A stretch of 64,000 bases of DNA from Nitrosopumilaceae archaeon (GTDB lineage Archaea > Thermoproteota > Nitrososphaeria > Nitrososphaerales > Nitrosopumilaceae): positions 480,001 to 544,000 of the forward strand of contig CBDBCR010000003.1 of assembly GCA_965203465.1 (NCBI GenBank), read 5' to 3'. This document shows, piece by piece, positions 1 to 64,000 of the stretch. Positions within the stretch are counted from its first letter, which is position 1; every line of letters starts with the position of its first letter. A program made the position numbers and the translations under genes. The notes under the pieces are model-generated. The model saw only the letters and a program-made list of their open reading frames with translations, did not search any database and had not been told where the DNA came from.

Positions 1-234
1 CCCCTCGCCGACCGAGACGACGTCCCCGGCAGCGTCGGTGCCCGAGACGTGCGGCAGCGGGACCGCCAGCGGCCTGCCCCGCATGCCCCATATGTCGTCG
101 TAGTTTAGCGCCGCGGCGCGCACGCGGAACACGACCTCGCCGGGGCCCGGCACCGGATCGGGTATCTGGCGCACCTCTAGCACGGACTCAAAGTCGTCGT
201 CGCGGCAGTACCTGTCGTAGACGAGGGCCCTCAC
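1..234 (-). CDS. Zn-binding alcohol dehydrogenase / quinone oxidoreductase (MDR family), 5' part, runs off the window
   Basis: Hand translation from GTG 234: MRALVYDRY...PGPGEVVFRVRAAALNYDDIW...PHVSGTDAAGDVVSVGEG, a GroES-like MDR N-domain. Confidence 0.85.
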   Translation of the reverse strand, partial: MRALVYDRYCRDDDFESVLEVRQIPDPVPGPGEVVFRVRAAALNYDDIWGMRGRPLAVPLPHVSGTDAAGDVVSVGEG

Positions 235-487
235 GGCCCTGCGCGGCCGGGCGTCTCTAATATACGTGGCCTGCGCGCGGCCGGCTTGCCCATCCCGGGC
301 GAGCTGGAGGCCCCCGCCCAAGCGTTTGCAACATGTCGCTTCTGGGCGAAGACGCTGCTGACGGGCGGGCGAAAAAGTTGCGAGGCGGGGCGGACAGTGC
401 GCTGCGGCCGGTACGACACGGCCGCGCTGGCGGTGGATGGTTTAATATGGTCGGGTTTTGGCACCGGGTAGGAATGGAAGCATAGAC

Positions 488-1294
488 ATGGATGGCGAAT
501 ACATGCAGATCATGCTAGACGCGATACATGTCTGCGCTACATACAAGCCAAAATTTGGCAAAGGGAAGGACGGCATTACACTCGAACAATTTCAAGATTT
601 GTATAGTCGAGATGTGTTTTACAATTGGATGGGCTTGGACACACAATACATGTATGCTATGCACAAAGCATCCTGCAGCATGACAAGCATATACAGACAG
701 ATCGGCATGGGTAGCGAAAGGCTATTCCGCAAGATTCTAAAAGATGAGCTCGGATTGTCAGAAGACGTAAAATGGTCGTATCAAATGACAGATATGGGTA
801 ATAGAGATAGGACGTTGTTTTTAGATGCGCGCGTGCAGTTTGGGAAGATCAGAGACGCCGAGAAACGCGATCGGTTTTACAACTGGATGCGCGATTCTGC
901 GGACATGATCGGTATCGACCAGAAAGTGTTTGGTAGTTTGGCCGGTGCGGTTTTTGAGGTACGGCAAGGGTACAAGAGCAAGGATTCCAAACGACAAAAC
1001 TCCGATATCGCCAACGCCGCGATGGCGTATACTAAAGGATACCTTCCGTGTGCGATGATCATGTCCACCCAGATAGACCAAGACGTACTTGCACGGTATC
1101 GTGATGAACGGTGGACGGTCATAACCGGAACCGTGGGCGAAAACAGCCCGTTGTCTTCCACTTATGATTTCATGAAGGATGTCATAGGCTACGATTTGGC
1201 TGCCTTTTTTGAACGCAGCAGTCCCATGTTGCGCAGAGAACTGCAACGCGTTCTGGAGGCCCTTCGAAGCTGGTGGTCTTTGTGGCAGCCGTAG
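488..1294 (+). CDS. Putative Type II restriction endonuclease (PD-(D/E)xK-like)
   Basis: Low-GC ORF with LFLDARV...VFEVRQGYKSKDSKRQ, overlapping a DNA methyltransferase gene. Start could be 458, 472 region or 488. Confidence 0.7.
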   Translation: MDGEYMQIMLDAIHVCATYKPKFGKGKDGITLEQFQDLYSRDVFYNWMGLDTQYMYAMHKASCSMTSIYRQIGMGSERLFRKILKDELGLSEDVKWSYQMTDMGNRDRTLFLDARVQFGKIRDAEKRDRFYNWMRDSADMIGIDQKVFGSLAGAVFEVRQGYKSKDSKRQNSDIANAAMAYTKGYLPCAMIMSTQIDQDVLARYRDERWTVITGTVGENSPLSSTYDFMKDVIGYDLAAFFERSSPMLRRELQRVLEALRSWWSLWQP

Positions 1295-2544
1295 AAAAAA
1301 GCCTTCGCCAGAGAGCAGACTATACGCACAAGTTCAATTCAAAGACGGGGCGGCACGGGTGGCTGCGCCTGACGCCGGCCTACTCTGTAAAGATAGTCGA
1401 CGGTCTGCTGAGCGGTCTGAAAAGGCCCGCGCGCATACTCGATCCGTTCTGCGGAACCGCGACGACGGCGCTGTGCGCGTCGTACAGAGGGCACGACAGC
1501 ACAACGATCGACATCAACCCTTTTCTTGTCTGGCTCGGCCGGGCAAAGATAGCCAAGTATTCGGACGCCGAGATAACATCGACGCGCGACGCGTGCTGCA
1601 GGATAACACGCTCGGTAAAGCGGGGCAAGGCCGAGCAGGCAGAGGCCCCCCCAATCCACAACGTCGAGAGGTGGTGGAGCCAAGAGGCGCTGGGTTTTTT
1701 GCGCTCGTTGAAGTTCTGCATAAAAGCCGAGAGCGACTCTGATTCGGCCGAGCGCAGCCTGCTTCTAGTCGCTTTTTGCAGGACACTGATCGGGCTTTCG
1801 AACGCGGCGTTCAACCACCAGTCCATGTCTTTCAACGGATGCGCGCAACCGCACGCGCGAACCCGCGCCGGCATGGCCAAGATGTTCGGCGACGATCTGC
1901 GCTTCGTCCTAGAGGGAGCCGGGAAAAACCCCGCAAGGAACGGCAGGATAGCGTACGGCGACGCGAGGCGGCTGCGGGATTCAGTCGACGGCCGGTTCGA
2001 TTTCGTGGTCACTTCCCCGCCGTACGCAAACCGGATGTCCTACATACGCGAGCTTCGACCGTACATGTATTGGTTGGATTTTTTAGACAACGGGCGCGAC
2101 GCCGGGGACCTCGACTGGTCGTCGATCGGGGGCACGTGGGGCGTGGCCACCAGCAGGCTGAGCGGCTGGAAGCGCTCCGAGCGCTCGTTCAGGCACCCCC
2201 TCCTAGACTCCGCGCTGGGCGGGATTGCGCATTCCGGCAACAAGAGCGGAGCGATACTTGCCAACTACGTGGCCAAGTATTTCGACGACATGTGGGCGCA
2301 TTTCAACTCGCTCTCCAGAGTGCTTAACCGCGACGCGGAGATTCACTACATCGTGGGAAACTCCGCGTTCTTCGGGGTGCTCTTGCCGGTCGAAAAGGTA
2401 TACGCGGCGATGCTCGAACGGCTGGGGTTCGCAGGCGTCCGCTGTAGTGCCATACGCAAACGCAACTCGAAAAAAGATCTGGTGGAGTTTGACGTTTCGG
2501 CTAGGCGCGGAAGGCGAGTCCTGGACTCACGCGCCGCGGTTTAG
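1273..2544 (+). CDS. DNA amino-methyltransferase (likely N4-cytosine)
   Basis: Motif I ILDPFCGTAT precedes motif IV VTSPPY, with a long intervening region (alpha-type order). Confidence 0.9.
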   Translation: MVFVAAVEKSLRQRADYTHKFNSKTGRHGWLRLTPAYSVKIVDGLLSGLKRPARILDPFCGTATTALCASYRGHDSTTIDINPFLVWLGRAKIAKYSDAEITSTRDACCRITRSVKRGKAEQAEAPPIHNVERWWSQEALGFLRSLKFCIKAESDSDSAERSLLLVAFCRTLIGLSNAAFNHQSMSFNGCAQPHARTRAGMAKMFGDDLRFVLEGAGKNPARNGRIAYGDARRLRDSVDGRFDFVVTSPPYANRMSYIRELRPYMYWLDFLDNGRDAGDLDWSSIGGTWGVATSRLSGWKRSERSFRHPLLDSALGGIAHSGNKSGAILANYVAKYFDDMWAHFNSLSRVLNRDAEIHYIVGNSAFFGVLLPVEKVYAAMLERLGFAGVRCSAIRKRNSKKDLVEFDVSARRGRRVLDSRAAV

Positions 2545-2603
2545 AAAAGCGGCCGGATCCTTGTAGCCCCGTAGTCCGCGTTGTAGAGACCGATCCAGAT
2601 CCG

Positions 2604-2993
2604 TCATTTCTTCCGCCTTTCGAAGAGGAGTTTGTCGTACTCTGTATCGTACGGTTCGCTAGATACGTGGGAGATGTGTGGTTCCAGATAGCATTCAAAC
2701 AAATCTTCCACTTGTATGATTTTTTGCACTAGCTCGCGTACGGCGTTTCCCGTGCTTTCGTTGTTGTGCCGCACCGCCAAGATCCAGCCGTCGCGCTCTT
2801 CGATGTAACGTAAGGACTGGACGTACGGCAGGGGCGAGATCGTCTCCACTATTTTTTGTTCGATGGCAGCCTTTGTGTTTTCGCCCGGGCGAGATCTTTT
2901 TTCACGAGCCGCCTCCCGCTCGAACGCGGGGCTGCCCGCGAACTGCTCAAACGTCTGCGCGTCATCGGCGGCCGCCTTGCTCACCGATCCCAT
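2604..2993 (-). CDS. Hypothetical protein (~130 aa)
   Basis: Low-GC ORF with normal protein composition; no family recognised. Confidence 0.55.
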   Translation of the reverse strand: MGSVSKAAADDAQTFEQFAGSPAFEREAAREKRSRPGENTKAAIEQKIVETISPLPYVQSLRYIEERDGWILAVRHNNESTGNAVRELVQKIIQVEDLFECYLEPHISHVSSEPYDTEYDKLLFERRKK

Positions 2994-3028
2994 GCCGCAT
3001 GTGGGCCTAATAAGCATTCTTGTCGTCT

Positions 3029-3245
3029 GGGGGTTGTCGCATAATTCCCCAGAACGACGGATTCCGTCGCATCTGAGGCCTGACGTCTGAAGGGGCCGCT
3101 TAGATCAGTTTTTTCCGACCAACGATCAATTTTTCCGACCGCCATGATTGTTGATCACGGCCAGCGCCATCCTGTCGTTAAAGCGGCAACGGCAAGACGG
3201 ATGCTGAACCGTGTGCCAAAACCGGCCGCCAGCCGGATCCGGACG
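3029..3245 (+). mobile_element. Internally deleted (MITE-like) derivative of the IS5-family element at 50127
   Basis: 3029-3203 aligns by eye to 50127-50300 (GGGGGTTGTCGCATAATTCCCC...GACGGATTCCGTCGCATCTG...CGGCAACGGC); the tail resembles 51211-51300. Confidence 0.8.
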
Positions 3246-3370
3246 CGTCAGCCTCTGCCACCGAACCCTAGAAAATGACTGAAACCGTCGCTTTGGACGA
3301 TTCGTGTGAGGATTATGTAACGCCGAAGCCGCCAGAAAACAATTATAATCGCCGCGCCCGGCTCTCCCGC

Positions 3371-3907
3371 GTGGAGCAGGCGATCCCGGGGCAAAAGATA
3401 GCGTCCATAGAAGAGTACGAGGCCGGCGACAACACGTTCGACGACGGGGATTCGGTGCGCTCGGCCGTGGCCGGCGAGGTGCTGATGGACAGGGGCAACA
3501 GGACCGCTGCCGTCTCCTGGACCAAGAGGCCGCTGATCGCGCGCGCCGGCGACACGGTGGTCGGCACCGTGGCGGCCACCATGGCCTTCATGATAGCGGT
3601 CCGCATAGACTACGTAAACGGCGTGCGCACCAGCGCCGGCGTGGAGTGCATCTGCTCTACGAGGAACATGCGCAAGAGGATCCTGGCCCTGACCGGCGAC
3701 GTGGTCTCGCTCAAGATACTGAGCCTCAGGAACGGGGCCCTGCACGCGACCGTCTCGGAGCCGGAGCTGGGAGTTTTGTTCACAAAGTGCCGCAAGTGCG
3801 GCCAGGCCGTCATGCAGTACAGGGACGCCGTAAAGTGCAAGGAATGCGGCTGGATAGACGACCGCAAGCTCTCAAGCCAGTTCGGAAAGGCTGCGTTCAT
3901 GCGATGA
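3371..3907 (+). CDS. csl4: Exosome complex RNA-binding protein Csl4
   Basis: PGQKIASIEEY, S1 domain, GDVV..KI, ELGVLFTKCRKCG..KCKECGWIDDRKLS. GTG start 23 nt after TTATAA (3343-3348). Confidence 0.92.
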   Translation: MEQAIPGQKIASIEEYEAGDNTFDDGDSVRSAVAGEVLMDRGNRTAAVSWTKRPLIARAGDTVVGTVAATMAFMIAVRIDYVNGVRTSAGVECICSTRNMRKRILALTGDVVSLKILSLRNGALHATVSEPELGVLFTKCRKCGQAVMQYRDAVKCKECGWIDDRKLSSQFGKAAFMR

Positions 3908-4731
3908 TAGTGGCATTCCAGGGAACAAGGGGCGCGTACAGCGAGGGGGCCGCCAGGGAGTTTTTCGGCGACGGGGCGAGCACGCTGCCGTCGGCCTCGT
4001 TCGCCGACGCCGCGGGGGCCGTGGAATCGGGCAGGGCCGAGCGCGCCGTGCTCCCCGTCGAAAACTCCATAGAGGGCAGCGTCGGCGAGGTGCACGACCT
4101 GCTCGCCGTGTCCGGGCTCTCGGCGGTCGGCGAGATATACCACCACATAGAGCACTGCCTCATCGGCAGCGGCGGCCTCGACGGCGTCAAGACGGTCTAT
4201 TCGCACCCGCAGGCGCTCGGGCAGTGCAGGAAGTTCATCGAATCAAGGGGCCTCAAGACCATACCCACCTACGACACGGCCGGCAGCGTGCAGATAGTGC
4301 GCGAGCTCGGCATGGGCGAGGCGGCGTGCATCGCGAGCAGGCAGGCCGCAAGGACGCACGGCCTGCCCGTGATATCGGAGGGCATAGCCGACAGGCAGGA
4401 CAACCGCACCAGGTTTCTGGTGCTGGCCGACGGGGCCGCGCGCCCGCCGGACGCCGACAAGACGTCGGTCATATTCTCCCTGAGGCACGAGCGCGGGGCG
4501 CTGTTCAGGGCCGTCTCGTGCTTTAACAGTTCTGGTATAAACCTGACCCGCATAGAATCGCGGCCCACCAGGTCGGCCGCCTGGGAGTACAACTTTTACG
4601 TCGACTTTGAGGGCAGCGAGGGGCAGGACAACGTGGACGAGGCCCTCGGGGGCGTCAGAAAAGAGGCGGTCTTTTTCAAGAGCCTCGGATCGTACAGGTC
4701 GGCTAAAACCCGCGGGGCTTGCGGACGCTAA
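3904..4731 (+). CDS. pheA: Prephenate dehydratase
   Basis: AFQGTRGAYSE, PVENSIEGSV, SHPQALGQC, NRTRF, INLTRIESRP (ACT domain). Confidence 0.95.
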   Translation: MIVAFQGTRGAYSEGAAREFFGDGASTLPSASFADAAGAVESGRAERAVLPVENSIEGSVGEVHDLLAVSGLSAVGEIYHHIEHCLIGSGGLDGVKTVYSHPQALGQCRKFIESRGLKTIPTYDTAGSVQIVRELGMGEAACIASRQAARTHGLPVISEGIADRQDNRTRFLVLADGAARPPDADKTSVIFSLRHERGALFRAVSCFNSSGINLTRIESRPTRSAAWEYNFYVDFEGSEGQDNVDEALGGVRKEAVFFKSLGSYRSAKTRGACGR

Positions 4732-5167
4732 AGCCCATGCTGAACCCGATTATTATCACGCCGGCGGTGATCACCACAAAGTGGTACGCAAAGAGCACCG
4801 GGTCGGTGACCACCGAAAAGTCGTACTCTACGCTCACCTCGCCCTCGCCCGTGTTCCTCACGTTGAGCAGGGCCGTGCCGTCCGATACGTGCAGCCACGT
4901 GACGGCGTGCGAGCCCTCGTAGGTTTCGCGCGGCACGCTCATGCCGGCCGGGTTGTCCAGCTCCAGGTCGAACTTCGCCCCCGAGACGAGCACGGACTGC
5001 TCGGTGCCGGCAGGCGCGGTCAGCGAAAAGGCGGCGGAGCGGCCCTCGGACAGCAGGTCGGTCCCCGAGACCTCCTGCAGGCCGAACGAGCCTGCGAGCG
5101 CCGCGATGCCGATGCCGGCTATGGCGGAGCCGACGGCGAGCCCGATGACTGTCCGCTTCGTGAACAC
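4703..5167 (-). CDS. Membrane-anchored hypothetical protein
   Basis: N- and C-terminal TM helices; TTTAAT box 25 nt upstream. Confidence 0.75.
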   Translation of the reverse strand: MFTKRTVIGLAVGSAIAGIGIAALAGSFGLQEVSGTDLLSEGRSAAFSLTAPAGTEQSVLVSGAKFDLELDNPAGMSVPRETYEGSHAVTWLHVSDGTALLNVRNTGEGEVSVEYDFSVVTDPVLFAYHFVVITAGVIIIGFSMGFSVRKPRGF

Positions 5168-5201
5168 TGCGCCGGCCGGGGGGCCGCCGGTATTAAATGG
5201 A

Positions 5202-6623
5202 TCACAGCACCGACACGTCGTGGGCCCCGCTCTCGGCGAACCCGGCGCCTGACATCTTGACGAACTCGGCGTTTTTCTGCATCTGCGGTATCGTGCGCGC
5301 CCCGCAGTAGCTGAGGCCCGAGCGTATCCCGCCGCCGAGCTGAGCCAGTATCTCGACCACCGAGCCCTTGTAGGGCACCATGGCCTCGACGCCCTCTGCC
5401 ACGTAGTCGTTTAGATCCTCGTCGTCGCGCCCCTCCTTGGAGCGGCGCCCCAGCGAGGCCGCCAGCGAGGCCATGCCCCTGTACACCTTGTAGCGCTTGC
5501 CGTTCTTCGTGAGCACCGTGCCGGGCGACTCGTCGGTTCCGCCCAGCATGCTGCCCACCATGACCGACGAGGCGCCGGCCGCCAAGGCCTTCGTCGCGTC
5601 GCCCGAGGTGCGCGTGCCCCCGTCCGATATGACCGGCACCCCGTGGTCGGCCGCCACCTTGGCGCATTCCAGTACCGCGCTCAGCTGCGGCACCCCCGAG
5701 CCGGTGATGACGCGCGTTATGCATATCGAGCCGGAGCCCACGCCCACCTTGACCGCGTCCACTCCCGCCCGTATCAGGTCCTGCGCGCCGTCGCCGGTGG
5801 CGACGTTACCGGCGACCAGCTCGCAGTCCGGAAAAGCCTTTTTGATGTTCTTTACGGTGCGCAGCGCGTTGGAGCTGTGCCCGTGTGCTATGTCGACTAC
5901 GAGCGCGTCGGCGCCCGCCTCCAGCAGCGCCTCGGCCCTCTCCATGAAATCCCCCTTTACGCCGACGGCGGCCCCGACCAGCGGCCTGCCCTTGCCGTCC
6001 TTTACGGCGCTCGGAAAGTCCTCGATGCCCCGTATGTCCTTGCTGGTGATCAGGCCGCGCACCGCGCCCGAGCCGTCGACGAGGGGCAGCTTTTCTATCC
6101 TGTGCTCGTGGAGCAGTTTTTTGGCGTCCTCCAGCCCTATGTCGGGCGGGGCCGTGACCATGTCCTTTGTCATCACGTCTCGCAGCGGCCTCGAGGCGTC
6201 GGCCTCGAAGAGCAGGTCGCGCGCGGTCAGTATCCCCACCAGTTTTCCCCCGTCGGTGACCAGCAGGCCCGAGGCGCCGGTCTCCTGCGAGCGATCGGCT
6301 GCCTCCCCGACGGTCTGGCCGGCGCCGACCGTATACGGGTTCTCTATCATCACGCCCCCCGACCTCTTTACCCTGAGCACCTCGGAGACCTGCTCCGGTA
6401 TCGTCAGGAACCGGTGTATGACCCCCATGCCGCCGTGCTTGGCCATGGCCACGGCCATGGCCGACTCGGTGACCGTGTCCATGTTGGCGCTGACCAGCGG
6501 TATGTTGAGAGATATGTTGCGCGAGAGCCGGGTGGAAAGGTCGGCGTCGGCCCTGCTGGTGATCTCCGAATATTTCGGCACCAGCAGCACGTCGTCGAAC
6601 GTCAGCCCCCTCTTGAATTTCAA
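5202..6623 (-). CDS. guaB: IMP dehydrogenase
   Basis: GLTFDDVLLVP, CBS pair, KVGVGSGSICITR, YRGMAS, AEGVE. Confidence 0.97.
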   Translation of the reverse strand: MKFKRGLTFDDVLLVPKYSEITSRADADLSTRLSRNISLNIPLVSANMDTVTESAMAVAMAKHGGMGVIHRFLTIPEQVSEVLRVKRSGGVMIENPYTVGAGQTVGEAADRSQETGASGLLVTDGGKLVGILTARDLLFEADASRPLRDVMTKDMVTAPPDIGLEDAKKLLHEHRIEKLPLVDGSGAVRGLITSKDIRGIEDFPSAVKDGKGRPLVGAAVGVKGDFMERAEALLEAGADALVVDIAHGHSSNALRTVKNIKKAFPDCELVAGNVATGDGAQDLIRAGVDAVKVGVGSGSICITRVITGSGVPQLSAVLECAKVAADHGVPVISDGGTRTSGDATKALAAGASSVMVGSMLGGTDESPGTVLTKNGKRYKVYRGMASLAASLGRRSKEGRDDEDLNDYVAEGVEAMVPYKGSVVEILAQLGGGIRSGLSYCGARTIPQMQKNAEFVKMSGAGFAESGAHDVSVL

Positions 6624-6710
6624 AATCCCCCCGACGCGGGCCGGCCGTTTCGTTATAAGCCTTTGTCGGCCCCGATCCGCTTATATCGCCGCCCCGGGGC
6701 GCGGGCCACG

Positions 6711-7331
6711 TTGGCGAGGCGCAAGGCCCGGGTCAAGGACAAGTGGCGCGAAAAGCGCTGGGTGAGCGTAGCTGCCCCCGCGGCGCTTGCGGGCGGCGGC
6801 TCCGAGCCGGTCGCGTCCATACCCATAACCGACGAAAAGAACGCCAGGGGCAGGGTCGTCGAGGTCACCCTCTACGACATACTCAAAGCCGACCCCTCCC
6901 AGCACCAGTACAAGGTGTACTTTCAGATAGACAGCATCGAGGGCGACACGGCCACCTCCATATTCAAGAGGTACGAGTATTCCAAAGAGTTCCTGCGCAG
7001 CCTGGTCAGGCGCGGCTCGTCCAAGATAAACTTCATAATGGACACGCAGACCTCCGACGGCAGCGTCTTCCGCGTAAAGATAATCATACTGACGTACCGC
7101 CAGCTCAACACGTCCAGAAAGCACGCGCTGCGCCTCATAGCCAGGAGGATAATCCAGGAATCGGTGCCCGCCATGACCCTCGACCAGTTCGTGCAGGCCG
7201 CCTGCTACGGCAAGATAAGCGCCGACATCATGGCCGCGGCCAAAAAGATGATAAAGATAAGGCACGCGGGGCTCGAAAAGGTCAAACTGGTGCGCACCGC
7301 CGAGGCCAGGACCGTCCTGCTCGAGGCATGA
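6711..7331 (+). CDS. rps3ae: 30S ribosomal protein S3Ae (eS1)
   Basis: RVKDKWREKRW, GRVVEVTLYD, FLRSLVRRGSSKI; TTG start after CTTATA. Confidence 0.95.
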   Translation: MARRKARVKDKWREKRWVSVAAPAALAGGGSEPVASIPITDEKNARGRVVEVTLYDILKADPSQHQYKVYFQIDSIEGDTATSIFKRYEYSKEFLRSLVRRGSSKINFIMDTQTSDGSVFRVKIIILTYRQLNTSRKHALRLIARRIIQESVPAMTLDQFVQAACYGKISADIMAAAKKMIKIRHAGLEKVKLVRTAEARTVLLEA

Positions 7332-7675
7332 TCTCGGTCAGCGCGATAACGCACGCCACCGAGGATTCCGAGCGCGTGCGCTCCAACCTGCGCCGGCTGC
7401 TCGGCGCCGAAAAACTCGGGGTGGAGGCCTCCGAGGGCCACCACGGAAACCCCATAGAGATCTCGGCGGGGCCGGCCCCGGGGGCCGCGGCCGCCATAGC
7501 CGGGGCGGTGCCCGCGGAGCTGCTGGAGCGGGCCCTCGGCTCCGGGGAGGGCAGGGCGTACCTGCGCCTCGACAAGCAGGCCATCTCGGAGGGGCGCATA
7601 TCGCTCAGCGACTCCGATCCCGTGAGGGTGACCGTCCCGGGCGGCGTGCGCGAATGGCGCAGAGCCGCCCCCTAG
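7328..7675 (+). CDS. Archaeal RNA-binding protein (DUF54/COG1325-like)
   Basis: HATEDSERV, EGHHGNPI, YLRLDKQA, DPVRV; coupled to rps3ae. Confidence 0.85.
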   Translation: MISVSAITHATEDSERVRSNLRRLLGAEKLGVEASEGHHGNPIEISAGPAPGAAAAIAGAVPAELLERALGSGEGRAYLRLDKQAISEGRISLSDSDPVRVTVPGGVREWRRAAP

Positions 7676-7787
7676 GCGCCCGCGTTCCATCTTTGTAGAA
7701 CGGGGCCGCGGCCCGGGCCCCCCGCGCCCGGGCGCCGGAAAACTCGTAATATTAAAAAAGGGCATTCTCAGGCCCCCCGCCAGAAGC

Positions 7788-9425
7788 ATGGCTTCGATAC
7801 AACAGACGCCCAACGGCCCCGTCCTAGTCCTGAAGGAGAGCGCCCTCCAGCAAAAAGGGCGCGACGCCCAGGAGAACAACATCGCGGCGGCGAAGCTGGT
7901 CGCCGAGCTGGTCCGGACCAGCCTGGGCCCGCGCGGCCTGGACAAGATGCTCGTGGACTCGCTGGGCGACGTGACCATAACCAACGACGGCGCCACCATA
8001 CTCAAAGAGCTGGACGTGCAGCACCCGGCCGCAAAGATGATGGTCGAGATTTCAAAGACCATAGACAACGAGGTGGGCGACGGCACCACGTCCTCGGTGG
8101 TCTTCGCGGGGGCCCTGCTCGACAAGGCCAGCGATCTGCTCAAAAAGGACGTCCATTCGTCCGTGATCATAGAGGGGTACCAGCAGGCCGCCGCAAAGAC
8201 GCTCGAGATCATGGAACAGATGTCCAAAAAGGTAAAGCCCGACGACAAGGAATCCCTAGAGCAGGTCTCGACGACCAGCATGCAGTCTAAACTGGTCTCG
8301 GACGACAGCGACAAGCTGACCCCGGTGGTCGTAGACGCCGTGCTGGCCGTGGCTTCCAAGGACGGCGACGCCTACAGGGTGGACTTGGACAACCTGAAGG
8401 TGGAGAAAAAGTCGGGCGGCTCCATACAGGACACCCGCATGATAAAGGGCATAGTGCTCGACAAGGAGGTCGTCCATTCGGGCATGCCGACCAAGGTCGA
8501 AAAGGCCTCGATCGCCCTGCTCAACACGGCCCTCGAGGTCGAAAAGACCGAGGTCAGCGCCGAGATACGCATAACCGATCCCACCCAGATGCAGATGTTC
8601 CTAGAAGAGGAGAACCGCATGCTGAAGGACTTGGTGGACAAGATACGCGACGCGGGCGCCAACGTCGTCATTTGCCAAAAGGGCATAGACGACATAGCCC
8701 AGCACTACCTCGCAAAGGCCGGCATTTTGGCGGTGCGCCGCGTCAAGGAGAGCGACATGACAAAGCTGGCAAAGGCGACCGGCGGGCGCGTCTCGACCAA
8801 CGTCGACGACATCGCCGCCGACGACCTGGGCTCTGCGAACTTGGTCCACCAGAAAAAGGTGGAATCGGACAAGTGGGTCTTCGTCGAGGGCTGCAAGAAC
8901 CCCCAGTCGGTCAGCGTGCTGATACGCGGCGGCTCGCAGCGCGTCGTGGACGAAGTCGACCGCTCCATACACGACGCGCTCATGGTGGTAAAGGACGTGA
9001 TAGAAGAGCCGTCCATCGTGGCCGGCGGCGGCGCCCCCGAGGCGTACGTGGCGTCTAGGCTCAAAGAGTGGGCAGACACGTTCGACGGCAGGGAGCAGCT
9101 CGCCATAAAGAGGTACGCCGAGGCGCTCGAGGTCATACCGCTGACGATAGCCGAGAACGCCGGCATGGATCCCATAGACACCATGGCCAACCTGCGCGCC
9201 AAGCAGAGCCAGGGCAAGCAGTGGACGGGGATAGACGCGCGCAACACAAAGATAGCCGACATGCTCTCGATAAACGTGGTGGAGCCGCTGGCCGTAAAGG
9301 AGCAGATCATAAAGTCGGCCACCGAGACCGCCTCGATGGTGCTGCGCATCGACGACGTCATCGCCGTCTCGGGCGCGCCCGGCGAAAAGGGCTCCTCGCC
9401 CCCCCCGCCTCCGGGCGGAATGTAG
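7788..9425 (+). CDS. ths: Thermosome (group II chaperonin) subunit
   Basis: SLGPRGLDKM, TNDGATIL, GDGTTS, LRIDDVI. Confidence 0.97.
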   Translation: MASIQQTPNGPVLVLKESALQQKGRDAQENNIAAAKLVAELVRTSLGPRGLDKMLVDSLGDVTITNDGATILKELDVQHPAAKMMVEISKTIDNEVGDGTTSSVVFAGALLDKASDLLKKDVHSSVIIEGYQQAAAKTLEIMEQMSKKVKPDDKESLEQVSTTSMQSKLVSDDSDKLTPVVVDAVLAVASKDGDAYRVDLDNLKVEKKSGGSIQDTRMIKGIVLDKEVVHSGMPTKVEKASIALLNTALEVEKTEVSAEIRITDPTQMQMFLEEENRMLKDLVDKIRDAGANVVICQKGIDDIAQHYLAKAGILAVRRVKESDMTKLAKATGGRVSTNVDDIAADDLGSANLVHQKKVESDKWVFVEGCKNPQSVSVLIRGGSQRVVDEVDRSIHDALMVVKDVIEEPSIVAGGGAPEAYVASRLKEWADTFDGREQLAIKRYAEALEVIPLTIAENAGMDPIDTMANLRAKQSQGKQWTGIDARNTKIADMLSINVVEPLAVKEQIIKSATETASMVLRIDDVIAVSGAPGEKGSSPPPPPGGM

Positions 9426-9428
9426 GCC

Positions 9429-10286
9429 GTGGACTCGATCGGCATAGATCTTGGCGGCACAAAGATAGAGGCCGTCCGCGCGGACGGCTCGCGCGTCGTG
9501 TCCAAAAAGCGCGTGCCCACCCCGCGCAGATACGAAAAGATAGTCTCGGCCGTGGCCGGCCTGGCGGCGGAGCTCGGTCCCGGGTGCCCCGTAGGCGTGG
9601 CCGCCCCGGGCGCCGAGCGCGGCGGCCTCGTCCGCCTCAGCAACACCGGGTGCCTGGAGGGCATGCCCCTGCGCGCCGACCTGGAGGCCGCCGTCGGCTC
9701 CAGGATAGCCATGGAAAACGACGCCAACTGCTTTGCGCTGGCCGAGGCGCGCGCCGGCGCCGGCGCCGGGTACGGCAGGGTCTTCGGCGTCATAATGGGC
9801 ACCGGCGTCGGAGGCGGCATAGTCGAGGGCGGGCGCATACAGCGCGGCGCCTCGGGGTCCGCCGGCGAGTGGGGCCACCACGCGCTGCACAGCGGCGGCC
9901 TCGAGTGCTACTGCGGCAGGCGCGGGTGCGCCGAAGCTTACCTGAGCGGGCCGGCCCTGGAGCGCGCCTGGACGGGCCGCCCCGCCCCGCTGAAGCAGTT
10001 GTGCGCCATGGAGGGCCCCGAGGCGGACGCGTGGCGGCGCAGGTTCGTCGAGGACTTTGGCGAGGGCCTGGCCAACGCCGTGTCCATACTGGATCCGGAC
10101 GTGGTGGTGCTCGGCGGCGGCGTCTCCAACGCGCCGTTCCTGTACTCGGAGGGCCAGAGCGCCGCGCACGCCCGCCTGCCCGAGGGCGCGAGGCCCCCGG
10201 TGCTCCAGAACATGCTGGGGGATTCCGCGGGCTCGCTCGGCGCGTGCATGCTACTGGGGCTCGATGGTGGCCGGCGGCTTGCTTGA
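9429..10286 (+). CDS. ROK-family sugar kinase
   Basis: GIDLGGTKIE, ENDANCFALAE, GTGVGGG, GEWGH, CYCGRRGCAE. Confidence 0.92.
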   Translation: MDSIGIDLGGTKIEAVRADGSRVVSKKRVPTPRRYEKIVSAVAGLAAELGPGCPVGVAAPGAERGGLVRLSNTGCLEGMPLRADLEAAVGSRIAMENDANCFALAEARAGAGAGYGRVFGVIMGTGVGGGIVEGGRIQRGASGSAGEWGHHALHSGGLECYCGRRGCAEAYLSGPALERAWTGRPAPLKQLCAMEGPEADAWRRRFVEDFGEGLANAVSILDPDVVVLGGGVSNAPFLYSEGQSAAHARLPEGARPPVLQNMLGDSAGSLGACMLLGLDGGRRLA

Positions 10287-11774
10287 CACCGCGTAAGAGA
10301 CCCACGTGACCTCCTCTATCTCGTTGGTTATGCGGGTGCTTATCCGTTCCAGCTCGCCGTGCGAGAGGCGCGTCCAGTCGGCCGTCATGGCGTCGTCCGA
10401 ATCGACGGCCCTGACGGTCACGACGCGGCCGTAGCGGCGCCGGTCGCCCACCACGCCGACGGCCCTGTCGTCGCCGACCGACGCGTACGCCTGCCATATC
10501 CTCCGGTACGAGCCGCTCGAGCGCAGCTCCTGCTCCACTATGAGGCTGGCGGCCCTGCATATGCGCAGCTTTTCGGGCGTGACCTCGCCCATGATGCGCA
10601 CCGCCAAGCCGGGCCCTGGGAACGGGTGCCTATCGAGCGCCTCGTCGGGTATCCCCAGTATCCGCCCTATCCGCCTGACCTCGTCCTTGTACAGCTCGCG
10701 CAGCGGCTCGAGCACCTTGAGGCCCAGCTTTTCGGGCAGCCCGCCGACGTTGTGGTGGGACTTTATCACGTCGGCCGGCCCGCCCGACACCCCGCTCTCT
10801 ATCACGTCGGGGTACAGCGTGCCCTGCGCCAGCCACTCGAACGGGCCCGACTCCGCCGCGCGCTCGACGAAGACCTTTGCGAACTCGTCGCCGACTATCC
10901 TGCGCTTCTCCTCCGGGTCCCCCACGCCCTCCAGCCTAGAGAGGAACCGCGCGCCCGCGTCCACGCGCTCGACCTCTATGCCCAGGTCGGCGAACATGGC
11001 CTGCACCTCGCCGGCCTCGCCCTCGCGCAGCAGGCCGTTGTCTATGAAGACGCAGCGCAGGCGCTCGCCGGCGGCGCGGTGCAGCAGCACGGCCGCCACC
11101 GTGGAATCCACGCCGCCGCTGACCCCGCACAGTATGCGGCCCTCCGCCGAGGCGAGCCTCTTTTGGGACTCCGCGACGAACCCCTCCATCGTCCAGTCCT
11201 TGGACGCGCCGCATATGCCCAGCGCAAAGTTGGACAGTATCCTGGAGCCGTTTTCGGTGTGGGCCACCTCGGGGTGGAACTGTATTCCGTACACCCGGGA
11301 GCCGGGCATCTCTATGGCCGCCGAGCCGGAGCCCTCGGTGCGCCCCACGGTCCGGAACCCGTCCGGCACCTTTTCGGCCGCGTCGCCGTGGCTCATCCAC
11401 GCCCTCACCGATCCGCCCATGCCGGCGAGCAGGTCCGAGCCGCCGTCTATGGAGAGTATGGACGAGCCGTACTCTTTCCTGGCTCTCTTTACCGTCCCGC
11501 CGTACCTGTCCACGATGAGCTGGTGGCCGTAGCATATTCCCAGCACTGGCAGGCCCGCCTCGAAGACGCCCCCGTCGGGCCGCGGCGCGCCGTCCTCGTA
11601 CACGCTGGCCGGCCCGCCCGACAGCACGATGCCGCGCGTGCCCGGCGATGCCACCTCGGAGGCCGGCGCGTCGTGCCGGACGAGGTCGGCGCACACGCCC
11701 ATCTCCCTTATCCTCCTGCATATGAGGTGGCTGTACTGGGATCCAAAGTCCAGCACGGCTATGCGGTCGGTCAC
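10251..11774 (-). CDS. guaA: GMP synthase (glutamine-hydrolysing)
   Basis: LDFGSQY, LGICYG, QFHPEV, SGGVDS, IKSHHNVGGLP, SKPPATIE. Confidence 0.97.
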   Translation of the reverse strand: MTDRIAVLDFGSQYSHLICRRIREMGVCADLVRHDAPASEVASPGTRGIVLSGGPASVYEDGAPRPDGGVFEAGLPVLGICYGHQLIVDRYGGTVKRARKEYGSSILSIDGGSDLLAGMGGSVRAWMSHGDAAEKVPDGFRTVGRTEGSGSAAIEMPGSRVYGIQFHPEVAHTENGSRILSNFALGICGASKDWTMEGFVAESQKRLASAEGRILCGVSGGVDSTVAAVLLHRAAGERLRCVFIDNGLLREGEAGEVQAMFADLGIEVERVDAGARFLSRLEGVGDPEEKRRIVGDEFAKVFVERAAESGPFEWLAQGTLYPDVIESGVSGGPADVIKSHHNVGGLPEKLGLKVLEPLRELYKDEVRRIGRILGIPDEALDRHPFPGPGLAVRIMGEVTPEKLRICRAASLIVEQELRSSGSYRRIWQAYASVGDDRAVGVVGDRRRYGRVVTVRAVDSDDAMTADWTRLSHGELERISTRITNEIEEVTWVSYAVSSKPPATIEPQ

Positions 11775-12361
11775 TCGGCGGCCCTCTCCAGCATCCTGTT
11801 GAGCGACCACTCCGCGGTGTTTATTATCTCGCGCACGCGCGAGGCGTCCCGGTACCCCGTTACCGTGATGCCCCTCAGCTGCCGCCCGTCGGCGAGCACG
11901 GAGCAGTCGATGGGCTCCAGCCCGTCCTCGAGGTCCTTTTTGCGCATGCCGCCTATCACCTTGCCCACGAAGAACGACTTTAGCGGCGGCGTGTCCGCAT
12001 CAAGGCTCACCTGGCCGTCCAGCGTTATCGATATGCTGCCGGGCCGCACCGCCGCGCTGCCTATCTCTGACTGCCTCTGCTTCCAGACCAGCTTTACGAT
12101 CTCGGGCTCCGGGCCGGCCTCTTGCGCAGGTTCTGCCTCTTCCGGTCCGGCCTCTTCCGGTTCCGCCCGGCCGGCCCCGCGCTCTACAGGCTTCGAGGGG
12201 GGCAGCGACGAGGCTTTTGTAAAGCTGGACTGCCGCAGTATGTCGTCCAGGACGGCGGCCTCCCTTTCCAGCGCGTTCAGCTCTTCCTGGCACTTTTCCA
12301 TCCTGCCGGCGATTCGCTCCTTTATAGCCAGCACGTCGCGCAACTGCTCTTCGGACAGCAC
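11771..12361 (-). CDS. Hypothetical protein (coiled-coil N-terminus)
   Basis: ORF coupled to guaA; TTTAAT 24 nt upstream of GTG. Confidence 0.75.
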   Translation of the reverse strand: MLSEEQLRDVLAIKERIAGRMEKCQEELNALEREAAVLDDILRQSSFTKASSLPPSKPVERGAGRAEPEEAGPEEAEPAQEAGPEPEIVKLVWKQRQSEIGSAAVRPGSISITLDGQVSLDADTPPLKSFFVGKVIGGMRKKDLEDGLEPIDCSVLADGRQLRGITVTGYRDASRVREIINTAEWSLNRMLERAAE

Positions 12362-12610
12362 GGCGCGCCCCGCCCGCGCTGGGCATTAAAGGTATGGTAG
12401 GGCCACGGTCCGGTTCTCTGGCGACGGCATGCATCGTACGGCACCAAGCGCACCGATGGCGCGAAAAATCGCCAGCCGCGGTCTGGATAGCTGAGATTGC
12501 CGAGCCCTGCCACGGGCGTGGCTGGCCTGCCCGGCGCAGCGTCGGCCGCGCCGCCATCTGGCCCGATCCCCGCCGCAGGGAATAAATAGTAGTCTCCGTA
12601 CCTCCCCCTC

Positions 12611-12826
12611 GTGCATCCGATCAGAGTCAAGGTAGAAAAGAAGGAGGGTGGATTCATCGCCCAGTGTTTGGACAATCCCGCCATCATAGTGACGGGCGCC
12701 AGCAAGGCCGGCATACGAAAGAACCTAAATGCCGCCATCACAGGATACGTTTACGCGTTCCCCGAAGACAAGAACGAGTTTTTCCAAGACGGCAAAATGC
12801 GCAAGGTGGACTTGCTTGAAGCCTAA
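12611..12826 (+). CDS. HicB-like antitoxin (short)
   Basis: KEGGFIAQCLDNPAIIVTGASKAGIRKNLNAAI matches the HicB N-domain pattern; low GC. Confidence 0.7.
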   Translation: MHPIRVKVEKKEGGFIAQCLDNPAIIVTGASKAGIRKNLNAAITGYVYAFPEDKNEFFQDGKMRKVDLLEA

Positions 12827-13052
12827 TTGGCACCATTTCAAGCAGGTTCTGGAGATACTGGGATACACGCAATCCAATACCGACTCCGACGGATACCTTT
12901 ATTTCGCGCATCCGGACATGGGCAAGGTAATGATCGAAAAACACAATCGAATGCCCGAAGATAAGACGAGCAAGTATCTGCGCGTCATGAAACTCCCCCA
13001 CCCGTACTTTGAGCCCATTTACAAAAAGTGCAAAAAGACGCCCGCATCGTAG
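12816..13052 (+). CDS. HicA-like toxin
   Basis: TTG start overlapping hicB; FKQVLEILGY...YFAHPD..KVMIEKH basic protein, HicA-like layout. Confidence 0.6.
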   Translation: MKPNWHHFKQVLEILGYTQSNTDSDGYLYFAHPDMGKVMIEKHNRMPEDKTSKYLRVMKLPHPYFEPIYKKCKKTPAS

Positions 13053-13172
13053 CGCCGTTCTGCGTATGTGCGGATCCGCCGCCAAGTCCCGCATTTGGGC
13101 GCGCGCTTCGCCGGCCCGGGCGCTCGCGTTCCGGATCGGCGCCGTCCGCCCCACAGGCTTGCGGCTTCGCGC

Positions 13173-13892
13173 CTAGCCCAGCCCCAGGTACATGCGGCCC
13201 AAGTCCGGCTCGGCCAGCAGCGCGTCGGGCTTGCCGTCGAATACGTTCTTGCCGTTGGCCAGCAGGTACACCGTGTCGCCCATCGACAGGGCGCGCTTTA
13301 CGTTCTGCTCTACCAGGATGCACGTGATCCCCATCTCGTCGCGTATCTGGCCTATCTTTGTCAGCACGTCGTCCGCCAGCTTTGGCGAGAGGCTCGCGGT
13401 CGGCTCGTCGAACAGCATTATGGTCGGCTTGCGGACCAGCGCCATGCCCATGCCGAGCATCTGCCTCTGCCCGCCGCTGAGCGTCATGGCCTTTGCCCCC
13501 CGCTTCTCGCGCAGCACGGGCAGCGACTCCATGGCGTCCGATATGCGCTCGGCGGTGTCGTGCGAATCGAGCATGTAGCTGGCCATGATCAGGTTCTCCA
13601 TGACGGTCAGGTTGCCGAAGACGTTGTTGGTCTGAGGCAGGTAGGCTATCTTTTTGCGCGCGATGTCGTGGGGCGCCATGTGCGTCAGCTCCTCGCCGCC
13701 GGCGCGTATGCTCCCCGAGTACACCGTGCACAGGCCGAAGAGGCTCTTGAGCAGGGTGCTCTTGCCCGAGCCGTTGGGCCCTATGATGAGGGTGAGCTCG
13801 CGCTCGCGCGCCTCAAAGTCGACCCCGAACAGTATGTGCGCGTGGCCGTACCCCGCGTGCAGGTCGCTCGTCTGTACCACCGATCCGGCCAA
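13173..13892 (-). CDS. livF: Branched-chain amino acid ABC transporter ATPase
   Basis: GPNGSGKS, LSGGQRQM, FDEP, LVEQN, YLG end. Confidence 0.92.
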   Translation of the reverse strand: MAGSVVQTSDLHAGYGHAHILFGVDFEARERELTLIIGPNGSGKSTLLKSLFGLCTVYSGSIRAGGEELTHMAPHDIARKKIAYLPQTNNVFGNLTVMENLIMASYMLDSHDTAERISDAMESLPVLREKRGAKAMTLSGGQRQMLGMGMALVRKPTIMLFDEPTASLSPKLADDVLTKIGQIRDEMGITCILVEQNVKRALSMGDTVYLLANGKNVFDGKPDALLAEPDLGRMYLGLG

Positions 13893-13893
13893 C

Positions 13894-14649
13894 CTAACCA
13901 CCCAGGTACGACTCGACCACCCGCGGATCCTTGGTGACCTCGTCGGGCGTCCCCGACGCGATGATGCGCCCCACGTCCATCGCGAAGACCTGCTCTACGT
14001 ACTGCAGGGCGATGTCGAGCCGGTGCTCCACTATCAGGAACGTGAGGCCCTGCTCCCTGCATATGCTGGTTATCTTGTCGAATATGGCGTGCGCCAGCGT
14101 CGGGTTCACGCCGGCTATGGGCTCGTCCATCAGTATGACGCGCGCGCCGGACATCATCACGCGCCCCAGCTCGAGCAGTTTTTGCTGCCCGCCGCTCAGG
14201 TCCTGGCTCTCGACCTCGCGCTTTTCGGCCAGCGTCGTCATGTCCATCATGGCCTTGGCCCTGTCCATGACGCGCCTCTCGTCGGCGGCCCACCGCGACT
14301 TTACCGGCGCGTACAGGAACTGCTCGCCCGAGTTGCACGCGCCGGCTGCCAGCATGTTCTCGCCGGTGTTCATCGTGGAGAACGGCTTGGGTATCTGCCA
14401 CGTCCTAGCCAAGCCCAGCCTGTACGTCTCGTACAGGCCCATCCTGGAGATGTCGGTCCCCTCGAAAGTCACGGTTCCCGCGTCGGGCGGGTACATGCCC
14501 GATATGACGTTGATGAGCGTGGTCTTGCCGCACCCGTTGGGCCCTATCAGCTGGTATATGCGGCCCTCCTTTATCTCCATGTCTATCCCCTTTAGGACCT
14601 CGTTGCCCCCAAAGTGCTTCTCGACGCCGGATACCTGCAGAATCCCCAA
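13894..14649 (-). CDS. livG: Branched-chain amino acid ABC transporter ATPase
   Basis: GPNGCGKT, ARTWQ, LSGGQQKLLE, DEPIAGVNP, DPRVVESYLG. Confidence 0.92.
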   Translation of the reverse strand: MGILQVSGVEKHFGGNEVLKGIDMEIKEGRIYQLIGPNGCGKTTLINVISGMYPPDAGTVTFEGTDISRMGLYETYRLGLARTWQIPKPFSTMNTGENMLAAGACNSGEQFLYAPVKSRWAADERRVMDRAKAMMDMTTLAEKREVESQDLSGGQQKLLELGRVMMSGARVILMDEPIAGVNPTLAHAIFDKITSICREQGLTFLIVEHRLDIALQYVEQVFAMDVGRIIASGTPDEVTKDPRVVESYLGG

Positions 14650-14703
14650 ACACGGGTTGGGGCCGCCAAAAAGTATTTAAGCATTTATCCGCGCCCGTCC
14701 GCG

Positions 14704-15627
14704 GTGCAGATAGACCCCATATTCTCAGACGCCCTCATATTCAGCAGCCTGCTGGCCCTCCTCTGCATAGGCCTGACGCTGACGTACCTGACCACGCGCG
14801 TGCCCAACTTCGCGCACGCGTCGTTCGCCACCATCGGGATATACATGGCCCTCGTGGCCTCGCGCGTCTGGGAGACGAGCCCGTACGTGGCGCTGCCCAT
14901 AGCGTTCGCCATAGCCGGCGCGGCGGCCCTGGCCCTGTACACGTTCATACTGAAGCCGCTCATACGCAAGGGCGCCTCGTTCGCCATACAGATGATAGCC
15001 ACGCTGGCCTTCGACCTGATACTGATAGCGGTGCTCAACATATTCGCCGACTATATCGTCAGGACGTTCCAAGTCACGTCCAGGGAATTCACGCTGCGCA
15101 GCTACGACGCGCAGGTGTTCGACATGCCGCTGCTGGTCATAGCGGCGCCGGCCGCCATCGGAATTCTGGCGCTGAGCCTCCACGTGATACTGAAAAAGAC
15201 AAAGTTCGGCATAGCCATGAGGGCCTCTACCGAGAACCCCGACCTGGCAGAGACGGTCGGCATCAACGTAAAGATGGTCTACGGGGTCTCGTGGGTGCTG
15301 GGCGGCGGCCTGGCGGGCGTCGCCGGCGCCCTCATGGCGCTGTGGTTCCAGGGCGATCCCAACTTCGGGCCGCAGGTGATACCGAGCGTCTTCGCGGCCA
15401 GCATAGTGGGCGGGTTCTTCAGCATCTACGGGGCGATCGCCGGGGGGATACTGGTCGGCATGACCGAGGTGCTCGGCACGCGCTTCCTCGCCGGCGAGTT
15501 CGGCGCGTGGATGGTGGCCTACAGGCCCCTCATACCGCTGATCTTCATAGCCGTGACGCTGCTGCTGGCCCCGCAGGGCCTGGCCGGCGTGGCGTGGGGC
15601 CGCCTGCTCAGGCGGGGGGCGAGCTGA
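14704..15627 (+). CDS. livH: Branched-chain amino acid ABC permease
   Basis: GLTLTY...NFAHA, TKFGIAMRA, GIN; multi-TM. Confidence 0.9.
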   Translation: MQIDPIFSDALIFSSLLALLCIGLTLTYLTTRVPNFAHASFATIGIYMALVASRVWETSPYVALPIAFAIAGAAALALYTFILKPLIRKGASFAIQMIATLAFDLILIAVLNIFADYIVRTFQVTSREFTLRSYDAQVFDMPLLVIAAPAAIGILALSLHVILKKTKFGIAMRASTENPDLAETVGINVKMVYGVSWVLGGGLAGVAGALMALWFQGDPNFGPQVIPSVFAASIVGGFFSIYGAIAGGILVGMTEVLGTRFLAGEFGAWMVAYRPLIPLIFIAVTLLLAPQGLAGVAWGRLLRRGAS

Positions 15628-15628
15628 G

Positions 15629-16753
15629 ATGGCCCTGGAGTCCTTTTTCATATTCGCGACGGACCTGATGGCCATATTCGCGGTCTATGCCATCGTGAAC
15701 CTGAGCCTCAACATGGAGTTCGGGTACGGCGGCGTGCCCAACTTCGGCAAGGTGCTGGCAGTCGGCGCCGGCGCCTTCGTGGTCGCCGCCGTCCCCGGCA
15801 GGATATTCGCCTCGATGGCCGGCGTGGGCGGCGACTATATCGGCGACAACCTGGCCATAATATCGCAGGTCAACGTGTGGCTGGCAGACAACGTCGGCAT
15901 AGGCTTCGCCGTGTTCTTCCTGACCCTCGGCATAGCGGCCGCCGTGGGCGGCGCGCTCGGCTGGCTGACCTCGTACCCGGCCATACGCCTGCGCGGCGAC
16001 TATCTTGCCATCACGCTGCTGGCCTTCGGCGAGGGCATACGCATAATCGGCAACAACTTCGTGCCCATAGCCGGCGGCACGCTGGGCGTCGAGGTGCCCG
16101 ACCCCCTCTCGTTTTTGCCGGACGGCCTGCGCTTCCCCGTGGCCACCCTCGGGCTGGTGCTCATCGCCATCGCCGTGTTCGCCTACAGCGAAAAGATGGT
16201 GCGCTCGCCGCTGGGCAGGCTGCTGCGCGCGGTGCGCGACAACGAGATAGCCGCCGAGGCGGTCGGCAAGGACACGGCCCGCATCCGCATGAAGGTGATC
16301 ATAGTCTCGGCCGCGCTGGCGGCCATCGGCGGGGCGCTGTACTCTTTCTACGTGGGCAGCACCATAGCGTTCGCCTACGACCGGGCCAGCTGGACTTTCT
16401 GGCCGTTTTTGATGATACTGATAGGGGGGCTGGCCAACAACAAGGGGGTGCTGGTCGGCACGTTCATCTTCGTCATCGTGCGGAAACTGATCACCTTCTT
16501 CAAGGATTCGTTCGAGGGGTTCCTCCCGTTCGACGTGGTGTGGCTGGACTTTCTGCTGCTCGGGGCCATACTGCTGGCCGTGCTGCTGTACAGGCCGCAG
16601 GGGATACTGGTCGAGAGGCCCACTCCCACGATACCCTTCCTCGAGTCCGGTGTCGGGCCCGGGCGGGCCGGCGCGTTCTGGTCGCCCGACGCGCCGCTGC
16701 CCCCCGACGCGCCGCCGGCGCGCAGGGCGCTGGGCGTCTTTTACAGGCCCTAG
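15629..16753 (+). CDS. livM: Branched-chain amino acid ABC permease
   Basis: LNMEFGYGG, RLRGDYLAITLL, SPLGRLLRAVRDNEIAA. Confidence 0.9.
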   Translation: MALESFFIFATDLMAIFAVYAIVNLSLNMEFGYGGVPNFGKVLAVGAGAFVVAAVPGRIFASMAGVGGDYIGDNLAIISQVNVWLADNVGIGFAVFFLTLGIAAAVGGALGWLTSYPAIRLRGDYLAITLLAFGEGIRIIGNNFVPIAGGTLGVEVPDPLSFLPDGLRFPVATLGLVLIAIAVFAYSEKMVRSPLGRLLRAVRDNEIAAEAVGKDTARIRMKVIIVSAALAAIGGALYSFYVGSTIAFAYDRASWTFWPFLMILIGGLANNKGVLVGTFIFVIVRKLITFFKDSFEGFLPFDVVWLDFLLLGAILLAVLLYRPQGILVERPTPTIPFLESGVGPGRAGAFWSPDAPLPPDAPPARRALGVFYRP

Positions 16754-16763
16754 CCGGCGCGCG

Positions 16764-17702
16764 CTAGGGCCTCAGGCCCGAGTCGACCATCAGGGCTACG
16801 AACAGCACGGCCAGGTACGGGCTCGAAAACTTGAACAGCACCCACGAGGCCTTTTCGGTGGGCCTGGCCGCCACCCAGCCGGACAGCGCGACCATCAGCG
16901 CCCCCGAGGCCGCCGCGGTCCACAGGTACACGGGCCCGACCATGGGCAGCCCGTCCGGGCCCGCCGCCAGCAGGGCCGGCGCGAGGCTGAAAGCCACCAT
17001 GGCCACGGTGGCCGCGGCCACGATGCGCGCCGAGGCCTGCTCGGTCTGCACCGACGTCAGCATGGGCACGCCCACCCGGTTGTAGTCTTCGCGGAAGTGC
17101 AGCGTCAGGCTCCATATGTGCAGCGGGATCCAGACGAAGACGAGGCCCGCCATGACGAGGCCCATCGTCCACAGATCCGAAAGCGTGGCCGCGGCCCAGC
17201 CTATCAGCGGCGGCGAGCCCCCGCACAGCCCGCCCAGCAGGATGTTGGACTGCGAGCGGCGCTTCAGGGCGTAAGAGTACACCAGCACGTTGTTGGCGAG
17301 GCCGAACGCGATGAAGCCGGTCGCCGCCAGGCCCTGCTCGAATCCGGCCGTGTGCGATATGCCGTAGGCGAGCACGAGCGATGCGCCGGCGAGGACGAGG
17401 CCGAAGTTGCGCGCCTTTGTCGCCGGGCTTATGCGGCCGGACGGGAGCGGCCTGCCCTTGGTCCTCTCCATCACCGCGTCGATGTCGCGGTCGTGGTAGT
17501 TTGTCAGCGTGTTGGCGGCGGCCGAGCCGGCCGCGACCGAGAGCAGCACCAGCACCCAGGTGGCCGGCGAGACCTCGACGTCGTATATCTGCGAGGCCGT
17601 CAGCGTGGCCGCGAGCGCGGTGAACACCAAAAGGTACCATATCTTGGGCTTTGTGAGCTCGTAGTACACGGCCAGCCGGGGCCTCGACCTCTGCTCCTGC
17701 AT
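16764..17702 (-). CDS. ctaB: Protoheme IX farnesyltransferase (heme O synthase)
   Basis: ELTKP, DRDIDAVMERTKGRPLPSG, EDY..GVPML. Confidence 0.95.
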   Translation of the reverse strand: MQEQRSRPRLAVYYELTKPKIWYLLVFTALAATLTASQIYDVEVSPATWVLVLLSVAAGSAAANTLTNYHDRDIDAVMERTKGRPLPSGRISPATKARNFGLVLAGASLVLAYGISHTAGFEQGLAATGFIAFGLANNVLVYSYALKRRSQSNILLGGLCGGSPPLIGWAAATLSDLWTMGLVMAGLVFVWIPLHIWSLTLHFREDYNRVGVPMLTSVQTEQASARIVAAATVAMVAFSLAPALLAAGPDGLPMVGPVYLWTAAASGALMVALSGWVAARPTEKASWVLFKFSSPYLAVLFVALMVDSGLRP

Positions 17703-18176
17703 CTAGTCGGCACCCGCCTGCAGCACGTCCTTGCGGTGTGTCTTCATCTCGACAAAGCTCTCCGAGGAGAGTATGCCCTCTATCCGGCCTATCTTTTCCG
17801 AGACGAGCACGTGCATCTCGTCCAGGTTCCTAGCGTAGATCGTAATCAGTATGTCGAAGCGGCCCGTCACCTCGGCTATCTCGCCGACGCCCGGCGTCGA
17901 AAAGAGCTCCTTGAGGATGCCGTCGCGCTTGCGCGAGTCCATCTTTACGCCCATTATCGACTTTACATCGTAGCCCAGGCGCGCGTGGTTGACCACCACG
18001 GTGAACTTTTCGATCAGCCCGTTGCCGACCATCCGGTCTATGCGCGAGTATATCCGGGAGGGCTTTTCGCCCAGCTGCTCGGCCAGCTTTGGCACCGAGA
18101 CGCGCGAGTTGCGCGCCAGCTCCGCTAGCACGGCCTCGTCGAGCCTGTCCACGGCGCGCAAGGCCCCCCTAGGCAT
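17703..18176 (-). CDS. Lrp/AsnC transcriptional regulator
   Basis: DRLDEAVLAEL..NSR HTH, G.IEKFT, EVTGRFD. Confidence 0.9.
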   Translation of the reverse strand: MPRGALRAVDRLDEAVLAELARNSRVSVPKLAEQLGEKPSRIYSRIDRMVGNGLIEKFTVVVNHARLGYDVKSIMGVKMDSRKRDGILKELFSTPGVGEIAEVTGRFDILITIYARNLDEMHVLVSEKIGRIEGILSSESFVEMKTHRKDVLQAGAD

Positions 18177-18184
18177 TATAAACG

Positions 18185-19252
18185 CTAGATCTTGCCGCGC
18201 TTGTAGAGCATCTCGGCCAGCAGCACGGCCCCCTTGGCCGAGCCCATCTTTTTGTTGTGCGAAAACAGCACGTACTTTAGGCCGTTGTCGAACAGATCCT
18301 CCCTCTCCACCCTGCCGATGGTGGTGGTCATGCCGCCGCCCACCTCGCGCTCCATGCGCGGCTGCGGCCGGGTCGGATCCTCGTGGAACGCGTAGTACTT
18401 TTCGGGCGCCGAAGGCAGGCCGGCCACCGAGACCTGCCCGTTCGATTCTTCGTACGTCCGGCGCGCCGAGGACGGGTCCACCTCCTCCTTCGTCTCGACG
18501 AAGACCGACTCGGTGTGCCCGTCGATGACCGGCACCCGGGTGCAGGTGCAGCTGATCCGTATGTCCGCCTCCTCTATGCGGCCGTCCCTGAGCCTGCCGA
18601 GTATCTTGCGCGTCTCGCGCCTGACCTTGCCCTCCTCCTTTGGTATGAAGGGCAGTATGTTGTCGGTTATGCCCATCGCGGAGACGCCCGACTTGCCGCC
18701 GCCGGATATGGCCTGCATCGACGTCATCATGACTTTTTTGACGCCGTACTCGTCGAGCAGCGGCTTTAGCGTTATGGCGAGGCCCGTCGTGGTGCAGTTG
18801 GGCAGGGGCGCGACCCACCCCTTCCAGCCGCGCTCGCGCTGCCGGTCCAGCAGGTCTGCCTGCTCGTCGTTGACACCCGGTATCAGTATCGGCACGTCGT
18901 CTTCGTACCTGTACGCGGAGCTGGTCGATATGACCGGCAGCAGCTCTGCCATCTTTGTCTCGATGCTGCGCGCCGCCTCCGATTCCACGGCCGAAAAGAC
19001 CAGATCGAGGCTGCCCGTGTCCAGCTCCGAGACCCGGCGCACCTCCATGTCCCGCGCGTACACGGGCACCTCCCCGCCCGCGTCCCACGATACTATGCCG
19101 GAGGGGTCGCGCAGGGCGTCGGTGTATTTTTTGCCCGCCGAGCGCTCAGAGGCCGCCATCTGGGCGAGCTCGAACCAGGGGTGGTTTTCCAGGGACTGGA
19201 CGAACTCTTGGCCCACCGATCCGGTCGCGCCGATGACCGCTACCCGCTTCAC
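18185..19252 (-). CDS. asd: Aspartate-semialdehyde dehydrogenase
   Basis: GATGSVGQ, PNCTT, QAISGGG, RVPVIDGH, HN..GSAKGA. Confidence 0.96.
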   Translation of the reverse strand: MKRVAVIGATGSVGQEFVQSLENHPWFELAQMAASERSAGKKYTDALRDPSGIVSWDAGGEVPVYARDMEVRRVSELDTGSLDLVFSAVESEAARSIETKMAELLPVISTSSAYRYEDDVPILIPGVNDEQADLLDRQRERGWKGWVAPLPNCTTTGLAITLKPLLDEYGVKKVMMTSMQAISGGGKSGVSAMGITDNILPFIPKEEGKVRRETRKILGRLRDGRIEEADIRISCTCTRVPVIDGHTESVFVETKEEVDPSSARRTYEESNGQVSVAGLPSAPEKYYAFHEDPTRPQPRMEREVGGGMTTTIGRVEREDLFDNGLKYVLFSHNKKMGSAKGAVLLAEMLYKRGKI

Positions 19253-19300
19253 GGGCCCGGGGCCCCACAAGACAGGTAATAATTTTTTGCAAAGGCCCGC

Positions 19301-20781
19301 GATTCCGACAAATCCTCGCGAGCCGAGGCCCGACGCCACAGGTGCCCGTCTGTAGCGATCGGGTGTTTCTGCGCCGGTCGCGGCCGGATCCGGCCCCCGA
19401 GGATCTGCGGATCCCGGACCGCGCCCGGCTGTTGCGGAAAAAGCGCGCGGCCGCGCCCCGCGCCGGCGAGGGCCGCCCGCGCCGGATCCGATCTATCCGT
19501 ACTTTTTCCGGAACCGCATGGCGTGCTGGATCAGCGTCTTCCACTTGGGCCCGTTCACCGTGATGCCGGCCGCCTCGCCCGGCGTCATCTCGTAGGCCCC
19601 CTCGCCGATCCCCTCGTGCGGGCGGACGCGATTGTAGACGCGAAGGCCTTCGAGCAGCGGCGAATAGTCTTCCTGCAGGCCGCGCAGAAAGTCGCGCATC
19701 GTCCCGTTGAGCCGCTCCATCTTGTTGACGTCCCGGTGGGCATGCACGTGGCGGTGGCGGTACGCCTGCTTTCCGTCTTCGTCGAACCGGAACTCTGAGC
19801 CACGCCTTGTGGTACGCCTTGTCGTAGTCGGTGACAAGCAGCAGCGGGGTTTTGCCGGAGACGCGCGCCGATGCCCTGAGCAGGCAGGAGACGTCGTCGG
19901 CTGCCTTGTCCGGCGTGGTCGCGTACGCCGTCCAAAAGCGCGCGAACGAGTCGATCGTCATGTGCAGGTACCGCTGCCTGCCGCGCACCTTGACGAGCAT
20001 CCCGTCGGACCTGCACTTGTCCCCCAGGCGCGGTTTCAGGCTGCTGGTGAAGAATCCGAGCGCGGCGGAATACCGCCTGATCTAGTTGCTGACGGTCTGC
20101 TGCTTTGGAGCGTGCTCCATCTCGTCCTCGAGCCCGCGCGCGATTTTTCCGGCAGACTTGCCGGAAAAAAAAGTCGTCGATCGCCCTGCACACGATCGTC
20201 GGGGGGCCGGACAGCCTCTCGAATCCGGAGTTGGCCGAGAACCTCTTCTTGCAGCTGCGGCACTTGTAGATCTGGTTGCGGTGGTTTTTGCTCTTGCGCA
20301 CGCCCGCCTTCGTGGCGCCGTCCGCGCCGCAGCTCGGGCACGCGTTCTCCTGGATCGGATCGAGCACCGCGGACGCCCTCTGCTCCGGCTCTGGCAGCAG
20401 GCAGGCGGCCTCGACGGCCTGTGTGCTTGCAGTGCAACTTGCGGTGCGTGGCGTACGGGCGCTTGCACGACCGGCCGTGCTTGGACAGCTTCACGGTGCG
20501 CCTGCGCTCGGATCCGGGCGAGCGCACGGCGTACGTGTTTTTGCCCAGGTTTTCTATCCTGTGGCCTTCCCAGCGCTCACGGTGGCGGCGCAGGAGTCGG
20601 CTAAATCCGCTCTCGGCCACTACCGCCTGGCGCGCTGCCGTGCCTTTTTCCAACCTGATCAGGCACGGTTCGCGCGCTTACCATTTAACCGGACGAACCA
20701 AAAACATTCGACAAGCGATCTCTGTAAACTCGGCAGGCTCGTGCCTGAGCCACGCCTAGCTCACGCGGATTTGTCGGAATC
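19301..20781 (-). mobile_element. IS6-like DDE insertion sequence with frameshifted transposase
   Basis: Perfect 15-bp TIR GATTCCGACAAATCC (19301) / GGATTTGTCGGAATC (20767-20781). Fragments: SWIM-like, CPSCG..YKCRSC, D.MLVKVRG..RYL..TID, VTD..KAY, NKMERLNGT, HEG..TPGEAAG. Confidence 0.88.
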
Positions 20782-20803
20782 CCGGTTTGCACGGTTCCCG
20801 CAG

Positions 20804-20860
20804 ATCCCGATTCGGGGCGCGCCGCATCTTCGAGGCGCCCCGCCGGAGGCCGGACGGCGC
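20804..20860 (+). repeat. Palindromic ~55-bp repeat, copy 1
   Basis: TCCCGATTCGGGGCGCGCCGCATCTTCGAGGCGCCCCGCCGG is homologous to 27143-27195. Confidence 0.7.
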
Positions 20861-20983
20861 GGGCCCGGCTAGTCGAGGGGAAGGATCGGGCCGCGCCCGG
20901 TTCTAGACGGGCGCTCTTGGCAGGCTAGCCGCATCGGGCGCAAAAACGCACGGTTTAAGAATAGCAGGCAGGCACTAGGGGTC

Positions 20984-21127
20984 ATGAAGCGCGTGACTTT
21001 CTTCGGGGATCCACGGGACGCCAACTTTCCGGCAAGCCGGATAGCCAAGCAGCTCGGACTGGACTATCCCGACGTGGATTCGGATCCCGACGCCGAGCCG
21101 GAAAAGGCCGAGTCTGGCGGCAAATAG
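20984..21127 (+). CDS. Small protein, 47 aa (not in the ORF track)
   Basis: MKRVTFFGDPRDANFPASRIAKQLGLDYPDVDSDPDAEPEKAESGGK; TTTAAG box 25 nt upstream, T-run downstream. Confidence 0.6.
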   Translation: MKRVTFFGDPRDANFPASRIAKQLGLDYPDVDSDPDAEPEKAESGGK

Positions 21128-21142
21128 CCGCCTCTTTTTTGT

Positions 21143-22640
21143 TTACCCAAATATGGCCCTTATAACAGCGTCTTTTACTGCCGCTTTCATGTCGTGCGTG
21201 ACTTCGTCCTTGCAGAGGCCCGGAACTATGCAGGCTATGTACATGGAGGGGTGGTGCCTCCACTCTTCGCTTATGTAGTTGGCGTACGCTGACTGCTTCG
21301 TCAACTCGTGCAACCGTGCGCTCCCGTCATCGTCAGTGTACAGCCATATGGTGTCCGACGGATCTATCGGCTTGTACGGCATACTGCCTCCGAATTTGAT
21401 CAGCGTGTAGGTATTGCGCAAGGGCTCGCCTAGCGACGACAGTGCATCCGTCATGTGTTTTTCGATGTCCGGAGATGACGTAAATTTCAAGATCTTTGTC
21501 ACTATCGCGCTGTCTGCCATGTTGCGTTTGGTCAATTCGATCGCCTGCTTTGCAAACTCTGAATAGTCGGCCGGGTATTTTAGAAGCGAGACTGGAAAGT
21601 GTCTTCTGTCCCACAACCCGCGGTAATTCGCGTACTTTTCTTGTTCCCTGCCCCATTCGCGCATCAGCGTGTCCAGAACATGGTCGTCACTACCATGCCC
21701 CGTCTCGAACGACTTCCAGTGCAGCAGATCCTTGTCAAGCACGCCGTTGTCGACCATGTGCTTTATGGCGTCTTCCACCAGCATGTCTGCCGCTCCGACT
21801 GAATGGTGCCTGTAAACCCACCTGTACATCTTGTATCGGGCTTCCAGCATCTCCTCCACCGCGCCCAAGGCCCGATGGTGCACGGCAAGCTCGTACCGCC
21901 CCTGCCGGTCAGGAACCGCGGCCATGTTGTTTACGATCCTGTCAAAGTCGATCCTCCCGTAAGCCACCCCCGCCATCAGTGAATCACGTGCCAGATAGTC
22001 CGCCCTGTCCGCGTCTAGCTGGCCCGAGACGATCTTTCTAAAGACGCCAAACCCCGCCCCGTTCTCCCGGGCCATCGGGCTTGCCGGGTTCTACCAGAAG
22101 GGACGCGGCGGCCTCTGCCAAAACGGGATTTTCGCGCTCCAGGACGGCCCCTACCCCGTCGGTCTGGATCAGCTTGTAAGAAAAATATTCGTGGATGGCA
22201 GGCTCTGGGCCCAGCACCGATTCGGCCTCCCTAACCTCTGCGCCCGGCGTGGCAGACGCCATGATGTCCTCACTCGCGTGCGAGAACGGCCCGTGTCCGA
22301 CATCGTGAAAGAGGCATGCCAGTCTAGTCGACTTTATCAGCAGGCCAACGTCTCGACCCGCGTCGAGTCCCGGAAACAGCGCCTCGAAATCTGCAGGCGT
22401 CATCTCGGCCAGCACCTGAGTCGCTATCTTTGATCCCACGAACATGGCGCCCACCACGTGCTCGAACCTGCTCGCAAGGGCTCCCGGATACGTCAGGTAG
22501 GCCATCGAGTTCTGCCGCACCCTGTGGAGTCGCATGAAAAGAGGCAGCTGTACCAGGCGGTATTCTGCATCGGTCATCGGTACGTACCCGTGAACCGGAT
22601 CCTTCATCATGCGTTTGGCGTCGATCTTTGGGATCTGCAT
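21143..22640 (-). pseudogene. HD-domain dNTP triphosphohydrolase-like protein (SAMHD1/COG1078), single frameshift near 22085
   Basis: KDPVHG, RFEH, HDVGHGPFSHASE in one frame; LDADRADYLARD, RYKMYRWVYRH in the next. Confidence 0.85.
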
Positions 22641-22795
22641 AGCACGTTGGCCGCATGTTCTCCAATAAGTGCTGATCGCGACTGGCGGCGCGTTTGTTGT
22701 GCAGAAATTGGGCCGGTTTAATCCCAAGCATGGGGCCAAAGGCACCGTGCCGCCCGGCGGTCGCCGTCGCGGTGGCGCTACCGATCTGCCGCGGA

Positions 22796-25426
22796 TCAGG
22801 CGGCCCCGGGCTGCCCGCGGCGCGACAGCCGGCGGTACGCCAGAACGGCGGCGGCCGGCGAGCCCAGAAGCGAGGCGTTGAACATTATCACCAGCGAGCC
22901 GAGCATGACCGTCTGGGCCTCGGATTCTGCCAATTCCATGATTCCCAGCGACCAGAGCGCCGGCTGCAAGGACACCCGGACGGCCTCCTTGAAGGCCGGG
23001 CTGGACCTCTCGAGGTCGGCGACGGCCGGCGAGAACGCGTAATAGAACTGGTTGAAACCGGACACGAACGCAGAGCCGGCACCCGTCGAGAGCGCGCCGT
23101 CGCGGACTTCGCGCAGTTTCTGCACCTGCTCGGCCGTCTCGGTTCCGTACGCGGCAGTAGCTATGAGGCAGCCGCCGCCCTCGTCTGCCGGAACCGGCGT
23201 GCACGTCCCGTCGTCTGCGAGGAACGTGCCCGGCCCGCAGACCGGCTCCGCGTCTGGCTCGTCGGTGATCGGCTCCTGCGTGATCGGCGCTGCGGGCTCC
23301 GGCTCGGGTGCAGGCGGCGCCGGAGCCTCGGGCGGCTCGGCTGCCGGCGTCGCCGGCTCGGCGGGCGGCTCTGCCGGCGGCGCTGCGGCCGGCTCCGGTT
23401 CTTGGCGCTCGGCCTCTTGCCGCTCGGGCTCCTGCACCTCGAAGTGCTGCGAGGCCGCCCTCGGCTCGGGCACGTCGAAGGTCCTCGTCCCGGTGCAAGA
23501 GTCGATGTTTACCGATTCGGTGTCCGACGCTATGGTGCGGTTGGAGACGAGCGTGGCAGAGATCCTCGCGAACGACTCCGACGAGCCGAACGGCGCGGTG
23601 AATTCGCCGTACCCGCCGACTTCTCCGGACTGCGTCATGCGGACCACGCCGGCCACCGGCATGCGGAGCGTCACGTCCAGAGAGCCCGACGACGGGCCGG
23701 CGACCACCGTCACGGTGCCAGCCTCGCAGTCCCACGAGGCAGACCTGATATAGACCGCTTCTGTTCCCGCGCCCCCGTCCAGCGTCGTTCCCGAGACCCG
23801 GGCGCTGCCGCCCCCTCCTCCGCCGCCACCGCCTCCGCCGCTGGCTGCGGTTCTCTGCGGGGGCGCCGCGACATCGAGGGTCGCGCGCTCCGCAGGGGCG
23901 GCTGGCGGCGCGGTCTGCGTGGTGTACGAGACCTGCCACCTGCCGTCGATGTACCTGAGCGTCTCGTAGGCCGCAGAGGCCAAGTCGCCCCTGGCGTCGA
24001 GCTGCGCGCTGCCCATCAGCCCGCGGTGCCCGAGGGCCGCGGCGGGCACCGCGTCGCCCAAGCCGCCCTCTCCCGTCACCCTCGTGGAATCGGACAGCAC
24101 TATGGCCTTGCCCAGCACCTGCACCGAATCGTAGGCGGCGTACGCGCCAGAATAGACGCGCGCCTGCCGGTCAGTGATGCCGAGCCTGTCCTGTATCGCC
24201 TCCGTCACAGCTTGGAACGACGTGTGGCTTCGGTCGGGCGCGTCGTCTATGACCGTAAAGCGCTGCGTGACGAACTGCGAAACGCCGTCGTTTATGGTGG
24301 GCCAGAACTGCGATCCGAACCAGTCGAGCCCTGCAAGCCCGGCGTTGGCGGCAGCTGCCCCCACTATCAGGTCGCCGTCGTCCTGGTACGAAGCTAGCAG
24401 CACCACGGTCTTGCCCGAGACGGCGCTCGCGATGTCTGCCGTGACCGGCGTGCCGCTACCCAGCGCGGTTATGGCGGCGGGATCGTAGGCGACGGGGGCC
24501 ACGTTTATCCCGGGGGCGTTGCTCCGCACCGATTCCAAAAGCGACATGCCCCACGGGTCGCCTGCGCGGTGTGCCACCACGACGGTCTGCACGCCCTGCC
24601 CGGAGAGCCTGTCTATGAAGAACGCGCCCTGGTTCGCCGTGGGCGAGAGGAACCTGAATATGTTGTCTTCGAGGGCGAGCGCCGACGATACCGAGCAGCA
24701 GCTCAGCAGCATCATGCCGTTGTCGTCGGCGTACTGGCGCACGCCTGCCAGCTCCGAGGAGCTTATCGGCCCCAGCGCTATCTTCGTGCCCAGAGAGTTC
24801 ACGCTCTGAAGTTCGGAAAGGGCCGTCGCCGGCAGGGACGCGGTGTCGCGCGCGTCCAGATCTAGCCGCCACTTTGAGCCGGTGTCCGCAAACCTCGCGT
24901 TCAGATCCGCCACGCCCCGTACGAGCGCCGCCTCCACCGGGTCTCCCAGGCTGTCGAGCGAGCCGGTGCGCGAGACCAGGGCGCCCACCCGGACCGTCTC
25001 GATCTCGGCCGGGGCTGCCGGAGCCGCGACCGCCGTTATGCTCAGTTCCCGGAACACCCCCGCCTGCCCCGCGGCCGTCGGCGTCGCGTACAGGGACGGG
25101 CCGTAAGTCGCGCCGACCCGGGCGTCGGCCGGCACCGCCACGGTCATCTCCACGTCCAGCGTGCCGCCGGCCGGCATCTGCGCCCGCTGCGGCGACAGCT
25201 GCACGGACAGGCCGTCCCCGTCCCGCACTTCGAACGACGCGCCGGTGGCCACCGGCGAGGTGACGCGCAGCACCAGTACGCGCTGCTCGCCTGCCGGTAT
25301 TTCGATCTCTTGGTCGAACGAATAGACCGGATCGTAGCCGAGGCCGAACGCCTGCGGCGCCGCAGCGGCCGCCACGGCCGCGGCCAGCAGCGTCGCGGTC
25401 AGGAGCGTGCGGGGCATCTTATCCAC
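22796..25426 (-). CDS. Surface protein, 876 aa: signal peptide, Ig-like domain, LIV-BP-like solute-binding domain, Pro/Glu linker, CFI-box-CTERM anchor
   Basis: VGALVSRTG..G, AYAAYDSV, GDL; GGGCLIATAAYGTE..QVQKLREVRD..FNQFYYAFSP plus TM and basic tail. Confidence 0.88.
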   Translation of the reverse strand: MDKMPRTLLTATLLAAAVAAAAAPQAFGLGYDPVYSFDQEIEIPAGEQRVLVLRVTSPVATGASFEVRDGDGLSVQLSPQRAQMPAGGTLDVEMTVAVPADARVGATYGPSLYATPTAAGQAGVFRELSITAVAAPAAPAEIETVRVGALVSRTGSLDSLGDPVEAALVRGVADLNARFADTGSKWRLDLDARDTASLPATALSELQSVNSLGTKIALGPISSSELAGVRQYADDNGMMLLSCCSVSSALALEDNIFRFLSPTANQGAFFIDRLSGQGVQTVVVAHRAGDPWGMSLLESVRSNAPGINVAPVAYDPAAITALGSGTPVTADIASAVSGKTVVLLASYQDDGDLIVGAAAANAGLAGLDWFGSQFWPTINDGVSQFVTQRFTVIDDAPDRSHTSFQAVTEAIQDRLGITDRQARVYSGAYAAYDSVQVLGKAIVLSDSTRVTGEGGLGDAVPAAALGHRGLMGSAQLDARGDLASAAYETLRYIDGRWQVSYTTQTAPPAAPAERATLDVAAPPQRTAASGGGGGGGGGGGSARVSGTTLDGGAGTEAVYIRSASWDCEAGTVTVVAGPSSGSLDVTLRMPVAGVVRMTQSGEVGGYGEFTAPFGSSESFARISATLVSNRTIASDTESVNIDSCTGTRTFDVPEPRAASQHFEVQEPERQEAERQEPEPAAAPPAEPPAEPATPAAEPPEAPAPPAPEPEPAAPITQEPITDEPDAEPVCGPGTFLADDGTCTPVPADEGGGCLIATAAYGTETAEQVQKLREVRDGALSTGAGSAFVSGFNQFYYAFSPAVADLERSSPAFKEAVRVSLQPALWSLGIMELAESEAQTVMLGSLVIMFNASLLGSPAAAVLAYRRLSRRGQPGAA

Positions 25427-27089
25427 AACTTGCGAACAACGTCATCGCCTGCGAGAGGGAGCCTTCCCCGGTGGGCAGCACGCGGCCGGAGTGGACAACC
25501 TTGAACTCCAGCTCGGCGGTTCCGGGGGACGACAGTGGGGATCCGACATCGAGCGGCTGGCCGGGCACGAGATCTACGAATTCCCCGCCCACCTTTACCT
25601 GCGTGGTCAGCGTCCGGTATTCGTTGTCCGTCCGGTCGGTCCACGAGTCCACCTGCAGCCGCAGCCCGGCGACGGCCGCGGTACCGGCGTTGGTCACGGT
25701 CCGCGTGACCGCTGAGGACTCTCCGCCCGTCACCAGGTCGAATCCGAGCGCCTCGCCGGCCGAGACCGAGCAGGCAGGCTGCTGCGGCGTGATGCCGGAC
25801 TGCTGCCGCGAGATCTCGGCGGTGGCAGTCTGGGCCGCGTCGGTATAGTAGGGCGAATACGTCACGTCGCCGCTTATCCGTTCCGCTGGGCTCGCCCCCC
25901 AATAGTTGAACGGGGCGAACATGCGGCTAGGCGCCAGGTTGATCACGTCGAATCCGGTGTTCCCCGCGAACGAGTTCCTGAACGCGATCAGGGGGCTGTC
26001 CAGCGGCGCGTCCGACGTACGGAAGGCTCCAGAGTCTTCTCCGCTTCCGTCCGGCTGCCTGCAGGTCACCACGCACAAAAGTATTCCGTGGTGGCTGTCG
26101 CTTATGGTGTTGTCGTAGATGCGCGTGTTTACGAGGCCCTCTGCCCGCACTGTGATGGGGGCCCGCAGGGTGTACGACGTGGTTCTTTCGGCGTTGTCGG
26201 CCCCCGCCGTGTTTACGCCCGTGATCGTGTTGCCGTATATTTGAAGGCCCGCGTCGGGGCCCGACAGCTTGCGCTCGTTGGGCGTCCCCTCGTCGTGCGT
26301 GCGCTCTACCACCTTTTGGATCGCGGACGCAGGCATGTTGGACATGGCGTTGCCGTTTACGTGGCCGTTGATGACGCCGGACTTGCCCAGGTTGATTCCG
26401 GCGAACGTCGCGGTGTCAAAGACGTTGTCCGATATGAACAGATCCCGGAGCAGGCCCTGCTCGATCGTGCGGATGGCTGTGAACAGGCTGCCCGCCTTTT
26501 GCTCCTCGGTGAACCCGGGCGGATAGAACGTTCCTATGTTTCTGTACACGCTGTCGGTTATGCGCAGGTTGGTGATGGTGCTCTGCGCTACATCGCGTAT
26601 GACCGTGCCGTTGCCGCGGGTGTTGCTCATCGTGTTGTTTGACAGCGTGACGTTGGCCACATCCCCGCCCGCCAGCGTTCCCACCTCTAGAGCCGCCCAA
26701 GTCTGCGTGATCTCGTTGAACGTCAGGTTCTGGATAGTGATGTCGCTGCTAGAGGCCAGCATCCTGACCCATCCCGACAGCACGGCGCCCGGCTCGCCAG
26801 TCACCGTCATGGACTTGGTGAGGCTCAAAAGCCCCAAGTTGGCGTGCGTTCCCGAAGAAAACGTCACGACGCCCCCGCTGTCCAAGCCGCCGAATGCGGC
26901 CCGCACCTCGTCGGGGGTGTTGCTGGTGGTGATCGTCACGGCGCTCTGCGCGTACGCTACCGGAAACGCCGCGCAACCGGAGCACGGATCGCCGGCCGAC
27001 AGGGCGGCCGCAGAGGCCGCTGCAAGGATCAAAACCGCGGACGCGCTGAAAGGTTTTCGGGTGAACCCGCACGGGTTGCGCTTGAGCAC
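25419..27089 (-). CDS. Secreted parallel beta-helix protein, 556 aa
   Basis: GTG start, signal peptide ending AYA, repeated I.NN/GN.I beta-helix strands, NYWG motif; overlaps the next start. Confidence 0.8.
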   Translation of the reverse strand: MLKRNPCGFTRKPFSASAVLILAAASAAALSAGDPCSGCAAFPVAYAQSAVTITTSNTPDEVRAAFGGLDSGGVVTFSSGTHANLGLLSLTKSMTVTGEPGAVLSGWVRMLASSSDITIQNLTFNEITQTWAALEVGTLAGGDVANVTLSNNTMSNTRGNGTVIRDVAQSTITNLRITDSVYRNIGTFYPPGFTEEQKAGSLFTAIRTIEQGLLRDLFISDNVFDTATFAGINLGKSGVINGHVNGNAMSNMPASAIQKVVERTHDEGTPNERKLSGPDAGLQIYGNTITGVNTAGADNAERTTSYTLRAPITVRAEGLVNTRIYDNTISDSHHGILLCVVTCRQPDGSGEDSGAFRTSDAPLDSPLIAFRNSFAGNTGFDVINLAPSRMFAPFNYWGASPAERISGDVTYSPYYTDAAQTATAEISRQQSGITPQQPACSVSAGEALGFDLVTGGESSAVTRTVTNAGTAAVAGLRLQVDSWTDRTDNEYRTLTTQVKVGGEFVDLVPGQPLDVGSPLSSPGTAELEFKVVHSGRVLPTGEGSLSQAMTLFASCG

Positions 27090-27119
27090 CCCCCCCCCCC
27101 CCCGATGATAGTATAAAAA
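27089..27119 (-). promoter_or_regulatory. TATA box plus G15 homopolymer spacer ending in the GTG start
   Basis: Minus strand TTTTTATA-CTATCATC-G15-TG; C run 27089-27103 on + strand. Confidence 0.85.
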
Positions 27120-27142
27120 CTCAACTTTCCGGCTCGCGCGGC

Positions 27143-27195
27143 TCCCGATCCGGGGCGCCCCGCATCTCCGGGGCGCCCCGCCGGGATGGCGCGGA
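27143..27195 (+). repeat. Palindromic ~55-bp repeat, copy 2
   Basis: Two 12-bp palindromes CGGGGCGCCCCG (27151-27162, 27169-27180) separated by CATCTC. Confidence 0.75.
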
Positions 27196-27231
27196 CTTTT
27201 GAATAAATATGGGCCGCCGCGCGCGGCGGCG

Positions 27232-27579
27232 TTGACAGAATTCGTCCACGAGCCGTACAGGACCGTCCACGTGCGCGACGTCCTGAGGCTGTCGCTCGAC
27301 GACCTGATCAGCATGATATCGGCCCTCGAGCCGGTCAGCGCGTACTGGTGCGACGGCGTCCTCTTTGCCGTCTTTGCGGTGGCCGAATCGGACGAGCTTG
27401 CGAAAAAAGAGATCGCCGGCGAGACGTACGTCGACCGCATAGTCTTCGCAAAGCACCCCGAGTTCAGCCGGACCGTAAAGTCGTCGACCAACGTCGAGAT
27501 AGGCGTGGTCAACGTCTCGTGCAGCGGCACGTACTCGTCGATGGTCGCCTGGCTGAAGGGCCAGCCCGCGTGGGCCTAG
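27232..27579 (+). CDS. Conserved archaeal-type hypothetical protein
   Basis: TTG start 24 nt after ATAAAT; host-like codon usage. Confidence 0.75.
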   Translation: MTEFVHEPYRTVHVRDVLRLSLDDLISMISALEPVSAYWCDGVLFAVFAVAESDELAKKEIAGETYVDRIVFAKHPEFSRTVKSSTNVEIGVVNVSCSGTYSSMVAWLKGQPAWA

Positions 27580-28259
27580 CCGAGGCTGCGCTCGTACTGC
27601 TCTACGGACTCGCGGATCTTTTCGGCCGTCGCGATGCCGCCGCGCCTCATGCGCGCGAACATCTCCGGGTACACGAACTCCCTTTCAGAGTACTGTAGTA
27701 TCAGGTCGTACCTGCCCTCGAAATAGTGGAGCACCTCGTCTGCGCCCGACGTGGCCTTGGCCTCCAGCCCGTAGGCGCGCGCGAGCACGTCGTGCTTCAG
27801 GCCCTTGGCCGAGTACCCGTTGACCGGCAGGTGCAGCTGGAGCAGGTCCGCGACCGCCGGCTTCCTGACCATGTAGTGGTGCACCCACCTGGGCTCGTTG
27901 ACGGAGCTGGCCAGCATCCTCTGGTACAGGAACGGGATGTCGAACGAGAGCACGTTGTGCCCGACGATGTTGAGCCTGCCTCCGCGCTTCTGCAGGTCCG
28001 AGACGACCCCGTAGAGCTCTTGCAGCACGGCGCGCTCGCCGCGCTCCCACTCCTTGAGGCGCACCGGCGGGGCGCCGCCGGCCTGGTACGTCACGAGAGC
28101 GACGCGCCCGTCGAACGGCGAGAGGGCCCCCAGCTTGTACTTCCAGTACAGCGAGCCGTCGGCCTCGGTGAGCCCGCCCTCCCGCTCCCTCGCGCGCAGC
28201 TCTAGGTACTGCCCCGGCTCAAAGTCGGGCACCGTCTCGATGTCCAGGAAAAAGTCCAC
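27576..28259 (-). CDS. 3'-5' exonuclease, PolB-exo/RNase H-like (DEDD)
   Basis: FLDIETVP (ExoI), VGHNVLSFDIPFL (ExoII), ILQY..RE. Confidence 0.85.
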   Translation of the reverse strand: MDFFLDIETVPDFEPGQYLELRAREREGGLTEADGSLYWKYKLGALSPFDGRVALVTYQAGGAPPVRLKEWERGERAVLQELYGVVSDLQKRGGRLNIVGHNVLSFDIPFLYQRMLASSVNEPRWVHHYMVRKPAVADLLQLHLPVNGYSAKGLKHDVLARAYGLEAKATSGADEVLHYFEGRYDLILQYSEREFVYPEMFARMRRGGIATAEKIRESVEQYERSLG

Positions 28260-28319
28260 GCCCAAAGCCGGCGGCCCCGTATAAAAACAGAGGCCGGGCG
28301 CGCCGGCAGGCGCGCCCCA

Positions 28320-28394
28320 CGGGCCCGAAGGGATTCGAACCCCCGACCTAACGCTCCGCAAGCGTTCGCACTATCCATGCTATGCAACGAGCCC
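28320..28394 (-). tRNA. tRNA-Arg(GCG), no intron, CCA not encoded
   Basis: GGGCTCG acceptor stem, anticodon arm AACGC-TTGCGGA-GCGTT, GGGGGTTCGAATCCCTT T-arm. Confidence 0.95.
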
Positions 28395-28416
28395 GTGCGC
28401 GGCGGCCCCCCGTGCC

Positions 28417-29118
28417 TTAATTACTATTGGCCTTGGCCACGAAGATGTAGTACATGGCCAGCGCGGCGATTATGCCGCCGGCCAGCGGCGCGGCCCAGTA
28501 CATCCAGTGAAAGTCCCAGTACCCGGACAGGAGCGCGGGCCCGAACGTGCGCGCGGGGTTGACCGAGGCGCCGGTCAGCGGTATGGCCACCAGGTGTATC
28601 AGGAACACCATGCCGCCTATGGCGAAGCCGGCCCAGCCGGGGGCCGCCTTTTTGTGGACGGCGGTCATGAATATGACCGTGACCAGAAAGAACGTCAGTA
28701 TCGCCTCGACCGCGAAGCCGGACGCCGCCGAGCCCGACAGGATCTCGCTCGGGCCCGGCTGCGTGCCCAAGTTGACGCGCTCTGCCAGGTCGGGCAGGAT
28801 GGAGCGCAGCGCGGCCGCGGCCACGACCGCGCCCGCCAGCTGCGAGACTACGTACATCGCGCCGTCGCGCACCCCTATCTGCCTCGTGACCATCATCGGT
28901 ATGGTCACGGCGGGGTTGATGTGAGCGCCCGAGACGTGGCCGAACGCGTATATCATCAGGCCGACGGCGCCGCCGTGCGCCAGCGATATGAACAGCACCG
29001 AGATCGTCGAGAGATCCTCGCCGAACGAGGCGACGGCCACTATTATAGAGAGCACGCCGAAAAAGACGAGGGCGAACGTCGAGATCCCCTCGGCTACCCA
29101 CGCCCTCGGATTTGCCAT
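28417..29118 (-). CDS. Aquaporin (MIP family)
   Basis: SGAHINPAVT and GASVNPARTFGPA NPA boxes. Confidence 0.95.
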   Translation of the reverse strand: MANPRAWVAEGISTFALVFFGVLSIIVAVASFGEDLSTISVLFISLAHGGAVGLMIYAFGHVSGAHINPAVTIPMMVTRQIGVRDGAMYVVSQLAGAVVAAAALRSILPDLAERVNLGTQPGPSEILSGSAASGFAVEAILTFFLVTVIFMTAVHKKAAPGWAGFAIGGMVFLIHLVAIPLTGASVNPARTFGPALLSGYWDFHWMYWAAPLAGGIIAALAMYYIFVAKANSN

Positions 29119-29286
29119 CGGCGGCCGCGCCCCGAGGTGCCCATTTAAAACATGCGCCCGTTCCGCCGTACTTTCACGTCGCTGCCCGCCGGATCCACGT
29201 CCGAGCAGGCCGCCCCCTCCATGGAAGAAAGATCTATCTCCACGGCTCCGCACGGTTTCCGTTCCTGATAAGGCACTAAAGCCGGG

Positions 29287-32200
29287 CTAATTCTGCGCGT
29301 TTATGTTCCTGTGCCCGAACAGCTCCTCGAAGAGCAGCGCGGCCCGGTGCTGCTCTGCCAGTACCGCCTCGCGGAGGCGCCGCTCGTCGGCCTCCAGGTC
29401 GGGCAGCTGCGGGGCCGGCGCCGGCGCGTCCGGCTCCGGTGCCGGCATCATGGAATCGAGCACCTTTTGGGCGGCCATCACCTGCGCGTACAGGTGGTCG
29501 CGGAACTCCGGGTCGCCGCGGTCGTAGCCCTGCTTGGGGATGCCGTCGTAGATGTACATGGACTCGTCGATGTCGTGGTACAGCCGCGACTGGTTGTACA
29601 GCGGCAGGTACTCGCCTTCCGGCGAGAGCTTGAACAGGTGCCCGTCGCCGTCGACGAGCACGTCCTCGCCCGACGACACGCGGTACAGCAGCATCCCGTC
29701 CACCTCGATCCCCGGCTGCGGGTCCATCGGCTCGCCCGATACCCGTATGCCGTGGTTGTAGTAGTTTTGCCACGAGTTCCTCTCCCTGTCCCAGACGTCG
29801 GTCCCCACGATGTCGAACTCGAGCGGCGCCCGGAACGTGTGGGTTATGGTCACCGAGAGGCACTCGAGCGAAGATCCCGCCGAGCATTCCACCACGTCGT
29901 GCGAGGCGGACAGCGTGTCCAGGTCGATGGCGCCGTCCGGATCTATGACAGAGACGGTCCCGATGTCGTCGAACGAAATGTCGTAGTTTACGACCGCCCT
30001 GCTCTCCGATATGACCTCGCCGGAGCGCAGCCCGAAGGCCAGCGAGACGTGCTCTACGTTGCCCGGCCCCTGGTTTTCGTACATCTTTAGCACCACGGTG
30101 TTTTGCTTGCCGACTTCGGATTCGATCAGCGGGTACGGGGTGAAAAAGTACGCCACGTCGGACGACAGTCCGTTGTACGCAAAGCCGCCGTCGACGAGTT
30201 TGGCGCCGTACTCGTCGTAGCCGAGCGTCGGCGGGGTGCAGTCGTCGCACTCCGAGCCGCCGCTCGGCGGCAGCGCGGGCCCGGTCCCCCATGCCGAAAA
30301 GTGGCTGGTCCAGACAGTCGAGCTCTCCCGCACGTAGCACGAGCCCGCGTCGGTCCCGTCCTGCCCCTCGAGGGAGGCCAAGTGCCCGGCAGCCTCGGCG
30401 TGCGTCGAGGAGCCGGTCAGATCCTCGGGGCACTCTTGTACAGCGAGGGTCTGCCCGCCGGTCACCACGAAGACCAGCTCTTGGAGAGGCGTCGAAAACT
30501 CTATGCGTGCCGGCAGCGACAGCTCGACGCGCCCGGCCGGATCGCCCACCTCTATCAGGGTCGCCGACTGCGAGGTGTCCAGCCTGTACGAGAACGCGTA
30601 GTCGTCGGACGGCACGGTGGAACTGGTGGCCGACATTGGCAGCGTCTGATCCGCGGGCAACCCGCCTACCTGCAGGCCGGCGGGCAGCACCACGGTGGCA
30701 GAGGCGAACATGACGGTCAGCCCGGAGCTGAACTCGGCGGTCTGCCCTCCGGCCGAGGCCACGCTGGCGGCCGGCGAGGCCGGATCGGGCAGCAGCGAGG
30801 CGTCGATGGCCACCGGCTGCCGGGCCACGACGGTGCTTACGATCGAGTCGGGCGGCAGCACCAGCTCCGTGCGACCGTCCCTGGCCGTGTCGCGCAATAC
30901 GACCGCCCCGTCGCGCGCGTCCGCCGGGACCAGCGACTTTGCGCCGCCGTTGAGCAGCGCGTTGCCCACCCTGTCGGTGACCCCGGAGACTTGGAAGTCG
31001 ATGCGGGTGCTGGACATCAGCTCGGCGTCGCTCTGGGCCAGCATGGCGAGTACAGAGGCGGTGCCCGAGCCGTGCACGAAAGAGGCTGCCGGCACCGAAG
31101 AGGCGCCGTACTCGAAGAGCGTATAGTCCGCAGCCGCGGTCACCACCGGCTCGGAGTAAAAGAGCGCTACGGAGCGCTGGCCGACAAGCGATATCTGATC
31201 TAGCTGCGGGGCCGTGTTGTCCACCAGGACGTTGGGGCCGGTCAGCCTCTCCTCTCCGAAGGTGACTGGCACCCCGTCGATCATCACCTCTATGCTGATG
31301 TCCAGCGGGCCGTCGGGGTCGGTCCCGCAGGCGGCCCACTCTGCGGCGAACTGCTTGGCCGGCGGGGTCGTCTCTTCGACCGAGCTTTCCGGGTTGGGGA
31401 GCGGGGGCTGCAGGGACGCGCTCCTGCCGTTTATCAGTACGTCGAACTCGCCCATGGTGAACGTCTCTTCGGCCCGGAACGAAATGTCCACCAAGGTCCT
31501 GGGCCTGTCCCCCTCCGGGACGCACACGCCCTCCCCGGATGTCAGGACGCGCTGGCCGCCCTGCAGCACCAGGGTGCCGGTCGGCTCGTAAGAGTCCCCG
31601 CCCGTGGCCATGCCCGAGGGGTGGCGCGAAGTCACCGTGAACTCCGTGACGGTCAGCGGCACCTCGTACTTTGGTATCGGTACGGCCTGCCCGCCGCGCA
31701 CCTGCAAGAGCTGGAACTCGGTGCCGGCCAAGTCCCCGTTGATATCGAGCGTGGTGTCCCCTATCAGGCCCGCGTGCCCGCGCGCGGCCGCCGGGATGTT
31801 TTCCAGCAGGGCAGAGGCGGCCGCCGAGTCGCCGAGCAGCACCGCCCTGCCCATCAGGTGGACCGAATCGTAGGCGGCGTACGTATAGATGCCAAAGTCG
31901 CGGTGCCCGTCGGGCAGCCTGGCAGATATCTCGCGCGTGACGCGATCGAACTGCGGGTGGTCGCGGTCGAACACGGCGTCCACGCTCGTGTACCGAACCT
32001 GCGAGGCAAAGTCGCGCACCTGGTCCGTGTGGGACAGTATGGTGTCCAGTATCGACGTGCCGAACCACTGCGAGGTGCCCAGCGCGGCCGCCCCCGGCGG
32101 GGCGCCCGGCGCGGACGAGGCCGCGTCGGCGGCGGCCATTATTTCGACCGTGTCGGTGCTGAAATCGAACAAGAGGACGGCCGAGTCCGAGGCCACGTGC

Positions 32201-35200
32201 GTGGCGGACATCTGCGATACGAGCGCCGCCGAATCGAGCGGGGCCCCGTCGGTCGACGAGACGAACGGCACCAGCGCCGTGGTGTAGCCCGAGCCCAGAT
32301 CGAATCTTGACTTTACGGATTCGGCCAGGCCTCTCCCCCACGCGTCGTCCCTGTACGCTATGGTGGCGTGCTTTATGCCCGCGTTGAGCAGCTGCTCCGC
32401 GATGAACGGGCCCATGAGCGTGTCGGGCGGTATCAGCCTGAATATGCCGTCCTGCTTTGCCAGCGAGGCGGCAGTCGAGCCGTAGCTGAGGACGGTCACG
32501 CCGTTGGCCGCCGCATAGTCCTGCACGCGCGTCACGCCGCCCGACGTGGCCGGGCCGATTACCGCCTTTATGCCCGCCGAGTTTAGGTCGCTCAGCCGCG
32601 CCAGCGCCGTGTCCGGCTCGGCCCGCGAATCGCGTATGTCCAGCGAGACGCGCCAGTCCGAGTCGGTCTGCTCGAGGCGCTCGTTGAGGTCTTTCACCCC
32701 GACCTGCATGGCGGCTTCCCAGTGCTCGCCGAGCGACGAGACCGGGCCGGTCAGCGGCACGAGCGCGCCGATCGTGACCGTGTGCAAGTCGCCAAGGCCC
32801 GCCGTCTCCGTAAGGTCCAGGACGGTCAGCCCGCCGCGCGTGTTGTTCAGGCCGGTCACCGCCGCGTTGGACGAGGCGACGGCCGCGTACAGCCGCCCGT
32901 CGACGGTCCTGAGCGAGACGCCCAGCGGGTCGTCCAGGCCGACGCGCTCGCCGGCCGGATCGTTGTGGCCGTCGCGCGCGTACGCGAGGCGCTGCGGCGA
33001 CGCGGGATCCGTGACGTCTATCAGAAACAGCCCGTCGGGCTGATCGACCGTGGCGGCCAGCACGGTGCGCCCGCCGGCCTCGGACACGTCGATCCGCTCT
33101 ATGCTGTCGAAGGACGCCAGCGGGTGGCCGTCCAGGTACGGGCCGATGACGCCGGCCGAGCGGGGCGCGGACGGATCCTTCAGGTTCACTATCTGGATGA
33201 ATTCGCCGCTGTATTCGTCAGGGTCGTCGCTGGCCACTATGGCCGCGTGCGGCACGCCGCCCAGCTCGAATGCGAGCACCTGCCCGGGCGAGTAGATGTC
33301 GCCGAACGCGCGCCCGTCCCTGTCCAGCAGGCCCGGCGTTATGGAGGCCGCGCGCTTTGGATTCGCAGGATCCGAAAGATCCAGTATCTGGACGGAGCCC
33401 TCGCCGTCGTTGCCGTAATACCAGTCGTCCAAGGAAGATACCACCGCGTACGTCGAGCCGCCGGACTCGAAGGTGTCTATGCCGACCGGGTTGTACAGCG
33501 AATCGAAGAGGCGGCCGTCGGCGTCCCTCTCGCCGGCCACGGCGAACGATATCTGCCGGATGGCGGCCGGATTTGAAATGTCCAGTATCGTCACGGCGCC
33601 CTGGTACTGGCTGTAGGTTCCGCCGTACTGCGAGGCGAACGCGACGTAGGTCTTGCCGCCGGTCTCAAAGACGGCCAGGTCCGAGATTGTCAGCAGCGCG
33701 TCGATGTTGGTGGCCCAGGCGCCGTTGTTGACCGAGTACCCGCTGTTGGGGTTGCCCGGATCCGTAATGTCCACCATCTGGAACCCGCCCACCTGGTACG
33801 GGGCGCCCGGCGAGACCGCGACGGCGTACGTGCGGTCGCCTATCTTGACTATCTCTACGGCGTCGGTCCCGTCCAGCTCGGCCAGCCGGCGCAGCGGGTC
33901 GGCGGCAAGGTCGGTCGTCGGCGTGATGCAGTGCAGCTGCTGCCCGGTGTACTGGTTGGGATCGGCGCAGCCGTACATCGGCGAGCGGCCGTCGGCCATG
34001 TACGAGACAGAGCGCGGAGAGTACGGATCCGAAATGTCCACTATCTGCAGGCCGTTGTCGTCCGCCGATGCCACCACGGCGAACGTGCCGGCAGAGCCGC
34101 GCAGGCTGACCGTTTCTGCCGGCGCCTCCGGCGAGCCGATCCTGCCGGACAGGTGAGCCTGCTCGGTGGCCGGATCGTAGCGCACGGTACTCCACGTGCC
34201 CGAATACAGGGTGCGCGCCAGCTCTTCCCCGTCCACGGTGTACACGTCCACGTCGGCCGCGCCGCCCAGGCTGTGGTAGTGCGTTATAGACGGTATGTTG
34301 AAGACGTACCCCGGATCGAAGTTTTTGACGGTCCTGTACGGATCGCCGGGCGATACCGGGCGGCCGGACGCCTGCCCGTCCGTTATCGCCGAGGCGAGCA
34401 CCGCGGCCGTGTCCACGGGCGCGTACGCAGAGCGCGCCGAGATCTGCACGGACTGGGCGGCCACGGCGCGATCGTGAAAGTCCTGCACGTCTCCGGGCGC
34501 GTACGACAGCGACTGGCCCGACATGACCGGGTCGCGGAACGTGATGTACGCCGAGATCACCGCGGTCGGATCCAGGTATTCGGTGGTCCAGCTGGCAGGC
34601 ACCGGCCACAGCAGGGCGGGCCAGTCGGGGCGCGGCGGGGGCGGTATGTCCTGGGTTATCACGCGCTCCTGGGGCACCCGCACGGATATAGCTCCGCTGC
34701 CGCCGGCCGACCATGCCTCGGCCGAGCCGGCGCCGGTCATGGGCATGTTGAAGTATATCCGCACGGTGTGCGGCGAGACCGACTCTGCGGACATTATGGC
34801 GGGCAGCACCGACGGGTCGGGCGTGTCGGCTATTTCCAGCGCGACCGGATCGACGCTCAAGTCGGACAGGTCCTCCACGGCGCTCCGCTCGAAGCGCAGG
34901 TGCGGGGCCGCGTACACTGCGCCGGCCTGCGCGAGCGTCTCTGAAAGCTGTACCGTGATGCGGGCGTCCGAATCTCCCGACGACGTAATCTGCGAGCCGG
35001 TCAGCGCGGTGCCTCCCGTCGTAAAGGAGCCGTCGGCCATGAAGATCTTTGCCAGATCGGCAGAATCCTTGACCCACTCGTCGAAGGTAAGCGTCAGCAC
35101 CCCCGAGGCCTCGTCCAGCTCTGCGGAGGAGACCGACGGCCGCACGGCGTCGGGCGTGTCCGCGATTTCGGCCGTCGCGGCGGCCACGGGCACGTCCGAA

Positions 35201-38200
35201 AGGTCCCGCACCGCGCCCGCGTCCAAGCGCACGTACGGCGTCGTATAGCCGATGGCCGACTGCCGCAGGGCCTCGCTCAAGTCCACGGTTATCTCCTTGT
35301 CCGTGTCTTCGGACGTCACCGAAGAGCCGGTCAGCGCGGCGCCGCCGGATCCGGGCCCGTCGCGGATGAAGATCCTCGAGAGGTCGACGCCGGCGCCGTC
35401 CTTTACGTCCTCGTTGAACGTCAGGGTCAATATTCCGGTGCCCTCGTCGAGGGCCGGCCTGTCGTTGCCCGTAGCCACTAGCGCCGGGGCGTTGGTGTCC
35501 AGTATCTGGGAGATGTCGGTGCCGGCCGCGTTGGCCGCTATGTCGTTGAGGGCCGTGTCTTCTATGGCGCCGGCCGCGATGTACAGGTAGGGATCCGACA
35601 AGGCTATGGCGCCCAGCCTGCTGTCCGGGCTCAGCTCGAACTCGAAGGTCAGGCCGTCGGACTGGCCGGACTTTCTCTCCGCGTTGGACAGCGTGACCTC
35701 GCCGGCGGAGCCGTCGGCCGCGCTGGCGCCCTCGCGCAGCTCAAAGCCCGCGCCGTTTACGCGCGCCGGATCCACGTCCACGTCCTCGTTGAACGTTATG
35801 GTGAGCAGGCCGGTCTCCTCGTTGAGGGCAGCAGAAGAGACCACCGGCGGTATGCTGTCGTATACTTTGGTGATCGCCGTGCTGGTGGCCGAGGCGGCCA
35901 GGGTCTGGTTTGAAAGATCCACCACGGCGCCCGAGGTAAAGTACAGGTGTGGCACGTACGCCTGGGCGGCCACGGCGGCCCTGAGCGTCTCGGATACGGT
36001 TATCTCGATCTCCGGGTCGGTGTCGTCGGTGGAAGACACGCTAAAGCCGGTGCCGGTCAGCGCCGTGCCGCCGGAGGTGCCCGAGCCGTCGCGGATGAAG
36101 ACTTTGGTCAGATCCACGGTGCCGTCGTTTACCGATTCGTTGAACACGATGGTCAGCCTCCCGGTGGGCACGTGGAACACGGGCGCGGTGGTGGAGCTGA
36201 GCTGCGGGGCCGCGGTGTCGGCTGTGTCCGTGATTTCGGCGCTGGCCGAGGCGGCTACGTCCTGGTTCGAAAAGTCCTTCACGGCGCCTTGTGCGAGGCG
36301 CACGTGCGGCGTCGCGTAGCCGATGGCGGCCTTGCGCTGCGCCTCGGTAAGATCCACCGTCACGGTCGCGCCGTTGCCCGTCGAGGTGACCGTCGCGCCG
36401 GTCAGGGGCTCGCCGCCGGAGGTGAACGAGCCGTCGTTTATGAGGATCTTCGACTGGTCGACGTCCGAATCCGACGCCTTTACGGTCTCGTCGAAGGTCA
36501 GCGTCAGTATTCCGGTCTCTTCGTTGAGCGCGGGCCCGTTCTGCCCCGTGGCCACGAGCCGCGGGGCGGTCGTGTCTGGCGTGTCCGTTATTTCGGCGAC
36601 GGCGGCGGCGACGTTCTGGTCGGAGAGATCCTTCACCGCTCCGGCATCTAGGCGCACGTACGGCGCCGTGTAGCCGATGGCCGTCTGCCGGAGCGCCTCT
36701 GTCAGTTCCACGGTGATCTCGGCGTCCGTATCGGCAGTCGAGGTCACCGTCGAGCCGGTCAGCGCGGTGCCGGCGGGGGAGGCGAACGAGCCGTCGTTTA
36801 TGAAGATCTTGGCCAAGTCGACGTTGGCGCCCTCCTTTACCGATTCGCTGAACGTGAGAGTCAGCACGCCGGTGGCCTCGTCGAGGGCCGGCGCGTTCTG
36901 TCCCGACGCCACGAGCGTCGGCGCGGTGGTGTCCGCGGTATCCGAGATGGAGGCGCCGGCCGCGAGGGCCGCGATGCCGACGGACGACGTGTCGGTGATG
37001 GCGCCGGCCGCGACGTACAGGTAGGGGTTGCTCAGCGCTATGGCGTCCCTCCTGCTGTCCTCGTCGAGCTCGAACTTTAGCGTCAGGCCGTCGTTCTGGC
37101 TGGCCTGTATCTCCGCGTTGGACAGGACGACATTGCCCGCTTGGTTGCTGGGCGCGCTTGCGTTGTTGCGTATTTCGAAGCTGGCGCCGTTGCTGCTCGC
37201 GCTCGACACGTCGACGGTCTCGCTGAACGTTATCGTGAGCAGGCCGGTCTCCTCGTTGAGGGCCGCGGACGAGACCGTCGGCGGATCGTTGTCGGGCGTC
37301 TGCGAGATGGCGGTGCCGGCCGTCTTTGCGGCTATTCCGTTGGGTCCAACGTTGCTGTTGGCCAGGCTGATCGCGTCGTTTATGGCGCCGGCCGCGACGT
37401 ACAGGTGGGGATTCGACAGGGCGATGACGGCCTGCCGGCTGTCCTCGTCCAGATCGAAGACGAACGTGAGACCGTCGGACTGGCTCGCCCGTATCTCCGA
37501 ATTCGACAGGGTGACCTCGCCGGGAGAGCCGTCCGCGGCGTTGGCGTTGTTGCGTATTTCGAAGCTGGCGCCGCTGCTGCTCGCGCTGGACACGTCGACG
37601 GTCTCGTCGAACGTGATCGTCAGTATCCCGGTGCCCTCGTCGATGGCCGCCGTCAAGACCTGCGGCGCGGCCGTGTCGAAGACCTGTGAAACGTCGGTGC
37701 CTTCCGCCTTTGCGGCTATGCCGTTGGCCGCCGTGTCGTCTATGGCGCCTGCCGCCACGTACAGGTACGGATCGCTCAAGGCTATGGCGGCCTGGCGGCT
37801 GTCCTCGTCGAGTTCGAATTCGAAGGTGGCGCCGTCGGTCTGGCCGGCCTTTATCTCGCCGGCGGACAGCGTGACCTCGCCGGTGGAGCCGAGGGCCGCC
37901 GGCGTGCTCTCGCGCAGGTAAAAGGCGGCGCCGTTGGCGCCGGACACGTCCACGTACTCGTCGAACGTGATCGCGAGCGGGCCGTCGAGCCCCTCGTTCA
38001 GCGACACCGCGGTCACCACGGGTCCGGTGGTATCGGCCGTCGCGGCGGGCACCTCCGTTACGCCCGAGGAAGCTACGGGGGTGGCGCCGCCCGACTGCGC
38101 GAACGCGCCGTGATCAACCAGTATCGCCAGGTCCGCCATGCCCTTGATTGTCTCTTTCTGCTCAGGGCTCAGGCCTATCGTGACCGTGTTGGAACTGATG

Positions 38201-39267
38201 GAGACGGAGGCGCCGGAGCCCAGCGTGATGTTGGACGAGCCGTCGCGCGTCTGCACGGTTATCCTCGAGAGCGCGTCCGTGTTGCTAGTGCGCGCCTGCA
38301 CGTCCTCGGTAAAGTAAATCACGATCTTGCCCGCGCTACGGTCGCCTGCGCTGCCCTCGAAGTTGTTCAGGTCGACGGCCGCCGACTTGAACGCGGCGCT
38401 GGATATGACGGCCGTCGACGAGGTGGTCGCCAGCAGCGCGTTGTCCGACAGATCCTTTATCGCCCCCGCGCCAAAGTACAGGTGGGGGGTAGAGTATCCG
38501 GCGATCCTGTCGTAGTCGGTCTGGCTCAGCAATATAGAGACGTAGGGATCCGTATCGACGGTGGACGTCACGGTGGAGAGCGACAGGTTGCCGGTCGCCG
38601 AGGGCGTCGAGCCCGAAGTGTAGGTGCCGTCGCTGACGAATACCTGCGCCAAGTCGACGTCGGCCCCCTCCTTTACCGATTCGCTGAACGTCATGGTCAG
38701 TATCTTGGCGCCGTCGTCGATGACGGACTGTCCGGGTATGGTCGGGGCATTGGTGTCGTCGATGGTGGTGAAAGTTCGGCCCTGGTTGTTAGCGGACCAG
38801 CCGCTCCACATTCCGTGGCCATTAGCCTGACGGAACGTGTCTTCTTTGGGAGACGCGTACCCGCTAAAAGTGACCGGCAGCATCGCTTTGCGCTGGGCCT
38901 CGGTAAGCTGTATAAGTATGGGACCAAAACCGGTGCCCGAAGAGACCACCTCGGCGCCCGCCAGATTGACTGATAGCGTTACTCCATAAGTTGCCCCAAA
39001 ATCTGTTGTGCCGAGCCATATGTTTTCCTGCTTTACGTCCGCATCGCCGAGTCTTGACTCAGTGATAAGTTGGAGGGTGAGCAATCCGGTCTCTTTGTTG
39101 AGAGTGGCGTGGCTTAGCCCCACGTTTCCGGCGTGAGTCGCGTCGGCCTCTTGGTGGGGCAGCGCCGCCAAGAGCGGCGCCAGCGCCAAGAGAGGCAAGA
39201 GCGCCAAGACCGCGAACTTTGCCGTTTTTTCGCCCGCAATGCGCCCCGATCCTAGCCGCGCCAACAT
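29287..39267 (-). CDS. Giant surface protein, 3326 aa: signal peptide, ~12 Ig-like repeats, LVIVD-like beta-propeller, LIV-BP-like domain, thaumarchaeal C-terminal domain
   Basis: Repeats AALNEETGLLTITF.E.V; LQIVDISDP/VTILDISNP/LFLIDVTDP blades; IGALVPLTG..YAAYDSV; CDDCTPPTLG..GGFAYNG. Confidence 0.9.
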   Translation of the reverse strand: MLARLGSGRIAGEKTAKFAVLALLPLLALAPLLAALPHQEADATHAGNVGLSHATLNKETGLLTLQLITESRLGDADVKQENIWLGTTDFGATYGVTLSVNLAGAEVVSSGTGFGPILIQLTEAQRKAMLPVTFSGYASPKEDTFRQANGHGMWSGWSANNQGRTFTTIDDTNAPTIPGQSVIDDGAKILTMTFSESVKEGADVDLAQVFVSDGTYTSGSTPSATGNLSLSTVTSTVDTDPYVSILLSQTDYDRIAGYSTPHLYFGAGAIKDLSDNALLATTSSTAVISSAAFKSAAVDLNNFEGSAGDRSAGKIVIYFTEDVQARTSNTDALSRITVQTRDGSSNITLGSGASVSISSNTVTIGLSPEQKETIKGMADLAILVDHGAFAQSGGATPVASSGVTEVPAATADTTGPVVTAVSLNEGLDGPLAITFDEYVDVSGANGAAFYLRESTPAALGSTGEVTLSAGEIKAGQTDGATFEFELDEDSRQAAIALSDPYLYVAAGAIDDTAANGIAAKAEGTDVSQVFDTAAPQVLTAAIDEGTGILTITFDETVDVSSASSSGASFEIRNNANAADGSPGEVTLSNSEIRASQSDGLTFVFDLDEDSRQAVIALSNPHLYVAAGAINDAISLANSNVGPNGIAAKTAGTAISQTPDNDPPTVSSAALNEETGLLTITFSETVDVSSASSNGASFEIRNNASAPSNQAGNVVLSNAEIQASQNDGLTLKFELDEDSRRDAIALSNPYLYVAAGAITDTSSVGIAALAAGASISDTADTTAPTLVASGQNAPALDEATGVLTLTFSESVKEGANVDLAKIFINDGSFASPAGTALTGSTVTSTADTDAEITVELTEALRQTAIGYTAPYVRLDAGAVKDLSDQNVAAAVAEITDTPDTTAPRLVATGQNGPALNEETGILTLTFDETVKASDSDVDQSKILINDGSFTSGGEPLTGATVTSTGNGATVTVDLTEAQRKAAIGYATPHVRLAQGAVKDFSNQDVAASASAEITDTADTAAPQLSSTTAPVFHVPTGRLTIVFNESVNDGTVDLTKVFIRDGSGTSGGTALTGTGFSVSSTDDTDPEIEITVSETLRAAVAAQAYVPHLYFTSGAVVDLSNQTLAASATSTAITKVYDSIPPVVSSAALNEETGLLTITFNEDVDVDPARVNGAGFELREGASAADGSAGEVTLSNAERKSGQSDGLTFEFELSPDSRLGAIALSDPYLYIAAGAIEDTALNDIAANAAGTDISQILDTNAPALVATGNDRPALDEGTGILTLTFNEDVKDGAGVDLSRIFIRDGPGSGGAALTGSSVTSEDTDKEITVDLSEALRQSAIGYTTPYVRLDAGAVRDLSDVPVAAATAEIADTPDAVRPSVSSAELDEASGVLTLTFDEWVKDSADLAKIFMADGSFTTGGTALTGSQITSSGDSDARITVQLSETLAQAGAVYAAPHLRFERSAVEDLSDLSVDPVALEIADTPDPSVLPAIMSAESVSPHTVRIYFNMPMTGAGSAEAWSAGGSGAISVRVPQERVITQDIPPPPRPDWPALLWPVPASWTTEYLDPTAVISAYITFRDPVMSGQSLSYAPGDVQDFHDRAVAAQSVQISARSAYAPVDTAAVLASAITDGQASGRPVSPGDPYRTVKNFDPGYVFNIPSITHYHSLGGAADVDVYTVDGEELARTLYSGTWSTVRYDPATEQAHLSGRIGSPEAPAETVSLRGSAGTFAVVASADDNGLQIVDISDPYSPRSVSYMADGRSPMYGCADPNQYTGQQLHCITPTTDLAADPLRRLAELDGTDAVEIVKIGDRTYAVAVSPGAPYQVGGFQMVDITDPGNPNSGYSVNNGAWATNIDALLTISDLAVFETGGKTYVAFASQYGGTYSQYQGAVTILDISNPAAIRQISFAVAGERDADGRLFDSLYNPVGIDTFESGGSTYAVVSSLDDWYYGNDGEGSVQILDLSDPANPKRAASITPGLLDRDGRAFGDIYSPGQVLAFELGGVPHAAIVASDDPDEYSGEFIQIVNLKDPSAPRSAGVIGPYLDGHPLASFDSIERIDVSEAGGRTVLAATVDQPDGLFLIDVTDPASPQRLAYARDGHNDPAGERVGLDDPLGVSLRTVDGRLYAAVASSNAAVTGLNNTRGGLTVLDLTETAGLGDLHTVTIGALVPLTGPVSSLGEHWEAAMQVGVKDLNERLEQTDSDWRVSLDIRDSRAEPDTALARLSDLNSAGIKAVIGPATSGGVTRVQDYAAANGVTVLSYGSTAASLAKQDGIFRLIPPDTLMGPFIAEQLLNAGIKHATIAYRDDAWGRGLAESVKSRFDLGSGYTTALVPFVSSTDGAPLDSAALVSQMSATHVASDSAVLLFDFSTDTVEIMAAADAASSAPGAPPGAAALGTSQWFGTSILDTILSHTDQVRDFASQVRYTSVDAVFDRDHPQFDRVTREISARLPDGHRDFGIYTYAAYDSVHLMGRAVLLGDSAAASALLENIPAAARGHAGLIGDTTLDINGDLAGTEFQLLQVRGGQAVPIPKYEVPLTVTEFTVTSRHPSGMATGGDSYEPTGTLVLQGGQRVLTSGEGVCVPEGDRPRTLVDISFRAEETFTMGEFDVLINGRSASLQPPLPNPESSVEETTPPAKQFAAEWAACGTDPDGPLDISIEVMIDGVPVTFGEERLTGPNVLVDNTAPQLDQISLVGQRSVALFYSEPVVTAAADYTLFEYGASSVPAASFVHGSGTASVLAMLAQSDAELMSSTRIDFQVSGVTDRVGNALLNGGAKSLVPADARDGAVVLRDTARDGRTELVLPPDSIVSTVVARQPVAIDASLLPDPASPAASVASAGGQTAEFSSGLTVMFASATVVLPAGLQVGGLPADQTLPMSATSSTVPSDDYAFSYRLDTSQSATLIEVGDPAGRVELSLPARIEFSTPLQELVFVVTGGQTLAVQECPEDLTGSSTHAEAAGHLASLEGQDGTDAGSCYVRESSTVWTSHFSAWGTGPALPPSGGSECDDCTPPTLGYDEYGAKLVDGGFAYNGLSSDVAYFFTPYPLIESEVGKQNTVVLKMYENQGPGNVEHVSLAFGLRSGEVISESRAVVNYDISFDDIGTVSVIDPDGAIDLDTLSASHDVVECSAGSSLECLSVTITHTFRAPLEFDIVGTDVWDRERNSWQNYYNHGIRVSGEPMDPQPGIEVDGMLLYRVSSGEDVLVDGDGHLFKLSPEGEYLPLYNQSRLYHDIDESMYIYDGIPKQGYDRGDPEFRDHLYAQVMAAQKVLDSMMPAPEPDAPAPAPQLPDLEADERRLREAVLAEQHRAALLFEELFGHRNINAQN

Positions 39268-39297
39268 GCCGCCCCCCCCCCCCCCCGTGTAATAAAG
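39267..39297 (-). promoter_or_regulatory. TATA box plus G15 homopolymer spacer before ATG
   Basis: Minus strand CTTTATTA-CAC-G15-CGGC-ATG; C run 39272-39286 on + strand. Confidence 0.85.
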
Positions 39298-39908
39298 CCA
39301 ACGGATCAGCGCCGCGCGTTTCAGGCACGCCCGGGGCGGCGCCGGCGACCGCCGCGGGGCCGCCGGGCGGGGGAGGGCGGGCCGGTTTCGCGCGGTCCGG
39401 GCCGATACCGCGCGTCCCCGGCGCCCCGGCCGCGGCGCAACGCCGCATCTGCCGGCCGGGGGTTTTTCGATCCCGCGGGCGGGTGGATCAAAACGGCCGG
39501 GCAAAAGCCGGACGGCCGAAGGATCGCAGCCGGCGGATCTCGGATCGCGCGCCCCGGGCGGGAAGGCGCGATCCCGGGCCGCCGCCCGCACGGCGGGGAA
39601 AGGCGCGCAAGGCCGGGGCGGGCCGCAGTCCCGGCTGCGGGGCAGGCGCGCCCGGCGGGGGCGGACAAGGCCGGCGAGTCAGGGCGGCGTCGAGCGCGCG
39701 GGACGACTCGGGCGAGGCCGGCCGGAAACGCCCGGCGCGCGGCTTGCAGTCTTTGGAACAATCAACCTCGGAACAAGCACCGGATCTGGCGGTTCGTGCC
39801 GCGGCGCGCGCGAATCTGATCTGGAGATCATGCGTATGCTGCGGATCCAAGAACCGCGCGGGCCCGCGGCCGGCTTCCGGCCCGCTCTCGAACAGGCAGG
39901 AACCCGGA

Positions 39909-40975
39909 TCAGGCGGCCGGCCCCGCGCCGTGCCGGCAGGACGCCTTCAACATCGGCTTTATTTTTTTGCAAAGGGCTCCGATCCGGGGATCCTTTGATC
40001 CGCGCAGCGCCTCCCAGATCTCGCACGCCTCGTCCGGCACGGCGCTGCCGGCGTGCTTGGGCATGAGGAAGGCCAGGCACCCGGCTACTTGCAGCGGGAA
40101 GCCCCCGGCATATCCGGCGAGTTTGTACACGGGGCCGTACGCCGCGTTGATCATGCCCGGATACTGCGTCATGTGGTCCCGGTACAGGGTTGTGGCCGCG
40201 TCGCCCGGCGGGGTGCTTGAGCCACGCGTCCAGTTGTGGCTTTTCAGGGAGGGGTGCTTCCACAGGCCGGCCAGCTTTGACTTGAAGTCCGGATCGTCGC
40301 GCTTGCCGGCCAGGGCGGGGCCGGCCCGCACGGAGCCCCGCCGCCCCCTGATCGTTTTTCTGCAAGACCCGCTCCACGATGCCGTCCGCGTGCGCGAGAT
40401 CGCAAAAATACGCCAGCATGGCGTGCCCCGCCGCGGCCTCTTGCGTTCGGGCCAGATCCGGATTTTGCGCGACGGGCCAGTCCATGAATTCGTCGCACCC
40501 CGCAAGATCCTCGAGCGCGTGCGAGTACATCTTTCCAGAGACGTACCCGTCCCAGAACGCGATCTTTGCCCTTTCGGACGACGGCATTCTTTCGGGCAGG
40601 CGCCTCGCCCGCTCTCGGTCCGGGTAGTAAAGGCCGGGCAGGAAGATTCCCAGGACCGCGCGGCGGGAAGCCGCGCGGCAGCCGCCGTCCGGGTACCGCT
40701 TAAAGATCCGTCTCGCCTCCTGCGCCGGGGCCGGGCTTTCGTCGCGCGTCCTGCGCCACGAGGTAGCGGTAGAGCGCGCGGAACGACGCTCCGTCGATGG
40801 ACGTGCCCGGCGCTCCGGTCCTGCCCGGGTATTCGTGTTCCCCGTCGGCCGAGCCGATCCTCGCCGGATCCAAGACTCCCCGCGCATCGTTTCTCAGGCC
40901 CTAGTCCACCGAGTTTCCCTTGAATCCGCCAGCTAGGACAGGGGCGGCAGCGCCGGCCGCAGACTCCGTTTCGGG
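39909..40975 (-). pseudogene. Decayed C-terminal part of a large helical protein, copy 1
   Basis: Protein-like segments across frames (AKIAFWDGYVS, GHAMLAYFCDL, KLAGYAGGFPLQVAGCL); paralog at 46085. Confidence 0.6.
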
Positions 40976-41110
40976 CGCCGACCCGCCCAGCCGGGCGCGG
41001 TCCTGCTCGAACCGGAGCACGACGCCCTTGATCACAGCACGCCGCCCCGCCCTGCGCTAGCCGTCGTCGACGGCCTCGCGCAGGAAGCATGCAGCATACG
41101 TCGGCTGTGC

Positions 41111-41345
41111 CTAGCGCTGGCCCTTGGCGGCTGTCACCTCGATTTCCCCGCGCACGATCCCGTACGTTATGCGGGAGGGGCGGCCCGGCCCCTCCATGAT
41201 CGGCTTCGGAAGGTACCCCCGGCAGCCGCGCGTCTCGCGGCAGGCGACGCTGACCGTGAACTTGCGTCCTTTTGCCACCCGGTCATGCCAATTCCGGGCA
41301 CGCGTTTTGTTAAGGATGTTTTGTTCGCGTGGCCATATGCCGATC
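41111..41345 (-). pseudogene. Frameshifted copy of the AbrB-like IS-associated gene plus its upstream region
   Basis: Homologous to 47824-48060; 4-nt deletion after the KDA codons. Confidence 0.75.
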
Positions 41346-41666
41346 CGGCCGGGAAACGAACCCATAGCGTCTCTTTTTCCGGTTCCGGTATTTCTTGTTG
41401 ACCCGGCGGAACCCGGATTTTCGGCAAGTCCGCGCTCTCGGCCGGCGCGCCCGGGTTCTCAAAACTCCGCGCGGACGGCTACGCGAACTCGTGCCGACCC
41501 GCGCGGCGGGCAGGCGCCGCTGCTCTGCAAAGGGGCCCAAAAACAACATTCGGATTTCGAACGCGCCGGGCGTTCGGGCCCTCCCGCGCAGCCGCGGCCA
41601 GGCGCCGGCCGTGCCTGCGCAGGGTCTGCCGGTAGGGTTATTGTAGGGGACGGCGCGCCGGCCGCG

Positions 41667-42800
41667 TTGGCAAAGTCGCTCGAAGTCGATATCAGCCCGG
41701 CGGTCATGAAATGGGTGATAGAGGACGGCGGGCTGGAGATCTCCGACGTAGCCGACAGGCTCGGGGTGCCCGAATCGGCCGTGCGCGGCTGGATGCGGGA
41801 AAGGCGCAAGATCAGCGTGGCAAAGCTGGAAAAACTCTCGGCGTACGCGAGGCGACCGCTGGCCGTGTTTCTGCTGGCGCGCCCCCCCGCCCGGCAGACG
41901 CCTACGGACTATCGCAAGCTCCCGTCGTCCAGGTCAAAAATCACGCGGGACGCGGCCTTTGCGATCAGGCTGGCGCGCTACCTGCAGGGGGCGGCCGGCG
42001 AGATGATGCGCATGCGCGGGCAAGATCTGGCGCCGGACGTGGGCCCGGGCGTCACGACCCGGCACTCGCCGGAAACGACCGCCCTGCGGGAAAGGGGCAG
42101 GCTGGGCCTGGACGCGGAGCGCGCCGCCGCTCCGGGGGACACGAGGCGCCGGTTCAACGCCCTGCGCGAGGCCGTCGAATCCCTCAACGTCTTGGTCTTT
42201 CAGCAGGGCGCGAATCTCGAGGAGATGCGCGGGCTGTCTTTGTCCGACGGCCGCCCCTGCGCCATCCTGATCAACTCGAGGGATTCGCCGGCGGCCCGCA
42301 GGTTCACGCTGATGCACGAATACGGCCACATACTGCTCAGAAAGGGCGGCATGTGCGCGGGGCCCGGCGGCGCGCCGCTGGACGCGCGGAGCGTCGAATC
42401 GTGGTGCAACCGGTTTGCTGGGTTCGCCCTCATGCCCAGGGCCGAGTTCCGCGATGAATACGAAAGGCAAAAGTCCGCGGGCGCCGACGGAGAAGGGACG
42501 ATAGCCGCGCTGTCGCGCAAGTTTGCCACCAGCAGGACGGCAGCTGCCATACACGCCCTGGATCTGGGGCTGGGCACGCAGGCAATGGTGAACCGCGCCC
42601 TGAAACACAGAGACGCGCCCACCCAGAAGAGCGGCGGAGGGCCCTCGCCGCCGGTAAAGTGCATCAGCGAGAGGGGGCGCAAGTTCGTCTCGCTCGTGCT
42701 GGAATCGAGGCGGGCCCGGACTATAAGCAGCAGGGACGCTGCCGTCTATCTGGGCACGGATCTTACACACACCAAGGCGCTGCAGGAGAGACTGTCCTAA
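41667..42800 (+). CDS. XRE-HTH / ImmA-IrrE Zn metallopeptidase (COG2856)
   Basis: N-terminal HTH (VADRLGVPESAVRGW), RPLAVFLL..P, RRFTLMHEYGHILL, ESWCNRFAG. Confidence 0.92.
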   Translation: MAKSLEVDISPAVMKWVIEDGGLEISDVADRLGVPESAVRGWMRERRKISVAKLEKLSAYARRPLAVFLLARPPARQTPTDYRKLPSSRSKITRDAAFAIRLARYLQGAAGEMMRMRGQDLAPDVGPGVTTRHSPETTALRERGRLGLDAERAAAPGDTRRRFNALREAVESLNVLVFQQGANLEEMRGLSLSDGRPCAILINSRDSPAARRFTLMHEYGHILLRKGGMCAGPGGAPLDARSVESWCNRFAGFALMPRAEFRDEYERQKSAGADGEGTIAALSRKFATSRTAAAIHALDLGLGTQAMVNRALKHRDAPTQKSGGGPSPPVKCISERGRKFVSLVLESRRARTISSRDAAVYLGTDLTHTKALQERLS

Positions 42801-42803
42801 AAA

Positions 42804-43277
42804 ATGGCGTGGACGTACGTTATAGACACCAGCGCGCTAATCGACATGGCCGATTCTTACCCCGAACCCGCATTCGGGGGAGTCTGGGAGAGGCTGAGCC
42901 GCTTGGCAGGGGCCAAGCGCGCCGTGGCGCCCCCGCAGGTGTTCGAGGAGGTGCGCCGGCCCGAGTTTCTGCGCGAATGGTGCGTCGACAACAGGACAAT
43001 GTTCCTTCCTTTCACGAGGGATGCTTGGGACATGGCGCGCCGGGTCACGCAAAAATTCCCGAAATTGGTCGAGTCCGACACGCCCGGATCGCAGGCCGAC
43101 CCGTTCATAGTCGCGCTGGCAGTCGCTCTAAAGGGATCGCTGTCAGGCAACGAGCCCCTGATAATAACGCACGAAGATCCCCACAAACTCAACAAGATTC
43201 CGTCTGTAGCCAAGTCGTTCGGGGTGGAGAGCGACCGGATGACCGGGATTTTCGACAGGGAAGGCTGGAAGTTCTGA
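42804..43277 (+). CDS. PIN-like protein (DUF4411)
   Basis: YVIDTSALID, VFEEV, ADPFIVALA, IITHE, KIPSVA, REGWKF. Confidence 0.88.
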   Translation: MAWTYVIDTSALIDMADSYPEPAFGGVWERLSRLAGAKRAVAPPQVFEEVRRPEFLREWCVDNRTMFLPFTRDAWDMARRVTQKFPKLVESDTPGSQADPFIVALAVALKGSLSGNEPLIITHEDPHKLNKIPSVAKSFGVESDRMTGIFDREGWKF

Positions 43278-43287
43278 CTCCCGGAGG

Positions 43288-43620
43288 CTACCGCGCGCGC
43301 CGGAATGCGGCGATCCGGGCAGCCGGCGGAGCCCCCGACCGGCTTCCGCGCCCCCGATGCTGCCGGGCCTGCCCCTTGCAGATCAGTTCCAAGAGCCGGA
43401 CCGCCGCGTCCGCGTCGTCTTGGGTGCGCAGCTCGGACTTGTAGTCGCCGCTGCCAAGGCGCCTCACGCCCGAGACGTCCTTTACGAACACCGACTCGCG
43501 CACGGCGCCGCTCTTGGCATAGACGATGTCCAGCCTGTGCTTGCGGGCCACCAGCCAGCACAGCACCCGCTCCCTGCCCTCCAGAGAGGCCCCGAAGGTG
43601 CCGTACCTGCGCCTCGTCTG
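43288..43620 (-). pseudogene. DUF5655-like C-terminal fragment
   Basis: VKDVSGVRRLGSGDYKSELRTQDD resembles the DUF5655 DVS..GHWG.GD motif; 5' end abuts IS66. Confidence 0.5.
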
Positions 43621-44640
43621 GAGAGGCTGCACGGCCTGCGCGCCTGCCCCAACTCCGCGCTCTCGGCGCGCACGGCGCTGACCGAGCTCTTGGAAAAGCT
43701 GGCGCTGCTCGTGCGCGACTACATAATCAAGCACGCCACATACGTTCACCGCGACGAGACGCCCATCATAATCGCCGGCAAGATCGGGTACGTGTGGCTG
43801 GTCTGCTGGGGGCCGGCCGTCTTTATCGTCGTGGCCGGCAGCAGGGCGCGGGCCGTCCTGGACGTCTTTTTTTCCGGCATGCACGACATCCCGTCCATAA
43901 CCGACGAGTACGCCGCGTACGCGTACCTGCCGGTGAGGCAGTCGTGCCTGATCCACATACTGCGCCGCGCCGAGAAATGCGCCGTGCGGTCCGGCAAGTG
44001 GTCTGACCTGATCCCGTACCTGCTCCTGCTCGGCATATACTTCAACATAAAGTACATGGACACCGCGCCCCCCGAGGCCATAGCCAAACTGGAGGGGCAG
44101 GTGCGGGCGATAGCCGACATGTACGGGGAGGGCCACGAGATCAGCACCGCCCTGACGAAATCGCTGCCGACAATGTTCACTTTCCTAAAGCACCCGGGCA
44201 TGCCGCCCCACAACAACCGCGCCGAGCAGGAGCTGCACGCCGGGCCGGCCAGGGAGAGGCGGGTGCGGCGGCAGCTGAAGAACCACGGCGGAATGAGGCG
44301 CATGTCGGTCTTTTCGACGGTGTTCCGCACGGCCGAGAACCTCGGCGTCTGGCCGTCCACCGTCGTGCGGATGACGGCGCGCGACCGAAACTGGGACATG
44401 TTCGCGCACGCAGACGGCCCCGGGCCGCCCCTTGGCTCGCAGGCCCGGCGCCCGGCAGTCTTTTCGGGCGCCGCCGCTTGACCCGCATCCGCCCACGGCG
44501 CGAACGCGCGCCGCAAACAGGGGCCGTTCTCCGGCCCGGTCGCAGTTGGGCCGATCCGCCGCCGGACGGCGGATCTGAACGCCTTTTCGCCGCGCAGCGG
44601 AGCCCGAGCCCGCGCTCAACGGCGCCGCGCACGCCTAGCC
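43620..44640 (+). mobile_element. IS66-family transposase, 5'-truncated, with right-end sequence
   Basis: VHRDETP, GYVWLV, SRARAV, TDEYAAY, QSCLIHILR, PHNNRAEQEL; stop at 44481. Confidence 0.85.
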
Positions 44641-44732
44641 GGAGCGTCCTAGGCACGTCAGTCAAATCGACCTGAGTCTACACGAACCGCGCGAGCAAAT
44701 AGATATTAAGTAGCCACGCGGTAGCAGGAAGG

Positions 44733-45137
44733 ATGCCTCAGCTACAGACGGCGATTATGGACAAGGAAGGCCGGGTGCAGATACCGAAGATTGTGATAAA
44801 ACAGCTGGGGCTGGCTGCACCCGCAACACTTGTAGTCACGCTTGAGAGGGACACGATTATGCTGAAGTTGCACGAGATGGAAGGCGCAGAACTTCACTTG
44901 CGCGATCTTTTCCAAAAACTTGAACACAAACCAGACGAAACTACAGATCCCAAAGATCGCCCGCACGCACAAAGCCTACCACAAAGTTCCAATGACGAGT
45001 TGCACCACATCATGGATCTGCTGGGCATAGACGACGACGGAGACGCGCCGGAGACCATAGTTGGTTTGATAAAAGATTATGCAACAGAGGACGAGGATTC
45101 CTTGGACATCGTCCGCTCCATCCGACATGGCGACTGA
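44733..45137 (+). CDS. AbrB/MazE-like antitoxin (VapB)
   Basis: MDKEGRVQIPK.V.KQLGL swapped-hairpin pattern, acidic C-terminus. Confidence 0.8.
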   Translation: MPQLQTAIMDKEGRVQIPKIVIKQLGLAAPATLVVTLERDTIMLKLHEMEGAELHLRDLFQKLEHKPDETTDPKDRPHAQSLPQSSNDELHHIMDLLGIDDDGDAPETIVGLIKDYATEDEDSLDIVRSIRHGD

Positions 45138-45693
45138 TCCGCGCCGTGAATACTACGACACTGGTGTTTGGATCGCACGCATGCTAGAAAACGACAGGTT
45201 CTTCAGACCGTCTGAGAGACTATTCGACAGACTGAATTCAACCGACGCCACCGTGATCGTATCCTACCCTACACTGATTGAAACCGTGCATGTGTTGCGA
45301 AGGAAAACCGTCGGGATGATGGATAAGACTTTTGGGGCCGAAACTCAATTCTACGCCGAGTCGAAGTGCAAAACTGTCGTCGCTACATTCATAAGACACC
45401 TTTCAGATCTGGGAAAACGCGGTAAACTTCAATTCTATGCGCCAGAATTGACTTTGAACAAACACCACCGACAAATCATGTCAAAGATCATCACGCAGCC
45501 CGTCCGGATGAAAACTGGCTCCAAAAGATACCAATACTCGAGTCTGGGGCCTGCAGACATCGAACACGCCTATCTTGCCCGCCGGGCTAAAACATCCGAC
45601 TTTTACACCACGGACGGCTCGTTCGGCCAACTAGGCGGCGATCCAGACTTTGCCCACATGTCGTTCAACATCCTGGATCCGGGCGATGCCTGA
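45127..45693 (+). CDS. PIN-domain toxin (VapC-like)
   Basis: YYDTGVWIA, TLIETVHV, ADIEH, FYTTD..F. Confidence 0.85.
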   Translation: MATDPRREYYDTGVWIARMLENDRFFRPSERLFDRLNSTDATVIVSYPTLIETVHVLRRKTVGMMDKTFGAETQFYAESKCKTVVATFIRHLSDLGKRGKLQFYAPELTLNKHHRQIMSKIITQPVRMKTGSKRYQYSSLGPADIEHAYLARRAKTSDFYTTDGSFGQLGGDPDFAHMSFNILDPGDA

Positions 45694-45710
45694 ACCGTAG
45701 AGCCGAAAAA

Positions 45711-46079
45711 TTATCTTTCCAGCTGGTAGCCTTTCAGGCCCCAGTCGCGGCTGCTGTCGGGCACGTCCCAGTCGAGCGTCTCGGAGGCGGGGATGGCGCC
45801 GAGCGGGTCGTACGCGTCGAACTTGGCGACGCTCTGCACGCCGGAGAGCAGCGCTATGCCCGAGCGGCCGGTGCCTGCCTCGACCACGGTGGCAGCGCTG
45901 CTGCCGGCGCCGCGCCCCGCCTCGGACAGAATCCTCATCATGCCGGCCGGCACGCCGTCGCCGAGGACGTGGACAGCCGAGCCCGAGACCGCGCCGGGCG
46001 GGACGCTGCCGTACAGCGTGCTGAGCGCCTCGCGCGGCGACTCTTGCGGCCCGAGGCCCGAGCGGGACGGGGCCAGCAC
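45711..46079 (-). pseudogene. 3' fragment of an unknown protein
   Basis: Host-like codon usage, no evident start, abuts the pseudogene repeat. Confidence 0.4.
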
Positions 46080-46084
46080 GCGCC

Positions 46085-46715
46085 CCCGGATCGCTTTTTC
46101 TCAAAACCCGCCCCGCGATGCCGTCCGCGCGCCCGAGATCGTAAAAGTGCGCCTGCACGGCGCGCCCCGCGGCGGCCTCGCGCATCCGGGCCAGATCCGG
46201 ATTCTGCGCGGCGGGCCCGTCCACGAATTCGCCGTACCCCGCAAGATCCTCCAACGCGTACGAGTACGTCTGCTTCCCCGAGGCGTGCACGTACCGGAAC
46301 GCGATCTTGGCCCTTTCGGACGACCGTACTCTTTCGGGCAGGCGCCTTGCCCGCTCGGTCCGGGCGGCAAAGGCCGGGCAGGAAGATTCCCGGGACCGCG
46401 CGGCGGGAAGCCGCGTGGCAGTCGCCGCCCGGGTACTGCTCAAAGATCCGCCTCGCCTCCGGCGCCGGGGCCGGGCTTTCGTCGTGCGTCCTGCGCCACG
46501 AGGCGTGGCGGCATGCCGCGCGGAACGGCGCGCCGTTGAGGCTTAAGGGCATGCCCGGCGCTCCGGTCCTGCCCGGATATTCTCCGTATTCCCCGCCGGC
46601 CGAGCCTATCCTCCAGGACGCCCCGCGCCTCTTTTCTCAGGCCGCAGCCCGCCGAGTCTTCCTTGAATCCGCCGGCCGGACCGGGGGCAGCAGAGCAGGC
46701 CGCAGGCTCCGTTCC
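46085..46715 (-). pseudogene. Decayed large helical protein, copy 2
   Basis: Aligns by eye to 40345-40975. Confidence 0.7.
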
Positions 46716-47397
46716 TGGAGCCGGCTCGGCCGGCCGTGCGCGCTTCTGCCCCAACCGGGGCACGGCGCCCTCGATCGGGGGCGGCGCGCCGCCCCTGCGC
46801 TCGCCGTCCCTGACGGCCCCGCGCAGGCCCGAAAACGGGCCGCGCCGGATGCGGGGGCCGGCCGAGGCCGGGCGCCGTCTTGGAGCGTTCCGGCGGGTCG
46901 TCCCCGACGTACCCCTCGAGCGCGTCCGCCGCGTCCCCGGACGGGAAGTCGGGACCCCCGTATTTTCCACGGGGCCGGAGACCTCGCCGGGGCCCTTGCC
47001 GCCAGAGTCCGGACCCGCCGCCAGAGCGGCGCCTCGGATCCCGCCCGTTTTTCGCGGGGGTTTGCGGCGCGCTTTTTTCGGCGTTTCGCTCCAGTCCCGG
47101 AATCTCTGGTCCCGGAATCATTTCGCCTGCTGGCCGTGCGGGCCGGCAAGGTACCCCACATGCCGATCTCGGACGCGTCCGGGCCGATCCGCGCGGCGCG
47201 CGGTTTTCTGGATCATGGCGGCATCCTCGGGACGATCTTGCGCCCAATCCGCCCGGTCAGATCCCGCGTAGCCAGTCTAGCGGACGAATACACGCTTCCG
47301 AAAACGGCAAGGATACGCATCGAATCATGCCTGGCCTGGCCGCCCGCCTCTAATCTAGACCAAAGGGTACAAATAATGGCACGCCGATATACACGGC

Positions 47398-47628
47398 ATG
47401 GGCTTTGACGCAAGATCGGTGGTCGAGATCTATGGCCCAAATGCCGCGGATGCAATACTGCGCTGGACGAATCTGACCCGCAAAGAAGCCGAGGAAGCGG
47501 TGCTTGCCGCCGGCGGCCCGCTAGAGTACAAGACGCCGACCAAATTTCTGAGCGACAAAGAACTCAAAGAGGCCATGGCCGCCGTGCTTGCGGACGGCGA
47601 ACCGCAAGAGAGCGAGATCACCGCATAG
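47398..47628 (+). CDS. Small hypothetical protein (76 aa)
   Basis: AT-rich box ~22 nt upstream; normal composition. Confidence 0.5.
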   Translation: MGFDARSVVEIYGPNAADAILRWTNLTRKEAEEAVLAAGGPLEYKTPTKFLSDKELKEAMAAVLADGEPQESEITA

Positions 47629-47823
47629 CCCCAAACCTCAGACTAAACGCCGATACTTTCGTTCCTGCGTCTTCCAGTGTTCTTATGTCTGGCTGCAATC
47701 GTTCTGTGAATGTGTTGTCGGTGTCAAGCATGACTTGCTTCAATACTGGCCCCTCAGTCGCATCGGTTATCCGAGTTTCGTACTCAAAACGGGTGCATGT
47801 AATATACGTCGTTTTGCCTTTCG

Positions 47824-47998
47824 CTAACCCTTGGCCGCGGTCACCTCTATTTTCCCGCGCACGATCCTGTACGTGATGCGGGAGGGGCGGCCCAGCCTCT
47901 CCGTGATGGGCTTCGGGAGGTACCCCTGGCAGCCGCGCGCCTCGTGGTAGGTGACGCTGACCGTGAACTCGGTTGCGTCCTTTTGCCACTTGGTCATG
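47824..47998 (-). CDS. Small AbrB-like protein divergent from the transposase
   Basis: MTKWQKDATEFTVSVTYHEARGCQGYLPKPITERLGRPSRITYRIVRGKIEV. Confidence 0.7.
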
Positions 47999-48142
47999 TC
48001 AATTCTGGGCACGCATTTTGTTAAAAATATTTTGTTCACGTGGTTATATACCAGTCGCCCGCGCCTGAAGGCGTGAATCGTCTGCTCGCGCTCAGAAAAG
48101 GCGGATACCGGCCGCCCGCGGACGGGCGGTGCGGCACGGCCG

Positions 48143-49064
48143 GTGCTGCTATTCGGTGCGATCCTACTCGGTTCCGGGGAAAAATACACGGTGCTGAACG
48201 CGGGCGGCCCGTGGGTCTGCACGTGCCCCAAATGCGGCTCGGCCAACTCAAAAACGGACGGCGTGCGCAAGAACAAGAATTACAAGAACTGGAAATACAA
48301 GTGCCTCGCCTGCGGCAGGCACTTTTCCGCAAACGCCGGGCTCGGGGACACCGTGCTTCCCCCCGTACTCGTGGTGCGGGTGATGGAGATGGCCTCTTCC
48401 GGCATGCCGTACCCAAAGATAGCAAAGTGCCTGGCCGGAGAGGGCGTGGACGTGTGCGTAAAAACCGTGTGCAATAGTCCGCCGCTTCTCCAAAATCCTG
48501 ATCGATTACTGCGCCCGGCTGTGGCCGGCCGTGTCCGAGTTGTGGAGGACCGACGAGAAGCTGGTCATGGTGGCCGGCGGCAAACTGTACCTGCACGGCC
48601 TGATGGACGCAGGGACGCGGCTGCTCCTGTCGGTGCAGCTGACCCCCAGGAAGGGCGAGGACGACGTCGCTCCCATGTACCTGGCCGGCGCCGAGCGGGC
48701 CGGCAAGATCCCGCACCTGCCGGTCTCGGACGGGGCGCCGTCGTTCCACGCGGCGTGGGAGTCGTGCTACCGGCCCGACGGGAGGAACCAGAAATACACC
48801 GATCACGCGGCCATGATCCACATCGACGGCAACATGAACAACAACATGATGGAATCGCTGAACCGCGAGCTCGGCGGGCGCCTGCGCGGCGCGCCGTTCG
48901 TCTCGGAGCGGGCGGCCGTCGCCACGGCCGGGCGCGCCCGCCTGTTCTGCAACTTTTTCCACGGGCACTCGGGCCTCGGCGGCAGGACGCCGGCAGGGGC
49001 GGCAGGCATCGAATGCAGGCGGATCACGCTGCTGCGCAACGCGCACGCCAATGCTCCAGGATAG
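48143..49064 (+). mobile_element. IS6-like DDE transposase, frameshifted
   Basis: CPKCGS..YKCLACGRHF Zn ribbon; WRTDEKLV, YLHGLMD, SDGAPSF, NNNMMESLN, HSGLGGRTPA. Confidence 0.85.
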
Positions 49065-49248
49065 CGCCGCCCGGCGCGGGCGGCCTTTGCGGTGAATCCG
49101 CGGTTCTTTTTTGCTCTGGAAAATTCCTCGACGACGTGTATTACACGCACCCTCCCCCCGCCGCCTTCCCCCGCGGCCGCCGTGCAGGATCGGCTAAACG
49201 TCGAGTGCGGATCGGAGCCCGGCAGGGCCGCGGAGGCGGCCGCGCGCG

Positions 49249-49704
49249 TCAAGGCCGATCCGGAGCCTGCCCCGCTAGCCAGATATCCGTCTCCAGAGCC
49301 GCGTAGGGCAGGTCGTACTCGAAACGAAAGCTGCTGAGCAGATCCGTGCCGAACAGCGCAAAGGCGGATTCGTCCCCGCTGTCCGAATCCGGCCTCAGGA
49401 CCTTCATGTCGACGTTCCTCATGACAGGCTCGCCCGTCTGCTCGTCTGAAAACACCAGCAGCGTGTTCTTCATCACGTACACGTCCTGCCGTCCGCTTAT
49501 CCCCAGCACGTCGGTTGGGTGTTTTTCTAGCGACGCAAAGTCGATTCCGAGTTTTTGGGCCGCTCCCTGTAGCAGGGTCGTGTGGACGGCTCCCGTGTCT
49601 ACCAGGAAGTGGATCTGGCAGGAGTTGTATTCGCGTATCAACGGGTTGACAATCGCGCCGCTGATCCAGATCGACGTGCCCTTGACTTTCGTTGCTATTT
49701 TCAC
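49249..49704 (-). CDS. Retropepsin-like (clan AA) aspartyl protease
   Basis: FLVDTGAVHT, AQKLGI, GISG flap, LFGTDLL. Confidence 0.85.
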   Translation of the reverse strand: MKIATKVKGTSIWISGAIVNPLIREYNSCQIHFLVDTGAVHTTLLQGAAQKLGIDFASLEKHPTDVLGISGRQDVYVMKNTLLVFSDEQTGEPVMRNVDMKVLRPDSDSGDESAFALFGTDLLSSFRFEYDLPYAALETDIWLAGQAPDRP

Positions 49705-49748
49705 GTGCGTTCCGATTGTTGCCCGCGTATAAGAGTTTGCAAACTGCG

Positions 49749-50072
49749 CTAGAACAGCAGATCCACGTCTTGCTTGTAGATGCGTTCTATGAACACGGTT
49801 CCTCTGTCGATGCCTTTTTCGTCGATCTCTTCGAGAAGCTTTGTAAAGTCCGCGTGGCTGGCGCGGACTTTTTGATCGAAGACGGCTACGTACATGTCGC
49901 CGTAGTCCCTCTTCAGAGCCTCGCTGTTGTCCGCCACCCACCCCATATCTGCACTGAATCTGGCAAGATCGCTGCGTATCTTGTCGTAGTTTTCGCCTAT
50001 CAGCTCTTTGGCCCGTTTTACGTGCGGGGACTCCGCATCGCCCAAGTAAGCCATGTCGGATTCAGAGCCCAC
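49749..50072 (-). CDS. DUF5678-like small protein
   Basis: WVADNSEALKRDYGDMYVAV.DQKV.AS..D. Confidence 0.75.
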   Translation of the reverse strand: MGSESDMAYLGDAESPHVKRAKELIGENYDKIRSDLARFSADMGWVADNSEALKRDYGDMYVAVFDQKVRASHADFTKLLEEIDEKGIDRGTVFIERIYKQDVDLLF

Positions 50073-50126
50073 CTGTTAGCACCGTGTAGGCTCGCACAGA
50101 GCCAGATAAAAACCTGCCGGATTCAC

Positions 50127-51400
50127 GGGGGTTGTCGCATAATTCCCCCAGAATGACGGATTCCGTCGCATCTGGAGCCTGACGCCTGAAGGGGTAGCGC
50201 AGATCAGTTTTTCCGACAAACGGTCAATTTTTTCCAACCGCTATGCTTATTGATCACGGCCAGAGCCGTCTTGCCGTTGAAACGGCAACGGCGAGACGGC
50301 TACTGGGCCGAGTACCACGAATCCTGCGCCTCAAAAAAAGATTTCGCCATCGGACACATCAAGGATCTGGTGAGGGATAACCCGCCGCCCGAGCCGGCGC
50401 GCAAGAGCGGACGCGGGCGGCCGCGGGTGTACTCTCTGGCCGAAATGGCCATCGTGTGCATCTTGATGAACTTGTTCAACCTCTCGTCCCGCAAAACCGA
50501 GAACACGGTAGAGTGGTGGGAACTGGATCTGGGCGGGCGCGTCCCGGATCATTCGACCGTCTCGAGGGCGCACGGAGATCTCGACGCGGAGTGGCTCGAA
50601 AAGATGGTGGCCCTGACCGCCGAGGCGTGCCTGAAACAAGCCGGAGTCGACAAGCACGATTCGGCGGCGGACAGCACCGGGTCCGAGACTGACAGGTACG
50701 AAGACAGCGTCAGGCTGAACAAAAAGACCGGCAAAGAGACAGTCGTGCGCGTAAAATCGTACCTAAAATGGCACGTTTTCGCGGCGGTCGGGCTGCAGGT
50801 GATCCTCGCATGCGCCATGACGCCGAGCAGCGCGGCCGACACCGACATGCTGCGGCCGCTTCTCGAAAAATCGAAAAAACCGGGGCGCAGCTTCGCCGGC
50901 TGGTGGTTCCACGCCGACAAGGGACACGACTCGGACCGGAACTGCGAGGCCGTCTTCGGCACGGGCATGCGCCCCAACATCGATCGGAGAAAGAGCAGGG
51001 AGAACGGCGGCAACAGGCGCAACGCCGGCAAGCGGTTCAGGCGCAGGGCCGCCGAGATGTTCGATCCGGTGCGCCACGAGGATCGCAAGATGATCGAGGG
51101 GATATTCGGCGCGGAGGGGAGCGACAACCACCGCCTGCTGTGCAGGTACAGAAAAAAAGAGACGCAGGAGAGGTTCGGCCTGCTGCTCGCCATAGCGTGG
51201 AACGTGTGCGCGCTGAACCGGATCCGGTGCGCCGCCGAGTAGCCGCCGCGTGAACCTGGCCTCCAGACACACCAAAACCGGCGGTAGTCAGGATCTGGCC
51301 GCGGCCGCGGGGGCCCGGATCGCGTTGGGGTTTCGATCCGCTGCGCGCGGCCCGCCGCGCGAGAGACCCGAGGATTGCGCGCGACTTTGGGCAGAACGCC
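50127..51400 (+). mobile_element. IS5-family element, transposase ORF 50250-51242 uninterrupted
   Basis: PDHSTVSRA, AADSTG, KWH, ADKGHDS, RKMIEGIFG. Right end only tentative (11/18 inverted match at 51383-51400). Confidence 0.85.
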
Positions 51401-52471
51401 GGATCGCGCGCTTGATCTGGATCGAGCCTCGGCGCGCCGGCGTGTTTCCGGCCGAGCTGTTTGGGCCAAAGCTGCCGGGCCTAGCTGCGCCCTCCGGCCG
51501 GACGCTATCTTTTCGGCCAGCGCGAGCGCCCGGCCCCGCGTCAGCGAATACATCATGCCGCGCGCGCCCACAAAGTTGCAGTTCGCGGCGGCCAGCGCGG
51601 AGCCGAACCGCAGCGCCGACTCGATGCCGCGCCGGGCCGGAATAGCGGACGAGCCGCCGAACATGCGGTGGATCAGGCCGGCCGACAGCCAGTCGCCCGA
51701 CCCGGCCGCATCCGCCAAGCCGCGGACGGGAAAGGCCCGCATGCGCGCCCAGCCGGCCCCGCGCGTCCTGTACCGCAGCCCGTCGGCTCCCAGCGTCTGT
51801 ACCTCCAGCGGGGCCCGCGGGCCGGCGGCCACGCCGCAGCTCTTGACGACATCGGCCGCCCGCAGGCACCTTTCGAAGACGGCGCCGCCGGAGGGCTTGT
51901 GGGGCTCGAAGAACACGGCCGCCCCGCCGGCCTTCATGCGCATGGCCATCCTCAGCGCGCCCCGGTCCGCCCGGTCAAAGTAAAACACGCCGGCGGCCGG
52001 CAGCCGGGCCAGCGCCTCGCCGGCCGCCCGGAGTGTGTACGGCCTCCTGCGGGGGAGCCGGCGGCCGTGGGCGCACGTGAAACTGAACCCGTGCGCCCGG
52101 CCCCCTCCCGGTGCCCGCTCTATGATGCGCGGGGTGTCCAGCCCGGCCTCGGTCCGCACGAACTCGGCGCGCACGCCCCACGACTCCATGTCCTCGATCA
52201 CGCGCCTGCCCTCCGGATCGCGCCCGAGCCGGGCCGCCGGGTACGAATCCCACCCCAAGTACGACAGTATCGTGAGCACGTTGGCGCACGAGCCGCCCGC
52301 CAAAAACTCGGGGCCCGCGTCGCGCGCGCCGTAAATCGCGTCGAGCACCACCAGTCCGGCCCCGACGCACGCGGGCCTGGCCGCGCGGCTCACGGCGCCC
52401 GGGCCACACCGCGTACGGGGCGCGCTTTTCGGCCGGGCCGCGCGCGATCGGGGCCTCCGGGCCGCGGACAT
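51400..52471 (-). CDS. PfkB/ribokinase-family kinase; natural stop apparently lost at the IS junction
   Basis: GGSCANV..LSYLG, LGRDPEG, TLGADG, DAAGSGDWLSAGL. Confidence 0.85.
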
Positions 52472-52491
52472 CGCCGGCCCCGGCGCGCCGG

Positions 52492-54140
52492 TCACCGCCC
52501 CGGGCCGCGCGCCCCGGCCGGATCCCTTTCCAGCTTTACGAATCCGTCGCGCGCCCCAAACCACCCCATGTAGTGCAGCGTCCCGGCCGCGCCGCGCTTT
52601 CCGGCCGGGAGCAGGTTCCAGCACCTGGACGGATCCCCGGACGCCTCGTCGACGCTCAAAGAGTACTCTGCCCCGAGCAGCTCGCCCTCGCCGGGCCGCC
52701 CGCCCCCGATGCACAGGATCGTGCGGCCCGCGGGCAGCCGCTCCCCGATGAGGCCTAGCAGGGAGCCGGGCGCGCCCGGATCCGCAGCGCGGTCCGAAAG
52801 GCTGCCCGTCCCGGCGCCGTCGCGGTACCCGACCAGCACGCCCGCGCGGCACCTGCCGGGGAGCAGCCTTGCCAGCTGCGCGCGGGCCTGGTCCCCCCGG
52901 CCGGTAGCCACCCCAACGGACACCCCGCGCCCGACCAGCCCCGCCAGCATGGAGCCGATCTCGGGGGCGGGCCCCTCGGGCCGCCGGTCGTCGTCGCAGA
53001 GCGCCCCGTAGCTGAATACCACCGCCCCGAACTCCTGCCGGAGCATCCTGGAGACGAACCGGCGGAGCGAATTTTGGCGCGATTTGGCTCTGGGCACGGC
53101 GCTGCCGAACTTGCGGCGCAGCGCCAGCCTCTCAAAGTCTGACAGGCCGTCCTCGCACAAGTTCGGCACGCCGATGCCGTAGAGCCGGCGCCCAAAGTCC
53201 CTGACGCCGGGCCGGCCCGGATCTATCCCGCGCTCGGCGCCGAAAAACTCCACCAGGCGGAACACCTGCAGGGTCAGGTCTATGGCCGCCGCCGGGCCGT
53301 CCAGGCCCGTCTCCAGGCGGACGACCGGCACGCCGGCCGGGAGCAGTCCCAGCGTCCTGTCAGCCAGCCCGAGGCACCGCGGCGTGATCATCGCCACGAC
53401 GCAGGTCTCGCCCGAAGCCTTGTCCAGCCAGTTGTGCCTGCCGTGGGCAAAGTTGCAATAGTCCGAAAGCTGGACGTTGGCCAGGCCGGCTTCGGACATT
53501 TTTGATTCGGCGTCGACCGCGGCCGCCTTGCCCCAGTCGTCGTGCAGCACGAGCAGCGTCCTTTTGCCGCGCGCCCCTTCGAACGCGCCGGGCCCGCTGG
53601 GGGACAGCCTCTCGAACTTGGGGATCTCGTACGGTAGCGAGAGCCCCTCGACGTACGCGCGGGACAGCCAGAGCATCGCGGCTACCAGCGAGTTGGTCGC
53701 AAGAAACCCGTCCCTGCCGGAGGGCGGGCGCGCGGCGTGGACCAGCGCGTTGCCGGCGCCGGCGGCCCTGCCGGCCAGCCTGCTCCCGGGGCTCGTAGAT
53801 ACTATGCCGATCAGCGGCGCGCACGCGGCCGCCCTGTCGAAGGAGGCCAGTATGTCCCTGTTGCTGCCGCCGGCCGTGACCAGGGCCACGCAGGCCTCGC
53901 CGTCGAGGCGCGGCTGCCAGACGAACTCCAGCGGCGTCATGCACCTGGACATCCTGCCCCCTGCTGGTGCAGCGCCGAGGCGAGCGTCGCGGCGGTGAAG
54001 GAACCGCCGGAGCCGACCGCATACAGCGGGCGCCCCGCGCATTTTCGCACCAGCTCCGCGAGATCGCCCATCGGGGCGCGGCTTGCCCACGCGTACGTCA
54101 GGGGCACCGTGTCCAGTTCTTTAGAGTACGGCCTGCCCAT
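52492..54140 (-). pseudogene. SIS-SIS-HAD fusion protein, frameshift at a G5 run (53957-53961), HAD domain degenerate
   Basis: AVGSGGSFTAA, TAGGSNRD, GRDGFLATNS, ESKMSEAG..NFAHGRH; HAD remnants VFSYGAL, ATGRG, LCIG. Confidence 0.8.
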
Positions 54141-54189
54141 GCCCGGGTGCCCCGGGCGCGCAAATAAAGAGATAACCTCGGGGGCCGGC

Positions 54190-54290
54190 GGCCGCGCGGC
54201 GAAACGGCGGATCGGCCAGGCTGCGGCTGGAAAACGGCCCCCGTTCGCGGCGCGCGCAAAAAAAGGCAGGCGCGGATCGCAGGGACGCCT
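54190..54290 (-). repeat. Inverted homolog of the IS66 right-end sequence (44490-44600)
   Basis: GGCGGATCGGCC..CTGCG..AACGGCCCC.GTT.GCGGCGCGCG shared in opposite orientation. Confidence 0.55.
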
Positions 54291-54613
54291 CTGCCGCGCG
54301 GGCGGCGCATAACGGGCGGCACGGAGCCGGATTCGGCGCAAGCCTGACGCGCCCGCTGCCCGGCGCGGGACGGACTGCGCCGCCCGACCGGTCCGGCCGC
54401 GCCGATGCGCGCCCTCGCGCGCTGCCGGGCGCGCCGCCAATCCGGCGACCTGGACTATACAAAAAAGATCGGCGCTCGCCCCCGGCGCGCAGGCGCCCGA
54501 CCATGACCAAGTTCTGCGCGCAAATCCAGTTTTGCCGACCGCTAACCCGCACGCGGAATCCGGTTGCCTGCCGCAGTTGGGCGTGGCGCGCAGTCTCGTC
54601 TTTGGGGGCCGGC

Positions 54614-54883
54614 CTAGTCTTTGCGGTAGACTGCCTTGTGATCGCCGACGCACATCAGGATTATCTCTAGCCGTTCATTCTCAACCCTGTAGATCAGTCT
54701 GTCTGACCGGCCGATTTCGTACGCGAACGCCTCTACCGTATTTTTGTAGCGGCCCATGTCTGTTGGGTCGTCTGAAGCCAGAAGATCCTTGATCGCAAGA
54801 TCTACCCTAGCTTGCCGTAGATGGCCCATATTTTTGTACTGGCGCGTGAACAAGGACTTTTCTACAATCTTCCACTTGCCCAT
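54614..54883 (-). CDS. RelE/ParE-like toxin
   Basis: FTRQYK, DP..G.YK, YEIGRSDRLIYRV, VGDHKAVY. Confidence 0.85.
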   Translation of the reverse strand: MGKWKIVEKSLFTRQYKNMGHLRQARVDLAIKDLLASDDPTDMGRYKNTVEAFAYEIGRSDRLIYRVENERLEIILMCVGDHKAVYRKD

Positions 54884-54931
54884 CTCGTCTATGGGCACGA
54901 GCAAAGAACGCCTTGCAACGAACCGTGTGCC

Positions 54932-55180
54932 TCACCCTCCTTTCAGGCTCGCCAGCAGATCTTCCACGGACGAATGCGTCTTGTCGTCTGTAGAATTATG
55001 TGACACGATGATGTCTAGCACTTCTTCGGGAACGAGATCGTCCTCGTGCAACAAATGCAGGTAGCGCTCAAAGTCCATCGTGCCGGCGAATTTGGACTTT
55101 AGAAAATACCCCCGTATGACATCCGTCTCGTCGTCCGGAAGGCACATGAACGGATTGTATGCCTGCCGCGTGCCGGACAT
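54932..55180 (-). CDS. Acidic antitoxin partner of the RelE-like toxin
   Basis: Acidic 82 aa ending HSSVEDLLASLK, upstream of the toxin; TTAA box ~23 nt upstream. Confidence 0.7.
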   Translation of the reverse strand: MSGTRQAYNPFMCLPDDETDVIRGYFLKSKFAGTMDFERYLHLLHEDDLVPEEVLDIIVSHNSTDDKTHSSVEDLLASLKGG

Positions 55181-55225
55181 CGCGGGTTTTCCGCATAGGA
55201 GCTTAATATGCATTACTTTTCGTCG

Positions 55226-55345
55226 GCATGACGCCGGGCGAGGCGGCCGGCATCACGGTGAACGGGGCCGAGTGGAAGACGCTGATCCAGCACGCAAGCC
55301 GGATGTACGGCAAGTAAGATCCGGCCGGCTGCGCGGCGGCCCGCG
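55226..55345 (+). mobile_element. 3' tip of the same IS6-like transposase as 19301-20781
   Basis: Encodes MTPGEAAGITVNGAEWKTLIQHA, near-identical to the 19493-19590 segment. Confidence 0.85.
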
Positions 55346-55519
55346 CCGGTGTCGCTTCGCTCAAAGCCGGATCCGCGCGCGACGGATCCGGGTGTGCCAG
55401 GCACGTCTGTGCGGCCGCCAGACGTGCCAGCGCCGGCGTTCAGGCCGCCAGCACCTGGACAAGAGTACGGTACAGCATTGTTCCGTAATCTTAATAATGC
55501 GCAAAGCCGGCAGGCCCCC

Positions 55520-55696
55520 GTGGAAGACGCAAGCGTCACGACGCAGGGCGAAGACACAGTGACCATAAGGGCGCGGCCAGTGGAGGCGTGGCAGACCGAC
55601 AGAGCCAACGAGTTCACCATCAAGGTGGTGCTGAGCGCGTCGGACAACGCAAGTGATTTAAAGAGCACGCCGGTAAGGCAGGCCGAAAATGCCTGA
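55520..55696 (+). CDS. Small hypothetical protein (58 aa)
   Basis: GTG 24 nt after TTAATA; overlaps the next start. Confidence 0.55.
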   Translation: MEDASVTTQGEDTVTIRARPVEAWQTDRANEFTIKVVLSASDNASDLKSTPVRQAENA

Positions 55697-56135
55697 CGCG
55701 CGGTTTATTGACTTTGAGATAATCAAGGAACCTTGGAACAAGTACCAGATCTCCGACGGTTCGGTCTTGAAGACCCGCATAATACTGACCGAGGTAGAGC
55801 GCGTGATGAAAGGCGACAAGCCCGAGTTCAGCATAAATTCCCGGACGCTGACAGTCCTCAGCGCCGAGCCGTCCCTGAAAGGCGAGCCTAGCACAGAGCG
55901 GCACACATCCCGGGAGATCGCAGAAGCGGTGGAAAGAAAAGACCTGAGGTACGACACGCTGTCCCAGGAATTTAACGAATACGTCCTAGACGACGGGACC
56001 AAGATCAAGATCTACACGAACATCACGAACATCGACAGGACCCGACTGCGCAACGCGAAAGGGGATCCCATATACAGAATCGCGCCGTCGATCCAGATAG
56101 AAATAAAGCCGTCGAGCCGGTACGGCCAGCCGTGA
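55689..56135 (+). CDS. Hypothetical protein with an internal domain duplication
   Basis: EPWNKYQISDGSVLK / QEFNEYVLDDGTKIK repeats. Confidence 0.8.
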   Translation: MPDARFIDFEIIKEPWNKYQISDGSVLKTRIILTEVERVMKGDKPEFSINSRTLTVLSAEPSLKGEPSTERHTSREIAEAVERKDLRYDTLSQEFNEYVLDDGTKIKIYTNITNIDRTRLRNAKGDPIYRIAPSIQIEIKPSSRYGQP

Positions 56136-56326
56136 GCTCGGCGGGTTCGCATTTTCCGCGGCTTGGACTGTCAGCCTGCCGCGTTCGCCCTGGTGGAGCC
56201 TGCGCCTTTCGGGCGGCGCGCACACGTTCCGGGCCCCGCCGGTCAAGGCGCCGATCCAGGACTGGGCGCCGGGCCTCTTCCGTCCCTGTTGCCGGCCGTC
56301 GATTCGGTCCCGTTCGTCTCTGCTGA

Positions 56327-56521
56327 CGGCCGGCTGCGCGGCGGCCCGGCGGCGCGAAAACCGGCCGCGCGGACGCGCGTTTTGTCCGCGACAACGGCAT
56401 GTGGCCGGGGACCCGCGGATCCTCGGGGGCCGGATCCGGCAGCGCCGGCGCAAAAACACCCGATCGCTGAGGACGGACACCCCGGGCATCGGGCCCCAGC
56501 TCGCGAGGATTTGTCGGAATC
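56327..56521 (+). mobile_element. Right end of the IS6-like element, ending in the TIR
   Basis: Aligns to the reverse complement of 19301-19490; ends GCTCGCGAGGATTTGTCGGAATC. Confidence 0.85.
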
Positions 56522-56568
56522 CTGCCAACCGCGCAAGGTCTATTACCCGCCCGGGCGCGGCGCGCCCC

Positions 56569-57024
56569 GTGCTACAAGAGGGCGGCCCCGTCCCGCCGTT
56601 CGAGGCGCCCGACCAGGACGGCGTCGCCAGAAAGGGATCCGACTACGCGGGCAGGAGGCACGTGATCTACTTTTACCCGAAGGACTTTACGCCCGGCTGC
56701 ACGACGGAGGCCGACGAATTCTCGGCAGAGTACGCAAAGTTCAAGCGCGCGGGCGTCTCCATAATCGGGGTCAGCCCCGACCCGCCCGACTCCCACAAGA
56801 GGTTCTGCGCGAAGACGGGCGCAAAGTACGCCCTGCTCTCGGATCCGGAAAAAAAGATGGCCAAGGCGTTCGGAGCCTGGGGCAGGAAGAAGTTCATGGG
56901 AAAAGAGTACGACGGCGTCATCCGGAGCACGTTCCTGGTGGACGAAAAGGGCACCGTCTTCAAGGCGTTCCGCAGCGTGAGGCCGAGGGGGCACGCCCTG
57001 CAGGTCCTGCAGGAGTTCAAGTAA
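56569..57024 (+). CDS. bcp: Peroxiredoxin Bcp
   Basis: [27 protein letters not shown]. Confidence 0.93.
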
Positions 57025-57030
57025 AAAATA

Positions 57031-57957
57031 TCAAAAGCCCTTCGGGAGGGTTCCGCGCTGCTTTTTGGGCGCCGGCTTTGGCTCGGGCTTTGCCTCGGGT
57101 TTCGGTTCCGGCTTTTTGGCCTCGAACCCCTTCGGCAGGGCGCCCTTTGGCTTGGGCTTGGCCTCGGGTTTGGGCTCCGGCTTTGGTTCCGGCTTGGGCG
57201 CCGGCTTTGCCTCCGGCTTGGGCTCGGGCTTTTTGGCCTCGAACCCCTTCGGAAGCGTCTGCTTGGGCTCGGGTTTGGGCTCCGGCTTTGGTTCCGGCTT
57301 GGATCCGGCGCTGCCGTTGATCTGCAGGCCGTAGCCTCCGAACGTCTTGTCGGGCGGGTGGTACGCCAGCCTGGACCTGGTAGCAAAGTACTGGTTGGAG
57401 GGCTGCGTGTACCCGGTGACCGCGACCTTTTGCCGGTTCCAGTCCGAAGTGGCGACGGTCCCCACCGGGGCCGTCCTCCTCACAAAGTACCTGTTGGGCG
57501 CCGGCGAATATCCGGTGACCGTGGCGCGGTACTGGTGGAAGTCGGTCATGGGAGCCTCGTAGTAGGCCTGCTCGAGCGCCTCGGCCGTGCTGGACGGGGC
57601 GACCTTGGCCTGCTGCGGCTCCGGTTTCGGCTCGGGCTTGGGCGCCGGCTTTGCCTCGAATCCCTTCGGGAGGGATCCTTTGGGCTTGGCCTCCGGCCTT
57701 GGCTCCGGTTTCGGCTCGGGCTTGGGCGCCGGCTTTGCTTCCGGCTTGGGCTCGGGCTTTTTGGCCTCGAACCCCTTTGGCAGCGTGCCCTTTGGCTTGG
57801 CCGCCGGCTTTGGCTGCGCCTTTGGCTCGGGCTTTTTGGGCTCGTCCACCGCCGATGCCAGATCGGACAGTTTCTTCTCCAGCTCCGCGATCTTTGCCTC
57901 TAGATCCTTCTTTGTCGGTCTCTGCGTCGGTTTCTTTGTCGGCTTCTTTGTAGCCAT
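57031..57957 (-). CDS. Lys/Pro/Glu-rich repetitive protein
   Basis: Five LPKGF motifs with KPEP spacers around a core containing a duplicated VTGY.P.N.YF. Confidence 0.85.
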
Positions 57958-58063
57958 GCCCCGCCCCCGCGGGCCATGGTTTATTTAGATTGTGATCGGG
58001 CCGGTTAGCTCGGCCTAACCGCGGGATCAGGTTTTATACAGCGGCCAACAGGGAGCGCCCGGG

Positions 58064-58444
58064 TTGGACGACTTTGAAAAGGACTATCCGGACTTTGACT
58101 GGAAAAACACCCCAGCCTACAAGCACCCCGGCGGCAAGGACTGCCCCTGCCCCAAGCACGAGTACATACGCGAGCAGATAAGCTTCGCAAACCAGGTCAA
58201 CAAGTCCGGCGGCGAGGCCCAAAAGGTGACCCTGCGCTTCTGCCCCGACCACTACCGCGTGTACTCGAAGGAGGTCATACCCGGCATGCCCCTAAAGTAC
58301 CGCGTCATGACAAAGATCGCCATAAAGCTCGGCGCCATAAAGATAGAGCACCTCACCCACATGCAGTCGGACCTGTGCTTTTACTGCAAGTTCGGATCCG
58401 GCGGCTACGGCAGAAAGAGCGAGCTGCCCCCCATAAACCCCTAG
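58064..58444 (+). CDS. Hypothetical Cys/His-containing protein
   Basis: CPCPKH, FCPDH, CFYC. Confidence 0.7.
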   Translation: MDDFEKDYPDFDWKNTPAYKHPGGKDCPCPKHEYIREQISFANQVNKSGGEAQKVTLRFCPDHYRVYSKEVIPGMPLKYRVMTKIAIKLGAIKIEHLTHMQSDLCFYCKFGSGGYGRKSELPPINP

Positions 58445-58665
58445 GACGGGCTGACGAGCACCTTTGGCCTGTTGGGCGTGTCGTGGTGGCACTTTTTGCC
58501 GCACAGCGGGCAGGTCTTGCGGTCGAGCAGCACGCACTGGCAGACGTGGCTCCTCATGTAGGCCTCGGCGGACCGCGTCCCCTCGCCGGTTCCGTTGCAG
58601 AACGTGCACTGCGAGCCGAGCAGCTCCACCCTGCCCCCGCCCCCGCACACCGCGCACTTTGACAC
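58441..58665 (-). CDS. Small Zn-finger protein
   Basis: CAVCGGGG, CTFCNGTG (DnaJ-type CxxCxGxG), CPLC. Confidence 0.7.
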   Translation of the reverse strand: MSKCAVCGGGGRVELLGSQCTFCNGTGEGTRSAEAYMRSHVCQCVLLDRKTCPLCGKKCHHDTPNRPKVLVSPS

Positions 58666-58744
58666 GCGCCGGCCGGCGCGGCGCGCGAATTAAAGTATAG
58701 CAGCTGTCGTGAACCTTTATACAGAATCGCGCGCGAACCGGGCC

Positions 58745-60175
58745 GTGCCCCTCCGCGACCTGCGCGAGACGGCAAAGGCCGTCGAGGACGCCGGCGAGCT
58801 GCGCCGCGTCTCTGCCGAGGCCGACGCCGATCTGGAGATACCCGAGATACTGCGCAGGGTCATGTACTCGGGCGGCCCGGCCGTGCTGTTCGAGAACGTG
58901 AGGGGCCACTCGATGCCGGTGCTCGGGAATCTTTTCGGCTCGGCGCGGCGCATGTCCATAGCCCTGGAGACGGACGACTTTGCGGACATCGGCAGGCGCA
59001 TATCCGGCATGGCCAGCATGGACATGCCGGCCGGCCTGCTCGGCAAGCTGCGCAAGCTGCCCGAGATGTCAAAGATGGCCGACGCGTTCCCAAAGCCGGT
59101 GCGCTCGGGGCCGGTCGCCGAGCTAGTCCAAGAGCCCGACTTTTGCTCCATGCCGGTGCTCAAGACCTGGCCCGGCGACGCCGGAAAATTCATCACGTTC
59201 GGCATGGTGGCCACGCGCCACCCCGAGACCGGCGTGCGCAACCTGGGCGTGTACCGCATGCAGGTGCTCGACGGGCGGCGCGTCATCGTCCACTGGCAGA
59301 GGCACAAGAGGGGCGCGCTGCACGGGCAGCAAAAGGGCGGCAAGATAGAGGCGGCCATCGTGATAGGGGGCGAGCCGGCCTCGGTCTTCGCCGGCGTGGC
59401 GCCGGTCCCGGAGGGCATGGACAAGTACCTGTTCGCCGGCATCGTGCGCAAGTCTGGCATACAGACCGTGCGCTGCAAGACCGTAGACCTGGACGTGCCG
59501 GCGAACGCCGAGATCGTCGTGGAGGGCCACGTGGACACCGAAGACCTGCGCGACGAGGGGCCCTTTGGCGACCACACCGGCTACTATACGCCGGTCGAAA
59601 AGTACCCAGTCTTTACGGCCACCTCGATGATGCGCCGGCGCGAGCCCGTGTACCTGGCCACCGTGGTCGGCAGGCCGGCCCTCGAGGACGCCCACATAGG
59701 CAGGGCCATAGGGAGGTCGTTTTTGCCGCTGCTGCAGATGCTGCAGCCGGAGATAACCGACTACGCCATGCCGGCCTCGGGCTGGTTCCAGGGCATGGCC
59801 GTCGTCTCGATAAAAAAGAGGTACCCGGGCCAGGCCAAAAAGGTCATGATGGGCATGTGGGGGACCGGCCAGCTCTCGCTGACCAAGATAATCGTCGTGG
59901 TGGACTCGGACGTGGACGTGCACAGCGCCTCGGACGTGGTCTGGGCCGTGACCACCCGCGCCGACCCGGTGCGCGACACGCTGCTAGTGCCCGGCGCGCC
60001 GACCGACACGCTGGATCCGGCCTCGCCGCTCGTAGACTACGGCTCCAAGATGGGCATAGACGCGACGCAAAAGACCGCCGGCGAGGGGTACGCGCGGCAG
60101 GTGCAGGAGCCGGTGGCCGCCGACGAAGAGACACGCAAGCTGGTCGACGGCCGCTGGGCCTCGTACGGGCTCTAG
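58745..60175 (+). CDS. UbiD-family decarboxylase (menaquinone pathway)
   Basis: NLGVYRMQ, EGPFGDHTGYY, LDPAS..GSKMGIDAT. Confidence 0.93.
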   Translation: MPLRDLRETAKAVEDAGELRRVSAEADADLEIPEILRRVMYSGGPAVLFENVRGHSMPVLGNLFGSARRMSIALETDDFADIGRRISGMASMDMPAGLLGKLRKLPEMSKMADAFPKPVRSGPVAELVQEPDFCSMPVLKTWPGDAGKFITFGMVATRHPETGVRNLGVYRMQVLDGRRVIVHWQRHKRGALHGQQKGGKIEAAIVIGGEPASVFAGVAPVPEGMDKYLFAGIVRKSGIQTVRCKTVDLDVPANAEIVVEGHVDTEDLRDEGPFGDHTGYYTPVEKYPVFTATSMMRRREPVYLATVVGRPALEDAHIGRAIGRSFLPLLQMLQPEITDYAMPASGWFQGMAVVSIKKRYPGQAKKVMMGMWGTGQLSLTKIIVVVDSDVDVHSASDVVWAVTTRADPVRDTLLVPGAPTDTLDPASPLVDYGSKMGIDATQKTAGEGYARQVQEPVAADEETRKLVDGRWASYGL

Positions 60176-61287
60176 CGCTGCCGCACCACGCGGTAAAAGT
60201 TGTCGCGCTCGTCGGGCGCGTACCCCATCTGCCTTATGGCGCCGACTATGCGCCCGTCGTCGAGCTCCGTCGAGCGCGCGCCCGTGCACGATACGACCTC
60301 CTCGCCGATGAGCGTGCCGCCAAAGTCGTCGGCCCCGTGGGCCAGGGCCAGCTGCGCCATGCCCACGCCGTTGGTCAGCCACGAGGACTGCACGTGGTTT
60401 ATCAGGCCGTCGAACATCATGCGCGAGACGGCTATCATCCGCAGCAGCCCGGCCCCGCCGCCGGCGCCGGGCGCCTCGCCGTCCCTCTGCATGGGCGTGT
60501 TGTTGGGCTCGAAGTTCCACGGTATGAACGCCATGAACCCGCGCGTCTCCTCCTGGAGCCGGCGCACGGCCGCAAAGTGCGCGGCCAGCTCGGCGCCCGT
60601 CTCGACGTGCCCGTACATCATGGTGGCCGACGTGGGCAGGCCCTCCAGGTGCGCCTCGCGCATTATGCGCAGCCACTCCGAGCTGGGTATCTTTTTGGGG
60701 CTGATTATGCGCTTGACCCTGTCGGAGAGCACCTCGGCGCCGGCGCCGGGCACCGACTGCAGGCCGGCCTTTTTGAGGCGCGAGACGACCTCGCGCGTCG
60801 AGCAGCGCTCCACGCGAGCTATCATGTCTATCTCCGAGGCCGACAGGCCGTGCACGCCCACCTTGGGGAACTCCGATCGGATCATGGAAAAGGCCTCCTC
60901 GTAGTACTCTATGCCCAGGTCGGGGTTGTGCCCGCCCTGTATGAGCGCCTGCCTTATGCCGAACGACTCCCAGGCCGCGCGCACCCTGGAGCGTATCTGC
61001 TCGATCGACAGGGCGTACGAGTCGGGCGCGCCGGGCGGCCGGTAAAAGGCGCAGAAGCGGCAGTCCGTCACGCACACGTTCGTGTAGTTCAGTATGATGT
61101 TGTTCACGAAGGAGGCGCGCCTGCCGAACCGCCTGCGCGCAAGCTCGCCGCCGACGGCCCCTATCTGGTGGCCCGAGCCGGATTCGAGCAGGCGCAGGCA
61201 GTCCCGCTCCGACGGGCGCGAGCCGGAAAGCGAGGCCTCCAGAACGTCGGACACCGGGCTCGAGGAGAGCTCTGCGAGCCGGGACAC
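60172..61287 (-). CDS. mqnC: Radical SAM dehypoxanthine futalosine cyclase-like (MqnC/CofH family)
   Basis: TNVCVTDCRFCAF, QGGHNP, PGAGAE, ATMMYGHVE, FIPW, GADDFGGT. Confidence 0.85.
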   Translation of the reverse strand: MSRLAELSSSPVSDVLEASLSGSRPSERDCLRLLESGSGHQIGAVGGELARRRFGRRASFVNNIILNYTNVCVTDCRFCAFYRPPGAPDSYALSIEQIRSRVRAAWESFGIRQALIQGGHNPDLGIEYYEEAFSMIRSEFPKVGVHGLSASEIDMIARVERCSTREVVSRLKKAGLQSVPGAGAEVLSDRVKRIISPKKIPSSEWLRIMREAHLEGLPTSATMMYGHVETGAELAAHFAAVRRLQEETRGFMAFIPWNFEPNNTPMQRDGEAPGAGGGAGLLRMIAVSRMMFDGLINHVQSSWLTNGVGMAQLALAHGADDFGGTLIGEEVVSCTGARSTELDDGRIVGAIRQMGYAPDERDNFYRVVRQR

Positions 61288-61338
61288 GCGCTCGATCCCG
61301 CAGTTTGGTATTTAATCCTTGGCGGGGCCGCCGCCCGC

Positions 61339-62718
61339 GTGAACCCGGCGTGGGCCGCAGCGTGCGCGGTTGCCCTCTTTGCTCACCCCCTCGCCCTTGC
61401 GCAGTCCCCCGACCAGCTTCTCCTCGAGGGCAGGTACGCAGAGGCGGTGCGCGGCTACGAACTGGTCCTCCAAGAGTCGCCGCGCGACGCGCGCGCGCTT
61501 TTGATGAAGGGCGTGGCAGAGCAGAACTCGGGCATGCACGCAGAGGCGATGAGCTCGTTCTTTGCGGTGCTGCAGGAAAGGCCCGGGCAGTGGCGCGCGC
61601 TGGCGGGCCTGGTGGTAGGCATGGGGAACCTGGGCGAGTACGGCCAGGCGCTAGAGTACGCGCAGAGGGCGCGCGCGGCGAGCCCGCAGAGCGCGGTGGC
61701 CGCAAACTACGCCGAGCGCATGGAGGCCACCGTCGCAAAGTACCCGCACGAGCCGGTCGCAAAGCCGGACTGGGTGCGCATGTCCGAGCCGCATTCGCCC
61801 GGGCAGACGTGGCTCGCAGAAGCCGCGGGCAGGTGGGGCGAGGGCAGGATGGCAAACTACGAGTTCGTCCCGTACGTAGAGTACATGGAAAGGGCCGGCC
61901 TGCTGTCCATAGAGCGCGACGCCGGGGGCACCGACTTTCCCGGCTGGGCCCGCGCCAACGGCTCGCTTTTGGCCTCGGGCCTGATAACCCTGGGCGAGTT
62001 CGCCGCCGGCCTGGAGTACATGGCCAACGCCGGCATCGCGTCGGTCGACATGCCGCGCGGGCCGGCCGAAAGGGACGCGTACCGCGACCGGCAGGCCTCG
62101 GAGTTCGCGAGGTACGCAAGGGCCGTCGAGGCGGCGGCCGCCTCCGAAAAGAGGTACGTCGAGTTTCCCAACCCCAGCCCCGACGTCATAAAGAAGTTCC
62201 TGCGCGACTACGCGCGGTGGAATTTCGAGCAGGAGATAGCCGGCGCATCGACGCAGTTTCCCGACCCCGTCGTCGAGCGCGGGCCCGGCTCCACGGTGGT
62301 AAAGTACAGGGTGTACGTAAACGACCAGCCCCACGGCCTCCCGCTCGACCACGTGCCCACCCTGGTGGAGGCCGCCTCGTACTGGGAGCAGCGGCGCCTC
62401 TCCGAGGGGGGCAGGGACGCCAGCGTCGAGTTCGAGCTGGTCCCCTCGAGGCAGGGCGCCAGCGTCTGGGTGACGTGGGTGGTGCGCGACATAGGCGAGG
62501 GCGTCCTGGGCCACGCGCACCTGGGCAAGGGCGTAGTCGAGGTGGCCCTGGGCGACTATGCGTGCGACGGCAGTTTCCAGCTGTACGACGTGGAATCGGT
62601 GGGCCACGTCATGAGGCACGAGCTGGGCCACTCGATAGGGCTGCGCCACTCGCCCGATCCGGCCGACGTGATGTACCCGACGGCCTCGCCGTCCTACGCG
62701 TACTGCCTGCTGGACTAG
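61339..62718 (+). CDS. Secreted TPR plus matrixin-like (M10) metallopeptidase
   Basis: Signal peptide, TPR repeats, HELGHSIGLRH, Met-turn VMYP. Confidence 0.88.
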   Translation: MNPAWAAACAVALFAHPLALAQSPDQLLLEGRYAEAVRGYELVLQESPRDARALLMKGVAEQNSGMHAEAMSSFFAVLQERPGQWRALAGLVVGMGNLGEYGQALEYAQRARAASPQSAVAANYAERMEATVAKYPHEPVAKPDWVRMSEPHSPGQTWLAEAAGRWGEGRMANYEFVPYVEYMERAGLLSIERDAGGTDFPGWARANGSLLASGLITLGEFAAGLEYMANAGIASVDMPRGPAERDAYRDRQASEFARYARAVEAAAASEKRYVEFPNPSPDVIKKFLRDYARWNFEQEIAGASTQFPDPVVERGPGSTVVKYRVYVNDQPHGLPLDHVPTLVEAASYWEQRRLSEGGRDASVEFELVPSRQGASVWVTWVVRDIGEGVLGHAHLGKGVVEVALGDYACDGSFQLYDVESVGHVMRHELGHSIGLRHSPDPADVMYPTASPSYAYCLLD

Positions 62719-62782
62719 CCCACGAATCACCGGCTGAAAAATCGTAAAAAGCGTAATAAGGCAGTGCCCGATCGGTGGCCCG

Positions 62783-63682
62783 TTGAGCACCTTCATGGCA
62801 AAATGCGACGTTTGCGGCAAGAAAAAGCTGGTCACCGACCAGAGCTCCGGCGAGGTGTTCTGCGCCAACTGCGGCCTGGTGGCCTCGGACAAGACCGAGG
62901 ACATGGGGGCAGAGTGGCGCGCCTTTTCCAGCGAGGACAACAGCAGGGCCAGGGCCGGGCCCGGCTCGTCGCTGGCCATGCACGACATGGGCCTCTCGAC
63001 CATAATAGGGCAGACCAACAGGGATTCGACGGGCAAGCCGCTCTCGACCAACGTAAAGAGGTCCATAGACAGGCTGCGCACCTGGGACAGCAGGACGCAG
63101 GCGCACTCGTCGGCGGACCGCAACCTGAGGCAGGCGCTCAACGAGATGGACAAGCTCAAGGACAAGCTGGGCCTGACCGATCCGGTCATAGAAAAGGCCG
63201 CCTACATATACCGCAAGGCCATGGACAAAAAGCTGGTCAGGGGCAGGTCGATACAGGGGCTGGTGGCCGCCTGCCTGTACGCGTCGTGCCGCAACACCGA
63301 GACGCCGCGCACCCTCGACGACATAGCCGACGGCATAAACATCAGGCGCAAGGACGTGGCCCGCTGCTACCGCCTCATATACAGGGAGCTGGAGCTGAAG
63401 ATGCCCGTAGTCGATCCCGTAAAGGGCGTCTCGCGGATAGCCAGCATCGCAAAGCTGAGCGAGCGCTCCAAGCGCAGGGCCGTGACGATACTCAACCGCG
63501 CCAAGGAGATAGGCATGGTGGCCGGCAAGGATCCCATGGGGATAGCGGCGGCGGCCCTGTACCTCGCCTGCATAAGCACCGGCGAGTCAAAGTCGCAGAA
63601 GGACATATCGCTGGCCTCGGGCGTCACCGAGGTCACCATACGCAACAGGTGCGCGGGCCTGCGCAAGATCATGCAGGAATAG
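62783..63682 (+). CDS. tfb: Transcription initiation factor IIB
   Basis: Zn ribbon, EWRAF, HDMGLST, LVRGRS, GKDP, GVTEVTIRNR. Confidence 0.96.
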   Translation: MSTFMAKCDVCGKKKLVTDQSSGEVFCANCGLVASDKTEDMGAEWRAFSSEDNSRARAGPGSSLAMHDMGLSTIIGQTNRDSTGKPLSTNVKRSIDRLRTWDSRTQAHSSADRNLRQALNEMDKLKDKLGLTDPVIEKAAYIYRKAMDKKLVRGRSIQGLVAACLYASCRNTETPRTLDDIADGINIRRKDVARCYRLIYRELELKMPVVDPVKGVSRIASIAKLSERSKRRAVTILNRAKEIGMVAGKDPMGIAAAALYLACISTGESKSQKDISLASGVTEVTIRNRCAGLRKIMQE

Positions 63683-63719
63683 GCACCGTTTTTATGTGGG
63701 CCGCCGCGCCGCCCCCCCG

Positions 63720-64000
63720 TTGAGGCTCTCCAAGATACTGGTGCCCATAGACGGCTCGGCCAACTCCTTCCGCGGGCTGGAGGCGGCCGCCAGCATCGCC
63801 GCCAAGGCGGGCGCGTCGATAATACTCATGCACTCGGTCTACGAGCCCTCGCGCAGCGAGACGGGGGGCGGATCCGGGATGAGCCGGGAGCGCGGCGCCG
63901 AGATACAAAAGATGATGTCGAGGGCCGAGTCGTACCTGGAAAAGGCCCACGTAGAGTACACAAAGAGGATCATCGCGGGCAACGTCGGCCACAACGTCGT
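63720..64000 (+). CDS. Universal stress protein, runs off the window
   Basis: KILVPIDGSANSFRGLE.A; TTG start 23 nt after TTTATG. Confidence 0.88.
   Translation, partial: MRLSKILVPIDGSANSFRGLEAAASIAAKAGASIILMHSVYEPSRSETGGGSGMSRERGAEIQKMMSRAESYLEKAHVEYTKRIIAGNVGHNV

Follow-up and report, generated by a model that had tools for sequence, protein, structure and literature searches.

In a 64,000-nt stretch of DNA from a Nitrosopumilaceae archaeon (the window; contig CBDBCR010000003.1, positions 480,001 to 544,000), a run of 15 guanines occupies the spacer that separates TATA box and start codon in each of two genes for secreted proteins. We see about an even chance that these G15 runs are slippage-prone contingency tracts, which would move the point where transcription begins with respect to a leaderless start codon. 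As part of this favoured reading, the archaeon would keep tracts mainly before genes for giant secreted proteins and for DNA modification and defence.

Position of the G15 tracts in the window

The two runs and the features around them are as follows.

27089..27103, minus strand: G15 tract of site 1 (C15 on the plus strand; sequence read directly)
27112..27119, minus strand: TATA box TTTTTATA of site 1, with the hexamer TTTATA at 27117-27112
27089, minus strand: first base of the GTG start codon of P0001, which is the last G of the tract (tract G followed by TG)
25419..27089, minus strand: gene for P0001, a 556-aa secreted protein (open reading frame from the GTG)
22796..25426, minus strand: 876-aa open reading frame with an ANF_receptor/ligand-binding domain, overlapping the P0001 stop by 8 nt
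27213..27230, minus strand: GC-rich hairpin with a T-rich stretch after it, 5′ of the promoter of site 1 (consensus scan only)
39272..39286, minus strand: G15 tract of site 2 (C15 on the plus strand; sequence read directly)
39290..39296, minus strand: TATA box TTTATTA of site 2, whose first T lies 29 nt from the ATG
29287..39267, minus strand: gene for P0002, a 3326-aa secreted protein (open reading frame from the ATG)

Both runs had been reported in a preliminary description of the window and both were found, on the minus strand, which is the coding strand of the two genes. As described there, they are the only long homopolymers, with no other run of at least 9 nt in the window's part of contig C3. 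A search of the window for G10 gave 12 overlapping matches, all within the two G15 runs, against an expectation of 0.61 from 100 shuffles, none of which (0/100) reached 12. The only Rfam match between positions 24000 and 42000 was a tRNA (28320-28394).

Read on the minus strand, the order of elements is TTTATA, 8 nt, G15 and TG at site 1, and TTTATTA, CAC, G15, CGGC and ATG (39267-39265) at site 2, which bears out that each tract separates a TATA box from the start codon of a gene for a secreted protein. At site 1, the GTG lies 28 nt from the first T of its box. The spacings of 23 and 24 nt given in the preliminary description needed correction (22 and 23 nt after the hexamer), and the agreement with leaderless genes that it drew from them stands within 1 nt.

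P0001 gave a weak match to a right-handed beta-helix and has six paralogues within its own genome, while P0002 carries repeated modules of about 100 aa each, an LVIVD repeat and, at residues 2163-2524, a domain of the Leu/Ile/Val-binding-protein type. The N-terminus of each protein consists of a charged stretch followed by a hydrophobic one. The 876-aa open reading frame is probably co-transcribed with P0001, and the hairpin at 27213..27230 probably terminates the preceding transcript, in which case site 1 would have its own promoter. No relative of P0001 was present among 51 matches of a pattern search of genome contigs or was found among solved structures, and a search of 40 related genomes gave no match beyond its own genome; there is thus no orthologous site-1 promoter to compare. 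Likewise, 181 pattern matches to the P0002 N-terminus in metagenome contigs included no relatives.

Tract length in other strains and paralogues

Tract lengths were compared across four runs, all as Logan contigs, of which X12 and X13 covered neither tract. In run X10, which is probably the source sample, contigs span both G15 tracts with no differences, so the tract lengths are not peculiar to one assembly; that the contigs of this run break off at site 1 is at most a faint sign of length variation within the sample. Variation in length between strains and paralogues was found, the flanks being kept in each case. One contig of run X1, from another study and a divergent strain, reads G12 at site 2, three of the 15 G being absent, and the P0001 paralogue at C3:277247 has G11 with the same flanks from TATA box to coding sequence as site 1. 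In relatives, tandem units with identical flanks carry tracts of G13, G22 and G12 in one case and of G11 and G15 in another.

Distance between TATA box and start codon

Measured between the first T of a box and the initial base of the start codon, box-to-start distances across the genome have their mode at 29-30 nt, and 121 of 291 box-start pairs lie at 27-32 nt, which supports the leaderless geometry that had been proposed for this genome. The TATA boxes of the two window genes thus stand at or next to the genome's own modal distance (28 and 29 nt vs 29-30). Other tract genes keep a similar distance despite differing spacers and tract lengths: 29-30 nt at C2:113230, 28 nt at C3:442058, 28-30 nt at C4:5436, 25 nt at C3:277247 and, by eye, 29 nt at C1:1025001. 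The longest G run in 99 ordinary promoters of leaderless type was at most 6 nt. At about half of the surface-gene tracts, there is no TATA-like box within 30 nt or the start codon lies 38-44 nt from the box, and a ruler of the leaderless kind is therefore possible at about seven loci only. A search of the available literature turned up nothing on leaderless mRNAs or transcription start sites in Nitrosopumilus, and none of the sequencing runs matching the stretch was on record as RNA.

Poly-G tracts across the genome

The genome (2.26 Mb, 65% GC, 96.9% complete) belongs to a sponge-associated ammonia-oxidising archaeon and contains 49 G or C runs of 10-18 nt. The two window tracts are no local peculiarity and belong to some 50 such tracts across the genome, with at least three layouts, namely tracts in the spacer from TATA box to start, tracts in the spacer with a short leader, and frameshift tracts in the first codons. 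The length histogram is bimodal, with 10 G8 and 10 C8 runs, almost no runs between 8 nt and the second mode at 10-18 nt, and a tract length mode of 12-13 nt.

About half of the tracts lie 5′ of an open reading frame. Those at the 5′ end of large open reading frames comprise 21 loci (428-9069 aa), 20 of which encode a hydrophobic N-terminus. A G run of at least 9 nt on the coding strand at the 5′ end was found in 8/9 open reading frames of at least 3000 aa and 7/19 of those of 1500-3000 aa, and a C run in none (0) of those of at least 1500 aa. Poly-G is thus distributed non-randomly by gene class, as had been predicted (15/28 open reading frames of at least 1500 aa vs 21/1665 smaller ones, Fisher p = 9e-20). 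Other tracts lie at DNA methylases, DndB, a defence helicase locus and the ends of insertion sequences (IS66).

The frameshift class comprises two methylases, DndB and three giant secreted proteins; an ATG precedes the tract by 9-33 nt, and only one length class gives an open frame into the long open reading frame. The two methylase genes (N6/N4 DNA methylases) have the tract in their first codons and one of them is split at it; several tracts split otherwise intact long open reading frames. In two giant secreted-protein genes the upstream ATG is one base out of frame while frames of 1361 and 2438 aa are still open. Since long-read consensus can miscount long homopolymers, any ON or OFF state taken from the assembly may be wrong by one base. 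In the manner of contingency loci, the tracts exceed the expectation from composition (by the shuffles and the bimodal histogram), their targets are surface and restriction-modification genes, many per genome, and they are positioned in core promoters or 5′ coding regions, where an effect on expression is predicted.

Tracts in related genomes

The layout of TATA box, G run and start codon recurs in other Nitrosopumilaceae genera. A record labelled 'Cenarchaeum sp.' contains eight paralogous promoters with G10-13 and near-identical flanks, at distances of 28-32 nt, as well as one interrupted copy; a record labelled 'Nitrosopumilus sp.' has at least four loci with G13-14 in the same layout, and one locus each was found in G019 and G105 (L329, distance 30). 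A strict pattern, TTTATA-N2-10-G10, matched one locus across five tract-rich genomes, three of them with about 170 tracts; this suggests that many tracts of the clade lack this promoter role, but the pattern is too narrow for TATA variants of the relatives (e.g. L329) and is weak evidence either way. In G003, a genome of the same genus, most of the 39 tracts do not adjoin a long open reading frame.

Proposed mechanism

In archaea, TBP and TFB determine how far from the TATA box transcription starts, and this distance is constant. Where a tract fills the spacer from the box to the start codon, transcription would be expected to begin at the start codon and to give a leaderless mRNA. As the start site is fixed from the TATA box, gain or loss of Gs during replication would slide the start codon relative to the mRNA 5′ end. 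A shorter tract would place the start site within the open reading frame, with loss of the start codon and signal peptide, and a longer tract would add an extra G leader; either change would alter the output of surface protein in a heritable and reversible manner. At site 2, a contraction by 3 nt would bring the TTG of codon 2 to a distance of 29 nt, and the gene need not go off. The failure to find MutS or MutL in the genome is in keeping with such slippage. How fast the tracts slip, where transcription starts, how expression responds and whether the tracts are hypermutable within the population are inferred here from the assembled sequence.

A broader proposal, which we hold more tentatively and at somewhat below even chance, is that sponge-associated ammonia-oxidising archaea have a multi-gene 'phasome', in which about 50 replication-oriented tracts would stochastically switch giant surface-protein and DNA-modification or defence genes, the promoter tracts acting through the TBP/TFB ruler with the leaderless start codon as its second fixed point. 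A single slipped base would then alter where the transcript begins and, at the same time, how translatable it is.

Orientation by replication arm and alternative explanations

Which strand carries the G run depends on the replication arm and not on the gene. In the closed genomes of relatives, this rule holds for 38/39 tracts in G003, 11/14 in G016 and 7/8 in G005, and the present genome is split accordingly, with 19 G and 1 C tracts on C1 and 1 G and 23 C tracts on C3. The rule extends to tracts distant from gene starts and to those in IS66 ends, so a lineage-wide mutational bias contributes to the existence of the tracts; it is a separate, unexplained clue to their origin.

This orientation is what would be expected if the tracts were a mutational by-product, arising without indel mismatch repair by strand-biased expansion past about 9 nt and persisting wherever tolerated, with little or no regulation at the two sites. 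The same explanation accords with the occurrence of at least one tract in 124 of 401 sampled genomes of the family, with the load of about 170 tracts in some relatives, many of them in non-genic tandem units, and with the result of a domain search, in which neither MutS_V nor MutL domains were found in this 96.9% complete genome. Tolerance alone, however, leaves the excess among the largest open reading frames unexplained. Nor does it account for the constant sum of spacer, tract and leader despite unlike flanks (25-30 nt here, 28-32 nt in the 'Cenarchaeum sp.' promoters), or for the long open frames still present in methylase and giant-protein genes that are broken at the tract. We therefore regard a pure by-product as unlikely, though it is the strongest competitor of the switch.

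A less probable alternative, which we rate as doubtful, is that the G run acts by its structure or by the chemistry of initiation and not by changes in length, whether through a G-quadruplex on the non-template strand, through GTP-sensing slippage of RNA polymerase (reiterative transcription), or through a factor or small RNA that binds the G-rich 5′ end. All promoter-class loci observed have their G run on the sense strand (in this genome, the eight-copy family and the 'Nitrosopumilus sp.' loci). G15 is the shortest run able to form a three-layer quadruplex. In Helicobacter pylori, a small RNA targets a variable G repeat in an mRNA leader, according to the excerpt available of PMC8295292, which provides a precedent. 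On the other hand, only 10/49 tracts of the genome are 15 nt or longer, the mode falling below that length, the sense-strand rule is inseparable from the replication-arm rule, and the intragenic frameshift tracts of the same genome work by length.

That the tracts lie within coding sequence, with the start further upstream, G15 encoding five glycines and an ordinary frameshift switch, is very improbable. The frame is open 5′ through the tract for 147 codons at P0001 and 108 at P0002, and frameshift tracts are used elsewhere in this genome. However, the open frame 5′ of the P0002 ATG has a negative codon score (1359 including it vs 1377 excluding it). At site 1, a stop codon stands 8 nt 5′ of the tract in the C3:277247 paralogue, which fixes the GTG as the start of P0001. 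In addition, a TATA box precedes each start by 28-29 nt, the signal-peptide-like N-termini begin exactly at those starts, and the X1 strain has many small indels 5′ of site 2, as in non-coding DNA. On these grounds, an upstream start codon was rejected for both window genes. A protein search with the frame across site 2, meant to reveal strain variants with other glycine runs, gave one distant match only (62% identity over 28% of the query) and bears on neither reading.

Long homopolymers are error-prone, and many poly-G matches in short-read assemblies lie at contig ends among the matches listed, but an assembly or sequencing artefact is very unlikely and was rejected, as neither tract is at a contig end and independent Logan contigs show both, site 2 recurs with a different length in a run of another study, and closed genomes from several genera contain similar tracts.

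Comparison with known phase-variable systems

Phase variation by repeat slippage is textbook bet-hedging in bacterial pathogens and commensals. Our literature searches found no archaeal description of such switches, in agreement with the preliminary description, and the part available of a 2025 review places their distribution across archaeal phylogenies in future work (PMC11868660). The present genome offers dozens of candidate archaeal contingency loci, and their targets (giant surface proteins, methylases and DndB) suggest that host and virus exert selection here as they do on bacteria.

In Neisseria pilC, poly-G lies in the region coding for the signal peptide, and phase-variable mod methylases constitute 'phasevarions'. 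The field is reviewed in PMC11868660. This pilC and methylase type matches the frameshift class of the present genome, with its two methylases, DndB and three giant secreted proteins, but does not fit the window tracts, both of which are 5′ of the start codon.

The nearest genome-scale likeness is to the poly-G 'phasome' of Campylobacter jejuni and Helicobacter, as described in excerpts of PMC6321876 and PMC539331. Shared with it, as far as these excerpts go, are dozens of tracts per small genome, the lack of MutS/MutL-type repair, surface structures and restriction-modification systems as targets, and a mixture of in-frame and out-of-frame states in the assembly. The tracts of those bacteria are, in the same excerpts, mostly 8-13 nt long and inside open reading frames, whereas those of this archaeon are 10-18 nt long, about half of them 5′ of an open reading frame and nearly all oriented by replication arm, and its targets include giant secreted proteins of up to about 9000 aa.

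For the window tracts themselves, the closest parallels are homopolymers in the promoter spacers of bacterial genes: the C-stretch of Bordetella pertussis fim2/fim3 and, in Neisseria meningitidis, the poly-G of porA and the poly-C of opc. The poly-A of nspA is a further example at a bacterial surface gene in the available part of PMC6389960. A consensus scan of site 1 found no sigma-70-like -35/-10 site, which places it outside the bacterial class of spacer switches, and the organism is archaeal by its thermosome and Orc1/Cdc6. The window tracts may, by analogy, work like the fim/porA switches without being members of that class. Common to both, for the window tracts as a prediction, is a slippage-prone homopolymer in the core promoter of a surface gene, whose length sets spacing and hence output. 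The fixed points in the fim/porA type are the -35 and -10 hexamers bound up with a sigma factor, whereas in the window genes they would be the TATA box, with TBP/TFB, and a putative leaderless start codon, so that the geometry of transcription would be coupled to the start of translation. Such a mechanism would be specific to archaeal transcription and leaderless translation and is testable, and, if true, the promoter-class switch would represent a principle without a bacterial counterpart.

Two G15 tracts at surface-protein genes of the window

Reading of the sequence showed that the + strand C15 runs at 27089-27103 and 39272-39286 are G15 tracts on the - strand, here termed site 1 and site 2. 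A search of the window for G10 gave 12 overlapping matches, all inside these two runs, against 0.61 expected from shuffled sequences, and none of 100 shuffles reached 12. The promoters and genes at the two sites were as follows.

Site 1 promoter, - strand: TTTATA, 8 nt, G15 and TG, the last G of the tract and TG forming a GTG start
25419-27089, - strand: P0001 gene, a 556-aa ORF opened by GTG
Site 2 promoter, - strand: TTTATTA, CAC, G15, CGGC and ATG
29287-39267, - strand: P0002 gene, a 3326-aa ORF opened by ATG

Both products begin with a charged stretch followed by a hydrophobic one (from visual inspection and a hydropathy window). P0001 generated a weak beta-helix match, and P0002 contains an LVIVD repeat and a Leu/Ile/Val-binding-protein-type domain. 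The placement of two G15 tracts between a TATA box and the starts of secreted-protein genes, claimed in the preliminary description, was borne out by the - strand sequence at both coordinates, and the pattern proved much larger than first noted, with 49 tracts genome-wide.

ANF_receptor / Peripla_BP_6 (Leu/Ile/Val-binding-protein-type) domains are embedded in P0002 and in an 876-aa protein downstream of P0001, and the entries with Leu/Ile/Val-binding-type domains (15629-16753, 22796-25426 and 29287-39267) neighbour a branched-chain amino-acid permease gene. A tRNA gene at 28320-28394 (- strand, 53.5 bits in Rfam) overlaps the 5′ end of the listed ORF at 27576-28361; contig depth in public sequencing run X13 is very high at this tRNA gene, as expected for a conserved tRNA.

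Genome-wide tract set

The genome containing the window (G000; 2.26 Mb, four contigs designated C1 to C4, 65% GC), in which the window occupies C3:480001-544000, encodes a thermosome and a single Orc1/Cdc6. Nearly all of the 80 best thermosome matches in named records bear titles of Nitrosopumilaceae, Nitrosopumilus or relatives, which places the genome in this family of archaeal ammonia oxidisers. Public runs that contain the stretch carry labels of sponge or marine metagenomes or of coded organisms. Counts of G runs and C runs in the whole genome fall to 10 each at length 8, and a second length mode comprises the 49 tracts (10-18 nt), with three G9 runs in addition. With genes called by a crude custom codon-score caller (1693 ORFs), giving approximate gene counts, the 5′ zone held a coding-strand G run of at least 9 nt in 8/9 ORFs of at least 3000 aa, 7/19 (1500-3000 aa), 5/81 (800-1500 aa), 7/399 (400-800 aa) and 9/1185 below that size. 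The genome scan of poly-G against gene class thus placed the tracts preferentially at the largest ORFs (15/28 of at least 1500 aa vs 21/1665 smaller, p = 9e-20).

At 21 loci, with 22 tracts, ORFs of 428-9069 aa carry the tract among their first codons or up to about 80 nt upstream, and 20 of these 21 encode a hydrophobic N-terminus. As the flanks of the tracts show at least ten unlike contexts by eye, common descent from a single promoter cannot explain the pattern. A separate C15 at C3:610379 (locus L185) is an in-frame internal part of a 971-aa ORF that has a nucleotidyltransferase domain, and encodes a proline run there; any slip other than a multiple of three would frameshift this ORF.

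Promoter geometry

For every called gene, the distance separating the start codon from the first T of TTTAWA was measured at each in-frame candidate start. A sharp peak was found at 29-30 nt, with 121 of 291 pairs at 27-32 nt (6 of 55 bins). This peak is the signature of leaderless genes and upholds the premise of leaderless TATA-to-start spacing. The 99 ordinary promoters of leaderless-type spacing have GC-rich spacers with G runs of 6 at most. Box-to-start distances at the tract-bearing promoters were as follows.

Site 1: 28 nt
Site 2: 29 nt
C2:113230: 29-30 nt
C3:442058: 28 nt
C4:5436: 28-30 nt
C3:277247: 25 nt
C1:1025001: 29 nt (by eye)

The pre-tract spacer in such promoters is 2-13 nt and the tract 11-15 nt, the sum being conserved and the parts variable. 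This geometry is consistent with a mechanism in which slipped G residues would shift the start codon relative to a transcription start site fixed by the TATA box. Three or four more loci have a likewise placed tract but a start codon 38-44 nt from the box, preceded by a GGTG motif; at this distance the transcript would carry a short leader. For about half of the surface-gene tracts, the nearest 30 nt contain no TATA-like box. Given these longer distances and box-free loci, the mechanism would be limited to about seven loci, both window sites included.

Tracts at modification, defence and mobile-element genes

Tracts were also present at the following genes and elements.

N6/N4 DNA methylase: tract 13 nt after the ATG
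Second N6/N4 methylase: gene split at the tract
DndB: tract-associated
ParB_N protein: tract-associated
C1:57900-65400 (locus L188): 3′ end of an Eco57I/MmeI-type methylase (1284 aa), then a PLD-SNF2 helicase (1119 aa); second copy near C1:361748
C1:313680, C1:689437, C1:812532 and C3:87241: ends of an IS66-family element, four copies, G12-13
rve-integrase element: tract-associated

The methylase/helicase junction carries a G16 (or G9) tract at L188 and at the second copy, and the two genes form a defence-system-like pair that the tract may control. The IS66 tracts are on the strand opposite to the transposase gene, about 140 nt upstream of it and 11 nt from the apparent end of the element.

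In a first-codon class (C1:337285, C3:752279, C3:833922, C3:223043, C3:326667, C1:1010391, C1:348613 and C1:966321), an ATG is located 9-33 nt upstream of the tract (130 nt at C3:752279). Its members are two N6/N4 methylases, DndB, three giant secreted proteins and two 832-aa ORFs. By frame arithmetic on assembled lengths, in which the consensus homopolymer length may err by one, the first methylase, the long-form DndB, the two 832-aa ORFs and the giant secreted proteins of 1361 and 2438 aa are shifted one or two bases out of frame with the upstream ATG, all retaining long open frames, and the tract of the 2440-aa giant protein is in frame. This mixture of states looks like that of a phase-variable gene set, and the genes touched by these tracts are of kinds subject to phase variation in bacteria.

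The two largest tract-bearing genes after the 9069-aa one, at C1:648377 and C3:421842 (7439 and 6134 aa), lack a nearby TATA-like box. By eye, a short ATG-started frame crosses the tract at each and terminates in a TAG that precedes the TTG start of the giant ORF by 3 nt, the frame and this TAG being in phase at the assembled lengths; this layout may be a coupling arrangement.

Length variation and repair genes

Contigs of run X10, probably the source run, reproduce both G15 tracts and break at site 1. In a contig of run X1, from another study, site 2 is shorter by 3, alongside 48 other differences in 732 aligned bases. Run X1 represents a divergent strain; similarity of at least 90% between one of its contigs and the window ends at 27087, 2 nt from the gene-side edge of the site 1 tract, and the contig continues for 1060 unlike letters, the promoter side being conserved and the surface-protein gene not.

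Copies with like flanks and unlike tracts give indirect evidence of unstable length: G15 at site 1 vs G11 at its paralogue, and G12 or G13 at the four IS66 ends. A promoter present eight times in a 'Cenarchaeum sp.' record, with near-identical flanks and a box-to-start distance of 28-32 nt, carries G10, G11 (four copies), G12, G13 and one interrupted copy, and tandem units of relatives with identical 42-nt flanks carry G13/G22/G12 and G11/G15. MutS_V and MutL domains were not found in G000 (96.9% complete), in which one NucS_C-type domain is present within a 496-aa frame. NucS acts on base mismatches and is not known to act on indel loops.

Distribution in relatives and the replication-arm rule

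Tracts of G11 or longer were found in all 4 of the other same-genus genomes sampled. A first sample of the rest of the family had them in 5 of 20 genera, and they were absent from all 16 other families sampled in the order. In a wider sample of 401 family genomes, three of them marked unpublished (G221, G094 and G243), 124 had at least one tract, and 32 had ten or more by table count, mostly larger genomes (1.9-3.9 Mb vs the family-typical 1.1-1.8 Mb). Three family genomes have about 170 tracts each, many within tandem units. The TATA-Gn-start layout recurs in relatives: six tracts retrieved from genome G005 lie before secreted paralogues longer than 1000 aa, the eightfold 'Cenarchaeum sp.' promoter has the layout, a 'Nitrosopumilus sp.' record has G13-14 at four loci before large secreted proteins, and one such locus is present in G019 and one in G105 (distance 30 nt). 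Tracts in G016 lie upstream of the TATA box, unlike the spacer layout, the majority of the 39 tracts in G003 have no adjoining long frame, and the strict pattern TTTATA-N2-10-G10 is nearly absent among five tract-rich relatives; these results speak against generality of the layout.

In G003, G016, G005 and G000, which strand bears the G residues depends on the replication arm. On the closed chromosome of G003, tracts are '-' at 182-636 kb, '+' at 924-2202 kb and '-' at 2600-3100 kb, with an orientation switch at the single orc1/cdc6 (901 kb) and 38 of 39 tracts fitting; the fit is 11/14 in G016 and 7/8 in G005. In G000, C1 has 19 G vs 1 C and C3 has 1 G vs 23 C, whereas gene strands are nearly balanced (412/398 and 306/400), and eight tracts that violate 'G on the sense strand' still obey the arm rule. 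The rule extends to tracts away from gene starts.

As the G strand follows the replication arm, a strand-biased mutational process plays a part in the origin or retention of the tracts, and a mutational bias across the lineage is a clear contributor. The arm rule thereby strengthens the alternative that the tracts simply arise from such mutation, with little or no regulatory role at the window genes; this we consider unlikely, as strand-biased mutation leaves unexplained both the gene-class enrichment and the conserved box-to-start distance.

Comparison with known switches

The reading of the tracts as a candidate slippage switch is well supported by their position, enrichment, comparative recurrence and accompanying gene set. 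Full-text searches of the main text of open-access papers turned up no archaeon in which repeats are described as mediating phase variation. A 2025 review leaves the distribution among archaea to future work (PMC11868660), a 2010 survey dealt with homopolymers of up to 10 bases, mostly poly-A/T, in coding genes of 18 archaeal genomes (PMC2831843), and the passages covered of a 2026 methylation review make no mention of archaeal phase variation (PMC13076061). The window tracts would work like the bacterial promoter-spacer switches. They differ in that a sigma-70 promoter is present there and absent here, and in that the host here is an archaeon; on these two grounds, the window tracts are placed outside the bacterial group.
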